Position numbers and translations under genes: made by a program. A DNA stretch of 63,997 nucleotides, the filler included, from Jimgerdemannia flammicorona (taxonomy: Eukaryota): assembly GCA_003990765.1 (NCBI GenBank). It is 3 parts of 3 records of this genome, joined end to end, with 100 filler letters (N's around TTAATTAATTAA, not from the genome) between each part and the next. Parts side by side here need not be neighbours in the genome. Positions count along the whole stretch, not along the records: positions 21,388 to 42,668 come from RBNJ01001487.1; 2 more parts are not named here. One strand, given 5' to 3'. A model generated the notes under the pieces. The model saw nothing but the letters and a program-made list of their open reading frames with translations. It had not been told where the DNA came from and did not search any database. Shown here in pieces: positions 1 to 63,997 of this stretch (positions within the stretch are counted from its first letter, which is position 1; the number at the start of each line of letters is the position of its first letter).

Positions 1-2388
1 ATATACTTATCTTTGAAGTTGGTATAGATATTGCTGACTGTTCTATCAGATTGGATGTAGAGATAGAAATTTCTATATGAATTTTCTACTCTTTGGTCTT
101 TTTATTAAATTGAATATTATAAAAGATGACTATATGATATTTCTGCAAATTCTACAATCTGTATATTGCTCTATTGTATCCAAGGAATATATATTTATCT
201 GTCTTAGGTTCAAATATGTCTTTATTATTACCTTTATCTAAAACATAAGCCTTGTTTTCAAATATTCATAGGTGTGAGATATCAGACTTGGATCCACTCT
301 ATAATTCCTTAGAGATAAGATCACCATTATTTCTAAATTGCTAATTATTACTATTTCTAGATTACTGATTATTGACAAATTTGTCAAATCTGCTAGAATT
401 CTTACTTAGAGCTTAAGAAATACAATGATTTTAGATATATACTATTGTATTTACTACTTTAGCCCAGAAGAAGTATAGTGAGCTAGCTGTATTTATTATT
501 ATTCAAGTCATCTCTACTATTATTTTATTAAAGCATTCTACTATACCATTCTGTTTAGGTATATAGAGAACTATCATAAAGTATTGAATACTATACTTTT
601 TCAAAAAGTGTCTGAAGGCTTTGTTGATATATTTTTTATCATTATCTGAGTATAGGGTCTATATTTTATATCCTGTTTCATTCTCCATAATTGCTTTAAA
701 TTCTCAGAATTTTTTAAATATCTCATTCTTTACTATAAGAAAGTATATATAGGCTTTATAAGTATAATTATCAATGAAGGTAATAAAGTATCTCTTCCTA
801 GAGTATGTTAAAGTTTATATAGGGCCATAGATATCTATATATATCATATTGAGAATATCAGCTACTTGCTTTATTTATTTCTGAAAAGATTACCAGAAAG
901 TCTTATTTGCTATATATCTATTATAAAAGCTGAAATTTAGTAGTATATAGTTCTGTAATCTATATATAGATTTACTTCTTATTATCTATTTTAGACTTAT
1001 CTTGCTGATATGTTCTAAGTATTTATAATATATATATCAGAGATCCTCTCCAGTTATAGTTACAAAATATATGGATAATATATTACTTAGTATACTATTG
1101 ATTGTATATAGGTTTCTCTCTTTTGATATATATATTAACTTGTTATTATTCTTTAGATTAATTACTATTATATTATTCAGATATATATTTACTCTTTTAT
1201 TTTCTTGAGCCATCATTCAGCCTATCAAGAAAAGATTCTTGCCTATATTTAGCATATATAGTATATCTATAAAGATATCTATAGATTCATCAATATTTCT
1301 ATATAGATATATACTAATATTGCCCTTATCTTGATAATAAATAACATTATTGTCACTCAATTTGATAGGTATAGAGTACTTGAACTTCTATATATAGAGA
1401 ACTACTTATAGTATACTATTATATACTATATTAAACTAGGATTTATGAGCCAGATCTCTTTACTATATATATTAGTACTGCTAGATACATATATAGCTTA
1501 TATTGGTGCTGATACTTATGTCAATATTTTTCATCAGTATAAAAGTATTTTCGAAATTCACTTCTATATCTTCCTCTATATAAATAGATTACTGCTTTTG
1601 CAAAGAATAGATCTCTACTATCTTTATTATTATTGATATCTATAATATTTATCTGCTTATATTACTTATCTTAACTACTCTTTTTCTTCTTATAATTATA
1701 GTCTTGCTCATAAATGTCTATGCTTATTACAATAGAAGTATTTACCATCAATTTTAGCTCATTGATCATCATACTGCTGGCTTTGCTCTTATTCTTTATT
1801 CAGCTTGTCTTTACCTCATCTATATACTCTATAGAATACTTTCTCATTATCATCCTTATTAATATTATTACTATTACTGCTCAGCCTTGTTTCTTTATTT
1901 AAAAGACTTGTGACAATATGCTTGTATATAATCTAATAGTTTGCTGAATTCTCTCATAGTAATAACAACTATATTATATACTTTGGGAAGATCTCACATA
2001 AGAACTAGGACCTTGTCTTTATCCTTGATAGTGTCTATCAGTATAGATATAAGAGGATTTACTTGATTCATCAGATTGTTAACACAGTTGATATAGTCTC
2101 AAATACTCTTCTTGGACTTTATTTGGAGATTGAATAGTTATACTTTTAGATAGAATCTGTTTGATATAGATATTTATTAATAGTGATTGTATAAGATTTC
2201 CCAGACTTTGTTCACTATTATAGTATTGATAATGAGTTTTATTTGTATATTTAAAAGAGTATATAATCTCTCTTAGTACTCTTTGATCCTTCATAGTATT
2301 ATATTCTATATATATTATTTGTATCTGTGGCTTCTAGTAGTTCTCCAGATTACATTCTTCTAAGAGATTCTTCATATAATATGTCTAT
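1..2388 (-). mobile_element. Heavily degenerate Ty1/Copia relic (integrase, protease and gag region), interrupted by element A
   Basis: Very AT-rich and CpG-free. Minus-strand remnants of Copia integrase text (Y-F-I-T-F-I-D-x-Y, LYSDNxKxY-like) with many stops. Colinear with the paralogous relic at 22200-24128. Confidence 0.75.
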
Positions 2389-2853
2389 TGTAATGTAGCA
2401 GATGCTTACTCTTGAAAGTACATCAGATTTCTGTATCTTGAAAACTTGCTCTTCTTCAACTCCGCAGAGTCCTTGGGATGCAGGGATGGGTGAGTTCGAA
2501 GTATATCTGCCTGCAGGCTTACTAGTTCCTTTGCTTTCTCTTTGCTTGAACTATTTCGATCTGAGGTTTATTCACTCAAAGATACTGGGTTATTTATACA
2601 AGTTTGCTAGCTATAAGGTGGCTAAGTAGTGAGTCATTTTCTACATGTATCAAATCTTTTAACATCTGCTAGGATTTTGCTGATTGCAAACATTCTAATA
2701 TCTCTTAAATCTTTGTGAATGTTAAAGTTTCTGCACTTCACAGAATATGACTGCTATTTATAAGGCTAAACTATATTGGGAATTGGATTCAGGTACTGTG
2801 ATCAAATGTCTATTTCCCCTATTTCATGTTACTAATTTGGATCAGCCATCACA
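2389..2853 (-). repeat. 3' LTR of element A
   Basis: TGTAATGTAG...CATCACA, direct repeat of 8637-9101. Confidence 0.95.
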
Positions 2854-2894
2854 TCTTCCTCCTGAATAGGTGATTTGTCTTCAGAGCATCCTAT

Positions 2895-3356
2895 TCACTC
2901 AAATTCCCAAGCTTCTACGATTTATATCTCCTTGTACTGTGCGATTTGTACTATTATGTTCTTCCAGTATTATCTCTTGACATATCCAAAGTCTCCTGGA
3001 GTTACTTCCCAGAAGTGGGCTAAGGCTGCTTCATCATCCTTGAATAACTTGTGTACTCTTTTTGCAATTGTAATTTGAATGTAGGAGAGCTAACATTCCT
3101 TAATCCAGTCTTCTTTTCCCATCTTCAGTTTTGAATTCAGTAGCTGTCCCAACTTGAAGTATTCCTGGAACTCAGTTCAGTTCTAGTAGGCCTTGAAATG
3201 TGAGATTCGTGATAAGTGCATCTGCACTATACTCTGGATGCTGTTGAAGGATTCCTCTATCATTGGTGGCTCAGTGGAACACCACTGTCTTTCTATAGCT
3301 CACTGGGTCGCACTAGTGATCTTGAGGGCAGCAGCATTACTTCATTGACTAGTCAT
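2895..3356 (-). pseudogene. Extra ORF (ORF3, ~153 aa) downstream of integrase in element A; unknown product
   Basis: ATG overlaps the pol end (TATCATGACTAG). One frame reads MTSQ..MIEESFNSIQ..EYFKLGQLL..IAKRVHKLFKDD..FWEVTPGDFG; every internal stop is one C-to-T change from CGA, CAG or CAA. Confidence 0.6.
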
Positions 3357-6300
3357 GATACTTCTTGAGTCAGTTTCAGTGAATGGTAGTAGGGATGATT
3401 GTGCCTGAGAGTTTCTGTAGCCAAAAGGTGGTCCCTTTTATATCTTACACAAGGTAAGGTCCTTCCCACTTAGGCTTCAGCTTTCATGACCATGAGGCTT
3501 CTACCATGTTCCGATACACTAGGACTTTGTCTCCTATCTTGATAATCTCCAGGGGCTTGTGAGTCTTTTCCACATTATTCTGTTGTAGTGTCTGTACCTT
3601 GTTTATGTAATCCTCAGCCTTCTTCCTGATTTGGTGCCGTTTCCATATCTCCATATCTACTTATTTCCATACAGCATCTCTATTGAACAATAGGGTTCCT
3701 TGAGAACTTTCTTCTCCAAACAGCATTTCTCGAGGGGTGAAGTGGGTACTTTGTGATCTGATATCCCGGAGAGCAGATAATGCTATTGGCAGATAGTGAT
3801 CCCAGTTTTCATAGTTATCACAGATCTTGGCGATAACATTCTTAAGGGTCTTGTTGGTTCTTTCTACTTGTCCGTTTCCTTGAGGGTGATAGGCTGTAGT
3901 CCAAATGTGCTGGATCTTGTACTTCTTGTAGAGAACCTCAAAGAACTGGTTCACAAATTCTGTTCCTCTATCTGTAATTACTTGCATTAGGGTCTTGAAC
4001 CAGCAGATGATTTCTTTGTGGAAGAAATCGGTGATTGACTGTGCATTGGCTTCCTTGAGGGGTCCTGCTTCTATCCACTTCGTAAAAAGGTCTATGATGA
4101 CAATGATATATCGGTTACCAGTCAGGGTCAAGGGTAGAGGGCCGATTGCATCCATTGCTATGTGGGCAAATGGTACTGGTTCTATATGTGCTGATCCTGG
4201 GGCTTGGTTTTGTTGGTCTTGTTTCTGTTTCTGGCATTTGACGCAGGTTTTGACAAATTGTCTGATATCTTTTTCCATTCCTGGCCACCATATTGTTCTT
4301 CTTGTCTTGTCATATGTATTCATTCCTCCTAGATGGCCAAGTTCATGTACTGATTTCATTGCTTGCTCCTTCTTGTATTCTGCTATGACTAATAGTTTTC
4401 CTTTCCTCAGTGTTTCTCCATCAGATTCAAATTGTTTCCATGTCCTGTTGATAATCGTTTGTGTCCATTCTTCCAGATGTTGGGGCATCTTTTGCTGTCC
4501 CAGATATGTGATGATTCCGTAGTAGAGCTCCTTATTCATAATTGATTTGTTGGTTAGAGGTGTTTCGGGGTGTCCATGAGAGAGCATCTGCATTGGACTT
4601 TGTTCTTCCAGGGCAGTGCACAATGGTTACATCATAGGCTTGTAGCTTCATTATCCATCTGGCATAGATTCCTTTGGGTTGTCCAGTTGTCAGTAGCTAG
4701 GTGAGAGCTGAGTGGTCCATCTGAATGGTGAAGTGTCTTCCAGCCAGGTAGTAGTGGAACTTCTCCACAGCCCAGATGACTGCGAGACATTCCAACTTGT
4801 AGGATTCATATTCTTTTTCAGCTCCTTGGGTTCCACGGCTAAGATATGCAATGACATACTCCTTTTTGTCTTCCTTTTGAGCTAGGACTGCTCCTAGTCC
4901 CTGTGCACTTGCATCAGTCTGCAGGATGAATTCTTGAGTCCAATTGGGTCATCTGAGGATGGGTGTCTGGGTCAGTCTAACCTTGAGTTTGTCAAATGCT
5001 TTTTGTTGTCTGCCAGTCCACTAGAACTTGATGTCCTTCTTGTTGAGTTCATAGATTGGACCTGCGATGTTGGAAAGTCCTCTAATAAATCTATGATAGT
5101 AGGAGGCAAGTCCCATGAAGGCTTGGGCTTCTGTCACAGTGGTGGGCCTTGGGTATGTTGCTACTGCTTATATCTTGAGGGGGTCTGTGTGTATTCCATC
5201 TCGATTGATAATGTGGCCAAGGTAGGAGATCTTGTTTTCTGCAAACTTGCATTTCTTGGGCTTGATGTACAGGCTGTGTTTTCTCAGACTTTCCATTATC
5301 TGCTGTATGTGCTGCAGATGTTCCTCAGATATCTTGCTGTAGATGATTACATTGTCAACATAAACCATCATCCATCTTCCCATGTCATAGTGGAAGATTT
5401 TGTTCATCATTCACTGGAAGCTTGCTAGTGCATTGCACATCCTGAATGGTATTCACAGGTAGATGTAGATTCCATCTGGGGTTATGAAGGCTGACTTTTC
5501 ACTTGCCATTTCTGTGAGTCCGATTTGGTGGAATCCTAAGTATAAGTCCAAGGTGCTGTAGTACTGTGCTTCATCTCCCAGTGTTATAAGGATGTCGCTG
5601 ATGAGGGGCAGTGGTTGGCGATCCTTCTTGGTAACTGCATTGAGCTTTCTGTAGTTGACACAGAGTCTTGGGGCAAATTCTCCAGGCTTGCTTCCTTTTT
5701 TGGAGGCTAGTACAACTGGTGAAGACCAGGGGCTACTGGCTTCTTTGATAATATCGGCTTCTTCCATCTGCTTGATTTCTTCTCTGAGCCATTCCCGGTA
5801 GGCTGGCAGGACAGGTCTTGCTTTTTGGTAAATTGGTTCAGTGTCTCCAGTATCTACCTCATGATAGTAGTGTGGTGTTTTTCCTTTGATATCCTTGAAG
5901 TCTGTGGCAAGGACATCCTCGAATTCATGGAGTATTTTCTTGAGTTCCTCCTTGAGTGGGAATTCATTTCCAATGGTATAGCTATACTTGTTTGTAGTTT
6001 TCTCCTTCTTATGCTCCAGTTCAGTGATCTTGGTACTGGCAAATACTCCTTTTCCTGTGGATTCAAATCCTTTCTTTCCTCTTTTCATTTCCTCCAACTT
6101 CTTAACTTCTATGATCTTTGGTTGTTGGACTGGGAAGATCAACATCTGTGCCAGTTGGTCCTTCTTCTTGATTGAGAATGGAATAGTAGAATTGTAATTC
6201 CTAGCGATGAGTAGTATTTCTCCAATGTAGTCCGAATCAATGACTCCTCCTTCAATTGTAATTTCGCTTCTTGCCAAACTGCTTCTTGTCTTAAGGATCC

Positions 6301-8516
6301 CGATATGATCCTTTGGGATGGTCATCTCCAGGCCAGTTGCAAGTAGAGTAGTTGTCTGGGGTTCAAGTACAGTTTCCTCCACTGTGGCGATATCCATTCC
6401 AGCTACATTTTCCAACTTATATTCTGGCAGGACTGCATCAGAGTGAATCTTCCAGATTTTGACCTTGATTTCTTCTTCATCATCACTGTCCTCTAGAAGG
6501 GCTGGTGGTTCGTCATCTTCCTCCTCCTCCTTTTCCTCTTTGGCTTGTTCCTTGAGGGTCTTTTCTCTTCTTTGGTGGTAGATCTTCTTGATTTTGCCAG
6601 TACACTGGTAGCACTCATTGATATGCTCCATACAGTACATTCAGATCCCATGTGGGCAGACTCCTTGTGGTGCATATCCTTCTGCAATCTTCTTGCACCA
6701 TTCTTCTTCACTCATCCATCCGACTTTCTTCTTCTTTTTCTGTGTGGTCACCATGTAAGCTTCTTCTTGCTCATCTTCCTCCATCTCGAGGAGCACTCCT
6801 TTGTTGACATTGATGGGAATTCGCATCTTCTGACCTCAGTAGATAATCTGCATCTTCTGAGCATTCAGGTCAATTATTGCTCTGGCTTTGTGAAGCCACT
6901 GGTTGCCAATAAGAATGTCATAGTTGGTTGCATTGGTTACTATCACATCCACTGAAATAGTTGCTCCTCCAAACTTGATGGGAACATCTCAGATTTTTCC
7001 CAAAGGGGTGGCTCTTGTACCATCTGCTGTAACAAACACCAACTTGGTTGCTTCTTCGACCTCCCATCCCAGGTGGTCTACTGCCTTCTTGCTGAGGAGG
7101 CATCCTCCTGCTTCTGTATCTATGATGGCTTCAAAGATTCTGTCTTTGATTTGGCAGATTGCATAGGCAGAAGTCTTGCGGTTGTCTTCACTTTCTTCTC
7201 CAGAATCTTCTTGAACATTGTTGGCTTCAGTTATCTTCCAACCCTGCTCCTTGGTTGTTTTGGCAAGTCCAAATCTCATTTGCTGTCTAAACATAGGAAT
7301 TTCTGTGAGCTGGCCGAAGGTTGCATTGACTTTTTGTTGGCTGAGATCCTTGAAGATATCATACTTGAAGGTCTTGGTTTTGCGAAGCTTCTTCTCCTTT
7401 TCTCCTTCACTAGCTGGAGTGGTTTCTCGGATGATATCTTGGACTACCTGTTCAAGCTCTATATCTTGATCCATTTCTTCGGCTTGGCTTTCTGTGGCCA
7501 TTTCCATCTGTTTTTCCACCGGGTTCTTCTTGGGTCTTCCTGGTGGTCTCTTGTAGGGTTTCTTGCGAACATCCTTCTTGGTAGTCTGTGCAGGATAGGC
7601 CTCCCATTCTTTGTCTGACTCTCCGATTTCCTTGAAGGTAATGATGTTGGCCTGTTCCTTGTTTTTAGTAGCATTGCTCAGCTGGGCCTTGTGCTTAGTT
7701 TCACTCATACATTCATATGAGTAGTGGTCTTCTTCTCCACAGCTATAGCAGGTACCTTTCTTCTTATCTGAGATGGCAGCAAACTTCTGAATTGGGTGGC
7801 AATCTCTTCCTCTAATTTCTTTTACTACATCTCCTAGGTGAGCAGTCATTTCAGCAAACTGCTTGGCAAGCTCCTCCATGGGGTCGCTATTTCTCTGCTG
7901 CTCTGTAGCTCTTGTTTGAGGTGTGTTTCGATTGATCATTGTGGTGGGGATCACACTAGTTGCCTTGGGTGTTTCGATTCTAACTCCAGTGACTCTTTCC
8001 ATTATGTGGTCTTGTGGATGTCTGGCTATCCAATATCTCTGAGCATAGGGTGATCTTTTGTGGCAGATCCAGAACTACTGGTGATGAGTGAATGGCCATA
8101 GCTATCTCTAGGTGGACTCCTTTCATGAAGCTTGCTTCGGCTACTTGATCTTGGATAGCATCAGCATAATCTGCGAGAATTATCTGATATCAGATTCGGG
8201 TGTAGAATGTGTTTGGATCCTCGCTTATTTCTTGGCATGTTGTATTGAGCTGATCCTTCAGGGCTTGCTTAATCTCATCTGTATAATAGGTGTTTCGGAG
8301 CCAGGTCTTCTGTGCTGTCAGTATGGCATCAGCATTATTTCCTGCATGGGTTGCGGCTATGAATGCTGCTCTGGCAGGACCTCGTAGGCTGAAGGGCATG
8401 AGGGCTACTTGCTGTGCTGCTGTCAGGGTTCTTACAGCAGCATACTGCTCGAAATCATCAATAAAGGTGATGATTGATTCATCTGAGGTATATCCATAGA
8501 ATACTGGTGGTCTCAT
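3349..8516 (-). pseudogene. gag-pol polyprotein of element A
   Basis: Capsid-like PPVFYG..FIDDFEQYA; CCHC knuckle CYSCGEEDHYSYEC; protease IIDTEAG; RT RLCVNYRKLN and YVDN; integrase HELGH..CVKC, ITDRGTEF, YHPQGNGQVERTN. In-frame stops and frameshifts are present. Confidence 0.92.
6050..6470 (-). pseudogene. dUTPase domain of element A, between protease and RT
   Basis: Trimeric dUTPase motifs AGMDI, RSSLA, GGVIDSDYIGEI, LAQMLI, RGKKGFEST, in frame with RT. Confidence 0.92.
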
Positions 8517-8636
8517 ATCTATTTTGTCTTAGTATCTTGCCTCGGTTTGTATGGTTGTTCATGTGGTGGCAGTTGTTTGTTATTCAGCTTGAAAGTGAGG
8601 GATTTATCTTGAATCATCAGCCAATGGGCACCAAGT

Positions 8637-9101
8637 TGTAATGTAGCAGATGCTTACTCTTGAAAGTATGTCAGATTTCTGTATCTTGAAAACTTGCTCT
8701 TCTTCAACTCTGCAGAGTCCTTGGGATGCAGAGATGGGTAAGTTTGAAGTATATCTGCCTGCAAGCTTACTAGTTCCTTTGCTTTCTCTTTGCTTGAACT
8801 ATTTTGATCTGAGGTTTATTCACTCGAAGATACTGAGTTATTTATACAAGTTTGCTAGCTATAAGGTGGCTAAGTAGTGAGTTATTTTCTGTATATATCA
8901 AATCTTTTAACATCTACTAGGATTTTGCTGATTGCAAACATTCTAACATCTCCTAAATCTTTGCAAATGTTAAAGTTTCTGCACTTCGCAGAATATGACT
9001 GCTATTTATAAGGCTAAACTATATTGGGAATTAGATTCAGGTACTGTGATCAAATGTCTATTTCCTCTATTTCATATTACTAATTTGGATCAGCTGTCAC
9101 A
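8637..9101 (-). repeat. 5' LTR of element A
   Basis: TGTAATGTAG...TGTCACA, direct repeat of 2389-2853; adjacent PBS at about 8621-8633. Confidence 0.95.
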
Positions 9102-9105
9102 CTAT

Positions 9106-9516
9106 ATAATATAATTCTTACTGTTAAAGACAGGAATCATTCTCTTTATCATTATTAGTACTTTTGCAAAAATGGTCATAGTTATGACTATTGTAATAGA
9201 TATACTTATACTGCTGGTATCTATTCTGGGTCTCTACTTATACTACTTAGCAGGCTTATGTTTAATATATCTGATAGATTTGATATCTTTTTTGTATAGT
9301 ATAGTATATATATTAAAGAGATATCTTTATAATTATCCACTTTTGCTAGTAGAGCTCATAATCTTTTATTATAGAATATTTAAGGAAAGAATAGTTAGAG
9401 AGAAAGAAGTATTATTTATTAATACTAGCTTATATACTTTTATATATACTGATGATATTTACAGGATAATATAGTTAGGCTATACTACTATATATCAAGT
9501 TGCTATAACTAAGATA
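9106..9516 (-). mobile_element. Continuation of the Copia relic: gag 5' end, eroded primer-binding site and 5' LTR
   Basis: Resumes the sequence broken at 2388 and matches 23055-23400. agagctcataatct near 9351 resembles the eroded reverse complement of the half-tRNA-iMet PBS AGGTTATGAGCCC of Copia elements. Confidence 0.6.
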
Positions 9517-9759
9517 TTTCAATATATATAAATATATACTCATATATATATATAAATTATTATTTATAAAAGGATGAAAATAAAGAGTTGGGTTTAGAGA
9601 AGTAAAATGAGAATTTAATAGTAATTCTATTTTGACTATTTTGAGTCAGCAATAATAAAGTAGCTGAGATATCTTTGTATGAATATGCTATTTTTAGAAA
9701 TATTTAGTATTATATACTTATTTGTTATTTCTAGAAGTATATATAGATGTATAGTTCTC

Positions 9760-10310
9760 TTTTTTTTTTTTTTTTTTTTATAGTTACATAGACTTCAACT
9801 TTATTACTAAACTATCTATGAAATACTAATACAAATGAACTTCCTCATCCAATCTTATTCAGAATCTCTCTTTCTCTCTTTCTATTTCTCCAAAATACCA
9901 CTGACCTCAATCCTCTTCCTACTCTACCTACATATTGTCTCCACCAATCACCTCCAATATCCCCCATCAGCACCCCCACCCCACTACCACCCAGTCAATA
10001 TATCTATCACCAGCCACTCTCATCTAGCCACTCTCACCCCCAATGTTAGCTGTCAACTCTCCTCAAAGACAAATAGCCAATGTCCTGTAAGTCTAATCTA
10101 AATCACCAACACTCATCCTAAAGTCAACCACTCATCTCCCAACCCCCCTACCAACCTCCTCCAGAGGTCACCCCACCTTCTGTCAGCCACCAACTCTAGT
10201 GGGCACCCCCTCAGCTGCATCTCAATCTCTCTCTAAAAGTCACCCATCACCTCACACTCTCCTAACCAATGTTCAGGAGTCTGTACCACTCCTCCCTCCT
10301 GCCCAACATC
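9760..10310 (-). mobile_element. 3'-terminal remnant of an L1-like LINE with poly(A) tail
   Basis: Poly-T on + strand followed by sequence resembling the LINE 3' ends at 42769-43200 and 50476-50986. Confidence 0.6.
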
Positions 10311-10318
10311 CAGACAGA

Positions 10319-10520
10319 TGCATGGTTCTCCCTCTCAGTAACAGTGCTACATTCACTGTCAAAATTCAACCCAATGCAACTGTGACTGACCTCAAGGAGG
10401 CCATTGTCAGACAAAATCTCAATAATGTCGATCCAAAGAAACCCAAGTTGTGGCGCGTCTACATCTCCGCCAGTCGACGATCTGATTCCACCCCCACCTC
10501 CATGCGTACAGGTTGCCAAA
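10319..10520 (+). pseudogene. Crinkler (CRN)-type N-terminal ubiquitin-like domain fragment
   Basis: CMVLPLSNSATFTVKIQPNATVTDLKEAIVRQNLNNVDPKKPKLWRVYIS matches the CRN N-terminal pattern (F.V.I....TV.DLKEAI....VD...L.LW.V). No intact C-terminal part is seen. Confidence 0.7.
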
Positions 10521-12133
10521 CAAAATCTCTATCATTGTAGAGTATTCTGTTATACAAAGAATGTATTTATCTGAACGATACAAATGGTCCCAACAATCTT
10601 TTTGATAATGAAATCCAACCGTTTTCATACACAGTCCTTTGGTATTGTTTTAAACTCCCAAATTGCCACTTTATAATTTTGAGAGAAATGTTGTTGATGA
10701 CCTACAGTTTGCATTCAAAAATGATATTATATGTGCTTAAGTTAGAGAAGTTCTTGGGAGGCTATCTGGAAGGAGATAGCTACTAAAAATGATAATAGTC
10801 ATCTAGTGGGAAATAGTAATTATATCGTTATAGTATTTAGATTCAAATGGCGAGAAACTCGGAACTAGAATAGTCTATATAGATCATCCCAGAATGAAAT
10901 GAAGACTACGTAAATATTATATTTGTAATAAATGCTGGATTGAAATATATTTAAACACAAAAGATAACCTCGTCGCCAATGCCGAGCTTAGGCCTCCTCA
11001 TCTTCCAACTCGCGGGTTGATCTGCACAAATTCCTTGACCACGTCGACGACTCGACCCTCCTTACGAGCTTGTTCGGCTCCGAAAACGTAGAGATGGGAA
11101 ACTAATAAGATAATGTGGTATCGAGATCATCAAAAATCAGTGTGTAAAAAAAAAATGCTTCCGCAACTGATGGAGCCCTTCACATTCCTAGCCATCCTTC
11201 AAGAAGATTGAAGTACCAATAACTTAAATAAGGTCTCTCTCGGCGTGGGTAGATACCGCTTCCATGCTTCCGGACCACGGTCGACTATATTCACCGATAG
11301 AAAGGGCTATTTTCAAAACTTGGTTTTCACACGTTGATTTTAATTTAATTTAATTTAATTTAGTTTTATTTTTGGCTGTTACGCTCTACACGGGTTTACA
11401 GATCAGATTCAAGTGAGATTTATTTCGTGAGTTATACTCAATAACAAAATGTCAATTATCCAATTGAGTCTTTTGTATCAACTTTACGCCTACGTGCAAC
11501 GCAACGTCCAAATCCTCCTCAACGACTAGTTCGTCAATCAAAGGCCATCCTGTAGGAAGCCGTTCATGCCAAGCTGCTTGAACAGGAAGCGGCACCTATC
11601 AAGGACAATACAGGAGCTGCGCCGAGAAGGATGCCGGAGTGGTCGTGCATCAGGTGCCGAGGGGGTAGTGGTTTTGCTCTGGGCGGCGGTCGATCGTCGA
11701 GCTGCGAAGGACGAGACCTAGGATGCCGGGCACCCGAGCAAGATGCTGGAGGCGGAGGAGGAGATGTTGGAGGCCGATCGCGGGAGGGCGAAGAAATCAA
11801 CCGACAGGCGACAATGCATCTCTATGGCTGCCTGGACTTCTGGACTTTGGCGAGGGCGTGCTCCTTTTTGGCGGCGCGGATGTGAGTGTAGATGTATCCA
11901 TCGTGATGTGATGGAGGTAAAAGACATTGGTGTGGACGATGAGTTGATACCCCTTTTATTTATTATGGAGGATTATCGCCCGTTGGCATAACGTCGCTAC
12001 ACCTAGCTCTTATGCTTGTGTTGCATATATTCTCAAAACATTTGGTATGTTATAAATTGGTTCAGCCATCGACCTACTTCCTTATTTTTCCATTGAATGT
12101 ACTTGTATATTGAAATTACAGCATCAAAACGGT

Positions 12134-15100
12134 TCACGTAGACAAATCTTCAAACTCGTAATACTGCAGAATCCCATGCTTATTTTCCTTAATCTTCGTT
12201 CCGCCACACGTTGTCACCATATTACCCCCAAACCCACCCGCCGGCTCGCCTTGAATTGAAGCCTTATACGAACCAACTTGGAAAGCAAAGTTTGTGACAA
12301 CTTTGAAACTCTTGGGGGTTTGTTTGCCAAAGTAGATGGTGACATCGTCATATTTCACCAAACCAGTAGCGCCATTGACCTCGGTGACAATTTTGGGGAG
12401 GTGAGCCACAGAAGCGTTGGTGCTCAACGGATAGAAAGCCGACAAAAAAGATATCTTTTTGTTCTTGACCACGGGAATCGTGTTGTAGGTGTGCACGTGG
12501 TAAATCTGGGACCTGTGTGTGTTGGTGGTTCACCTTCGTTAAGAAACTTGCGCAAGAGAATGTCGGTTGGTTGGAAATACTGCTTGACAGGTTATGCAAT
12601 TACCAGTCTCCTGACATTCCACCGTGGAACCTCCAATACTTGTTTTCGAACTTGGTGTTTGCCGGACCGGCCATTTGCAAGAGATAGGGAACACTCTTTC
12701 CCCCATTCCCGTTCGCAGGACGACTCCACGGGTTGATATAGAAGTAGTCACCGTCTTGAGCGATGACTCCGTTGGTGAGATTCTTCAAAACTTCAGAGAT
12801 CTGCCAAAGCTGGCCAAATTGGAAGGGAGTTCCAGGAACTGAAAAATGAAAGCGTACATTAAAGTGTTGGAAAAGTTTCAACTTTGGGGTCCAAATAAAG
12901 TTAGGTAAATCACTTACTGGTATCGAGGCCGTAGACCGTATCAAATACAAACATCGCTCCGGTCTCGCGATCAAGCGCTACTTCACGTGTGTGCTTGAAG
13001 AGCCGGCTATTATAGCCGTTAAGATTCACCGGCTGGGAGGACCGGGTCATGTAGTTCTCTGTGATTTTGCCATAGGCGACACGGTCGAATTCCATGACTT
13101 CGGCATCAATAATGTTGCGCTGATCAGACCATATATCCCAGCACGACCAGCAAAACGGAAGGATTGGGGAGAATTGCCAGGTGGAGTCCTTATCTGTAAG
13201 AGAGCAAACTCCGTTAGTGTGGCATTCTCAGCAGTGAAGCGGAGGGCACTCAGAGAAGTATTCCGAGCCTTGCGGAATGAATATTATACGCTTACGTACT
13301 TACATTGAGTGTAATTCAAAAATGGACTCCAAGACGGCCTGAGTAGAAATGCGTTGTTCAATACATCGGGGGTGGAGTCGTATCCGGGAAGGCGAAGACC
13401 TACTTGATTTTTCACACCCCAAGCGATAAGATTTCTGATAATAAGCGGGCAAAAAGGTCAATTTGCATGCGTAGCTTTGAAAAATAAAAAGAATGTGAAC
13501 TCCATGGAGCAAAACAGCCTGTACTTACGTAACATCGGCGTGGCCGTGGCCGCCAGTCTGCATACAATTGAGCATCACAAAGGGCTGCTTGCCACGGGTA
13601 TTCGGAGTGGCTTTGCCTCGCAGAATGAGCTTGTCCGGAGCAACCACACCCCGTAGTTGGTGACGCATACTAACCATGGATGACGGGACCCATTCGTTGT
13701 CAAGAGGGATTGTTTCGTCCTGTGAAGGAGAGGGACAGATATGATTTGAGACCCGCTTGCAATGAAGACAAATAATCTGGATCTAGGATCGCGATGCACA
13801 CAAACTTACAAAAAAGTCAATCATGAGGGGTCCAGGATCATCTGTTAAACAGCTATTAAGACCGCCACATTGGTAAATATAAATCTGGTTGGCGACCTTC
13901 TTCAACTTGCTGGCAACGTCAGGATGAGAGGTCTTCAAAAGAGTGGCGGCGATCTACATACGTAGGTGGTCCGAACACAAAATCGAGTAAGCTCTGGCGG
14001 ACGGTTCGTGAGAGCACGGTGATTTCCAGATACAAAATTACCTCGAAGGCTCTCATATACAGATGGGATCCTTGGGCCCAACTGGCATCACCTACAAAGT
14101 GGAATATGCCATCGCGTAAATATAAATATAAAGTCGAGCGGATAGTTCTGCGCATCAAACGCTGATGACATATACAACTAACCGAAACTTGGCAAAACGC
14201 CCCCTGATTCTCCAGCGAAAGGCATAATTTGGTTGGCATAGTCGAGAATCCATTTAGCAAATGGCGCCAGGTATTTTTCGTCCGTGGTTTTGATGATGGA
14301 GTACTAAGACGATCCCAGTAAATCGAATAGGAAATAAAGGCAGTCAGATGCGCCTCATTAACCGTGGAGCCCTCGACGCGGTAGTTTGAGTCTGAATATT
14401 CGAATCCGTCTTCGGATGGTGACATACTTACAGGATTGAGGGATCCGATCGCAGCCCATGCCCAACAAACCATTGACAGATCGTCACCGCCGTAAGTAGA
14501 GCTAAAAAAAAAAAAAAAGACTCAATATGTCATCAATTAGAAGTTCAAGTAAATAAATAAATTATTTATTACCTATCAGAAGCGATGCCGACGCCATGAC
14601 CGCCCTTGAAAGGTGTAATCACATTGTGCCACAAGCTGTCAGTTCCTTTCTGCTGGGAATATACTTGTTCATGGCAATCAGGGGCCGGAAAATTCTTTTA
14701 AATGAAAGGATTCATGTTAGACTGATTGGTGACAACGGTTTGTAATTACAACACAATGGGTATTTTTAATAATAATAATTAAAAAAATAAAAAAAAACGC
14801 ACCAAAAAAGTACTCGGGAAGGTGGCCATCCACTTGTAATATCTTGTGACATCGCCTTTGGTGAAAACGCCATTGTTTGGGTATTTTTTAACGACATCGT
14901 CAATAGCGAAAATGACGCGGAAACAACCGGTTTCAACGATATCAGCGAACCCGTTCTCTTGCACTGGGTTATAGGAGACGCCCACGGTTAAGTCGATGAT
15001 ATACTTGATTGCTATAAGGAAGAGAGGATGAGGACTTAGAGTTTAAAAGAGGTTCGGAACTTGTACACGCCAAAAGGAATGAAAAATAAACGATTACCCT

Positions 15101-15844
15101 TGTATACATAGGTGGATTGGCTTCCAAGGCCGTAACCCAAATTTTGATGCTTTGTTGCAATACTCAGCGCCGCTCCAACTCCGTCCAAACTGCATTGAAA
15201 TTCCCATACAGTCTCATTGTACGTAGCGCTGTTCTTCCCACCTACGCCTTCGTTGATTATACGGGCAAAACCTTCTAACCACAAAGGCGCCAATGCAAAA
15301 TAGGCTTTGAATACGTCAGCATCGATGTTGGCCACTTTCTGGAACTCTTTTTCATCCCTTTTGGGTGAGGGCGGACGGTAAGTGTGAGATCAGCGTCAAT
15401 TTTTACACTTAGATCTGCTAAATTATGAATGGAACTTACCAGATCTTCAGCGCATATAGACCAAGATCTGCCATGCAAGGAGGGTCGCGATAGAACGACC
15501 AGGTGGTATTGACCGGAACCTAGTTACATATGTTATGCAAACAGGATGGAGCTTCGTCACTCAGCACTTTCTTTCCAAAACATCGACATTGGGGTTGAAT
15601 CCTACCGTCAAGAACTGTTTAACCTGGCCTGCGACACTCCCATTTAGGCTCGGAAGCCTATAAAAGGCTCCAAAAAGGACATTATGCCAAGTTCTGCTTT
15701 TGGTTGCGATTGCGGAAGCGCCAATGGTGCTCAGCACGACAGAGATTGCTAATATTCTGAGAGTGATTTGATGTCAGAAGCCGTTGGATCCATGTTGACC
15801 TGCAAAGGATTTCAAGTGGCTAACCTTGAAATTCTAGTATTCAT
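12134..15844 (-). CDS. Secreted heparinase II/III-like protein (polysaccharide-lyase-type fold), ~820 aa, 15 exons
   Basis: Manual splicing over 14 GT-AG introns gives one open frame. Signal peptide MNTRISRILAISVVLSTIGASAIA. Motifs GVLPSFGDA, PDKLILRG, GGHGHADV (13534-13554), LPGY..DVLNN and HTREVALD..FVFDTV, in the order seen in heparinase II/III-like C-terminal domains. Confidence 0.8.
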
Positions 15845-16049
15845 GAATTAAACAGCGCTGGGAAAGGGTATTGTGCAATCAACGCACTGAAACAACTAGA
15901 GAGGTACATCGACGGAGCGAACAGATCAATGCCTTTTTATGATTCATGGCGCGTTTAGCCTTCTCCCGGGTCCGACGACAAACAAGTTACCAGAGTTGTA
16001 TTACATATTGCTGTTGTTCGGAACGCAGGCCGAAGGATGTTTCGCGATC

Positions 16050-17165
16050 TTTCGACGCAACTAACAAAAGCGCGTGTCCTTTTTAGGGAAACCCGCCAAG
16101 TTTGGCAGGATGTTAATACTCCGTTCCCAAGAATGTCAAACAATTGACCAAGCCAATATAGAGCTTGTCACGTTGCACTGGATTACAGTTCTTTAGTATT
16201 AGGCTCTTTCGAATTGGACATATGCCACCAACACCCACGACGGACAGGATATCACCGTGTATTAGAAATGTTCGGTCTTGGTCTAAACACAAAATAAAGC
16301 ATTCCCGTCAACCCATTTAGGATAACCGAGCATGAGCAATTTTGAGTATCAAAGGATTTCTGGCCAGACCTACTTCCCTCCATAAGGGGATATTATCAAA
16401 TCTATTTCGCGGTTAGCAAATCTCCCAAGGTTTTCGACGCAACTAACAAAAGTGCGTGTCCTTTAGGGAAACCCGCCAAGTTGGCATGATTTTAATACTC
16501 CGTTCCTAAGAATAATGTCAGACAATTGACTAAGCCAATATAAGGCTTGTCACGTTGCCATAACCCACAGTTCCTTATAGTGTTAGGCACTTTCGAATTG
16601 GGCATTTGCCACGATTGTTCAATGTCCGCCAACGGACGGATATCACCGTGGATTAGAGATGTTTGGTCTGGGCTAAACACAAAATAAACCATTCCTGTGC
16701 TTAGTCAACCATTTCTGGCCAGACCTACTTGCCTCCTATATGTTTTGATGTGAAACGAAAATTCAGGAGACCATAGTATTCTTTCGACGCAACTAACAAA
16801 AGCGTGTGTCCTTTTTAGGGAAAACCGCCAAGTTGGCAGGATTTTAATACTCCGTTCCTAAGAATAATGTCAGACAATTGACCAAGCCAATAAGGGCTTG
16901 TCACGTTGCCATAACCCCGACTAGATTACAGTTCCTTATAATTAGTGTTAGGCTCTTTCGAATTGGGCATTTGCCACCATTGTTCAATGTCCGCCAACAC
17001 CCACGACGGACAGGATATCACCGTGAAATAGAAATGTTTGGTCTTGGTCTAAACACAAAATAAATCATTCCCGCCAACCCATCTGCAAGAAATTTAGGAT
17101 AACCGAGCATGAGCAATTTTGTGTATCAAAGAACCATTTCTGGCCAGACCTACTTACCTCCTATA
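16050..17165. repeat. Three tandem copies of a ~310-380 bp unit in the divergent intergenic region
   Basis: Units start TTTCGACGCAACTAACAAAAG at about 16050, 16432 and 16782. Each ends GGCCAGACCTACTT..CC(T)ATA. Confidence 0.92.
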
Positions 17166-17227
17166 TATAGTGACATTTTGTCCATAAGATTCGGGGAGTT
17201 CTCAAAGGCCAAAAACGACACGAAAAT

Positions 17228-18627
17228 ATGCGCGTTTTGGATGTGGCCATCGCTCTCGGCGTTTGCGTGCTTTCAATTACCACCAAGAGCGAAGCAGCTC
17301 AATTAGATGCTACGAATTGGATTCCCGCTGCGTTGTAAGTATCACTTTATGTTTGTCGAAGACATCCTCACTCGTTGCTAACAATACATTTTTCGGTCGT
17401 CTTAGTCCAGGCAACGAGATAGCCTGGCGTGCTATAGACGGCGATACCTCTAGTGAATGGAATACTGAAGGTCAATATTGACAGACGCATCTCACACTGG
17501 TAAACCATCGTCAACTGCTAATGCACACCATTTATTCTCTACAGGAAATCAGAAAGTTGGTAACTGGTGGGCGGTAGATATGCGCTCAGTTCAAAGTTTT
17601 GAGAAGATTATTCTCAACATTCCCAATCCCAGCAGCTGTAATTATCCGAGGGGATGGCAGCTTCGTCTCAGCAGTAATCCAAAGGTGTGGGGGAAAGATG
17701 AAAAGGCTTGGGGAGAGCCGGTTAAAACTGGTAATTCGTCCACCGGTCCCCCATCGACTGTTATCAACTTCTCCAAAAATACCAAAGCGCGTTACGTGAA
17801 TATCACGCTTACAGCGGGCGATGGGATCTGCTGGTAAACGAGATTCTTTTGCTGAAGTTGCTTGAACGGCGTCTAACCTTTGCTCGTGACTCATCAGCCA
17901 TCGTACTTTGCATCAATCAGGTGGTCTTTCGACGAATTCCAAGTCTTCAATTCTGTCCCCGTTGTAAACAAAACCGTGTGGGCTAACCAATATCTAGCCG
18001 ATGACACCTGCCGCATTACGTATTCAGGTACAATCCGAACAAGCAATTGTATTGTAATTTGCAAACGTTGTTGACCTTTACAATTCTATCGCAGGTAAAT
18101 GGGGTGCAGAATCTAATAATATAACCACAAGGTTTGCCAACACTGCGGGCGCCTCTGCTACATTTTATTTTGGCGGAGAGAGGTATACGATTGAAATGTC
18201 AAGTGCAATTTGTCTATTAGGCATAGAACAGCTGGGATACTGGTATTGAATTTTTTATTTTATTTTATTTTTTTCGTATACAGCGTTGCCTGGGTAGGGC
18301 CGAAAAAGAACAACCATGGTATTGCTCAAGTATACATTGACGGCAAGCTCGTCGGAGAAGTCAATTCGTACGCTGCAAAAGCTACCAAAAGCGTCATCCT
18401 TTTCAAGTACGTACTCTTATATATATATTCTTTTGCGCTGAGAATAATTTTCTCCTCGTCACTAATATCTTTTTTTTTTTAAAAAAAAAAAAAAAAGACG
18501 AACCGGTCTACGTCTCGGCCAGCACACTCTCAAGATCGTAGTGTCAAACAAAAAGGCGATTGGGTCCCAAGGGATCAATCAGGAATTGTTTGGGTTTTTG
18601 ACGGATCCCTTCATTATTACAACTTGA
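17228..18627 (+). CDS. Secreted F5/8 type C (discoidin/CBM32) protein with a second galactose-binding-like beta-sandwich, 302 aa, 7 exons
   Basis: Exons 17228-17334, 17406-17470, 17545-17833, 17921-18027, 18095-18182, 18284-18406, 18498-18627 splice in frame. Signal peptide MRVLDVAIALGVCVLSITTKSEA. CBM32 motifs AIDGDTSSEW, WWAVDM, YPRGW, KARYV, WWSFDEF. Second domain ITYSGKW..GASATFYF..WVGPK..GIAQVYIDG..GQHTLKIVV. Confidence 0.85.
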
Positions 18628-18950
18628 ATAACATTTTATTTATTTATTATATTTTTTAACAAATAAAAAATAGAAATTCTTGGTCACCTTCATCATTCCG
18701 TGTCGTTTTTGTAAACAAACTATGTATATCACCAGAACGCTGAATTGTCACTACAACAATCGTTATCATGCAGATTGAAACACGACAAAGCAGGCGCTTA
18801 CCATCTATCTACGAAATTGCAAGCACCACACTTGTGCACGAATGACGATAGCTCAATATTAGTATATTGAATCTTGCCGGCAACCAGGCCACCTGGCGCG
18901 GTTCTAAATTGTTAACTTTGACAACCCCGGCTTTGGCAAGCTGTAAACGG

Positions 18951-21287
18951 TGGGGGGGGGGTCTAATCCAATGGTGCCTTCAGATTGAGATTGAGGAATC
19001 TGGGTTCTTGGATGAAGCTTTTGACTATAAGTTCTGATTGATGGGCTTTTTCACTAAGTGCTTAAGAGAATTCAAGCATATTTCACAAATAATCTTGGGA
19101 GTAATTCTCCACTGAGAGAGGTGATAAGCTGAGATTGAATTATGATAGATGAGTGGGTGACATATGTAGCTCTACACTCAGTCTCAGTCAATCTCTCCAA
19201 TCTCAAGACAATCTGAGTATTCTATTGATATAGTTTTGAGAGAAATACAGTACAGTACAGTAAACCATTGATCTCATCACAATTCAAACTACATTAAAAA
19301 CCCAATCATTCCTCACTAGCATGCCCCCAATATCTATAAAATATATTCCACCCACAAACTTTGGATGATCTACTAAGCAGAGTGAGAAGAATACTAACTG
19401 GTACTTTTCAAAAAGCAGAAGATACTAGTACTATAGAAGCTTGAGAAGAGGATGCTGATTGGCTATATACTCCATCCAGGATACAATCAAGAATACTCTG
19501 TCTTAATACTTCATCACTGCTACAACTTCTGTGAATCCTTGTCTATCTGCTTCAAAATCTATCTAAAACTTGATCATATCACCAATATATATCTTCACTA
19601 TCACAATTTTGTCATTGCTATCTACTTTCTCATCATCATCCACCTGCTCATCATCATCCACCTGTCCAAGAATTTCATATGATACTATATCATAATAGGA
19701 GACCTTGTAGTCTATCTGAAGTTCTTATACTCCTTTATTACTATATCTGATTAAGCTCACTGAGTTGAATATTTGAGAGAAAGCCTTTCAGAAGAGCCAG
19801 AATATTTGAAATATACTCTTACTACTATAGTCATCTATAGAGCTTGATTATCTGAAAATTGACATTGCTACAAATGAGCTTAGATGATGTATCTATAAGT
19901 AGCCAAAGATTGCATTATATCAGTCTCAAAGTAAATTCAAGTTAGAGCAAAATTATAATTGAAAATCACTATTATCTTAGTGATCATCTGTCTGAAAAGT
20001 AGTATTATCTTTATCTAAGTGGTCCAGTACTATACAAAGATCCTTCCTATACCCAAAATAAATACTATCAAGTAGACTTATATCAAGCAGCTTGCTCAGG
20101 TCTGAGTTGCTATACAATGACTTCTTAATTGAAAACTGAAGACTCTGTATGAGACTCTTGTATATTGTGAGATTATACTAGATGACTTGTTTATTTGTAC
20201 TAATGACTATTATCTTGTAGATCTGATAGACTATTTCCTTAAATAATACAGAGAGATTTCATAATATTCTATAGAAATAAGCTTCAAAAAAGATGAAGCA
20301 ATATATAGAAAGTTGGATGAATTTTAAATTTATCTTATAAGATTTATATAAAAGTTATAAATTCAGTAAAGTTGTGAGCATCATACTCCAACTACTATAA
20401 AGTTTCCTAAGTCTCTTATATTATATATTCCTTTCAGATTTCTTTCATTTATATTCTCTAGCTAGCACCTCTCATCCTCTCTCTATTATTTATCTTTGTA
20501 CTTAATCAATAAACTAGTTAGTCTGTCAAGAAGTATTGCTCTCCTATCCTATATTTCTCTGGCCTATATATCTTATATCAACTTATCAAAAATCATACTC
20601 AGGAGAGAAATATTATGATTCAAGCTCACAAGCTTGCTCTATATACTTTGTTGAGCTATATTGTAAGTTGTTATACATATGATTAAATTCATCTCTTCAT
20701 ATCTACTCTACTATAGGTTTAATATAAAGCAGGCCAGATTAGTATAGGCTATGAGTATCTAGCAATTGATGATCTTTTTCAGAACCTATAATGACTATAT
20801 ACATCCTATTCTAGCCTTTAAAATAGACAGAGTAGTAATTAATAAACAAATCTTATCCAGCTATAAGAGAATACATATAAGGGTCTGCTGTAATCAAATA
20901 GTTATATTTGCTGAAGAAAAAGGAGTAAGATGTGAGACTAGGTCAGGAATGTGAGGCTATCTATGAGAAAGAGATAGCTGTAACAAGTAATTCTTAAACT
21001 TCTACTTACCAAAAGCATTGAGAATTACTAATATTGACTCAATCAGAATGTATGAGATATTCTAGAGTAAGATGTATACTGGGTTATATAGTACTTAAAA
21101 GTGTTAATCAAATTATAGCTCATTGAAAGAATTGATCAAAGATGTAGAGAGATCTCACTTTGATGTAAACTGTGACTTTTTAGTAATCTTCTGAAAGCCT
21201 GTTCTAAGTTGATCAAGAAGGCCTGATACAATATGATAGAAGTGAGTATTACTAATGATATTATACTAGAGATTACTGAGTTCTCTT
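18951..21287. mobile_element. Degenerate CpG-depleted repeat of unresolved class (possibly a DNA transposon relic)
   Basis: Abrupt shift after a G-run to CpG-free, TpA-rich sequence with stop-ridden coding-like text; no diagnostic motif recognised. Confidence 0.35.
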
Positions 21288-21387
21288 NNNNNNNNNNNNN
21301 NNNNNNNNNNNNNNNNNNNNNNNNNNNNNNNTTAATTAATTAANNNNNNNNNNNNNNNNNNNNNNNNNNNNNNNNNNNNNNNNNNNN
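21288..21387. other. Artificial contig spacer
   Basis: N44-TTAATTAATTAA-N44 (stops in all six frames). Confidence 0.97.
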
Positions 21388-21404
21388 AAAAAAAAAAAAA
21401 ATAT

Positions 21405-22119
21405 ATAGATTATATTCTTCAGTCTCTTCATTATAATTGAAGTAATTAATCATAAATGTAGATTGGTATTCATACTAGTGGTCATTATCTCAATAGATCT
21501 TATAGATGATTATGAACTATTGTAAGTTCATCAGCAAGATTGATGAGGTGATCAGGGTTGGCAGGGATCCTTGGCTAGAGGTCATGTCAGTATCAGAGGA
21601 ATCATTATCTTCATAATATTATAGACATCCTTTATAGCATATCCAACTTGGGAGATTTGCAGGATGTGGTTATTAGAGAGCAGAAAGAGTCTGTCTGTAG
21701 TTTGGATATATTTGATATACTTATAACTAAGTTCTTTTACTATATCATTAATTTGGCCATAGGATAGAGTGGTAATCATTTCAGTGATAGTAACTCAGAG
21801 GTAGAAAATAAAGATGCTCTACTCATAAAAGAGTTATCAGTATTTGAAGTTGATGTTTCTGGGATTGAGATATTTCAGTAATATCTATATCATAGTAGTG
21901 ACTAACCATATCTTCCAGGAGGTAGCTGATCTAATAGTAGCTTAAGAATTGTTCAATTCAGTGGTCCTCACTAAGTATATTCAGAGTATTCCATCAGACT
22001 TCTATGAAATAGAGGTGTTCTAGACTATAGATATTTATGAGAGATAGAGGAGCTATGGCTCAGTTACTAATAGTATTCTAAATATCAGCAAGGATATAGT
22101 TATAGATTTCAGTGATCAT
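21405..22119 (-). pseudogene. Third, more diverged copy of the LTR-encoded ORF of family B
   Basis: Colinear with 29200-29924 (TLSYGQINDIVKELSYKYIKYIQTTDR..QVGYAIKDVY). ATG retained at about 22119. Confidence 0.85.
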
Positions 22120-22199
22120 ATTTGGTATATGTTTGAGAGTAAGTATTTAATATATAGCTTATATTAGCAATAGTATCAAAACTAATAAACTGATAGTTA

Positions 22200-24128
22200 G
22201 AGTATTTTTTGTCAGTATAAAAGTATTTTCTAAATTCACCCCTATATCTCTTTCTATATATAGATGGATTGCTTCTTTAGTAAAGAATAGACATCTGCAA
22301 TCACTTTTATTATTATTAATATTCATGACATTCATCTATTTATATTGCTCATCCCAACTGCTTTTTTTCTTATTCTTACAATTGCAGTCATACTCATAGT
22401 ATCTATACTTATTATAGTAGAAGTATTTACTATTGAATTTGGCTCATTTACTATCATGCTGACTATTATACTGCTGACTTTGTCTCTTTTTTAGCTTGAC
22501 TTTATCTCATCCATATGCTCTATAAAAGGATTTCTCATTGTCATTATTATTATTATTACCACCCAGTCTTAATTCTTTATTTAAGAGACTTATAATAATA
22601 TTCTTATAGTCTAATAGTTTGCTAGATTCTCTTATAGTAGTAACAACTACATTATATATCTCAAGAAGACTATATATAGTTCAGGATCTTGTGTTTATCT
22701 TTGATAAGGTCTGTCAGCATAGAAAGAGTATTCACTTGATTTGCCAGATTATTGATACAGTTTACATTATTCCAGATACTCTTCTTAGACTTTATTCAGA
22801 GATTGAACAATTGCACTTTTAGGTAGAAAATGTTTGATATAAATATCTATTGATAGTAATTATAAAATATCTCTCAAACTTTATTCACTATCATAGTATA
22901 GATGATAATTTTTATTTGTATATTTGAAAGAGTAAATGTAATCTCTCTTAGAACTCTTTAATCCTTCATAGTAAGGTATCTCATTATTTATATCTATGGC
23001 TTCTATTGGTCCTCTAGACTATATTCTCACAAAAAATCTTTATATAGTACACCTATATAATATAGTTCTTTTTATTAAAGACAAGAATCATCCCCTTTAC
23101 TATTGTTAGTTTCACTATAGAAATGGTTATTAGTGTGATGTTTATGCTACTGATATCTGTTCTGGGTCTCATTCTACTTGTATTACTTAGCAAACTTATA
23201 TTTGATACATCTAATTAATGTGATATCTTCTTTACATAGTATAGCTTATAATATTTGTATAGAATACTTAGAAGATAGATAGAGAGAAGTAGTAATTGTT
23301 TATTAATATCTTATATACTTTTATATATATTAATGATGTTTATATAATAATATAGTTAGACTACAACTATATCACCAAATATTGAGTTACTATAACTAAG
23401 ATAATATAACAGAGAATATATACTATATTTTCTTAGATACTGCTTGAATATTGTATTGATATATTTACATTTATTATTTGAGTATATAGTATATATTCTA
23501 TATTCTATTTCATTCTCTATAATCACTTTAAATTCTTTGAATTTATCTAAGACTGTACTGTTTATAGACAAGAAATATATATATGTCTTATATATATTAT
23601 TATTAATAAATGTGATAAAATATCTCTTCTCTCTATAAGAAGTTATATATATCATACCATATATATCTATATAGATTATAAGATATATATTTTGTCTATA
23701 TCTTAAATGGATATTGGAATACTTTATTTGCTATACAATTCTCACAGAATTTATCATTAAGATATATTATTCGTAATTCTCATATAGATCTAATCCAAAT
23801 TATTAATAATAAGTCCAATTTCTCTATATATTCTAAGTATTGATACTATATATTAGATGTATCAGATATAGTTATCATATATATAGTAGTCTTATACTAC
23901 TTAATATACTATTTATTATATAAAGATTATCTTGTTTCAATACTATTATTATCTTCTTATTATTCTTTAAACTATATATGATTGCTTTCCTTAGGTATAT
24001 ATATATATTTTTTATTATAGATAATTATATTACTAATTGAAAAGAGATTCTTTTCTATCTTCAGAGCATATAGTATATATATACTACAAAGTACTAGCAG
24101 AATTCATAATATTTCTATAGAGATATAT
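22200..24128 (-). mobile_element. Degenerate Ty1/Copia relics (gag plus LTR, then an integrase fragment)
   Basis: Paralogous to 1530-2388 plus 9106-9516 and to 590-1300. ORF text KRYFITFINN..VLDKFKEFK..IENE..IYSNN. Confidence 0.75.
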
Positions 24129-25325
24129 TGTGATAAGCAGCAGAATTATACTGCTGAAATAATAAATTTACCATATGCTATATCTAGTGTACTAAGCAAC
24201 TAAGACAGCTTTACTGAGCCAGTCTGTATAATTAGCCAAAAATACCAGAAACAGTATATTTACCTATACTGAGTAGATACACTATACTATCTAGAAATAC
24301 TTACCATAGATAGCAATCTATAGTTAGTAATATAGTAACCTGATAGCAACCATAATTATATAAAATATCCCAGAGATAAGAGTGAATAAACCTTAGTCCA
24401 AAATTTGAACCCAAAGTAAAAGACAAGTCTGCCTACTATACTTCAAGAGGAACTCTACAGCCACTGATAGGAGATTGTGAGCTTTACCATTTCTATTTCC
24501 ACTCTAGTCCACTTTTTGATATAAAGAAGAGTCTGTTATGTTTTTGGTTTGCTTGCTAGATAAGTCTGAAGAAATCTGTCAAGTTTAAGAAAGAACTTCA
24601 CTACTATTTTCAAGAAGAATCCACTATCTTCTTGCAAAGCCAGTCTATTGACACAACTTTACAGTGAACTTGTTCACACAAATAAAGCCAGACTTAATGT
24701 AACTTTATTCAAGAAATCCATATTCTCAAAGAGCTGATTCAGAAAGAATTCACATCATCTGAGTTATTTGAGTTATATGTACTACCCAAGCTATTCATCT
24801 GTTCCCAGTAAGCCTGCTGATTCAGAAAGAATCTATGACATCCAAGTTATTATTCAAGAAGCCTGATAATTTAGGAGAATCTATGCCAAAATCAAGTTAT
24901 CTGTCAAATTAAGTTATCTACCAAAACTGTATAGGAATCTATCATACTACACAAGATCACCATATAGAAATTATATAAGAAAAACTGCTAAATTATCAGA
25001 CCATCATATATAAGAAGATTATTATACTATATAGAGATCATCATACTATATAGATATTATCATACAAATTACCTGTACTATACAAATTACTGCTATACCC
25101 AGAGACCCATCCTAATAAGGAAATTTATATAAATTTAAATTGACTGCCATGTGAACAGAGGAACTAGTATTGTATTCAGACTTAACTATTATATCACTAA
25201 ACATGAAGGATCTCAGGAATCTTAGAACATTTTATTGCTTTTTAACAAAGTAACTGGGGGGCTCAAGCCAAACTCCACCAATCTCCAATTTTGTAATTTA
25301 TCTCCATTGAGCCAGATATATTACA
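24129..25325 (+). repeat. 5' LTR of element C (~1.2 kb)
   Basis: TG...CA ends, TATAAAATA box near 24360, homologous to 52837-54195 and 58484-59352 (reverse complement). Confidence 0.8.
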
Positions 25326-28139
25326 TTTGGGGCTTATCTGAGAAAATCTCAAAATAAATGTAAATTTTCAGCTCACAAGAACTCATAGTCAAACTGGATA
25401 TATTTGATACAATACTAATCTCTGCCACTATAGGAAATCTAATTATCACTAGCATTTGGACAGGAAGAGAAGTAATCACCTCAACATTTACCAACTATGC
25501 AGTATCAGAATGATCTCAACCAGAAGTCATTATAGTATAGAATCCCCAACCAGATAATACAGATGGCCCTATTGAAAACTTTGAAGAACTTACATAAGAA
25601 CTAGAAGATCTCATTACACAAGTCTGGTATCCAGCAGCTAGATACCCCAGAGAGGTCCCACCAATCTCACCTATTGAATCTTTATCAGCAGCTCTTGCAG
25701 GATTAGAAAAAGCTCCTTCACGAATACCTAGGCTCATTTCACTTGATCTGAGGTCCATAACACTATTCTCAAGATACCCAAGTATCTCTATCTCCAGTAA
25801 AAGTTCTGAAAGTGAATCAGAGTCAGAATTGGAATTAGAATTCAGACCAGAACTACAATTAGAAGAAAGTGACGATAAAATTACCACCATATTACCAACC
25901 TATACAGAATATTCAGAGGAAGATCCTAGAGAATTCCTTGATAGAATTGAGAGAATTACAGCCTTGAGAAACCTCTCAGATAAAAGAAAAATTATCATCT
26001 ACAAGGCCCAGTTCAGAGAACCAGCTAGAGGAATTTTCCACTAAGCAGTAAATAATCCACATTCTGACCTTTTAGTAGAAATATAGGTAGTAGTATTATA
26101 CCAGCTGGAATATATATCCATGGTCTACTGGGTTATCAAAAAATATGCAGAAAATGAAATCTGCCACAAGGCTTAAGAATCTATTATGGGAATGAAGATG
26201 AACTTTTAAGAATCCAGAAGAGAAGGTATATAGCAGAATTCAGTGCTACCAATTATATCATCATAGGTCCAATGACCTTTATAAATGAAATTTCTCCAAA
26301 CATTGCCCAGTATATCTATACCTTAGGTATCAGAAGGTCCAAAGAGCAAGTAGATGCAGTTTAAGAATATTGTGATATCAGTCAAAGAGCTACCTGGAGT
26401 AAGTATGATAAGAAAGATAATAAAGAAAACATCTTGGTCAAAGCCCTGTAAGGACTCCTCTAAGGATAGGAGAGATTAGAAGAAAGAAGGCCAGCCAAGG
26501 AAGAAAAGAAGGACAGGAGTGAAATTCAAGACCTTAGTTCCAAATTGGACTAATTGGTTGGATAGATTGAAAAACTCACTATATGTAAAAATCAGAGTTA
26601 TCAAGACAACAGAGGATACCCACCATAGAGGAGCCAAGGTTATCTACCCAGAGATAATAGGAACTACTAGCAAGAAGAAAGAAGATATTCTATCTGAGAT
26701 AGATCCCAAGTCCAATACTTCTATAGACACTATGCTACTGAATGTAACAATAAAAAAAGTGACCAAAGAGACTCAGAACTATCAAACTGAAGGAATGACA
26801 CCCAGTATAAGAGGACTGAAGCTCACCCTGTTGAAGATTTTGAAGAAGAAAGCAATAGTAAAGACTACAGTGACCTAGATTTGTACTCAGTGAAAGTCAC
26901 CACTAGAAAGACAGTCTATCCAGCAGAGAAAAGGAAGAGACCTGTAAGAAGGCCATCCAGAAAAATCAGCAGAAGAATCCAAGAGGAGGACAAAGAAGAT
27001 GAAGAGGAGTAAATAGAAATACCTCCTTGGTCTCTCTTATCTTTTGTCCACAAGACAATTGAGTTGTCTCTAGAGAATGAAGAAATAGAACCAGAAGAAT
27101 GAGAACCTACTGCTCTAAAGCCCAAGAAGAAGTACACTCTGAAGACTATACTCAGAGATATTTATAATAAAGTCTGGCAAAAGATTCAAGATGCCAAGAT
27201 AGAAGTTTTCCTCCTACAGTTCCTGTAACTAATACTAGCTGGAGTTTGGAATAAATTACTAAGGACTACCAGGTCTAGTATTGGACAAGTTCCAATCCCA
27301 CAGTAAGAGTCAGCTCCCATCCTTATCCAAGCTGCAGAAAGACATATTAGCACCTACTTACATAGAGATATTGGAGGACAAAAGGCAAAAATCCTCATAG
27401 ATACAAGAGCAGCTATCTATATCATTACTAAACAATTGCTGAATACCCTCCAATAGCTCATTGATAGACCATCCAACCTCAGCATTATAGTAGCAGATGG
27501 AGCCCAAACCCAATCCCTTGGAGATATATGAAACATCACTATCTCTCTAAGATACATTCAGTTCTCCAATCTCAAAGCTATTGTTACTAAAGCTATCACC
27601 TATGATATGATTCTTAGCACCAGCTTGATGAAGGAAATGAATGCAGTTATTGATATCAGTAAACAAGTACTTAAGTTTAACTACTGAGGCAAGAAGTATA
27701 GAGTAAAGATAACCAGTTATAAGCAATAAAAGAAGACAAAGAAGGTCACTATCTAGAAAGAATATATCAGTAGTGAAGAATCTACCATAGAGGAGAAAGA
27801 AGAATCTGAAGATGGAAATGGTCCCAGGCTCAATCCCCAAATCAATCTGGTGAATAATAGGCTAGAAGACATTATATAGAACAAGAACACTGTCCCCATC
27901 ACTATTAGAGCTATTGCAGGAGAAATCAAAGAATATCTCATCTATCTCAAGAGACACAAGTGCTCTGAGCACTCCTCCAAGATAATTGGGACAAGGAATT
28001 TACATGGCACAGCCTTTGCTGAGTTTAGAAGGAAGAAGAAGAAATATAGATATATTTCAGAAATACCTGTAGTGAAAGGTGTAAAAGTACAAGTAATTTG
28101 AAATCAAAAATCATCTGAAGAGGAAAAAAGCTCTGAACA

Positions 28140-30214
28140 TATAAGAGGGTTGCTTTTTAGGATAACTGTTACATAGTTCTGGAAGGGTTTTCTAGAAGTT
28201 CTGGATATTCTGGAAGACCGTTTTCTTATGGTCAAGATCAATTTCATATGGAGTATGTCCTCTATACTTATTGATTTCAAGATTGGGTTGATGTCTCAAC
28301 CAAAGTCCTTTTTCGGACTAGTTCTGGATGTTCAGGATTTTCCGTATTTCAGGAAGTTCCAGAAACTAAGACCAGCTTAGTTGAATTGGCATATCGCTGT
28401 AGACAATACCCAATTCGGAAATTTTATGAGGGAGTTAGGAGTAGGACCTAACAGAGAGCAGATTTACTTAAGAGTGGTTTGTGGATTATGGAATAGGTTT
28501 ATTTGCTATTCATGATATTGCTATACTAGGAGTAGTTGTGTGAAGGGATATTGTGGGAAAGTATTCAGGAATGTTCTTATGTGTTCGAGTCTGTTCAAGT
28601 CTGAGATTCTGAGGTCTGAGGGAGGGGGTATTTATACTAGTGAGGGGCTATCTGGACTATGCTAAATATGGATGTAGCACTAAGATGCCTCGCTGAGTTG
28701 GAATGCAGTCATGTAGTATAAGGGTGATCTGACATATCAAGAGATCATCTGACTGCTGAGTCAGTTCGCAGTCATATCATACAAGGCTAATCTAACTATA
28801 CTATGACTGCTAGACTATTTATGGATTTAGGCACTATCTGGGTAGTCCTCAATGACATCACTATCGATTGCATCATCTCTGATGAAGTAGTCATCTAGAA
28901 AAAGTGGTTCACGGATTACTTCTCCTTATTCACTGAGGTAGTAATACATTGAGACTTCATCTCTGTCCCACAGGATAGCGTCGTCTGTCTCGTAGGCTGG
29001 ATAAGGTGTTGGTGGGCGAAGGATAGGTGTGTTGTCTTCACTTTCATTGTATTTACTGTCTGTATATCTTCTATAAGTTATGGCACTATGAGTTGCAGGG
29101 TTATAGTATGCTGGTGGCTGTGATTCGTGTCGCTCGTACTTGGGTGGTGGAGTGGTTGGTTCGATCTCGAGGGTTGTCTGGAGATACAGGTTGTGTTCTC
29201 TGGTCTCTTCATTGTAGTTGAAGTAATCGGGGGTGAAGGCAGGTTGGTATTCATGCCAGTGGTCATTGTCCCAATAAGTCTCGTATGTAATTATGAACTG
29301 TTGTAAGTTCATTGACAAGGTTGGCAGAGTGATCAGGGTTGGCAGAGATCCTTGGCTGGAGGTCATATCGGTGTCAGAGGGGTCATTGTCTTCTGCTTCA
29401 TCTTCATTGAAGTGGATTATATCATAGATATCCTTCATGGCATATCCAACTTGAGGCATTTGCAGGATATGGTCATTGGTGTGTAGGAAGGTTCTGTCTG
29501 TGGTTTCAACATACTCAAGGTACTTGTGGTTGAGTTCTTATATCATGTCGTCAATTTGGCCATAGGACAGGGTAGCAACCATTTCACTGGTAGTAACTCG
29601 GAGGCGAGGAATAAAGGTACTATACTCGAAGAAGAGTTCTCAATGTTTGCGAGCAATGAGCTTCTGGTGTTGAGACATCTGGGTAATGTCTGTGTCATGG
29701 TGGTGTTCAACCATGTCTTTCAGGAGGCGGCCGTTCTGGTAGTAGCTTGAGATTTGTCCGATTCGGTGGGCCTCACTAATCATGTTCAGAGCATTCCATC
29801 GGGCTTCCATGAAGTAGAGGGGTGCCAGGCCATGGATATTCATGAGAGGCAGGGGGGGTGTGGCTCGGTTGACAATGGCATTCCAAATGTCAGCGCGGAT
29901 TTGGTTGTAGATCTCAGTGGTCATGTTTGTATGTTTTGGAAGTTTGTGGTTATTGTTTATTTTGGTTCTCTATTTCAATGTGTCTCAGTGCTCGGTATAT
30001 ATATATTTGATCCTGATTGGTAAGATTCCATTTGTATAGATCTTGTGTTCTGTGACTTCATATTAACTCAGCTTTGTGCACTGTGACTTTGGTTTGACTC
30101 AGCTTTGTGATCAAGCAGGTGATTTCCAAATTTGTTTGGAGGTCATGTGATATTTCAGTGGCTTGTTCAGAGGGTGACGTGTAATTTCAGTGGCTTGAAG
30201 GTTGTGTGCTTACA
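28140..30214 (-). repeat. 3' LTR of element B (2075 bp)
   Basis: Direct repeat of 36736-38807; terminal TG mutated to TA. Confidence 0.95.
28827..29924 (-). pseudogene. LTR-encoded ORF (365 aa), unknown function, acidic/Pro-rich C-terminus with PPxY motifs
   Basis: ORFs 29640-29924 and 28926-29459 share one frame and are separated only by TGA/TAA stops explicable as CGA/CAA. Contains PPPKY and PPAYY. Confidence 0.8.
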
Positions 30215-30669
30215 ACTCTCCCCTTTTTAGCTTTCAACATCCTCATTGGGGCCTTCTAATTTTGTTCAGTATTGTTACACCATTTGGGAGGTCAAAAGTC
30301 TGGTAAGGTCCATTTTTCTCAGAAAGTGGCATGCTCGTAGTACAGTTGTCTAACGCATTGGATTCATATGTTAAAGGGTCATGTGTTCAATGCCATACGC
30401 TGGAAGTGATTCTGACATCATTCACTGCTGGAGAATTTCCTCTAAGGAATCTTCTTAAATGTCTATGCCTTGTTTCCCACCAGTGGTACAGAGAGAATAG
30501 GCTTGCTTTCAGTTTTGCTATTTTTTCAAGGGATTTGGTGTTCTTGTCTTATTTTGCTGAGTTCTTGGTTTGGTTCACAATAATTATAATGTTTGGGAGG
30601 ATAATATATAGTATATGTTGGTAGGTGCAGAGAATTTTGGTTCTAGTTATTCAAGGAATCATATTCCTG

Positions 30670-30815
30670 AACTAGGTCAGTAGCATTATGAAGATTGGTC
30701 TTGGGTTCCCAGGTTGCATCATGGATTGGGTAACCTTTCCATTTGCAAAGATACTCAGGGTGGCTCTTGTTGCCACGTTTGTTGAGAATTTGTTCAACTT
30801 TGTACTCTTCTTGAT
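30670..30815 (-). pseudogene. Integrase C-terminal chromodomain of element B
   Basis: [11 protein letters not shown]....[22 protein letters not shown]. Confidence 0.9.
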
Positions 30816-33800
30816 TATTAATAATGACAGGTGCAGGTGGTTTGGTGGTTTGGTTTGGAAATAACTCATCATCATTCTCATTGTATCACTTGAGATGTTG
30901 AATATTAAAGACTGGGTAAATCTTAATGGTGTCTGGTAGCGCCAGTTTGTAGGAGGTTGGAGAGACTTGTGCGATGACTTCAAATGGTCCAATGAACTTG
31001 CTGTTCAGCTTAGTAGATGGTCTGTGCTTGAGGTTGTCAACTCGATATCCTCTGATGTCCAGTAGAACTTTTTCTCCAATATCAAAGGTTTCTTCTCAGT
31101 GGTGTTGATTAACATACTGTGATTGTTGTTCTTGAGCTTGTGATAAATTCTTGATTGCGATCTGGCTTAGATTATGCATTCGGAGTAAGAATTCTTCAAC
31201 AGCTTCGACTGTGGAGAGTTCTTCAGTAGTTCGGATGAGTGTCAAAGGGGTGTTTGGGTTTTGTTCAGTGTTGGTGAAGAATGGGGTCATTCCAAGAGAG
31301 GCTTGCTTGCTATTGTTATAGGTAAACTCAACTGCAGTGAGGTGTTCATACCAATCATCTTGTCTGTAGGAAACATAGTTCCTTAGCATTTGTTCCAGAG
31401 TTCGGTTCATTCTTTCAGTTTGGCCATCAGTTTCTGGGTAAAAGGCTGTAGATAGTGCAAGTTTTGTTCCAAGGTGTGCATGAAGGGCTTTCCAAAAGTG
31501 GCTGGTGAATTTCAGATCTCGCTCACTAACAATGATCTTAGGAAGACCATGATAGTGGAAGATGTTGTCAAACAAGAGTTTGGCTATGTCTGGTGCTGTT
31601 GCAGTAGTGGTAGTAGGCACAAAGTAGGCTTGTTTGCTGAGATAGTCTACAAAGACAACAATTGCATCTTTCCCATTCTTGGTTCAGGGTAGTTGTACAA
31701 TGAAGTCCATGGAGATTTGTTCCCAATTTGTGGATGGTACTGGGATAGGGTGGAGTAAGCTGGGTTTTGCTAGTGTTGAGGACATGTTTCATTTGGCAGG
31801 CATCACAGAAAGTGATGTAGGTTTTGAGCTGATCTGCCATACGGGGCCAATAGAAGTTCTAAGAGATAACTTTATAGCATTTGTCAAATCCTAAATGTCC
31901 CACTGTAGGGGCATCATGATATTCGAATAGGATAGTCCTTCGGAGGTCTCGGTTGTTTGGGACATACAGTCTGTCCTTGTAGTAGATAGCATTGTCCTTG
32001 AGTTGATATTGATTGTACCGGGTATGCTTGTCAGCATCATCATTGTTCAGAATTTCTCAGAGTGCTTGAGCTTTCTTATCATTAGTATATGCTGTGATAA
32101 TTTGTTCCATGCTGGAGTTTGTAACCAAGGTGAGAGTTTGGATAACCTCTTCAATTGGTGGTCTTGAGATTGCATTGGCAACAATATTTTCCTTGCCAGG
32201 ACAGTACTGGATTTCGTAGTCAAAGTTGGTGAGAACTTTCATCCATCTGGCTTGCTTTTGGGAAAGGGTAGCCTGGGTCTTGATGTTGACTAATGACTTG
32301 TGGTCGGTCAATACAGTGAAGTGTGCTCCTTCTAGATATGGTCACCATTTGATCAGAGTGTCTATGATGGCTAGCATTTCCTTCTCGTGAGTTGCATAGT
32401 TGATTTCGGCATCATTGAACTTGTGGGAGTGATAGGCCACAGGGTGTCCTTCTTGCATGAGTACTGCTCCAAGGGCTAGATCAGAGGCATCAGTAGTGAC
32501 TTCATATGGCAGGGCAGGGTTTGCTGCTTGAAGTACTGGAGTAGTTATCAGGACATCTTTCAGTGCTTGAAAGGCAGTATCTTGTTTGGGTCCCCATGTT
32601 ACAAGATTGTTGAAGTCTTTCTCTTATTTCATGGTCCAGGGTTGTTCTTGTTTCTTGTTGTACTTGGTCATTTGAGTGAGGGCAGTAGTGATTTTCGCAA
32701 AGTTGGCAACAAATCGCCTATAATAGTTTGCTAGTCCCAGAAATGACTGGAGGTCTTTCAGCTTCTTCGGTCTGGGCCAATATTTGATTGCAGAGATTTT
32801 GCTGGGGTCAACTTTGATTCCATTTGGAGTGACAATGTGTCCAAGGAATTGAATTTCTTTCAGAAGAAATTTGCAATTTGCTGAGTTTTGCAAAGAGTCA
32901 GTTTTCTCGGAGTTTCAGTAGTACTAGTTCAAGGTGTTCAAGATGTTCTTCCAGGGTTTTGCTGAAGACTAGGATGTCGTCAATGTAGATAACAATGAAT
33001 TTGTCCAGGTATGGATGCAGAATGGTATTCATCAGTGTCTGGAAAGTTGCTGGAGCATTAGTTAAGCCAAAGGGCATAACTAGGAACTCGAAGTGTCCAT
33101 AGCGAGTTTGGAAGGCTGTCTTGTAGATGTCTTCTTCTTTCATGGCAATTTGCCAGTAACCATTTTGCAGATCAAAAGAGCTCATGAATTGTGGGTTGGT
33201 GAGCCTATCGAATATTTCATCAATTCTAGGTAGTGGGTAACAGTTCTTGATGGTCTGTTCATTGAGATCACGGTAGTCAATACACATTTGCAGGTCTCCT
33301 CCTTTCTTAACAAAGAGGATGGGTACACCATAGGGTGATACACTGGGTCTGATGAATCCTTGTTCTAGGAGTTTGTCGATTTCCTTCTTGAGTGCATCAA
33401 TTTCTCTCGGAGACATGTGGTAGATTGACTTGAAGGCTGGTTTGGTATCTGGGATGGTCTTGATGGTATAGTCTACTGCTCGCTTAGGAGATAGGCCTTT
33501 CTGAAGCTTCTTTGGGAATATGTCTCGAAATTTCTGAAGTAGTGGTCTGACATGGCTGTCAACTTTGGAAAGATCTTCTTCAGAGTTCTCAGGTTCTCCT
33601 TTGGATGAGTGGATGGAGATGGTGAAGAGAGGGCATTTCTTGGCCAATTTCTTAAGTTGTAGCTTGTTGATGTGAGTGATCTTTGGTCCAGGGTCACTAG
33701 TGTTGAGTGAGTCCTTTTCGCCTTATAGTTTGAAGTTGTGGCATCCTTTCTTGATGCTCAGAGAATGGTTTACCCAATCAATCATGGGGTTCTCTTGTTT

Positions 33801-34304
33801 TAACTGTGGAGTCCCAAGGATGATTTCATTGTCAGGAAGTGGTACGATTTGGAGGGTAACATATACTTGATAGTCGCCAATTCAGAAGGGTAGATTGCAG
33901 ACTTCTTTGCTGATAACATGTGAGGTCCCATCGGCTGTAGCAACTACTTGAGTTTGCTATACTGGAGAGGTAAAGACCTTGAGTCTGTTGGCTGTCTCTT
34001 CATTGATGAAGTTGCCTGAGGCACTACTGTCTATTATAATCTTGATAGGTGCTCGATTGACAAAAGCTTTAAGTGTAAGCAGTTTGTCTGATCCAATGGT
34101 AGTAATTTCGGTTGTTTGAGCTTTCCTTCTGTTAGTTCTTCTTTGAGCCAGTTCATTGACACAAGAGAAGCAATCATCAATTATTTGGGAAGAGTACATT
34201 CCAATGCCATGGGGACATCAGCCACTTGGTATATATCCATCTTCGATCTTCTTGTAGAATTATTCTTCTTTGTTCATGGTAGGTTGGGCTGGCACCTTGT
34301 TGGA

Positions 34305-34715
34305 TGAGCCAAATCCTTTGGATCCTCGGATAGTGGGCAGTAGTTCAGGGACTTCCTTGACTATCAGGCTTGACTCGATTTTTTCAAATAGGATCTGGGT
34401 GATGCAGAAACCAATAGGGATCTTGAAGGGTGTCCAACTGTGGTTTCGGATGAGGATGATAATTTCGCCTGTATAATACTCATCAATGACTCCTCCTTCT
34501 ACTGAGAGTCCTTTCAGTGCTAGACTGCTTCGACAGCATATTCTTCCAATATGTCCTTCAGGAATTTGGATACTGATTTCTATATAGACTTGTTTGACTT
34601 CTCAGTTGGAAACTGTAGCTTCTTTGGCTGTATAAAGGTCATATCCAGCTGCTTTCTGACTTCCTTTGGTTGGGGCCTTAGCAGTTTGTCTTAACTTGAC
34701 AAAGTCTAGTGTTCT
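34305..34715 (-). pseudogene. dUTPase domain of element B, between nucleocapsid and protease
   Basis: PTKGSQKAAGYDLY, RSSLALKG, GGVIDEYYTGEI, RGSKGFGSS. Confidence 0.92.
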
Positions 34716-36735
34716 GGTGGTCAGGTTATTGAGGTGGTACAGAGTGGTAATGGTTGCTTTTGTTGCTGTTCGGGGTTTTTGGTTAGGGCAGGCACTGGCC
34801 ATGTGTCCTGTCTTTCAGCAATAGAAACATGCTCCACTTCTTCGAAGTTCATTCCTTTCACCTTCAGTAAGTTTCTTGAAGGTACTGGGCTGGGTGGGTT
34901 CAGGATTTCTGGGTGTCCAAGAGGTGGATGTGGAGGGAGCTCGGGATGCTTTATGCTTGGGTTCTTCTTTCTTGGTCCAAGTCTTTTCCTTATTGTTAAA
35001 TTGTCTTTGGGGTAGAATTGGTCCAGCTGTTAGAATTTGCTTGACCATGGTCTTGATTCTTACCAGGCACCATTGTTGGTGATCACAACCAACTGGGCAG
35101 CCTTGTTCTCAGATTTTTCTAGTAAGCCATTCAGGCAGGGCATCGAATAAGTGGTCTGCTCTTGTACCATTTCGTGCTTCATCATTGGCAATGTATCCTA
35201 GACCAACAGTGTTCAGGAGTGACTCAAGTTTTGTACTGAAGGTTTCGAATTCTTCCTTGCTATGTACATCAAATTTGAGGTTGCGGAGTTTTACTCGAGA
35301 TTCAGCAATCATGGTTTCACCATGGTATTGAGCAATCATGAGTTGTTTGAGTCCAGGGGCTGCAGGATGGGCTCCATATCCTGGGGCATTGTTTGCTGCA
35401 TTCTGAGCAACTACTGCAGGTTGGGTATCCCATGTGAGGGGTTTTTCAGGAAGGGTTCACCACCATTCTTCAGCAGGTCCTCGGAAGAATATAACAACTC
35501 AGCGGACATAGGCTGTAGTGGTAGCAAAGAGTTGTTCCAGAGTGTGGTCTTGATTGTTTGTCAGAACGTGGTCAGCAACTTGCTCATTGGTCCATTGATT
35601 GGCTTCGAAGTTGGTGTCAACTATACTAATGAAGCTTTGGACTTCTTGTGCAGTACCATTGAAGGTAGGTAGGCTCAGATTTTTGGTAGGTCAGGTCTGT
35701 TCAGCTAAGGCAGTAATGGTTGCTGCCATTATGGCTACCTGGGCTGTGAGGTCTAGAATCTGTTGGTTCGCCATATTGTTTACTGGAGGCAGTTGGACTG
35801 TTGGTAATGGTGTTACTGGTACTACTTGAGGTACTGGTGCAGAATGTGATGGAGTTCTTTGGGTCTGTGAAAGTTGCTGGAGTAGTAGTTGTGGATCTGG
35901 AGTAAGAGCTTGATAGATAACTGTTTGTTGCTGTGTAGGTGTATTCTGTCCTGATGGAGGTACTTCTCCTTTGGTGGTATATCTGGGATCGAATTCAGTG
36001 AGATACTCCTCCTCTTCTTCGGTTTGATCCCCATGTAATTGGGTTTGCTCAGCGTCAAAGTAGATGGAATCAGTTGTATATCTGATTTCAGATGGACTTA
36101 ATTCAAAGTCAAGTTCAGGTTCGGTATTGGTTTCAGATTCAGGTAGGGCTGTAGCAGGGTCTGCTTCAGGTTTGGGGTCAGGTAGTTGATGAAGGGTTTC
36201 TCTTGCTTCTTCTTTAAGGATATGGTGGGCCTTGCTGTTCTGGAATCGGTAGTATAAGGCAGTCTTGGTCCTGGTATGGTGAAAGTTGGTAGAGTTGAGC
36301 CATTTGGCTACAGAGGCTTGGGCTTCATGAGGAACTAAGGCTAGAAAGACTGCTGCTGGTTGTCCTAGGTCGCTCGGATTTGTGGAGCTGACAAAACTCT
36401 TGTTGAGAAGAGTAAAGAAGGCTTCAATAAGACCTTCTTCATCTTGACTTGCTGAGTGTAGTGCAAGGAGTTCGGTGAATAGGGTTTTGCCTATTTGCTG
36501 GTTTAACTTGAGTACTTCTTTCTTTGAATGAAGTTTATCCCACTTGTTGCAGGTGTGGAGGTCAAATTGTCTTGTATGTTAGGTTCAATTCTCTTCAGAT
36601 TGTCAGATGGTTCAGGATAAATTCCAGTTCAGAGGTTGGGCTTTATACCAACTTGTAGGAATTCACAGAGGGGTTTGTAGTGGGGTGAGGAAGTGTCTTG
36701 AAGCGGAATTGGATTGTAAACTACTGCTACCAAGT

Positions 36736-38807
36736 TGTAAGAGGGTTGCTTTTTAGGGTAACTGTTACGTAGTTCTGGAAAGGTTTTCTGGAAGTTCTAG
36801 ATATTCTGGAAGACTGTTTTCTTATGGTCAAGATCAATTTCATATGGAGTATGTCCTCTACACTTATTGATTTCAAGATGGGTTGATGTCTCAACCAAAG
36901 TCCTTTTTCAGACTAGTTCTGGATGTTCAGGATTTTCCATATTTCAGGAAGTTCAAGAAACTAAGACCAGCTTAGTTGAATTGGCATATCGCTGCAGACA
37001 ATACCCAATTCGGAAATTTTGTGAGAGAGTTAGGAGTAGGACCTAACAGAGAGCAGATTTACTTAAGAGTGGTTTGTGGGTTATGGAATAGGTTTATTTG
37101 CTATTCGTGATATTGCTATACTAGGAGTAGTTGTGTGAAGAGATATTGTGTGGAAGTATTCAGGAATGTTCTTGTGTGTTCGAGTCTGTTCAAGTCTGAG
37201 ATTCTAAGGTCTGGGGGAGGGGGTATTTATACTAGTGAGGGGCTATCTGGACTATGCTAAATATGGATGTAGCACTAAGGTGCCTCGCTGAGTCAGAATG
37301 CAGTCACATAGTACAAGGGTGATCCGACATGTCAAGAGATTGTCTGACTGCTGAGTTAGTTCACAGTCACATTGTGCAAGGCTAATCTAACTATACTATG
37401 ACTGCTAGGCTATTTATGGATTTAGGCACTATCTGGGTAGTCCTCGATGACCTCACCATCGATTGCATCATCTCTGATGAAGTAGTCATCTAGAAAAAGT
37501 GGTTTGCAGATTACTTCTCCTTGTTCACTGAGGTAGTAATACATTGGGACTTTATCTCTGTCCTACAGAATAGCGTTGTCTGTCTCGTAGGCTGGATAAG
37601 GTGTTGGTGGGCAAAGGATAGGTGTGTTGTCTTCACTTTTATCAGATTCACTGTCTGCATATCTTCTATAGGTTATGGCACTATGAGTTGCAGGGTTATA
37701 GTATACTGGTGGCTGTGATTCATGTCGCTCGTACTCGGGTGGTGGAGTGGTTCGTTTGATCTCAAGAGTTGTCCGGAGGTACAGGTTGTGTTCTCTGGTC
37801 TCTTCATTGTAGTTGAAGTAATCGGGGGTGAAGGCGGGTTAGTATTTATATCAGTGGTCATTGTTCCAATAAGTCTCGGATGTAATTATGAACTGTTGTA
37901 AGTTCATTAGCAAGGTTGGCAGAGTGATCAGGGTTGGCAGAGATCCTTGGCTAGAGGTCATGTCGGTGTCAGAGGGGTTATTGTCTTCTGCTACATCTTC
38001 ATCGAAGTGGATTATATCGTAGATATCCTTTATGGCATATCCAACTTGAGACATTTGCAGGATATAGTCATTGGGGTGTGGGAAGGTTCTGTCTGTGGTT
38101 TCGACATACTCAAGGTACTTGTGGTTGAGTTCTTATATCATGTCATCGATTTGGCCATAGGACAGGGTAGCAACCATTTTGCTGGTAGTAACTCAGAGGT
38201 GGGGAATAAAGGTACTATACTCGTAGAAGAGTTCTCGATGTTTGCGAGCAATGAGCTTCTAGTATTGAGACATCTGGGTAATACCCGTGTCATGGTGGTG
38301 TTCAATCATGTCTTCCAGGAGGTGGCCGATCTGGTAGTAGCTTGAGATTTGTCCGATTCAGTGGGCCTCACTAATCATGTTCGGAGCATTCCATTGGGCT
38401 TCCATGAAGTAGAGGGGTGCCAGGCTATGGATATTCATGAGAGGCAGAGGGGGTGTAGCTCAGTTGACAATGGCATTCCAAATGTCAGTATGGATTCAGT
38501 TGTAGATCTTGGTGGTCATGTTTGTGAGTTTTAGACGTTTGTGGTTGTTGTTTGTTTTGGTTCTCTGTTTCAACATGTCTTGGTACTTGGTATATGTATT
38601 TGATCCTGATTGGTAAGATTCCATTTGTGTAGATCTTGTGTTCTGTGACTTCATATTGACTCAGCTTTATGCACTGTGACTTCAGTTTGACTCAGCTTCA
38701 TGATCAAGCAGGTGATTTCCAGATTTGTTCGGAGGTCATGTGATATTTCAGTGGCTTGTTCAGAGGGTGACATGTAATTTCAGTGACTTGAAGGTTGTGC
38801 ACTTACA
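36736..38807 (-). repeat. 5' LTR of element B (2072 bp)
   Basis: TGTAAGAGGG...CTTACA. Confidence 0.95.
37422..38519 (-). pseudogene. Second copy of the LTR-encoded ORF (5' LTR of element B)
   Basis: Same 1098-nt span, no indels; PPPEY and PPVYY. Confidence 0.8.
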
Positions 38808-39689
38808 GAACAGGAGGTTTCCAAACAAGAAGTACCTGAGGAAGAAGAGGTTCCTGAACTCATTTCCTTAGATAACTCTCCCTGGATACCACCCAAAAAT
38901 AATGATCCATGGAATATAGAGGAAGGATCCAATATAATCTCCATTATTCCCAAGCAGGAGACATACTAAGAAAGAGCTTTTCAGCTAGAAAGATGTCTAC
39001 ATCAAATGGTCTTTCACTCTCTCCAAGACTACTACTATTAGTGCCACCTATTGGACCAATAGGAAAGATAGAGACTCTGAAGATTAGAACCCCCAACTAT
39101 AGTTACACAGTCAACCACTTTCCAAGAAGTCACCACTAAGTTGCAAAGCCAATTTAGAGGACAAGGTCTCTTTAAATAAACAGAAGTATATCCCTTGGCC
39201 ACCCTTCCCCCAACTTATGATCAAGATAGATACCAATTCCCAAGATAATAAGTAATCAATAACCAGAAACAGTATTTCTGAGTAATGGGATATTGTAACC
39301 ATAGAAGACACCCAGACTGCCAAGACTGCAGACACCAGAAGATTCACCTAAGCCAGAATGTTACAATTCACACTTTGAAGAGAGAAAATATCAGAGGCCA
39401 GATCCAAAAAAGCTAGACCAAGAAGCAAGGAAGAAGGACCCTCAAGATCTATGATTTGGGAGAAGACATCCTAGCTCTTATCAGATATACAACCTACAAA
39501 GGATGGATAGAAGATGCTATCAACTTTATGGAAGCCCTAGGCTCTACTGAAAAGAGAGAAATCAACTATCTCCAAGATCCCTCTACTGGAGCCAAATGGC
39601 TGTATCTCAATCTGAGAGCCTAGAGACTTCTTACTAGTAGTGCCTCAGCTCAAGGACAGGCTGAACTCAGCAAAGATTTTACCCAGTAT

Positions 39690-40090
39690 GCCCTGCTACA
39701 TTCCAAGACCAAACCCCTGACCAAAGCTCACTAAGAAGATATATGAAATAATTTTTACAGTCTGGAGGATGAACCCATCAAGTGTGAAAGAACATTGATA
39801 ATCAGAATCAGACTAGCTATGCAGTCACCTTAAGGAACTTACATCCAACTGACCTCAAGGTCCAGACATTTTAGACAAGAAATAGCTATAGAAGGAGGAA
39901 CTATTGATCCAGGATATATAGGCAAAATCAAGATTATTTTACACAACAGTAGTACAGAATGGTACTGAATTATGAGAGGACAGAAGATTGCCCAAGCAGT
40001 CTTCTTGAAAGTCAAGATCCCACAATTACAAGAAGTCTCCAAACTGACTGAAGGAATAAGACAAACTGAAGGATTTGGAAGCTCAGATAA
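39690..40090 (+). pseudogene. dUTPase domain of element C
   Basis: LTSRSR..IAIEGGTIDPGYIGKIKIIL..GQKIAQAVF..RQTEGFGSS. Confidence 0.88.
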
Positions 40091-41678
40091 AAAGAAAGTG
40101 CATCTCTTTCAGATCAACTATCTTAAGTGGAATGTTCTCCCACAAGTATACTACCAACTAGTCAAACTGCACAAGAATCTCATCCTGGAGCCTAGAGAGC
40201 AAACTACCTTCAAAATCATTGCACCACCCGACCCCAGAAATATCTTCTTTGAATCCAATAAAGATATCCCAAATTTGAATATAGAAGGACATATATTTCA
40301 TGATAGATGAATCTAGTTCACTCCCAAGCAATCAACCAAAGTTGGGAGAGCATCATCTTGCTAAAAAGAATCATCATAGGACATTTGGTACCATTTCTCA
40401 ACCAAACCTACAGAGAAGTCTATAAGCTAAACCTATTGTGAAATAGAAAAAGGTCTCAGAAGAAAGAAAAGGCCCCTCTATGACCCAGGAGACAGTAAAG
40501 CCTTCCACCAACATTGGAGAAGAATTGACAATCTAGCAAATGTAACAACTAGTAGAACTCCTCAACAAATATCAAGATATCTTCACTATAGACTTTGGTA
40601 ACTTGCCATATAACCCTTCATATCACTATAGTATAAATATAGAAAATGTAACACCCATTTGGCAGAAATCCTATAGAATACCCAATCATCTAAAGACATT
40701 CAAAAAGGAATATATTCAGGAACTCTTAGACAATGGAGTCATCTAATTCTCAACCAGCCCTTGGACCAGCCCTATATTTATCATATCAAAGAAAGGAGGA
40801 TAGACTCTGTGTAGACTATAGAAAACTCAACTCAGTCACTGAAAAGGATGTCTATTCTTTACTCAGAATCAGAACTCAACCCTGGAACTCTGCTCTGAAA
40901 AATTAGATAATTTTTAGATAATACATATTTAGAGTAATTAGAAGTGAAAACTACTAAAAATCCTAATATATATATACAATTGTATTCATATATTAGCTAT
41001 TTCTACATTTAGTCACCAGCTCACTAATAATAACAAAAATATATTCTGATGAAATAGATATCATCAAAATAATAAAATAATTACATATAATAACTGATTT
41101 CACTACTACCAATCCAGTATATATATCCTTATAAGAATTAGCTGGATTTTCTGACAAATAACTAAAATAGAGAAATATGAGTAAAAATTAACTAAGTTAA
41201 CTAAAAACATAATAATACCACCTACTATTGAAGCTCATAATTCACCTCAATATACTATTTCTTCTTATATATATATTTTGTTAATAAAACCATTAATTTT
41301 ATGAGATATTGAGAGTATGTATAATGAGAGCATTAACAGACTTATACTTCTTCTTCCAAATATATTCCATCAGATTCTTCTATTTGTCAATTAAGGATTT
41401 TTTCATTATTTATAATTAATATCATATATATTGATATATAGATCTAAAGCTGAAGCTATGCTATATAATAGTATTATCTTGTAGTAATAGTTTAGAAGTT
41501 TCATATATATTTTTAATAGTAATAAGTATTATATATCTATAAAAAAAAAAAAATTTTTTTTTAATATGTATATATTACTTTCCAATTACTTACTAAATTA
41601 GTTTCTAAATTTAGAACTAAAATTACTTTAAAAATCATATTAATACATAATTAAAATATTTACTAATTTGATATATAT

Positions 41679-42668
41679 TGTGACGTTGGTTATGTATAAT
41701 GAACTTCGACTTCACAGCTCAATGTATGCTACTGGTGAAGCGCGCGATTAATAACTGAGTGCGTTCGCGGCGGTTACGGGTCGTTGGTCACGTGACAGGT
41801 CGTTCGAAACGTGCGATAACTGATAGCGGGAGATCGTTTGTTCGTTGGCTCAGGACGTCGATGGTGAGGGCGTTCGGTTGTTCAACGATGTTGGCTCAAT
41901 TGTTTAGTGGATAAGGACGGCGATTATGCTGGCTAAGTTGCCTGGCAGCGATTAACTTGGCGGCAAACTCGGATTTACGCGGCGACGCTCTTTATGCAGT
42001 TCGTGGCGCAGTAGGTCGGGAAACGGAGGTTGACGGCTCGCTCGTCCATCTTGGTTAACTTGAAAGGTTCCTGGCGGTTGTCCGGGTCTTTGGCAGCGGT
42101 CTTGCTAGCTGGCGGGTCTTGTACTAGTATCCTTGAGTTTCCGGGTCTTGAATCTCGAATGCGCGGTCCGAATGCGCAGCGGTCGTAGTCTTGAATCCTT
42201 GGCTGGGTCTCGAATGGCGGTCCGAATGGCGGTCTGGTCTTGAATCCTTTTCGTGGCGGCAAAATTGGCGGTCTAGTGCGGCTTTCCTTAGCGGTGGGTC
42301 TTGAACGTTTTCCGTGGCAAGAGAAAATTCTTTAACTCAAACTTCCGAGCAATCCGTTGCTCTAGGTTATCTTGTTCTCAGAATTTATCCGGTCTCTTGG
42401 AGGCAGTGTGTTTTCTCTGTAAAACTATCTGGCTGACTTGCGGGCGGTCCGTGATCTTGAATCCTTGGCTGGGTCTCGGGTCTTGAATGGCAGTCGAAAT
42501 GGCGGTCTAGTGCGGCTTTCCTTAGCAGCGGGTCTTGAACATTTTTCCGTGGCAAGAGAAAATTCTTTAACTCAAACTTCCGAGCAATCCGTTGCTCTAG
42601 GTTATCTTGTTCTCAGAATTTATCCGGTCTCTTGGAGGCAGTGAGGTTTCTTAGTAATCCTTTTTACT
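41679..42668. mobile_element. CpG-rich LTR-like insertion with internal tandem repeats, cut by the contig end
   Basis: Starts TGTGACG directly after ATAT in very AT-rich DNA. About 145-bp near-identical repeat (42266-42405 and 42498-42643) and many TCTTGAAT motifs. No coding domain recognised. Confidence 0.55.
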
Positions 42669-42768
42669 NNNNNNNNNNNNNNNNNNNNNNNNNNNNNNNN
42701 NNNNNNNNNNNNTTAATTAATTAANNNNNNNNNNNNNNNNNNNNNNNNNNNNNNNNNNNNNNNNNNNN
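42669..42768. other. Artificial contig spacer
   Basis: N44-TTAATTAATTAA-N44. Confidence 0.97.
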
Positions 42769-45700
42769 CCCCCCACCCCACTCTCTCTCAATTAAAGACC
42801 ACTAGACCATTAATTACCTCTCCTGCCCACCACTCTGTCTACAAATCTCTTTCATCAGATAGTAGCAATACTGCCCCTAGGAACTCCATCCAACTAACCA
42901 CTCTGTCAGTATATCTTCTACCAATCCCTCTCATCTTAACAACCTCTCCCATAGACCCAGCTATTGCCCCTCCTCAAAAATAAAGAGCCAATGTCCAGCT
43001 AGCCCTATCTATACAACTAAAACCCACCCTACAGTAAGCCATTCATTGCCCACCCCACCCACTAACCTAGTTCTCAAATCTTTCCAGTGACCTCTCTCCC
43101 TCTCTGGTCTCCTCTTTACACCTAGCCAGTACTATACCACTATCCAAAAGTCCTCCAGTACCTCACACTCTCCTAGCCAATGTTCTGGTATTTGTACAAA
43201 TCTCCCAACTTGTCTGACATTATAGCATACTTTACATTCCAGTAGGTGACCATCTACTAGATACCCAGTATGGAAATTCAACATGACATTCCTTTATAGC
43301 ATCTGCCACCATACTATCCAGTACTTGGGAGAAAGCCACCTCCATACCTCAGCACTCCAAGCTCAGACTTCTGCCCAATCTCAGTCCTTGCCAATCCTTA
43401 CTGCTTGCTAACCACTAGGCCAATGATCCTGACCAAGTCCCCTCTGACACTCCACTCCATCACTAATATCAAATTCAATAAGAGGAGTGCCCCTCAGAAG
43501 CAATCTGTCCCATCTCTATATAGCTGGTTTCTATAGCATCTCTCTTTTATTGCTATATCAGCACAAGCCAATATAGTGTGCTCCATCTGCTACTCCCCAC
43601 CAGAAGCCTTTATACTACAGCTAATGGCTTCCACCCAGGTCTACCAGAGAAAGCAAATTCCCCAAGGACCCCCTTGGAGAGAATCTCATCTCCCACATCT
43701 TCTGCATCAATAGCACCCATCTCTCTCCCCTCAGTTCTATAGCCTGTTTCAACCACCAAGCTCTCAGGCAGTGCAGTCTCTTAGGAAAGTCCACCAGTCC
43801 TAGCTCCTCTCGAACTACTGGCATTGAAAGGGTTTTCCAACTGATCTGGGACTACCTCCCCATCCAAATCTAGTCTCTAGCCAGTTTCATCATTCTCTTC
43901 ACCACCCAAGCTAGAAAGTCCAAGTAATAGGCAATATACCACAGCTTAGGGAACCAGTAGATATTCAGAATCATTACTCAGTCTGCCAGAGAGATGTGGT
44001 GACCTCCTCAGCCTTAAAGTACCTCCCCCCAGATGGCCACCCTCCTCTCCCATCATACCCATGGTAAGACCAATCCATACACTGAAAGGAAGATGCCCAG
44101 ATATCTCACTGCCTCTCTTGCTGGAACAATTGTTCCAAACATCCCCTCTCACTAACCCATTTCCCAGCACTATTGTCTCACACTTATGTTAGTTGAGTTT
44201 CAATCTAGAGTGTGCCTCATACCATTCTACTGTCTCCTTAAGAGTCTCAACATCTACCACTGATCTAAGTCCAACCACTATGTCATCTGCAAAGACTCCC
44301 ACCTTCTACACCATACTATAAATAGTGAGCCCTATCAACTTTTGCTGAATCCTATCTATCAAAGATTTTAAATAAAGGGTATATAGAATAGGAGACAGTG
44401 GATCTCCCTAAGGAACTCCTCTCTCTAAGGGAAATACCATACCCCAGTGCCCATTACATATCAACACTGTTCTACTACTCTCTGGAAGGATCAAATCCCC
44501 CAGGCTCTCTACTTATAGTAGCTCCCAGTTTGTCAGAGTGTCTCCAATTACCTCTGCATCAGCACCCCCTTTCTCCTCACTCTACAGACCCCTCCACCAC
44601 TCCTTCAGCAATCCCAAGATCAGTTGCATACCATGTACCTTTTCCCCCTCAGCATCAAAGACTCCATCCCACCAATATTGTACCCTTCTTGTCTATAGGA
44701 GCCTTGACAAGTACCTAGTTGGTCTCTCTCCCTCCTCAAGCCTCTGCCACTTCAACCTAGCTGCCATTCCTTTCACATGCATCTCCTCCTCCTCTCTCAA
44801 CACCTGTTTCAACTCTATTACTTCTAATCCAGCTTGCACTAACCTCTAATTATCTAACTCACCAGAGTTTATCAAATCAGCCCATTCAATCTGCAATATA
44901 ACCAATTTATTGGAAGTACACCACACTTTTTGCCTTCTTCACCTCCCAATATCTCTACCAACTTCTCTCCAGTAGACTCTCACAGCCTCTTTCAACTTCA
45001 TCCACCAGACATCCACCTGCAAGCCCTTATGTACCCAGCCTATGATCTTCACCTGAATGTCCTCTGCCCAAAGGTCCTGCAACACCTTCTCAGTCAGTAG
45101 TGAGGAGTTAAGGTACTAATGTCTGGGTCTATCTCCACTCCTCCCAAACTGCCTCTGTCCTAACAGTCTCCAGTAGTCTGACCATGAGCACCACTCCACC
45201 TCCAGAGACCTTGAAACATCTAGGCCCCAGTATTCAGTCATCAGTATCCAGTCAATCCTTATATAAAGGCCATTTACCCAATGTATTTAAATCCTCTTTT
45301 CTCTCACCCATGTTCTCAAAGGAACTAAGGTTCTCCTCCCATGCATCCAGACCACCACTCCTTCTGCCAGCACACCTCCCTCCATCAGTTCTATCTAACT
45401 GAAGATTCTGCACCATATTGAAGTCACCTCCCAGAACATCCACCCCATTCTACAAGAATGTGCCCTCATCCAGGAGACTCTTAATCTATGCAATCTGCTC
45501 ATCCCTAGCTGTCAGACAGTAGCAAGAGCCAAGTCTCACTGGCTCTTACTTAGGTCAACACCATTTCCCACATATCAAATGGTCTCCCCAGCTTCTGATT
45601 CCACCTAATTCCCCTTTACCCCTCTGCAACAAAATTGCCACTTTGCCAATCCAAGCTATAGCTCCTCCCTATTCTCTAGTTCACTCCACTTGATCCACAT

Positions 45701-47790
45701 AATCCTCACAATGTATATCCTGCAGCAGAAAGAGATCAGCCTCCAATCCCTTAAGCCAAGTGAAAATGTTCTTCCTCTGCTCAGATCTCCACAACCCATT
45801 CATATTTAGAGAAAAAATATTAGTTAGACTGTTCATTGGAAATAATATTTAGAAGTTGGGTCCTGTGCATCCTCTGCAAATCTACATCCCTTCTCTCTTG
45901 TGCTACATCCAAGTTGTGTTCAGCAGCCAACACCTCCTCTTCAGTCTCCTTTGCCTCCAATTTAACCAGAAGTTCAGCCATCTTCCCATCCTCCTTTTCT
46001 TCAAAGACAATACTCTAGGCAGGCCTTCTGCCAAAGCTTCAGTCTATGATGCTCTGTCCAACAGTAGGTGGCCCACTTCTCCCTCTCCTTATCAACCTCA
46101 TACCCCTCCTCCTCCAGAAGAATTGTAAGCACCTCTACCTTCAGTTCCTCTACTATCCCATTACTATGCAGAATCTGTGCTCAATGCTCCTCACTCATTA
46201 CTCTCAGGTCCACTTCTCCCAACTCTTCAGCTATGAGGTTATTCATCATTCTACACATCCATAGTAGGTTTCCCACCTCCTTCCCTTCTGGCATCACTGG
46301 CCTCCTGGTATCCAACATTGTAGTGTTGGTCCCTATACTTACATTTATATCCCACCCCTTCTCTGGGATATCTACTAGCTCATCCTGGCCAACTGCCACC
46401 ACCTGTCCCCTTTTGCTATATCAGGAACTCCAAAGTGTACTAGCTGAGCACCATATATCAGTACATCCTCTACTGCCTTGCTCCTCTCAGTGGACTCCTC
46501 TTGATAAGAGAGAGAGTATCATCCAATTTCTCTTTCCAAACCTTGAACATATCATCAGTATAAGGGTCATTGTGCAGTGTCTTCCTGGTTTCATTTAGGC
46601 CCTCCTTCCTCTTCTCTCCTCTCTTACTAGTTCAGACACTCACTTCAGCATCTCCAGACTCCTTAGCTCCACCAGCACTCTTCTTTGCCCCTCCTTTTAT
46701 ACTCACCAATAACTCCCTCTGTCTCATACACCCTTGAGCCCTCTCCCACTGCCTCATGTCAGTGTGAATATATTTCCCATCCATAATTTCCAAATGTATA
46801 GACTCTTCATACATCTTTCAGATCTTTGCCCTCTACTCTACTACCCCCCTCATCTCCTCCAGAGCCTCCAACAGATCCTCCTCCTCCTCCTTACTCCCTT
46901 TCACCCTTGATATCTTACAGATAAAGGCCCCCCACAATATAACTGAAGGCCAGTCACTTGTCTTCCCTGTGGCCTCTCTCTCTGCCAGTCTAATCCTGAA
47001 ATCAACATCATCAGTCCTGAAAGTGGTCCCCTCCTACATCTGAAATCCAATATCAACTACATTACTATACTCCACCATCACCTCCTCCACCCTCCTTCTA
47101 GTCTCAACCTTCATCACCATAGGCACCCCCTTTACCAGTAACTGAACCACTCTGGAGTCTCACCTCAAATACCACACCATAGGGACTATCATCTCTTCTA
47201 CTGTAACTCCAGTCTTCAAAGCTTCCTCCAGTAGACCTGCCTTCTTGAAACCCACCTCTATCCCCTCCAATTCCTTCAGAAACTTCACTGAGACAGCTTC
47301 AGCCTCTTGCTCCAAGATAATCTCCAGAAACATCCTTGCCATCACTACTAAGCCCTAGAAGCATAAGGTCACCACAAACTCCAAGATCAACTTCTTGAGT
47401 AATAGTGCCACTGCTAGCCCCATCACACTATTAGCCAGGTCCCCTTTTCTCTTTGGTCCCATCTGACTGATTCTACTATCAACAGTCACATCTGGATTTT
47501 TTTCCAGATTCTCAGTTATGTTATCATCAGCAGTCCACAGCTGCTCCACCAGCCCTTCTACCCACCAGCTGCTGAGCTATATCTCCCACTTCCCCTTCCC
47601 TCTGCTTCCCCTTCCCCTCTGTCTGCCCACCACAAGATCCACCAGGCCATCTACTAGCCTTTAGCATATCTACAAAGCTCCTCTCCTTCTGCCCTCCTGC
47701 TCCTTCTCCAGTATTGTCACCACTGCCTAAACTGCCCTACCCACTTGGACTACTGAAAGATCTCATTCCTAAACCATAACCTCATCCAAC
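42769..47790 (-). mobile_element. Degenerate near-full-length L1/Tx1-like LINE (ORF1 plus ORF2 APE-RT)
   Basis: ORF2 starts at 45836: MNSLTNIFSLNMNGL..RKNIFTWLKGLEADLFLLQD.H, VLGGDFN (APE). GVP.GDPLSPILY and VFADD (RT). Upstream ORF1 remnant. Confidence 0.88.
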
Positions 47791-47849
47791 ATATTGCTAG
47801 TCAAAGGCTCCAGGTCCATCCAACCTAGTATGCATATCAGCTTTCTTGA

Positions 47850-50800
47850 TAGTTGCTATGACTTTAGTATCTTTCTCCAATAAATACTTCAAAAGTGATT
47901 TGTAAAAGTGTGTGTAACATGAGTGGTGACTGAGAAAGGTGCCTGGTGGCATAGAGTTCATCTTATCAGAAAATATATATCCTTCAATATCCAAGTTCTT
48001 GATATCTTTATTGAGTTCAAAGAAGAGATTTCTGAAATTAGGTGGTACAAAGATTTCAAAAATGGTTTATTCTCTTGACTCTAGAATGAGATTCTTATAT
48101 AGCTTAACTAATTGGCAAAATACTTGCTAAGAGATATTCTTATTGAAGTATCTGGAGAAAATATACTTCTTTTTATCTGAGCTTCTAAATTCTTCAGTTT
48201 GTCTTATTCCTTCAGTCAGTTTGGGGACTTCTTATAATTGAGGATATTGACTTCTATAAAGATTGCTTGTACAATCTTTTGTCCTCTAAAGATTTGATAC
48301 TATTCAGTACTGCTATTATATAAGATAACCTTAATTTCATCTGTATATTCTTCTTTCTTCTATAGTTATTCCTTATCTTACAAGTCCAGACCTTGAGATC
48401 AGCTAGATACATATAAGTTCCTTTAGATGGCTGCATAACTAGTCCTATTCTAAATACCATTGTTCTTCCAGGCTTAATAAAGTCATCCTCTAGACTGTAA
48501 AGATCATAGTCTATATTTTCTTAGTAAGCTTTTGTTAGGGGTTTGGCCTTGGGTTGTAGTAAGATATACTAGACAATATCTTTACTAAGTTTAGATTGTT
48601 CTTAGACTGAGGCTCTATTGGATGTAAGTCTCCAGGCTCTAAGATTTAGGTGTAGCCATCTGGCTCCAGTAAAGGGATCTTAGAGATAGTTGATTTCTCT
48701 CTTTTCTATAAAGTCTAGGGCTTTTATAAAGTTGATAATATCTTCTACCTATCTTTGGTAAGTTATATGTCTGATAAGGGCTAGAATGTCATTATTCAAA
48801 TTATAGATCTTTAGAGTCTTCTATTTTGGCTTCTTGGTCTGGCTTTTTTGGATCTGAGTTCTATTATCTCCTCTCTTTAATATGTGGATTATTACATTCT
48901 GACTGAGATAAATCTTCTAATATTAGCAGTCTTATTAGTCTAAATGTCTTCTATGGTTATATTATCCCATTGCTCAAAAATACTATTCTCAGTCATTGAT
49001 CTCTTGCTGTCTTAGGAATCAATATCCATCCTAGTTATAGATTATAAGAAGTATAGCTAAGGACTGTACTTCTATTTAAGTAAAGAGGTTTTAATCTCTA
49101 GATCTGCTTTTTAATATTATAGTAGTTTCTTGAAAGGTGGTTGTCTGAGAAATTGTGATCAGAGCTTCTCATCTATAGGGTCTCTATCTTTCTTATTAGT
49201 CCAGTAGATAGCACTGATAGAAATAGTCTCCCTGAATAGAAAGTTCCTGAACAAGAGGAGGTCTCTGAACTTATCCCCTGAGATAACTCTTACTAGATAT
49301 TACCAGAAGATAATAATACTTGGAACAATAAATAAAGACCAAGTAAAGTCACTATTATCACAAGATAAGAATATGCTAGAAAAGAGTCTTTTAGCTAGGA
49401 AGATATCAGCACCAAATAATCTTCCACTCTCTCTAAGTTTTTTTTTCTTAGATATTTCCTGATTCCAAATTGCTTGTATATTTACAGCTATAGTTGTGGA
49501 TATCTTTACATGTCTACATTTCTTCTTTCTTTTTCTACAGTCAGGACAGACTGTTCCAGGCAAATTCCTTATTCCAATGATCTTAAAAGGGTGTTTGGGA
49601 CACTTGTATCTTTTGAAATAGGTGGGATACCCTTTGATTTGTCCTGCAATAGCTCTAATTATAATGAGGATAGTATTTTTGGCTCATCTATTAACTTCTG
49701 ATCTGTCATCTATCAGATTGATTTGTAGACTAAGTCTGAGATCATTTCTATCTTCAGATTCTTCTTTTTCTTTAGTGACAGATTCTTTACTACTAGCATA
49801 TTCTTTCTGAATAGTGACCTTCTTCTTTTTTGATTGCTCATAGCTAGTTATCTTAATTCTGTCCTTTATTTTTTGGTAGTCAAATTTAAGTACTTATTGA
49901 CCAATATCAATGACTGTATTCATTTCTTTCATCTAGTTAATATCAAAGATTATATCATAAGTGATAGCTTCAGTGATAATAGCTTATAGGGTAGAGAACT
50001 GAATGTGTCTAAGAGAGATAGTGATATTTCATATTTCTCCAAAAGATTGAGTTTGGGCTCTATTTGCTACTATATTGCTGAGATTGGATGGTCCATCAAT
50101 AGACCATTGAAGGTGACCAAAAATTATTTGATATAATACAGATAGCTACTCCTATATCAATAAGGATTTTTGTCTTTTGTCCTCTAATAACTCTATGTAG
50201 ATATGTACTGACATATCTTTCTGTAGCTTGAATGATAGTTGGGGCTGGTTCTTATTATAAAATTAGAACTTGGCTAGTGTTAGATCTTATGAATTTCAAT
50301 AGTTTGTTTTGAACTCTAGCAGATATCAGTTATAGAAACTACAAGAGAGAGATTTCTATCTTAACTTATTGAATCTTTTGTCAGACTTTATTATAGAAAT
50401 CCCTGGATATAGTCTTTGAGATATACTTCTTCTTGGTCTTTAAGACCATAGGCTCTTATTCTTTCTGCTCTATTTTTTTTTTTTTTTTCTCTTAGACTCC
50501 TTCCTTTATTAATATATCTGTCTATCCAATATATATTACACTGAGTCCACCCATATCTGATCCCCCTAGCCCCCCTCCCCCTACACTCTCTCTCTTAAAG
50601 ACCACTAGGTCATTGATCACCTCTACTCACTCACTACTCTGTTCATGAATCTCTTCCACCAGATAGTAGTGATGCCCACTTTGGGGACCCCATCCAATCC
50701 ACTACCCAATCAGCAAATCTCCCACCAACTCCTCCTATCTTAACAATCTCTCCTACAAATCCAGCTATTGTCTCTCCTCAAAAACAAAGAGCCAATGGTC

Positions 50801-53800
50801 TGCCAGCCCAACCTATATACATAGCTAAGACCCACCCTATAGTGAGCCATTCATTGCCCACACTACCCACCAATCTAGTTCTCAAATCTTCCCAGCAACC
50901 TCTCTTCCCATCTGGTCTCCTCTCACACCCAGCTGGTCCCCTACCAATATCCAAAAGTCCTCCAGAACCTTGTACTCTCTCAGCCATCTGCTCTATTTCT
51001 TTTTTCTCTGGTGATAGTTTATTTGTTTTGAGAACAAAAGGTGAAGGAGATCAGAGAGGTGTTTCCACCTGTTCCTCTTTATACTCTTTATCTTCTTTCT
51101 GAATAACTCTTCTGCTGATATTTCTATATGGTCTTCCTATGGGTCTCTTTCTTTTCTCTACTACATAGGTAGACTGTTTTTTTAATAATGATCTTAGCTG
51201 AGTATAGGTCTAGATTACTATAGTCTTCATCAAAGTCTTCAACAGAGTGGGTTTCAGTCTTCTTATACTGGGTTTTATTCCTTTAATTTGTTAGTTCTGA
51301 GTTCCTTAAGTCACTTCTTCTATTATATATTATATTCTATAATATAATGTCCAAACTGTATATAGTAAAAGTATTGAACTTAAGTTTTGTCCAAGACAGA
51401 ATACCTTCTTTCTTCTAAGTAACTCCTATTATCTCTGAGAGGGTAATCTTGGTTTCTTTATAGTATATACTCTCTGTTATCTTATGGGTAGCTTTGATTT
51501 TCACATATAGTGAGTTTTTTAATTTATCCCACCAATTGGTCTAGCTTATAGCTGAGGTCCTAGATTTCATTTTCTCTTTCTTCAATTTCTTTCTTCTTCA
51601 AGTCTTTCTTGTCCTTAGAGAAGTCCTTACAGGGGTTTGACCATGAGGTCCCTTCTAATTATGATCACTCTAGGTGATTTATTGTCTAATAAATAAAAAT
51701 CCTTAGACTATATCTACTTGTTCTTTATTGCATCTGATATCTAGAGTATAGATATGCTGGACAATATTTGAATGAATCTCATTTATGAAGGTCATTGGGC
51801 CTATGATGTCTTGATTAATAGTATTGAACTTTACTATATATATTCTTTTCTAAATTTTGGTAAAGAATACCCTGGGCAATTTTTCGAGATTTATCTTTAT
51901 CTCTATGATAGATTCTTAGATCTTATGGTAGGTCTTATTTTCTGTATACTTTTCAATAAACCAGTGGGTCATGGCTTTATACTCTGCTTCCTGAGTTGCT
52001 GCTATATAAATGACTGCTCTAAGGTCTGAATATATATTATTTCTTACTTAACTGAAAATTCCCCTGGCTGGTTCTCTAAGTTGGATCTTATAAATGATAA
52101 ATTTTCTTTCAGTGAGAATATTTTTCAGAGTTGCAATTTCTTCGATTCTATCAAGGAATTCTCTTGGATCTTCTTCTGGGTATCCTGTAAAGATTGATAT
52201 TGAAGTGGCTATTTTATTGTCACTATCTTCTGGTTCTAGTTCTGGTTCTGATTCTAGTTCTGATTCCGAGTGTTTGGGATACTTAGATATCTTGAAGATG
52301 GTGTTATAGATCTTGGATAAGGTACAATAGGTTGGGATATCCTTGAAGAAGCTATCTCTAGTTCTTCTGATTCTGTGACAGCTAGTGGTAGAGATTCAAT
52401 AGATGAAATTGATAGAACTTCTACAGAAAATTGAGCTTGCACAATGAGATCTTCTAGATCTTGTACAAGCTGGTCAAAGTTTCTGATAGGGCTGCCCTAT
52501 ATTGTCTGATTGATCTGGTGGTAAGTCTACTTGTCCTGGCTGAGGATTCTATACTATACTGGCTTCTAGTTGAGATCCTTCTGATGCAGGATAGTTGGTA
52601 AGTCTTGAGATAATTACTTCTCTTCTTGTCCAAATGCTAATAATAATTAGTTCTCTGTAGTAGCAGAGATTGGTGTTGTATCAAATATATCTGGTTTGAC
52701 TGTGAGTTCTTGTGAGCTAAAAAGTCACATCGATTTGAAATCTTCTCAGTTGAGAGTTCTTGTTTGGATTTTAAAAATCTTCTCTATTGAGAGTTCTTGT
52801 GCAGATTTTAAAAATCTTCTCAGTTGAGCCCCCAAATGTAATATGCCAGCTCAATAGAGGCAAATTACAGAGTTGGAGATTGATGTAGTTTGGCTTGAGC
52901 CTCCAGGTACTTTGTTAAAAAGCAATAAAATGTTGTAAGATTTGTGGTATCCTTGTTGGTGTTTAGCAGTATAATAATCAAATCTGGATACAGCAGTATT
53001 GATTTCCTTATTGAGATGGTTCTTGGGTGTAGCAGTGATTTGTATAACAGTGAACGATCTTTGTATAGTGCAACATTCTCCAAAAATATGTGATTTCTTG
53101 TGTGACAATCTTGTGAAGCACGAGCAGATTATTTAGGCGATTTCTGCGTGACATTCTGATTTCTGCGTGATGATCTTGGCGATCTGGCGGGACTCAGTAG
53201 ATTGGCAGTATTCCTTAAGAGGCGGGTTGGCAGATAATTCGGGTAACTCAGTTTGGTGGATAACTTGGTTTGGTGCGGATTCTTCTGAATCAGCGGACTT
53301 CTTGAATAATAACTCAGATAACTCGGGTTCTCTTAGCAAAGTTATGTCAAAGACTAGCTTTATTTACATAAACAAGTTCATTGTGAAGTTGCATCTAATA
53401 AACTGGCTTTGTAAGGCTGGTGTCTTGGGCAAAGTTACATCAGAGATTGGCTTCATTTGTATGAAGTTATATCAAAAGAGACTGGCTTCACTACAAAGTT
53501 GCATCAAGTAGACTGACTTTGTAGCAAGATTTCTATGGTGGACTTCTTGAATTCTTCAGACTTATCTGGCAAGTGAACCAAAAACATAACAGACTTCTCT
53601 TGAAAATGTCAGCTTTTCCTTAAGTAGTTGATTACTCTTCAAATGGCAGACTTCTTTATATCAGAAAGTGGACCAGTGGAAAATAGCTTACAACTTCTTA
53701 GTAGTGGCTCATTAGTAGGTTTCTCCTCCTAAGAATACTAGACAATTGGCTATTACTTTGATTTTTAGACTATGATTTATTCATTCTTATCTCTGGGGTA

Positions 53801-54195
53801 TTTTATACAGATTGGTTGCTATCTGATTACTATGTGGCTAATTATAATGTGGCTATTTAAGTACAAATGTTCAGGTTCTATATAGCATTTAGATCCTATA
53901 TAGTGTTTAGATCCTATATGGTATTCAGGTCCTGTTCAAGATCAATTCTAAATTTATTATATCTGGTTATTTATATAGATTGGTATGACAGAGCAGTCCT
54001 AGACAGCCCAACTGCTTTTGTATCTTTGACTGTCTAGTGCATTCATAACTTCCTAGTATGCTCACTATAATATATGACTAATTCAAATAATATGTTTTTC
54101 TGTAGCTCATCATACTCCATTAGTAATCAGATTCAGGTACCATGATCAAATATCTATCTCCTGATTATACTATCTAATATGGATCAACTTTTACA
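47850..54195 (-). mobile_element. Ty3/Gypsy element D, same family as C (5' LTR, gag, protease, insert, dUTPase), truncated
   Basis: Reverse-complement colinear with 24300-28130 plus 38850-40310. PBS TTTGGGGGCTC ending at 52836; LTR 52837-54195; dUTPase relic at about 48180-48570. Confidence 0.85.
50476..50986 (-). mobile_element. 5'-truncated LINE copy inserted in element D
   Basis: Poly-T, then similarity to 42769-43180. 12-bp TSD TCTGCTCTATTT (50464-50475 and 50987-50998). Empty site visible in element C near 27075-27100. Confidence 0.9.
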
Positions 54196-55395
54196 ATATT
54201 TAAAGAGAAAAGACAATAAGTAAGAATAATAGAGAGCAATTATCACTAACAGATATATGAAGTTTGACTTAATAATTGAGTAAACTATCATGAAATAAAC
54301 AATGATATATATATATATATATTGATTGGAATACAATAATTATTTTCTTAATTATAAATAAATTTATTAATTATTTAATTTAAAAGTTCTATTATTTATA
54401 ATATTTGATTTTCATATACATATACCATATTGAATTCTTTTTAAATTTTACTTATAATACAACTTCTATTCCTAGCTAATTTATGGTTTAAATGCTGATA
54501 AATATTTTTCCTTTCGCCCACTCAGTGTGAGCTGCAGGCTAAGTACTTTAAACTAGTTTCTGATATCTTCAATAGTCTTTGGGATTTCCTCCCGTCGTAA
54601 TTACAACGTGGCAATTTCGATATCATTGCCATTACTGGCGGAATATTTCTGCTAGACTTCACACACCACATCCGTGAATTCCAAGTAAAAGTCATAGGTT
54701 TTGCAAAATTTTGACTTCTAGCATATTGCATAGCTTAAAAACACTCGGAAGTTGCAGCATAATCGTACCCTCCCACTTTCTGGGACTTGTTTGTGGTCCG
54801 AAATCACCGGAAGATTTCGCCCACCCGCTTTTCTATTTCACGAAGGGCGTCGTTTTTGGCTTCTCCAGTGACAACCGTGTTCCAGACGTGCGATCTTCTA
54901 GGGTTGGTGCTCCCGTTCTAGTTCCACATTCTTGATTGGTGTCCACGATGCTGGTGCAGGGTCGCGCTACAACTCCTGATGTGTGTGTCGCATTCACCGC
55001 TCTGCTTAATCCGTCAGACGGCACGCCACTCAAATAGTTTTCGCTTCCATAGAGTGTGCTGTCATTCCATCTCGTAATAATAGGCATGCACCTCCTGTGG
55101 CCGGTTATTGTCATGGTTGGACTGTCGTACGTACTGCAAGAACTATTTCTGACAGCTAGCCTCTTTTGATCTATCGCATTTGGGCTCCTCTGCCTTTCAC
55201 ATCTCGTCCTTTCTCTGGCATCGAACACCAAACCCAAAGTTCATCTATCTTCCGTCTCTTTGTCTCCAGATACTGGCTTCGTAATGCCTCAACCACTTTT
55301 TATAATTTTCTCAATCTCAATATCCAGCTTCAAGCCCCTTATTCCACATCGTAAGATCCGACGCCTACTTCATGTCCCTCCTCCTCCTCTCGCTT

Positions 55396-56171
55396 TTATC
55401 CTCTAGCTCCTGCCAATTTGTCCAGCTCTAACTTGTGTCTCTCAAGCTCGGTCTCCAACTCATGTTTCCTCGCTAACAAACGGTTTATCTCATGTTGGCT
55501 CTTGCTTGCCTCGGACTTGAGCTCTTTATTGTGCTTCCAAAGCATATTCAACTCGGCAATGTGACCTTCATTTTCTACCTCTAACAACAGGTTGCGTGCC
55601 ACGAGCTCCTTTTCTCGCTTTGAAATTTTGTTCAGCTTAGCGGTTTGACTCTCCTTCTCATTCTCCAGCCACAGGTTGCGCGCCACAAGCTGGTCGAAAT
55701 TGCCCTTGTCTGTTTCTAATTCGATGTTGCGCGACCGAAGTTGTTGGAGCTGCCTCGTCATTTCTTCTAGCTCTTGGTCGTTTAAACCAAATATAATATC
55801 ATTTCCTTCATCACCATGAGTCATCAATTCCGTAGTCATCATATCTAGGAGATATAATGTATTTTCTGTAAGTATGTCATAGAATTGTGTTTTATAATGA
55901 TAATTTTCAATCTGAGAGCTCTAGATATACCTTGGTCGGTATTTTGTCTTCTCGCGGCCCTTTCTTCCATTGCCACTGGCGATGACATGTTGGGGCGATC
56001 ATACGAGCAAATTTTCCCCAAGCCTCGGCATCTTGAACATGGATCCTTTTTGTCGCAAAATTTCCTGCTCTTGTTGCAGTTGTTGCAACGCTGTTTGATT
56101 GGTTTGCCTTTTTTGGATGGGTGCCCGAGAACGTATTGTGGTGTTTCGTTAAAGAATTGATATGTGTCCAT
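55396..56171 (-). CDS. Zn(II)2Cys6 binuclear cluster protein with coiled-coil region (~229 aa; intron 55845-55930)
   Basis: CNNCNKSRKFCDKKDPCSRCRGLGKICSY. A GT-AG intron joins it in frame to a heptad-rich segment with repeated LVARNLxLE. Confidence 0.72.
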
Positions 56172-58483
56172 TATTTGTGTGTGTGCCTGAAATAATTTTG
56201 TGCGACATGGGCTTTTTATAAATTATAAATTTGCAAGATCTGGGTCCCAGAAATTTCGATCACGAAATACGTCAGTGACCCCGAAAGAGGACGTCTGCTG
56301 ATAATAACAGGTGCCACATGGAAAGCCAATCGAAATCTGTTCCGACACTGGTGCCTTTACGTGGTAATTCCGCTGAGTAATTCCTGCATGAGCCTTTGGC
56401 TTTATGACGCACACACACGTCCGCAAAACTCGAACAGGCACAGGTCCGCCGCCCGACATGTGAACGACGTATCGCGCAAATCCAACGGGCGCTCATACAG
56501 ACTTTGACCCTAGAACCTGTTCACATAACTGACAATAATAACGTCCCGTGGCATAATGAGCTGTACAAATCGTATGCCACACCATATTCTGCGTCGCAGA
56601 CGAGAAACCGACCTCCCATCCGCGAAATGTTACTTCAAAGACTGATCCGTCCTCCTGGGTAACCTACTTGAAGTTTCCCGCTTGCCACGTGCTACGAATA
56701 GCCTCGATGTCTTACTTATTTTAACGCTGCATCTGCTCGATTCCGTTTCACAAGGGCCTGTCCACAGCTCGCATTGACCGCAGGCAAAATCGTCAACTTT
56801 CGGGGATCGAAGCGGTTGACGAACCTTAGTAAAAGCAAAGAGCGTGTGTTGAGAGGCTGCTTTGAAATTCGCGCGGTACGCGGAAATAAATGCTTTCCGG
56901 TGATTAGCTTATCCTGGACCTCAAGAGTGTGGTTAATTCTACCGAAATTTCTCTTACGAAACGGCTTTTGTAGACGAGGACGAATAGGACGACATGAAGG
57001 CAAGGTCGACAACGACTCCTGATACCTTCTCCGCTGATTCTGCCAACCCTGTCAACAACTCTCCTGCCGACCCCTACGACTCTTCCACTTCCGATTCGGG
57101 CTTCTTCCACTGCATCAACTCGCCCTCGATCTTGGCTCAATCCAACAGATGCCACAACGCCCTCCATTGCCATCTAGGCGGACGTGGGAAATTGAGACCC
57201 AGTGCGAGTAGCACGGTGGGTTTTTCACGAGCGACTGGCGGGGATTGTGAAGGAGGACAAAGTCATAAAATGGTGTTGCAGTATGAGATATTCATTTTTG
57301 GGGGCGGGAGCGGGGAAGTTTGGTATCTTGTACCAGGGGTCACCGACCGATTGGATTTTTTTTTTTTTTTTTTTGAGATGCCGTAACTGATTGATATCAA
57401 TAAATATTATGTACAGCATTGCGGCGAATACTGTCCCAAGTTCTACAAAAAGGAATGGTTACAAAAGTTCCTGAACAAGGAGGCGAACGCGCCTCGTTTC
57501 TCTATTTCTCTCCACCGCCCAGTCTTATCGATATGCGATTATTTGAATTATTATTATAAAAAAAAAAAAAAAAAAAGAGGAGAGAGGCTGGAAGAGTGCG
57601 CAGGCCTAAGGCGAGTAGTTGGGCGCGGTGCATGCAACTACCTGAACTCGGATGGGTTGTTCGAACAATGTGGTCATGCAGGCCAGGCCGTATTGCATTA
57701 TGTCTTTGGCGGATCGGTTGTCTGTCGTCATGTGAAGACCGGCAGTCCGTCAGAAATTGCACTCGGTTTTTGGGCAGATGGAGGCGCTAGTTGTTGTTGG
57801 TGGTCAATAGGCTTTGCTGAACAGTTATAATGAATGAATTGTAGTGGAGTACGATAGACATTTTTGGCATATTGTGGTCGCATTCGTTTGGGCATATTGT
57901 GTGTCGCTTGTGCGCATTGAATAATAGCGGCTCGATGTCAACAGCTAAACAAATGGCTTGGCCATAACAACCGAACACAATCCTCATGACCAGAGGTGAG
58001 AGGTTCGATTAAATATTAAGTATAGGGAGTGATCGAGAAATCGACAATAGTATAGATTTTGAGATAAACAAATATTTTCCTTAGTTTTTAATAATGTCAT
58101 ATTAATATATATAATTACTAAATTTTAAAGTTTCATTATATAAAATATTTGATTTTTCATATGTATCATAATGAATTTAATTTTAGCTTTTACTTAGATT
58201 CAACCTTCTCTTCCTAACTAATAATATAGCTGAAGTTCTTGATTAATCTTTTTCCTTTTGCCCTGGCAGTGTGGGCTGCAGGCTGGTTGCTCTCAACAAG
58301 CGAATTATTCCCATCAGGTCCGTGTTAGGTCTGATCTGCTCTTTCTCCTTCTCCGAAGCTCTCGGCTAATCCTTGATTTCGTCGTTAGTCCTTGGGGTTT
58401 CCTCCCGTCCCCTCCGTGCCGTGGCAATTTCGAATTCTTAGCCAATACTGGCGGAAATTTTCTGCTGACTTCGCTCACCGTAT

Positions 58484-59352
58484 TGTAACGGGCCGGGTCA
58501 ATGAAGGCAAATTACAAGGTTGGGGCTGCTATGTAGATTGGCTTGAGCCCCCAGTTACTTTGTCAAAAGTAAAAAAATGTTCAATAGTCTCTGGTGCAAG
58601 AAATAGATGCAAGTTCTGTTCACGTAACGCGGAAGATTTCGGCGAGTTCCTGAATGAAGCGGATTTCCGAAAATGGTGGATAACTCAGATGATGCGGATT
58701 CTTCCTGAATTGGCAGGCTTCTCAAAATGGCGGACTTCTCTTGTGCAAAGTTACGTCAAAGACTGGTTTGTTTGCGCGAACTAGTTTGATCACTGCGAAG
58801 GTGCGTCTTATTCTAGACTGGCTTTGTGCAGGTGGGTTTCTTGAAAATGGCGGCTTTTCCATAAGTGGCAGGTTACTCAAAAATGGCAGCGAAGTTCTTC
58901 ACTTGAACTTGGCAGCAAAGGCTTTCTATCAGAAAGTGGACTGGAGTAGAAAGTAAGCTCACAACTTCTTGGCAGTGGCTTGTTGGCAGGTTTCTCCTCC
59001 TAAGTGTACCAGACAATTGGCTTTTGCTTTGATTTTCAAACTGAGGTTTATTCACTCAAATCTCTGGGGTATTTTATACAGGCTGGGTTGCTATGTGGTT
59101 GCTAACTGACTAACTATAGATTGCCATTTCGGGTAATGTTTAGCTGTTCCTGTTGGGAACATGGATCTCAAATTCTGGTATGGTGTACCAGCTAGAAACA
59201 CTTTGTGCCCTTATTTGACTATCTGGGTTATTTATACAAGTTGGTGCAGTTGGTAGGTCCTGGTCGCCTAGTGCATCTGATATGGTATATGGCTAAATTA
59301 TAGTGACTAATTTGGATGGTAACTTGGTACGTTTCTCTGCTGGCTTGTCACA
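58484..59352 (-). mobile_element. Solo LTR related to family C/D
   Basis: TGTAACGG...TGTCACA, flanked by GTAT/GCAT (4-bp TSD with one transition). Absent from the paralogous blocks at about 54665 and 63850. Confidence 0.85.
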
Positions 59353-60713
59353 GCATATGTAAAAGTCGTTGGCTTTTGCAAACGTTGTATTTTTCCTCAC
59401 TTCTAGCATGCATCGCTCAAAAACGCCGCCTAGTTCTGTAAGGCTTCTCTCGCAAGTTGCCTCAAAATCGGGTTTTCCCACTTTCAGGAACTTTTTTTAC
59501 ACGTCATCGCATCGGTCTTGGAGAACTCCTCGATTTTGGCCTCGAGCTTCCGGAAACACGGGAAGACGTCGCCATCCGCTTTCCTATTTCACACAGCTAG
59601 GGTGAAGTTTTTGGCATTTCCAGCGACAATCGGGTCCCAGCTGAGCGATCTTCTAGAGTTGGTGCTTCAGTTCCAGTTCCAAAAGCTTGATTGGTGTCCA
59701 CGATGCTGGTGCACGGTCGCACTCCAACCCCTCGATATGTGTGTGGCATCCACCGGTCTGCTGAATCCGTCAGACGGCACGCCACTCAAATACGTTTTGT
59801 TTCGATCAACGTCGTTCGCTCGCTCCGATTTTGTCACTAAAGGCACCGATGTCAGAGCTCGAAACCTGCAGATTTCGATTGACTCCCATGCGACGCCTAC
59901 TGTTGTCAGCCGACCCTGGCGGCTCCTCATCTTTCGGCTAAGATAGGCGAGGTCGAGGAGAAGAGGCGTCACGGCTTGTGTGGCTTGTATGACTTATACG
60001 GCTTGTTAATATATATTGAATAACTTTCAGGCATCAGGTTCTTTAATTTCACCTATACTCATCGATGAATTTGGAAGGAGAATTGCCGCATTGCCGAGGA
60101 GTGACTAGAAGTTCCCAGGCTGCGGAGCTTGACGGAATCATGAAGTGTCAAGTGAAACATATATTTCTGGACGATGTTTCCCAAAATATTTGAAACACAT
60201 GGTGTTTCAGTGTTGTATATTTAAATTCGGCATTTTCTCCGCCTTCACATCATACGAAATAATCCCGTCTCTTCCGAAATCCTTAGCTCAGCGTTTTTTT
60301 TTTTTTTTTTTTTTTTTGATAACGATTGTAGTCGCTCATGTTTTATTGGGATAGATCAGACTTACCTGTAAGCGCGTAGACGGTGCGGATATGGCGAAGT
60401 GACGGGATTATAAAAGGTCAAAACATTTCCGATTTTCAAGAAGAGTGGTGGGACCCTTAATTCTTTGATATGACCGATTTTGATCAACATTTCCGATAAC
60501 TTCCGATATAGGAAGCCGCAGCCCACTCTAAGTTTAGAAATAAATTTCGGAGATCAATTATCCGATATTTGATAAAATCGGCGATCTCGCGGCGCCGACG
60601 AACCTTACTGGAACAATTGGCGCATTGGTTTGTCATCGATGACATAATCAACAGCATTGCAAATTTTAGATCTCCGCAAACTATTGTTGGCACACAACGA
60701 ACTTGAACAAATA

Positions 60714-61413
60714 ATGGACACTTATCAATTTTTTAACGAAACACCATAATACATTCTCGGTCCCCCTTCGAAAAAAGGCAAGCCAACGAACCAGCACTGC
60801 AACAACTGCAACAAGAGCAGGAAATTTTGCAACAAAAAGGATCCATGTTCAAGTGTCGAAGTCGCTGCCATCAGTGGAAATGGAAGAAAAGGCGCCGAAA
60901 AGGCAAGCTATGTCCAAAGCTCTTATATTGACAATTATCACTATAAACACAACATTATGTCATACTTACAGAAAATACATTATATCCCGTAGAAATGATG
61001 ACGACTCATGGTGTTGAAGAAAATAATATTACATTCGGTTCAAACAACCAGAGCAGGCCGAAATGATGAGGCAACTCTAACTTCGGTGGCGCAACATCGA
61101 ATTGGATACAGTCAAGGGCAACTTCGACAGGCTTGTGGCGCGCACTGTGGCTGGAGAACAAGGAGGAAATTCACACCGCTGAGTTAAACAAAATTTCGAA
61201 GCGCGATAAGGAGTTCGTCGCACGCAACCTAGTCAAGAAAGAAGGTCCCACCGCCGAGTTAAACAAACTTTGAAAGCCCTTTAAGGAATTCAAATCCGAG
61301 GTGCGCAAAAATCAACATGAGATAAACCGTTTGTTGGCGAGGAATCACGAGTTGGAGACAGAGCTCGAGAAACACAAGTTGGAACAGGACAAATTGGCAG
61401 GAGCTAGAGGTTG
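60714..61413 (+). pseudogene. Inverted, disrupted paralog of the Zn2Cys6/coiled-coil gene
   Basis: ATGGACACTTATCAATTT start, CAA-to-TAA stop at codon 12, deletion removing the last cysteine region, frameshifts. Confidence 0.85.
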
Positions 61414-62868
61414 AAAACAAGAGGATAAGGAGCGATGCTGACGTGCTTGTGAAATAGGCTTCGCATCTTACGATGAATGAGAGGAGCGCCGTGGTCTCCA
61501 AGAAACGGGGATTTAGACCGGTCTATGCAGCTCAAAACTCTGAAGCCAGTATCCGGAGACAAAGAGATAGAAGATAGAAGAGCTTTGGGTTCACTGTTAG
61601 ATGCCAGAGACGGGACGAGATGGGAAGGCCCAGGTGTCCAAATGCGAAAGATCAAAGCAGCGAGCGGTCAAAGGGAAATAGTCCTTGCAAACGTAATACA
61701 GTTCAACAAAGACAATGACCATGTACAGGAGGTACATGCCCATTATAAAAAGATATAATGACAGGAGTAATTCCTGCACACACAGAAGCGCCATCGGCTG
61801 TTGTATATTTATGACGCACACACGTACCATCCGCATAACTCGAACAGGTACAGGTCCGGCGCCCTACATACGAACGACAAATCGCACAAATCGAACGGGC
61901 GCTCAAACCGACTTTGAACCTACAACTATATCCGCTATAGTCACGTAACTGACACGGACGACGCTAATAACGTCCCATGGCATAGTGAGCTGAACAAATC
62001 GTGCGCCACACCATATTCTGCGCCACAGACGAGAAACCGGCCTCCCCCCCCGCGAAATATTACTTCAAAAACTGTTCCGTCCTCCACGGCAACCTAGCTG
62101 AAGTTTCCCGCATGCCACTGTGCTACAAATCACCTCGAATTCTCACCCATTGCACCGCTGCATATGCGCGATTCCGTTTCTTTCAATACTCACTTGGGCC
62201 TGTCTACTTCTCGCATTAAACGCAGTTAAATTCGCCAGCTTCCGGCAATCGAAGCGGTTGACAAGCTTTAGTTAAAGCAAAGAGCGTGTGTTGAGAGGCT
62301 GCATTGAATAACGGCTTCCTGGTTGATATGTCAGTCGTCGCCGTGCTTTAGTCAGATGCCTGCAAGGAGGTGATGATCTTATTCTGGACCACTTCCGATT
62401 CGGGCCTCTTCCACTGCATCAACTCGCCCTCGATCTTCTTGCTTCCATCCAACAGATGCCGCAACGCCCTCCATTTGCATAACGTCGCCATCTAGGCGGA
62501 CATGGGAAAATGAGACCCGGTGCGAGTAGCTCGGTGGGTGTTTTTCACGAGCGACTGGCGGGGATTGTGAGGGAGGACAAAGTCATACATAAAATCGTGT
62601 TGCAGTATGAGATATTTATTTTTTGGGGCGGGAGCGGGGACGATTGGTATCTTGTAGGTCACCCACCGATTGGGGTTTTTTTTGAGATGCTGTAATTTAT
62701 TGATATCAATAAATATTATGTATAACATTGCGGCGAATACTGTCTCAAGTTCTGCACAAAGGAATAGTTACAAAAGTTCCTGGACAAGGAGATGAACGCA
62801 TCTCATTTCCCTATTTCTTTCCACCGCTCAATATTATCAAATATTTCTCGATAGGCGATGATTTGTTT

Positions 62869-62924
<56 letters not shown>

Positions 62925-63943
62925 AGAGAGCCTGGAAAAGTGCGCAGGCCTAAGGAAAGGCGCAATAGCGCCAATAACGAGTAGTTGGGCACGGTGCATG
63001 CAACTGCCAGGGTTCGGATGGGTTATTCGAACAATGTGGTCGTGCAGGCCGTATTGCATTATGTCTTTGGCGGATCGGTTGTCTGTCGTCATGTGAAGAC
63101 CGGCAGTCCTTCAGAAACTGCATTCGGTTTTCGGGCGGACGGTAGCGTGATATGTTGTCGATGGTAAATGAAATTAGCTGAACAATTTTAATGAATAAAT
63201 TGTAGTGGTGAATGAGGCAGTTCGCATTCGTTTGGGCATATAGTTTGTGTTACATGTGCGGTGGCTTTGTCGCTTGTGCGCATTGAGTAATGGCGGCTTG
63301 ATGTCAATAGCAAAACAAATGGCTTGACCTTAACAACCGAACACTCTCCTCGCGACAAGAGGTGAGATGTTTGATGAAATATTAAGTAATGGGAGTGATC
63401 GAGAAATCGACAGTAATATAGATTTTGAGATAAATAAACATTTTCCTTGGTTATTAATAATGTCGTATTAGTATATATAATTATTAAATTTAAAAGATTT
63501 ATATGCAATATATAATATTTTATTTTTCATATATATCATAATGAAATCTATTTTTAGATTCAACCTTCTTCTAACTAATAATATATAGCTGAAGTTCTTA
63601 ATTAATTTTTTTCCTTTTGCCCGGGCAGTGAGCTGCAGTCTGGTTGCTCTCAACCGATGGTGTTGTAAACGGATTATTCCGATCAGGTCCGTGTTAGGTC
63701 TGATCTGCTCTTTCTCCTTCTCCAAAGCTCTCAAATATTGCATTATTTCGTCGATAGTCCTTGGGGTTTCCTCCCGTCCCCTTCGTAACGTGTCAATTTC
63801 GAATTCTTAGCCGTTACCGGCGGAATTTTCCTGCTAAACTTCGTTCACCGCGTCCAAGAATTCCAAGTAAATGTCGTTCCCTCTTTTCTAGCGTCTCGAA
63901 TCGCTCAAACACGCCACCCAGTTTGGTTTATGGTTTTCTCATA

Positions 63944-63997
<54 letters not shown>

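What the first reader, a model, noticed from the sequence alone, without database searches (positions are those of the whole stretch)
12134..15844. Intact, intron-rich, secreted heparinase II/III-like gene in a fungus
Seen: 15 exons splice without stops into ~820 aa with a signal peptide and LPSFGD, DKLILR, GGHGHAD and PGY..N motifs. The ORF track misses it because of the introns. Known: this motif series belongs to heparinase II/III-like domains (PL12/15/17/21-type lyases), which are mostly bacterial. The usual HN motif reads LNN here. Inference: an old horizontal acquisition or new lyase subfamily acting on uronic-acid polymers (own glucuronan-rich wall, plant or bacterial polysaccharide).
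Basis: partly seen in the sequence, partly recalled or inferred. Interest (0 to 1): 0.75.

Follow-up and report, generated by a model that had tools for sequence, protein, structure and literature searches.

The report
Unclassified bacterial-type glycan lyase in fungus
A plant-associated fungus carries an intact, secreted, intron-rich gene from an unnamed family of heparinase-like sugar-chain enzymes that came once from bacteria and survives in only a few eukaryotes, which changed part of its active site.

Summary
The gene is real. Fifteen GT-AG exons (minus strand, 15844-12134) give 812 aa with no internal stop and a signal-peptide-like start. The host is Jimgerdemannia flammicorona (Endogonales), named by the database record. 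This model fits homologues better than NCBI's. A duplicate keeps all 14 introns (dN/dS 0.44).

No Pfam, NCBIfam or PDB sequence hit exists. AlphaFold2 plus fold searches (Z about 18; 27 for a bacterial relative) and HHalign (97.8-98.1%) place it in the heparinase II/III superfamily, 8-15% identical to every solved family. It is an unnamed family, not a member of PL12/15/17/21/35.

Relatives are rare, mostly unlabelled bacterial-type proteins (some Verrucomicrobiota, often beside glycosidase genes), two ascomycetes, and an unidentified intron-bearing eukaryote sharing two intron sites. All eukaryotic copies form one clade (100/100) nested in bacteria.

Catalytic Tyr284, His467/His469, Asp346 and Tyr491 are kept. 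The Asn, Glu and metal-His kept by the bacterial members are replaced in all eukaryotic copies.

Best reading: a secreted beta-eliminating lyase of a uronic-acid heteropolysaccharide (about 50%). An epimerase or rewired protein stays open. Activity and expression are untested.

The parts
12134..15844 (-). 15-exon gene, 812 aa, predicted secreted; N-terminal alpha/alpha toroid (about residues 25-410) and C-terminal beta-sandwich (about 420-780)
15757..15844 (-). Exon 1 (20 nt, start codon) and intron 1; absent from NCBI's model
   Evidence: same ATG and splice sites in the duplicate
15606..15756 (-). Exon 2: hydrophobic core of the signal peptide and start of the mature protein; absent from NCBI's model
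   Evidence: 19 of 24 N-terminal residues kept in the duplicate; eukaryote profile aligns from residue 28
14803..15011 (-). Exon 5: Asn190 (14955-14953), next to the column of the bacterial neutraliser Asn (which reads Gly191 here), plus the 30-residue helix that NCBI skips
14492..14494 (-). Tyr284, putative catalytic acid (and possibly base); Tyr in 28 of 28 aligned rows
   Evidence: role by analogy to GAGase II Tyr246 and DS-epi1 Tyr261 (PMC12088678, PMC8006597)
14087..14089 (-). Asp346 of the PSFGD motif; Asp in 28 of 28 rows
13540..13548 (-). His467-Gly-His469: putative catalytic His and first metal-site His; both His in 28 of 28 rows
13353..13391 (-). Leu488 (middle metal-ligand slot), Tyr491 (second Tyr), Asn499-Asn500 (the 'HN' slot)
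   Evidence: spacing matches DS-epi1 Glu470/Tyr473/Asn481 (PMC8006597)
17228..18627 (+). Head-to-head neighbour: 7 exons, 302 aa, signal-peptide-like start, F5/8 type C (CBM32-like) domain plus a second beta-rich domain of no Pfam match
   Evidence: (PF00754 E 4.4e-9)
11411..18886 (.). Block holding both genes, duplicated at 79-88% identity on G000:C8801 (L003)

Best explanation
The gene encodes a secreted two-domain enzyme (alpha/alpha toroid plus beta-sandwich) of an unnamed family within the heparinase II/III superfamily. SHOWN: gene structure, frame conservation, fold class, homology, conserved Tyr284/Asp346/His467/His469/Tyr491, and one eukaryotic clade nested in bacterial sequences. INFERRED mechanism: an acidic heteropolysaccharide binds in the cleft between the domains; His467, or Tyr284 helped by Tyr491, removes the C5 proton of a uronic acid; Tyr284 protonates the leaving oxygen; the chain breaks by beta-elimination and leaves a 4,5-unsaturated end. 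Because the bacterial Asn, Glu and metal-His are replaced in all eukaryotic copies, carboxylate binding and substrate probably differ from the bacterial form and the metal site may be empty. INFERRED role: extracellular cutting of a fucose/rhamnose/uronic-acid polymer (own wall matrix, plant or microbial), perhaps aided by the co-duplicated carbohydrate-binding neighbour. INFERRED history: one old transfer from bacteria (about 0.85), then introns gained and the gene lost from most fungi. The confidence below is for 'active lyase on a uronic-acid polymer'.
For: Fold: model of P0002 (pLDDT 69.9, pTM 0.78) matches heparinase III 5jmf at Z 17.9 (rmsd 5.9, 489 aligned), GAGase VII at 16.7 and Alg17c at 16.6; the top 33 rows are lyases of this superfamily or DS-epi1. 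The bacterial relative P0005 (pLDDT 88.3) gives Z 27.5 to 5jmf (rmsd 5.3, 501 aligned). HHalign of the 28-row family against 15 PF07940 proteins: 97.8% and 98.1%, E about 1e-13, 384-414 columns; reversed control 0.1%; it pairs the Asn, Tyr, GD, HxH and HN motifs. ESM Atlas 0.95-0.96 to Hepar_II_III_C, DUF4962 and ulvan-lyase clusters. The Asn/Tyr/His triad is the catalytic set of PL35 and PL12 (PMC12088678, section 8, Table 4). Tyr and His survive at 25% identity across eukaryotic copies. Sugar-active neighbours in 3 of 4 close bacterial loci; one has a true PF07940 gene 14 kb away. Trees: eukaryotic rows 100/100 in both; joining the window protein to its best bacterial hit is rejected (p-AU 5e-48). 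Mucoromycotina walls hold fucose and glucuronic acid (PMC7928374, passage).
Against: The column that is Asn in 22 of 22 bacterial rows reads Gly, Ala or Ser in 6 of 6 eukaryotic rows (a nearby Asn or His, here Asn190, may substitute); Glu (22 of 22) is Ser in 6 of 6; the third metal His (15 of 17 close bacterial rows) is Asn or Gln in 6 of 6; the middle ligand is Leu. In GAGase II, loss of the Asn abolished activity and loss of the metal ligands abolished or greatly reduced it (PMC12088678, sections 6 and 8). The same fold also serves an epimerase (6hzn, Z 15.7, rmsd 4.1). No member of the family, bacterial or fungal, has a tested activity. The fold was predicted from NCBI's flawed model, with low confidence near the Asn region, and its coordinates could not be inspected. 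One of four bacterial loci (L010) shows no glycosidase neighbour. The two ascomycetes are not expected to share the Mucoromycota wall polymer (recalled), which weakens the own-wall substrate.
Confidence: 0.5

Rival explanations
1. Rewired protein: same fold and cleft, but no longer a polyuronide lyase. It either does other Tyr/His chemistry on a glycan lacking a free carboxylate at the +1 site, or is a non-catalytic secreted glycan binder.
For: Three residues kept by the bacterial members (Asn, Glu, metal His) changed together on the branch to the eukaryotes, and the middle metal ligand is Leu, Ser or Asn. The eukaryotic stem is long (1.0-1.3 changes per site).
Against: Tyr284, Asp346, His467, His469 and Tyr491 are kept in all 6 eukaryotic rows, which is hard to explain without catalysis. 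The middle ligand also varies in bacteria (Thr, Gly or Asp in 4 of 17).
Confidence: 0.27
2. C5-epimerase like dermatan sulfate epimerase 1: it removes and returns the C5 proton without breaking the chain, remodelling a uronic-acid polymer of the wall or matrix.
For: DS-epi1 has this fold (6hzn Z 15.7, rmsd 4.1, 542 aligned; Z 20.3, rmsd 3.6), a two-tyrosine pair and Asn as third metal ligand with the same spacing as Tyr491/Asn499; its authors note that small changes can turn a lyase into an epimerase (PMC8006597, passages).
Against: DS-epi1 needs His205 and Glu470 (PMC8006597); neither slot holds those residues here. The protein looks soluble and secreted, with no second hydrophobic anchor. 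The bacterial relatives sit among degradative enzymes.
Confidence: 0.17
3. History only (independent of function): one bacterial entry, then spread by later fungus-to-fungus transfers among plant-associated fungi, rather than ancient inheritance with mass loss.
For: Only three named fungal species, in two phyla, among 65 hits of a search of 1.84 billion representatives. No other Mucoromycota protein was named. All three are conifer-associated (recalled, not from a call).
Against: The split (window + L008) versus (Delphinella + Geopyxis), 97/94 and 100/100, fits the fungal species tree; the first pairing had only 65/53. Long paths (1.1 changes per site between the two ascomycetes, 2.5 to the window) and only 2 of 5 shared introns point to great age. 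Members hidden inside 50% clusters were not seen.
Confidence: 0.4
4. Artefact: a mis-spliced pseudogene or a contaminating non-fungal contig.
For: No Pfam hit for any exon. The duplicate has a premature TAG 17 codons before its end.
Against: 14 GT-AG introns kept in two copies; dN/dS 0.44; the neighbour gene in the same duplicated block decayed (11 of 13 indels shift frame) while this one did not (0 of 3); near-identical protein in a second assembly; Crinkler-type and Ty3/gypsy sequence on the same contig.
Confidence: 0.04

Closest known systems
PL12 heparinase III (BT4657 5jmf; HepC 4mmh)
   Same: Best structural match for both models (Z 17.9 and 27.5); Asn/Tyr/His catalytic set (Asn240, Tyr294, His424; PMC12088678 Table 4).
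   Different: 11-13% identity; no PF07940 or PDB sequence hit; Asn slot altered in the eukaryotic copies; heparan sulfate is an unlikely substrate (inference).
PL35 GAGases (8khv, 8khw) and fungal PL35 proteins
   Same: Same fold (Z 15.6-16.7); Asn192/Tyr246/His401 triad with His403 metal site and Tyr427; PL35 proteins are reported in basidiomycete secretomes (PMC9499651 table row; bioRxiv 2023.10.24.563746 passages).
   Different: 11-15% identity; the metal ligands that GAGase II needs are not all present; the window's genome has no PF07940 match at all, so this is not its PL35 gene.
PL15, PL17, PL21, PL33, PL39, PL40 lyases (3a0o, 4nei, 2fut, 8r70, 6jp4, 9vtk; family labels partly from PDB titles and PMC12088678, partly recalled)
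   Same: Same two-domain architecture, Z 13-17; HxH...D/E...Y...HN motif order.
   Different: 8-13% identity; the His that follows Asn in the PL15/17/21/39 neutraliser motif is absent from the whole family (Asn is followed by Ile, Leu, Trp, Arg, His or Gln in bacteria).
Human dermatan sulfate epimerase 1 (6hzn)
   Same: Same fold; Tyr pair; Asn as third metal ligand; a eukaryotic protein of bacterial-lyase architecture (PMC8006597).
   Different: 8% identity; His205 and Glu470 equivalents missing; DS-epi1 is Golgi-luminal, this one looks secreted.
Unnamed bacterial family (P0005, P0008, P0010, P0013-P0018, L009-L012)
   Same: True sequence relatives, 22-33% identity, E down to 2e-37; same length and motifs.
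   Different: No introns; keep Asn, Glu and usually a full His/Glu/His metal site; uncharacterised themselves.

Membership tests
Heparinase II/III structural superfamily | alpha/alpha toroid followed by a beta-sandwich | tested here: met
   NCBI-model protein; bacterial relative
Heparinase II/III structural superfamily | profile-level homology to PF07940-bearing proteins over both domains | tested here: met
   HHalign 97.8% and 98.1%, reversed control 0.1%; 15 of 24 fetched PF07940 loci passed the motif filter and were used
Heparinase II/III structural superfamily | catalytic Tyr in the toroid and His of the HxH loop | tested here: met
   Tyr284, His467 and His469 in 28 of 28 rows; by alignment only, geometry not inspected
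Heparinase II/III structural superfamily | Asn/His carboxylate neutraliser | tested here: inconclusive
   Asn in 22 of 22 bacterial rows; column reads Gly191 here, with Asn190 one residue off in an indel region
Heparinase II/III structural superfamily | His-(Asp/Glu)-(His/Asn) metal site | tested here: not met
   His469 and Asn499 present, middle slot Leu488; Glu or Asp in 14 of 17 close bacterial rows
Pfam Hepar_II_III_C (PF07940) | HMM score above the gathering cut-off | tested here: not met
   no hit for 11 exons, P0001 or 24 relatives; none in G000
CAZy PL12/15/17/21/33/35/39/40 | detectable sequence similarity to solved members | tested here: not met
   no lyase hit in PDB by phmmer or by two profiles at E up to 10; 8-15% structural identity
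CAZy PL families, including those without solved structures | dbCAN/CAZy family HMM assignment | not testable with these tools
   no dbCAN library held; NCBIfam 0 of 7 proteins
Polysaccharide lyase (EC 4.2.2.-) | beta-elimination giving 4,5-unsaturated uronate ends | not testable with these tools
   needs an assay
Secreted protein | N-terminal signal peptide, no other membrane anchor | tested here: met
   hydropathy scan only; kept in the duplicate; no predictor run
Bacteria-to-eukaryote horizontal transfer | eukaryotic sequences nested within bacterial diversity | tested here: met
   inside two 100/100 bacterial nodes when rooted on a sister family; most 'bacterial' rows are unlabelled metagenome proteins, anchored by L009-L012
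Bacteria-to-eukaryote horizontal transfer | integration in the host genome | tested here: met
   14 introns, host-type neighbours, duplicate, second assembly
Bacteria-to-eukaryote horizontal transfer | absence from most related eukaryotes | tested here: inconclusive
   few eukaryotic hits, but only cluster representatives are searched and no fungal genomes could be scanned

The most novel reading that the evidence does not exclude
A new polysaccharide-modifying enzyme family entered fungi once, before Mucoromycota and Dikarya split or by later spread among plant-associated fungi. On entry it swapped the Asn, Glu and metal-His of its bacterial parent, giving a metal-free Tyr/His enzyme with a new substrate or reaction (for example a lyase or epimerase for fucose- and glucuronate-rich wall polymer, or for a host-root polysaccharide), working with a co-located secreted carbohydrate-binding protein.
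Probability: 0.3. Interest if true: 0.75.

Novelty: new variant of a known kind. Interest (0 to 1): 0.52.

Why it matters
It is a candidate new carbohydrate-active enzyme family that Pfam, NCBIfam and PDB sequence searches miss, so CAZyme counts for this fungus, and for its bacterial carriers, would overlook it. The bacterial form (full triad and metal site) and the eukaryotic form (three active-site swaps) make a natural pair for testing how this fold moves between lyase, epimerase and other chemistry. It also supplies a corrected gene model with the signal peptide that NCBI's model lacks. The surprise is moderate: this fold is already known in fungi (PL35), and bacterial glycan enzymes moving into eukaryotes is a familiar pattern.

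Tried and rejected
Word-index homologue searches found only the gene's own cluster; one search missed even rows of its own query alignment, so these blanks carry no weight. 41 of 65 hits matched only one short stretch in several repeats; the 2 scanned were TPR proteins and the other 39 were dropped on pattern without scanning. RNA: no RNA holder was listed, so no reads were laid; this says nothing on expression. Nothing found in viral contigs (eukaryote-type patterns only) or plasmids. PDB profile hits to designed helical proteins were rejected as generic helix matches. NCBI's start at Met73, its shortened exon 5 and its extended exon 7 were tested and scored lower or were closed in the duplicate; the later start alone was neutral on the mixed profile (384.7 vs 384.5) and 5 bits lower on the eukaryote profile; a direct BLAST of exon 2 against the Delphinella protein gave nothing useful. 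One variant was built in the wrong place and is replaced. My guess that the N-terminal extension of L008 is an F5/8 domain got no Pfam support and no similarity to the neighbour gene. A shared intron near the end with the Delphinella-like genes (their reading frames stop at the same Trp) could not be tested. Literature: 0 papers for five accession terms, 0 for PL35+fungal+heparinase II+polysaccharide lyase, 1 for Jimgerdemannia+polysaccharide lyase (listing only), 1 for fungal lyase+transfer+glucuronan+PL7 (listing only); subscription papers and supplements were not seen and could hold CAZy labels for this gene. Earlier scan notes: none by sequence or place.
Full report
OBSERVATION. The minus strand between 15844 and 12134 holds 15 exons separated by 14 GT-AG introns of 68-128 nt. 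Joined, they give 2439 nt and 812 residues with only the terminal stop. The strongest hydrophobic stretch is residues 5-23, as expected for a signal peptide (no dedicated predictor). The window joins several contigs; bases 1-21287 are G000:C1486. NCBI annotates a partial protein here, RUS33107.1 of Jimgerdemannia flammicorona (Endogonales, Mucoromycota), and a near-identical one, RUP50593.1, in another assembly.

GENE MODEL. NCBI's model starts at Met73, skips 30 residues of exon 5 and extends exon 7 by 23. Dropping the 30 residues gives 358.3; adding the 23 gives 369.5. The later start is neutral on that profile and 5 bits worse on a eukaryote-only profile. A second copy lies on G000:C8801; two exon searches found only these two loci. 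It keeps the ATG and 14 of 14 donor/acceptor pairs, has three in-frame exon indels, dN/dS 0.44 over 801 codons (Fisher p 9e-7), and a TAG 17 codons before its end. The duplicated block (window 11411-18886) also holds a head-to-head neighbour at 17228-18627: 7 exons, 302 aa, signal-peptide-like start, F5/8 type C domain (PF00754, E 4.4e-9). In the duplicate that neighbour is dead (11 of 13 exon indels shift frame, start codon lost). This is an internal control showing that the lyase-like reading frame was held by selection. No RNA evidence was available.

WHAT IT IS. Pfam finds nothing relevant in 11 exons, in the NCBI protein or in 24 relatives. NCBIfam finds nothing in 7 proteins. PDB sequence searches find no lyase. 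PF07940 has no match in the own genome (an exon-wise search that could miss split genes). Three other methods agree on the superfamily. ESM Atlas scores 0.95-0.96 to unnamed, mostly Verrucomicrobiota clusters and to Hepar_II_III_C, DUF4962 and ulvan-lyase clusters. An AlphaFold2 model of the NCBI-model protein (pLDDT 69.9, pTM 0.78) has a helical N-terminal half and a beta-rich C-terminal half; its top 33 structural rows are PL12, PL35, PL17, PL39, PL33, PL21, PL15 and PL40 lyases and DS-epi1 (Z 17.9 to 12.9, 8-15% identity). A better model of the bacterial relative P0005 (pLDDT 88.3) gives the same list, led by heparinase III (Z 27.5, rmsd 5.3, 501 aligned). HHalign of a 28-row family alignment against 15 PF07940 proteins gives 97.8% and 98.1% probability over about 400 columns, against 0.1% for a reversed control. 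So it works like a heparinase II/III-fold enzyme but is filed under no named family.

ACTIVE SITE. PL35 GAGase II uses Asn192, Tyr246 and His401, all essential, with a Mn site at His403/Asp405/Asp421/His457; heparinase III uses Asn240, Tyr294 and His424 (PMC12088678; sections 6 and 8 read, other passages seen). DS-epi1 uses His205, Tyr261 and Tyr473, with Mn on His452, Glu470 and Asn481 (PMC8006597; passages). In the 28-row alignment Tyr284, Gly345, Asp346, His467 and His469 are invariant, and Tyr491 is kept in 23 of 28 (the 5 sister-family rows have Arg). Three changes separate all 6 eukaryotic rows (four independent lineages) from the bacteria. The neutraliser column is Asn in 22 of 22 bacterial rows and Gly, Ala or Ser in the eukaryotes; a nearby Asn or His (Asn190 here) may take over, in an indel region where the alignment is unsure. 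The Glu five residues before the Tyr (22 of 22) is Ser. The third metal His (15 of 17 close bacterial rows) is Asn or Gln. The middle ligand is Leu, Ser or Asn, but it also varies in bacteria (Glu or Asp in 14 of 17).

RELATIVES AND HISTORY. A search of 1.84 billion representatives gave 65 hits. Of these 24 are true relatives: the duplicate's fragment, clusters holding Delphinella strobiligena (Dothideomycetes) and Geopyxis carbonaria (Pezizomycetes), 5 eukaryote-like metagenome fragments and 16 bacterial-type proteins. The other 41 were dropped as repeat matches. Metagenome loci L004-L008 carry a spliced homologue (35-40% identity, introns of 47-67 nt) from an unidentified eukaryote. Two of its 5 introns in the aligned span sit at the same codon and phase as window introns 11 and 12; chance is about 5e-4, or 0.04 with a tenfold site bias. 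Titled bacterial genomes with close members are a Spartobacteria bin, a Bryobacterales bin (gene frameshifted) and a bin titled Kuenenia. Among 301 genomes drawn from the phylum of G002, 4 matched at 1e-10 and 2 closely, one of them G002 itself, so the family is rare in bacteria too. Two trees (21 rows, mixture model; 20 rows, LG+G4, rooted on a bacterial sister family; near-duplicate and fragment rows left out) put all eukaryotic rows in one clade (100/100) inside two well-supported bacterial nodes. Forcing the window protein together with its best bacterial hit is rejected (p-AU 5e-48). The donor lineage is unresolved, the stem is long, and several rows differ in composition. One origin is also backed by shared substitutions. 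The inner topology fits the fungal species tree, so ancient gain with mass loss (about 0.5) and later fungus-to-fungus spread (about 0.4) are both open.

SUBSTRATE CLUES. Three of four close bacterial loci have sugar-active neighbours: two 3-keto-disaccharide hydrolases and a Gfo/Idh/MocA oxidoreductase (L009); an alpha-L-fucosidase and a Gfo/Idh/MocA (L011); and fucosidase, GH106 rhamnosidase, GH127, alpha-galactosidase, a BNR-repeat protein, a GH5 and a pectate-lyase-like protein around L012, with a true PF07940 gene 14 kb away. L010 shows none. This points to a complex fucose/rhamnose-bearing acidic glycan for the bacterial form (inference). Mucoromycotina walls contain fucose and glucuronic acid, and Endogonales are plant symbionts (PMC7928374, passages); Rhizopus PL14 enzymes are proposed to remodel wall glucuronan (PMC11325530, passages). 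Own wall, plant and microbial polymers cannot be told apart here.

COMPARISON AND VERDICT. The fold is not new to fungi: PL35 proteins appear in basidiomycete secretomes (PMC9499651, one table passage; bioRxiv 10.1101/2023.10.24.563746, passages). What is new is the family, which has no profile or characterised member, its single entry into a scatter of eukaryotes, and the active-site changes on that branch. No paper named these accessions; subscription papers, supplements and dbCAN were not available. Active lyase 0.50, rewired or non-catalytic 0.27, epimerase 0.17, artefact 0.04. New variant of a known kind; interest 0.52.

Noticed in passing
window 17228-18627 (+): Unreported 7-exon, 302-aa secreted gene with an F5/8 type C (CBM32-like) domain and a second beta-rich domain, head-to-head with the lyase-like gene; its duplicate on C8801 is a pseudogene. 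Origin not searched beyond plasmids, PDB and the own genome.
   Followed up: partly
window 16000-17170: Several imperfect direct repeats of a few hundred bases between the two divergent genes; matches only on this contig and the duplicate contig.
   Followed up: partly
window 10097-10540 (+): Frame with a Crinkler N-terminal domain (PF20147, E 1.7e-8); looks like a short remnant.
   Followed up: partly
window 3661-8074 (-), 28926-36578 (-): Ty3/gypsy-like retroelement pieces read from translations (integrase, reverse transcriptase, protease; the first with a dUTPase-like stretch); labels recalled from motifs, not scanned.
   Followed up: no
window 21288-21387 and 42669-42768: N runs with a short spacer: the window is a join of separate contigs, so context beyond 21287 is unrelated.
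   Followed up: yes
L008 1-600: The spliced metagenomic homologue has an extra N-terminal region of over 100 residues with no convincing Pfam match; its host is unidentified.
   Followed up: partly
P0011 C-terminus; P0069 and P0009 N-termini: P0011 ends in a hydrophobic tail like a GPI signal; the Delphinella and Geopyxis proteins have Ser/Thr-rich linkers after the signal peptide, suggesting cell-surface roles (read; no predictor).
   Followed up: no
L014, L017, L019 (5380-7914 and 14610-16895), L020: A second unnamed bacterial sister family (760-850 aa) with the same Asn/Tyr/HxH core, Arg in place of the second Tyr and an inserted domain; no Pfam hit.
   Followed up: partly
P0006, P0070, P0071: Delphinella-like reading frames stop at the Trp where window intron 14 lies, hinting at a third shared intron; DNA not available.
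   Followed up: no

Follow-up and report, generated by a model that had tools for sequence, protein, structure and literature searches.

It was found that the two long terminal repeats (LTRs) of a Ty3/gypsy chromovirus, named element B here, each hold a long reading frame that runs in the sense direction of the element. This frame, hereafter the LTR gene, is likely to be a true accessory gene that belongs to a single chromovirus family, is contained entirely within the LTR, and is now inactivated in this element. An LTR is a very unusual location for a retrotransposon gene. Judged from the variation among its copies, the LTR gene bears a clear signature of purifying selection that acted on its protein while the family spread. 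The initial annotation had proposed a protein-coding accessory frame inside a chromovirus LTR, and this is borne out by the selection signature and by the Pfam domains of element B. The window is the whole stretch of DNA that was analyzed (63,997 nucleotides). Positions are given along the window, and all the features of element B and the LTR gene given below lie on its (−) strand.

Element B and the copies of the LTR gene

Element B (28142..38807) is a complete Ty3/gypsy chromovirus with a dUTPase, as seen from its LTR pair, target-site duplication, polypurine tract, candidate primer-binding site, and Pfam domains. The 3′ LTR of 2073 bp (28142..30214) and the 5′ LTR of 2070 bp (36738..38807) were matched to each other by blastn and are 92.8% identical over 2073 columns. 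The termini are TGTAAG...CTTACA/CTTATA, the 3′ LTR starting with TGTAAG and ending with CTTATA. A 5-bp target-site duplication, TGTTC, was read from the sequence at 38808..38812 (upstream copy) and 28137..28141 (downstream copy). The polypurine tract AAAAAGGGGAGAG (30216..30228) adjoins the 3′ LTR, while a candidate primer-binding site TGGTAGCAGTAG (36723..36734), which starts with TGG and lies 3 nt past the 5′ LTR, was called from its pattern alone, without a tRNA match. Thus, element B has the structure expected of Metaviridae, with two LTRs, a short target-site duplication, and a polypurine tract and primer-binding site candidate inside. Element B is itself nested in another repeat (Z), and its flanks match 50475-47952 in reverse. 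An Rfam search of the whole window gave no match.

The coding region between the LTRs (30643..36578) is decayed but was recognized from its ORFs and Pfam matches as gag-dUTPase-PR-RT-RH-IN-chromodomain. In the internal ORFs, Pfam detected RVT_1 (2.3e-29), rve (1.6e-4), Chromo (4.8e-17), and dUTPase (4.6e-22). The CCHC knuckle of gag was read by eye and is interrupted by a stop codon, and the dUTPase lies between this knuckle and the protease/RT. The domains follow the order gag(CCHC)-PR-RT-RH-IN and the integrase carries a C-terminal chromodomain, as in a Ty3/gypsy chromovirus. The initial annotation had also assumed a fungal host. A fungal host is likely in view of the RIP-like CpA/CpG hypermutation seen here and the occurrence of dUTPase chromoviruses in fungi, which is described in the available part of PMC2864245, whereas the closest named matches of the element B RT are plant and charophyte elements with ~50% identity.

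In either LTR, the LTR gene spans positions 291-1388 out of 2073. Translation of the 3′ LTR copy (28827..29924) yields 365 codons and a stop, with internal stops at TGA95, TAA129, and TAA333. The 5′ LTR copy (37422..38519) is of equal length and has nine internal stops. It had been stated that this 1098-nt sense frame is indel-free in each LTR, and indeed none of the three gap columns in the LTR-LTR alignment falls inside it. It had also been stated that the stops are one C-to-T change away from CGA/CAA. This is true for 10 of the 12 internal stops in the two copies together, if CAG is counted with CGA and CAA, but the remaining two, at codons 223 and 319 in the 5′ LTR copy, arose by a G-to-A change from TGG. 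At codon 333, the family majority is CAA, as opposed to TAA in the 3′ LTR copy. Both element B copies of the LTR gene are pseudogenes.

The codon 129 stop is the only internal stop common to both LTRs; all the others are private to one. A protein fragment with 91% identity, P0003, ends at the same codon. Since TAA129 is shared by the two LTRs and by this end point, the stop probably predates the insertion of element B, and the source copy was by then truncated. Transposition does not require the full-length protein in cis, and one subfamily spread without it.

A third, hypermutated copy of the LTR gene was found at 21400..22135, comprising codons 1-248 and a leader of about 15-25 nt. The copy itself had been noted before, and its DNA identity is ~74%, but it is not indel-free; it consists of three ungapped pieces in different registers with many stops (22135-21400). 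It is truncated by the N spacer of a contig join (21288-21387). The frame and the short leader are all that it has in common with element B. Therefore, the LTR gene may also occur as a module outside the LTR. The first ~265 nt of the element B LTR are absent from this region, and the DNA upstream of the third copy is another repeat (22203-23027 matches 1525-2358).

Signature of past selection and the orphan protein

Contig pieces from four public runs were aligned to the LTR at a likeness of at least 85% (3195, 407, 274, and 404 pieces), and the best-supported 40 of 354 variant places were analyzed, 25 of which lie inside the frame. Among these best 40 places, the in-frame variants that distinguish related copies fall on codon position 3 in 19 of 25 cases and are synonymous in 19 of 25. 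In contrast, the differences between the two LTRs of element B are distributed over the three codon positions as 37/18/27 sites, and the differing codons are synonymous in 20 cases and non-synonymous in 56, which reveals no synonymous bias since insertion. The two sets differ by Fisher's test both in codon position (p=1.9e-4) and in synonymous versus non-synonymous changes (p=2.7e-5). The variants separating both LTRs of element B from the other copies are third-position variants in 12 of 14 cases (again among the best 40 of 354 places). As for indels, none of the 10 listed rows lies inside the 1098-nt frame, and nine of them cluster at 29937-29978, directly upstream of the ATG. Because the synonymous-biased variation is found among copies that align to the LTR at 85% likeness or more, the selection acted within the repeat family.

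The codon usage of the sense frame correlates with that of pooled gag/pol (r=0.68), compared with 0.26 and 0.24 for the other two frames, and the base composition of the LTR gene resembles that of RT, IN, and gag. Across the same stretch, the other four non-register frames contain 15-35 stops each, and the in-register antisense frame has few (7 and 5). An antisense gene was nevertheless rejected, since the family variants hit its first codon position and it is thus not the constrained frame. Elsewhere, 9 of 186 segments of 1098 nt have any frame with three stops or fewer. The third copy was also tried as independent evidence of selection and set aside; its raw third-position excess (44/28/74) is not significant after G+C normalization (p=0.06 and 0.13).

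The product of the LTR gene has ~365 residues. The first ~170 are predicted to be helical with low confidence, and the C-terminal half (~195 residues) is very acidic and Tyr/Pro-rich, with a pI of 4.05. Among 1.84 billion representatives, two relatives were found at E≤0.001, P0002 and P0003, which were compared as protein sequences. P0002 (ENA, 247 aa, open) aligns with residues 115-364 at 62% identity and 80% similarity, with only two 2-residue gaps and the same end point. A search for shorter relatives returned P0003 alone, and no loci encoding relatives were found in metagenome contigs (queries P0001 and P0003) or in viral contigs (query A1). The view of the initial annotation that the protein is undescribed agrees with its absence from Pfam, where nothing scored above the cut-off (DUF5338 reached E=0.046, below its cut-off), and from the PDB, where the best hit of a profile search had E=0.47. 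An AlphaFold2 model from a 4-row alignment is unusable (mean pLDDT 30.9, pTM 0.18). The ESM Atlas gave nothing usable for P0002 (pLDDT of its own model 0.39) and, for P0003, only unrelated clusters (0.90-0.93, with low shared-feature counts). As far as these sequence comparisons go, the LTR-gene protein is an orphan.

LTR anatomy and rival explanations

A TATA-like run TATATATATA (29996..30006), which the LTR alignment places ~75 nt ahead of the ATG, may serve as promoter for the LTR gene. The leader between this run and the start codon is A/C-rich and has no ATG. Further upstream, short tandem repeats detected by a repeat search (2 × 31 nt and 2 × 25 nt; 30043..30197) carry TGAGTCA-like motifs and are a candidate enhancer. 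On the other side of the gene, a pair of 42-nt repeats, also detected by a repeat search (28692..28796), lies between the stop codon of the LTR gene and a second TATA box; these repeats carry the same GCTGAGT/TGACTCA motif as the upstream module in inverted orientation. The second TATA box, TATAAATA (28629..28636), is identical in both LTRs and is a candidate promoter for the genomic RNA in the U3/R border region. It sits 125 nt ahead of AATAAA (28498..28503), which is likewise identical in both LTRs and may be the polyadenylation signal for both transcripts. The promoter, the U3/R border, and the polyA site are thus motif readings. Contig depth, which is a poor measure, was also compared in two runs that are guessed to be RNA; it amounts to 400-5600 across 28282-28561 and to 0-30 across 28562-28911, a weak hint.

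With TATAAATA and AATAAA downstream of the stop codon and a TATA-like box with a leader upstream of the start codon, the balance of the motifs tilts modestly toward the LTR gene lying in U3 as a self-contained cassette. In such a cassette, the upstream module (TGAGTCA-like repeats, TATA-like run, and A/C-rich leader) would start an mRNA of ~1.5 kb that would terminate at the LTR's own AATAAA. The second module, the shared motif followed by TATAAATA between the stop codon and AATAAA, would start the genomic RNA. Every LTR, including solo LTRs, would then be a potential copy of the gene. It is rather doubtful, but conceivable, that the product is a trans-acting regulator of the family's LTR promoters, its acidic/aromatic tail serving for activation or for the docking of proteins. 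The combined reading, in which the LTR is a promoter-ORF-polyA cassette whose product is a Tas/Tax-like activator or anti-silencing factor acting on the TGAGTCA-type repeats of both modules, is quite unlikely. A nested transposon with terminal repeats is not supported, as the sole flanking inverted pair is 20 nt long with 80% identity and consists of the shared promoter motif. Introns suggested by contig joints in the read alignments were rejected, as the joints have non-canonical ends and one contig each.

Could the frame have stayed open merely by chance within a long LTR? The family, fold, and function searches came back empty and there are stops in both copies, which would fit a chance stretch. 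However, such a stretch would hardly show 19 of 25 synonymous variants in the family, compared with 20 among the 76 codons that differ between the LTRs, frame-specific codon usage, and stop-laden non-register frames, or have a relative such as P0002 that stays open over 247 codons with in-frame gaps only; this explanation is extremely improbable. If the frame is a gene, it may be placed differently in the transcript. The upstream TATA-like box may be the sole LTR promoter, so that the gene would lie in R/U5 as the first cistron before gag. The distance of the TATA-like run from the ATG and a leader that resembles a real 5′ UTR are consistent with this arrangement. However, R would have to span from ~29960 to AATAAA at 28503-28498, and this length of ~1.5 kb far exceeds that of any R region known to me. 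The canonical TATAAATA shortly before AATAAA in both LTRs, and more weakly the depth that begins downstream of it in the two presumed RNA runs, also argue against a leader ORF. Additional ORFs (aORFs) do occur "upstream or downstream" of gag-pol in plant elements, according to the available text of PMC7264820, yet the leader position is unlikely for the LTR gene.

The gene might also be captured cargo, a gene of the host or of another mobile element that entered the LTR together with its promoter and leader and has travelled with it since. The selection signature would then be older than the capture or come from a function unrelated to the retrotransposon. The third copy, which shares the frame and short leader only and follows a different repeat, would fit a capture, as would the gene's own TATA-like box and leader, and LTR retrotransposons are known to capture genes (PMC7264820 and PMC6431247, as far as their available text goes). 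Nevertheless, no homologue beyond P0002 and P0003 was found among the 1.84 billion representatives, the LTR gene equals gag/pol in codon usage and in base composition, and the synonymous bias is seen among many copies with at least 85% likeness to the LTR. Capture is therefore decidedly unlikely. Capture and a later accessory use of the LTR gene are mutually compatible. As to the function of an accessory gene, the initial annotation had suggested from two PPxY motifs that the protein recruits a ubiquitin ligase of the Rsp5/Nedd4 type. The motifs are present, PPKY (260-263) and PPAY (270-273) of the 3′ copy corresponding to PPEY and PPVY of the 5′ copy, and the family majority at place 29141 is PPPEY. 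However, both LTR copies come from a single element and so are not independent observations, and P0002, the sole diverged relative, has PLSEY for PPPKY and PLAY for PPAY while flanking blocks such as AYYNPAT and PPTPYPAY are kept. Because both motifs are missing in P0002, the adaptor idea is unsupported, and it is very unlikely from the sequences at hand. The loss is not a clean refutation, since C>T decay would itself yield P>L and P>S replacements.

Implications and comparison with known systems

The accessory genes described for LTR retrotransposons lie in the internal region, and having genes within the LTR is, to my knowledge, a trait of complex retroviruses. A phrase search of open-access text found no described gene inside a retrotransposon LTR. 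If a chromovirus LTR does carry an accessory gene maintained by selection, a simple retrotransposon would have evolved, on its own, the retroviral habit of putting regulatory genes into U3. Besides acting as promoters, solo LTRs could remain genetically active as protein genes, and a whole class of genes would escape annotation pipelines in which LTRs are masked. If, in addition, the product were a regulator, the LTRs and solo LTRs, in their thousands, would amount to a dispersed multigene family feeding back on the activity of the whole element family, and this would be the first such regulatory gene in a fungal LTR retrotransposon.

Among fungal chromoviruses, those of Postia and Phanerochaete and Tmt1 of Tuber bear a dUTPase, and an "add. 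ORF" is shown in some fungal chromoviruses (available part of PMC2864245). Like the dUTPase-bearing elements, element B pairs a chromodomain integrase with a dUTPase; unlike them, it has a gene in the LTR, which that part of PMC2864245 does not describe for any. A second dUTPase chromovirus in the window, element A, lacks the LTR gene in its 466-bp LTRs, and its RT is only 31% identical to that of element B. The aORFs described for LTR retrotransposons of plants and fungi, such as Grande, RIRE2, Retand, and Boty, sit internally, either after the 5′ LTR and ahead of gag or after pol and ahead of the 3′ LTR, and are often antisense (available text of PMC7264820). Unlike these aORFs (Vicient and Casacuberta 2020), the LTR gene does not lie between the LTRs but inside the LTR, in the sense orientation. 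Like them, it is an extra ORF without relatives outside the elements that occurs in many copies of a family. An aORF is expected in most copies of its family, and hundreds to thousands of contig pieces from the four runs (at least 85% likeness) cover the frame.

The 3′ ends of retroviruses offer another comparison. Foamy viruses have the regulatory genes tas/bel at their 3′ end, with an internal promoter, and the 3′ORF of the snakehead retrovirus is reportedly a comparable 3′-end gene. The LTR gene resembles tas/bel as a 3′-end accessory gene by or within U3 that may have a second promoter and whose product has an acidic C-terminal region. It differs in that there is no homology, the whole gene and its putative promoter are inside the LTR, and transactivation is a guess here. 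In Pfam and PDB sequence searches, no likeness to sag, nef, or bel proteins was found. The sag gene of MMTV encodes a superantigen and lies in the U3 of a retroviral LTR. Unlike sag, the LTR gene belongs to a chromovirus LTR retrotransposon of the Metaviridae rather than to a vertebrate retrovirus, its placement in U3 is derived from motifs, and its protein has no sequence similarity to Sag (Pfam) and no visible signal or membrane segment. Like sag, however, it is a sense gene in the LTR that is present twice per element and is dispensable for reverse transcription and integration.

The chromovirus and the frame in its LTRs

Element B (28142-38807, minus strand) is a complete, old Ty3/gypsy chromovirus. 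Its 3′ LTR (28142-30214, minus) and 5′ LTR (36738-38807, minus), delimited by alignment with each other, are 92.8% identical over 2073 alignment columns, of which 150 differ (135 transitions, 12 transversions, and 3 gaps). The LTRs start with TGTAAG and end with CTTACA/CTTATA, TGTTC lies on either flank of the element, a polypurine tract precedes the 3′ LTR, and a candidate PBS starting with TGG follows the 5′ LTR. The interior, also on the minus strand, has a long gag with a CCHC knuckle, a dUTPase (Pfam E = 4.6e-22), a protease region, RT (RVT_1, 2.3e-29), RNase H, integrase, and a chromodomain (4.8e-17), and all of these coding regions are interrupted by stops. At the start of the gag region lies a Gln/Pro/Thr-rich open stretch of 295 codons (35691-36578, minus) with no Pfam family, which may be an N-terminal Gag extension or a further extra ORF.

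It was found that element B is inserted inside another repeat, repeat Z (25171-28129 and 39026-40315, matching 52992-47952 in reverse), which contains a third dUTPase-like stretch (39801-40091, plus). Element A (2388-9101, minus), another dUTPase chromovirus, has 466-bp LTRs that are 94.6% alike and do not carry the LTR gene. Its RT and that of element B share just 31% identity, and element A in turn sits in a repeat that recurs at 22203-23403. Thus, three different dUTPase-bearing elements lie within 64 kb. A tandem array of three copies of a ~350-nt unit, 82-86% alike, occupies 16048-17165.

Each LTR of element B holds a frame of 365 codons in the sense orientation of the element. The 3′ LTR copy (28827-29924, minus) ends in a terminal stop and has internal TGA95, TAA129, and TAA333, and the 5′ LTR copy (37422-38519, minus) has nine internal stops. 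The initial annotation described the frame as indel-free, and indeed the copies have the same length and all three LTR gap columns fall elsewhere. It also attributed every stop to one C-to-T change from CGA or CAA; this holds for 10 of the 12 (from CGA, CAA, or CAG), while in the 5′ copy codons 223 and 319 became stops by G-to-A changes from TGG. Both LTR gene copies in the window are dead. Could the frame be open by chance? Among 186 other 1098-nt stretches of the window, just 9 have a frame with no more than three stops. The in-register antisense frame of the LTR gene stretch has 7 and 5 stops, and the remaining four frames have 15-35.

A protein gene kept by selection in the past

Variation was sampled from contigs of four public runs that align to the 3′ LTR with at least 85% likeness. 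Since 3195, 407, 274, and 404 pieces matched, the LTR family is highly repeated. The selection counts use the 40 best-supported of 354 variant places, and 25 of the 40 lie inside the frame. Third codon positions account for 19 of these 25, and synonymous changes also for 19. The LTR pair of element B, which has diverged since insertion, served as a neutral control: its 82 frame differences fall 37/18/27 on codon positions 1/2/3, and 20 of 76 differing codons are synonymous (Fisher p = 1.9e-4 for codon position and 2.7e-5 for synonymy against the family variants). The third-position excess holds against a 44% expectation for G+C-rich third positions (p = 0.0012). Private changes of the 3′ LTR copy make up 11 of the 25; among the other 14 listed variants, 12 are at third positions (p = 8e-5 against 1/3; p = 0.0017 against 0.44). 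None of the ten indel rows among the contig variants falls in the frame, and nine lie at 29937-29978, directly upstream of the ATG.

An ENA protein, P0002 (247 residues, without a stop, from a 998-bp contig), aligns with residues 115-364 of the LTR protein at 62% identity and 80% similarity, with two 2-residue gaps, and ends one residue from the LTR protein's C-terminus. Codon usage of the sense frame correlates with that of pooled gag/pol at r = 0.68 versus 0.26 and 0.24 in the two remaining frames, and its base composition is that of RT, IN, and gag. These results show that the LTR frame is a protein gene inside an LTR that selection formerly maintained in the family.

Codon 129 is the sole stop common to both LTR copies, and every other stop is private to one LTR; codon 333 is CAA in the family majority. 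P0002 has Q at the codon 129 position. A JGI fragment, P0003, is 91% identical over residues 1-128 and ends exactly at the codon 129 stop. The simplest reading of these sequences is that TAA129 was already present in the source copy of element B; therefore, at least the element B subfamily would have moved without a full-length protein in cis. A parallel CpA-to-TpA mutation in both LTRs is possible but less likely.

A third copy claimed in the initial annotation is present at 22135-21400 (minus). It is a hypermutated fragment, split over three registers and with numerous stops, that runs out at a contig end. Its third-position excess has no significance once normalised, and the copy adds little to the evidence for the gene. 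C-to-T or G-to-A changes account for 103 of its 146 differences from element B, with C-to-T changes at 50/96 CpA, 8/12 CpG, 26/74 CpC, and 9/77 CpT sites. CpG observed/expected ranges from 0.02 to 0.43 across repeats of the window, versus 0.92 at 10-18 kb. This RIP-like hypermutation points to a fungal origin. The RT search does not decide on a taxon: it matched a JGI protein at 92% identity, and among named hits the best were plant and charophyte elements at ~50%. The datasets that contain the element B family are mostly soil metagenomes.

The 10-18 kb stretch, the sole one in the window with normal CpG, contains a 147-aa open frame (10097-10537, plus) with a Crinkler effector N-terminal domain (PF20147, E = 1.7e-8). 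The 44000-48000 block has 45% G+C, a G+C skew near -0.45, and a CpG observed/expected of 0.0; it is strongly strand-asymmetric and CpG-free, and possibly reflects one-strand hypermutation of another element. Each of 21288-21387 and 42669-42768 consists of two 44-N runs flanking a 12-mer, TTAATTAATTAA, with a stop in all six frames, and looks like an artificial spacer between joined contigs, which makes the window a stitched pseudomolecule.

The protein and its possible role

The LTR protein has a pI of 4.5. Residues 1-170 are predicted to be helical, although the structure model is worthless (mean pLDDT 30.9). Residues 171-365 (194 residues, pI 4.05) contain 42 Asp+Glu, 28 Tyr+Phe+Trp, and 19 Pro, and are as conserved in P0002 as the rest; retained blocks include YQPAFTPDYFNYNE, AYYNPAT, PPTPYPAY, and PLF.D.YFIRDD. 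No Pfam family, PDB relative, or useful Atlas neighbour was found. Among 1.84 billion representatives, the only relatives detected were P0002 and P0003, and word-indexed searches added none.

The protein may be a trans-acting regulator whose acidic/aromatic tail would, as a guess, recruit host factors. One motif precedes both TATA boxes, so feedback on the LTR promoters would be allowed. Alternatively, the gene may be captured cargo, or its product a PPxY adaptor. The two PPxY motifs noted initially do exist in both LTR copies, the first being PPPEY in the family majority, but both are lost in P0002 (PLSEY and PLAY). This is not a clean test of conservation because P-to-L and P-to-S are changes that C-to-T decay produces.

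LTR anatomy and known systems

In minus-strand LTR coordinates, repeat search and LTR alignment placed two pairs of short tandem repeats carrying TGAGTCA-like motifs in LTR 1-290, and the alignment placed a TATATATATA run at ~209-219. An A/C-rich, ATG-free leader joins this run to the ATG at position 291, which has A at -3. The gene, stop codon included, extends to position 1388, and downstream of it the repeat search found two 42-nt repeats (minus) with the TGAGTCA-like motif inverted. TATAAATA (28636-28629, minus) and AATAAA (28503-28498, minus) are identical between both LTRs, and ~355 nt are left beyond AATAAA. From this layout, the LTR probably comprises a U3 of ~1.6 kb with the gene, an R of ~0.1 kb, and a U5 of ~0.35 kb. 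It would thus have two promoters and one common polyA site, and the LTR gene would be transcribed into an mRNA of its own from each of the paired LTRs as well as from solo LTRs. Alternatively, a single upstream promoter would place the gene in a leader, but this requires an R of ~1.5 kb. In two small runs guessed to be RNA (X6 and X11), contig depth is 400-5600 at 28282-28561 versus 0-30 at 28562-28911. Depth over 28282-28561 is at least 100-fold that over the LTR gene in these runs, while it is roughly even in DNA-like runs. The step fits, weakly, a transcript start downstream of TATAAATA; the high-depth part could correspond to the R/U5 of transcripts or to a fragment amplified on its own.

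dUTPase chromoviruses have been described in fungi (PMC2864245), which also points to a fungal host. In three reviews (PMC7264820, PMC12786077, and PMC6431247), the additional ORFs of LTR retrotransposons lie in the element's interior. Phrase searches of open-access text found no described case of an ORF inside a retrotransposon LTR. The LTR gene of element B is real and oddly placed, and its closest functional analogues are the U3 genes of retroviruses.
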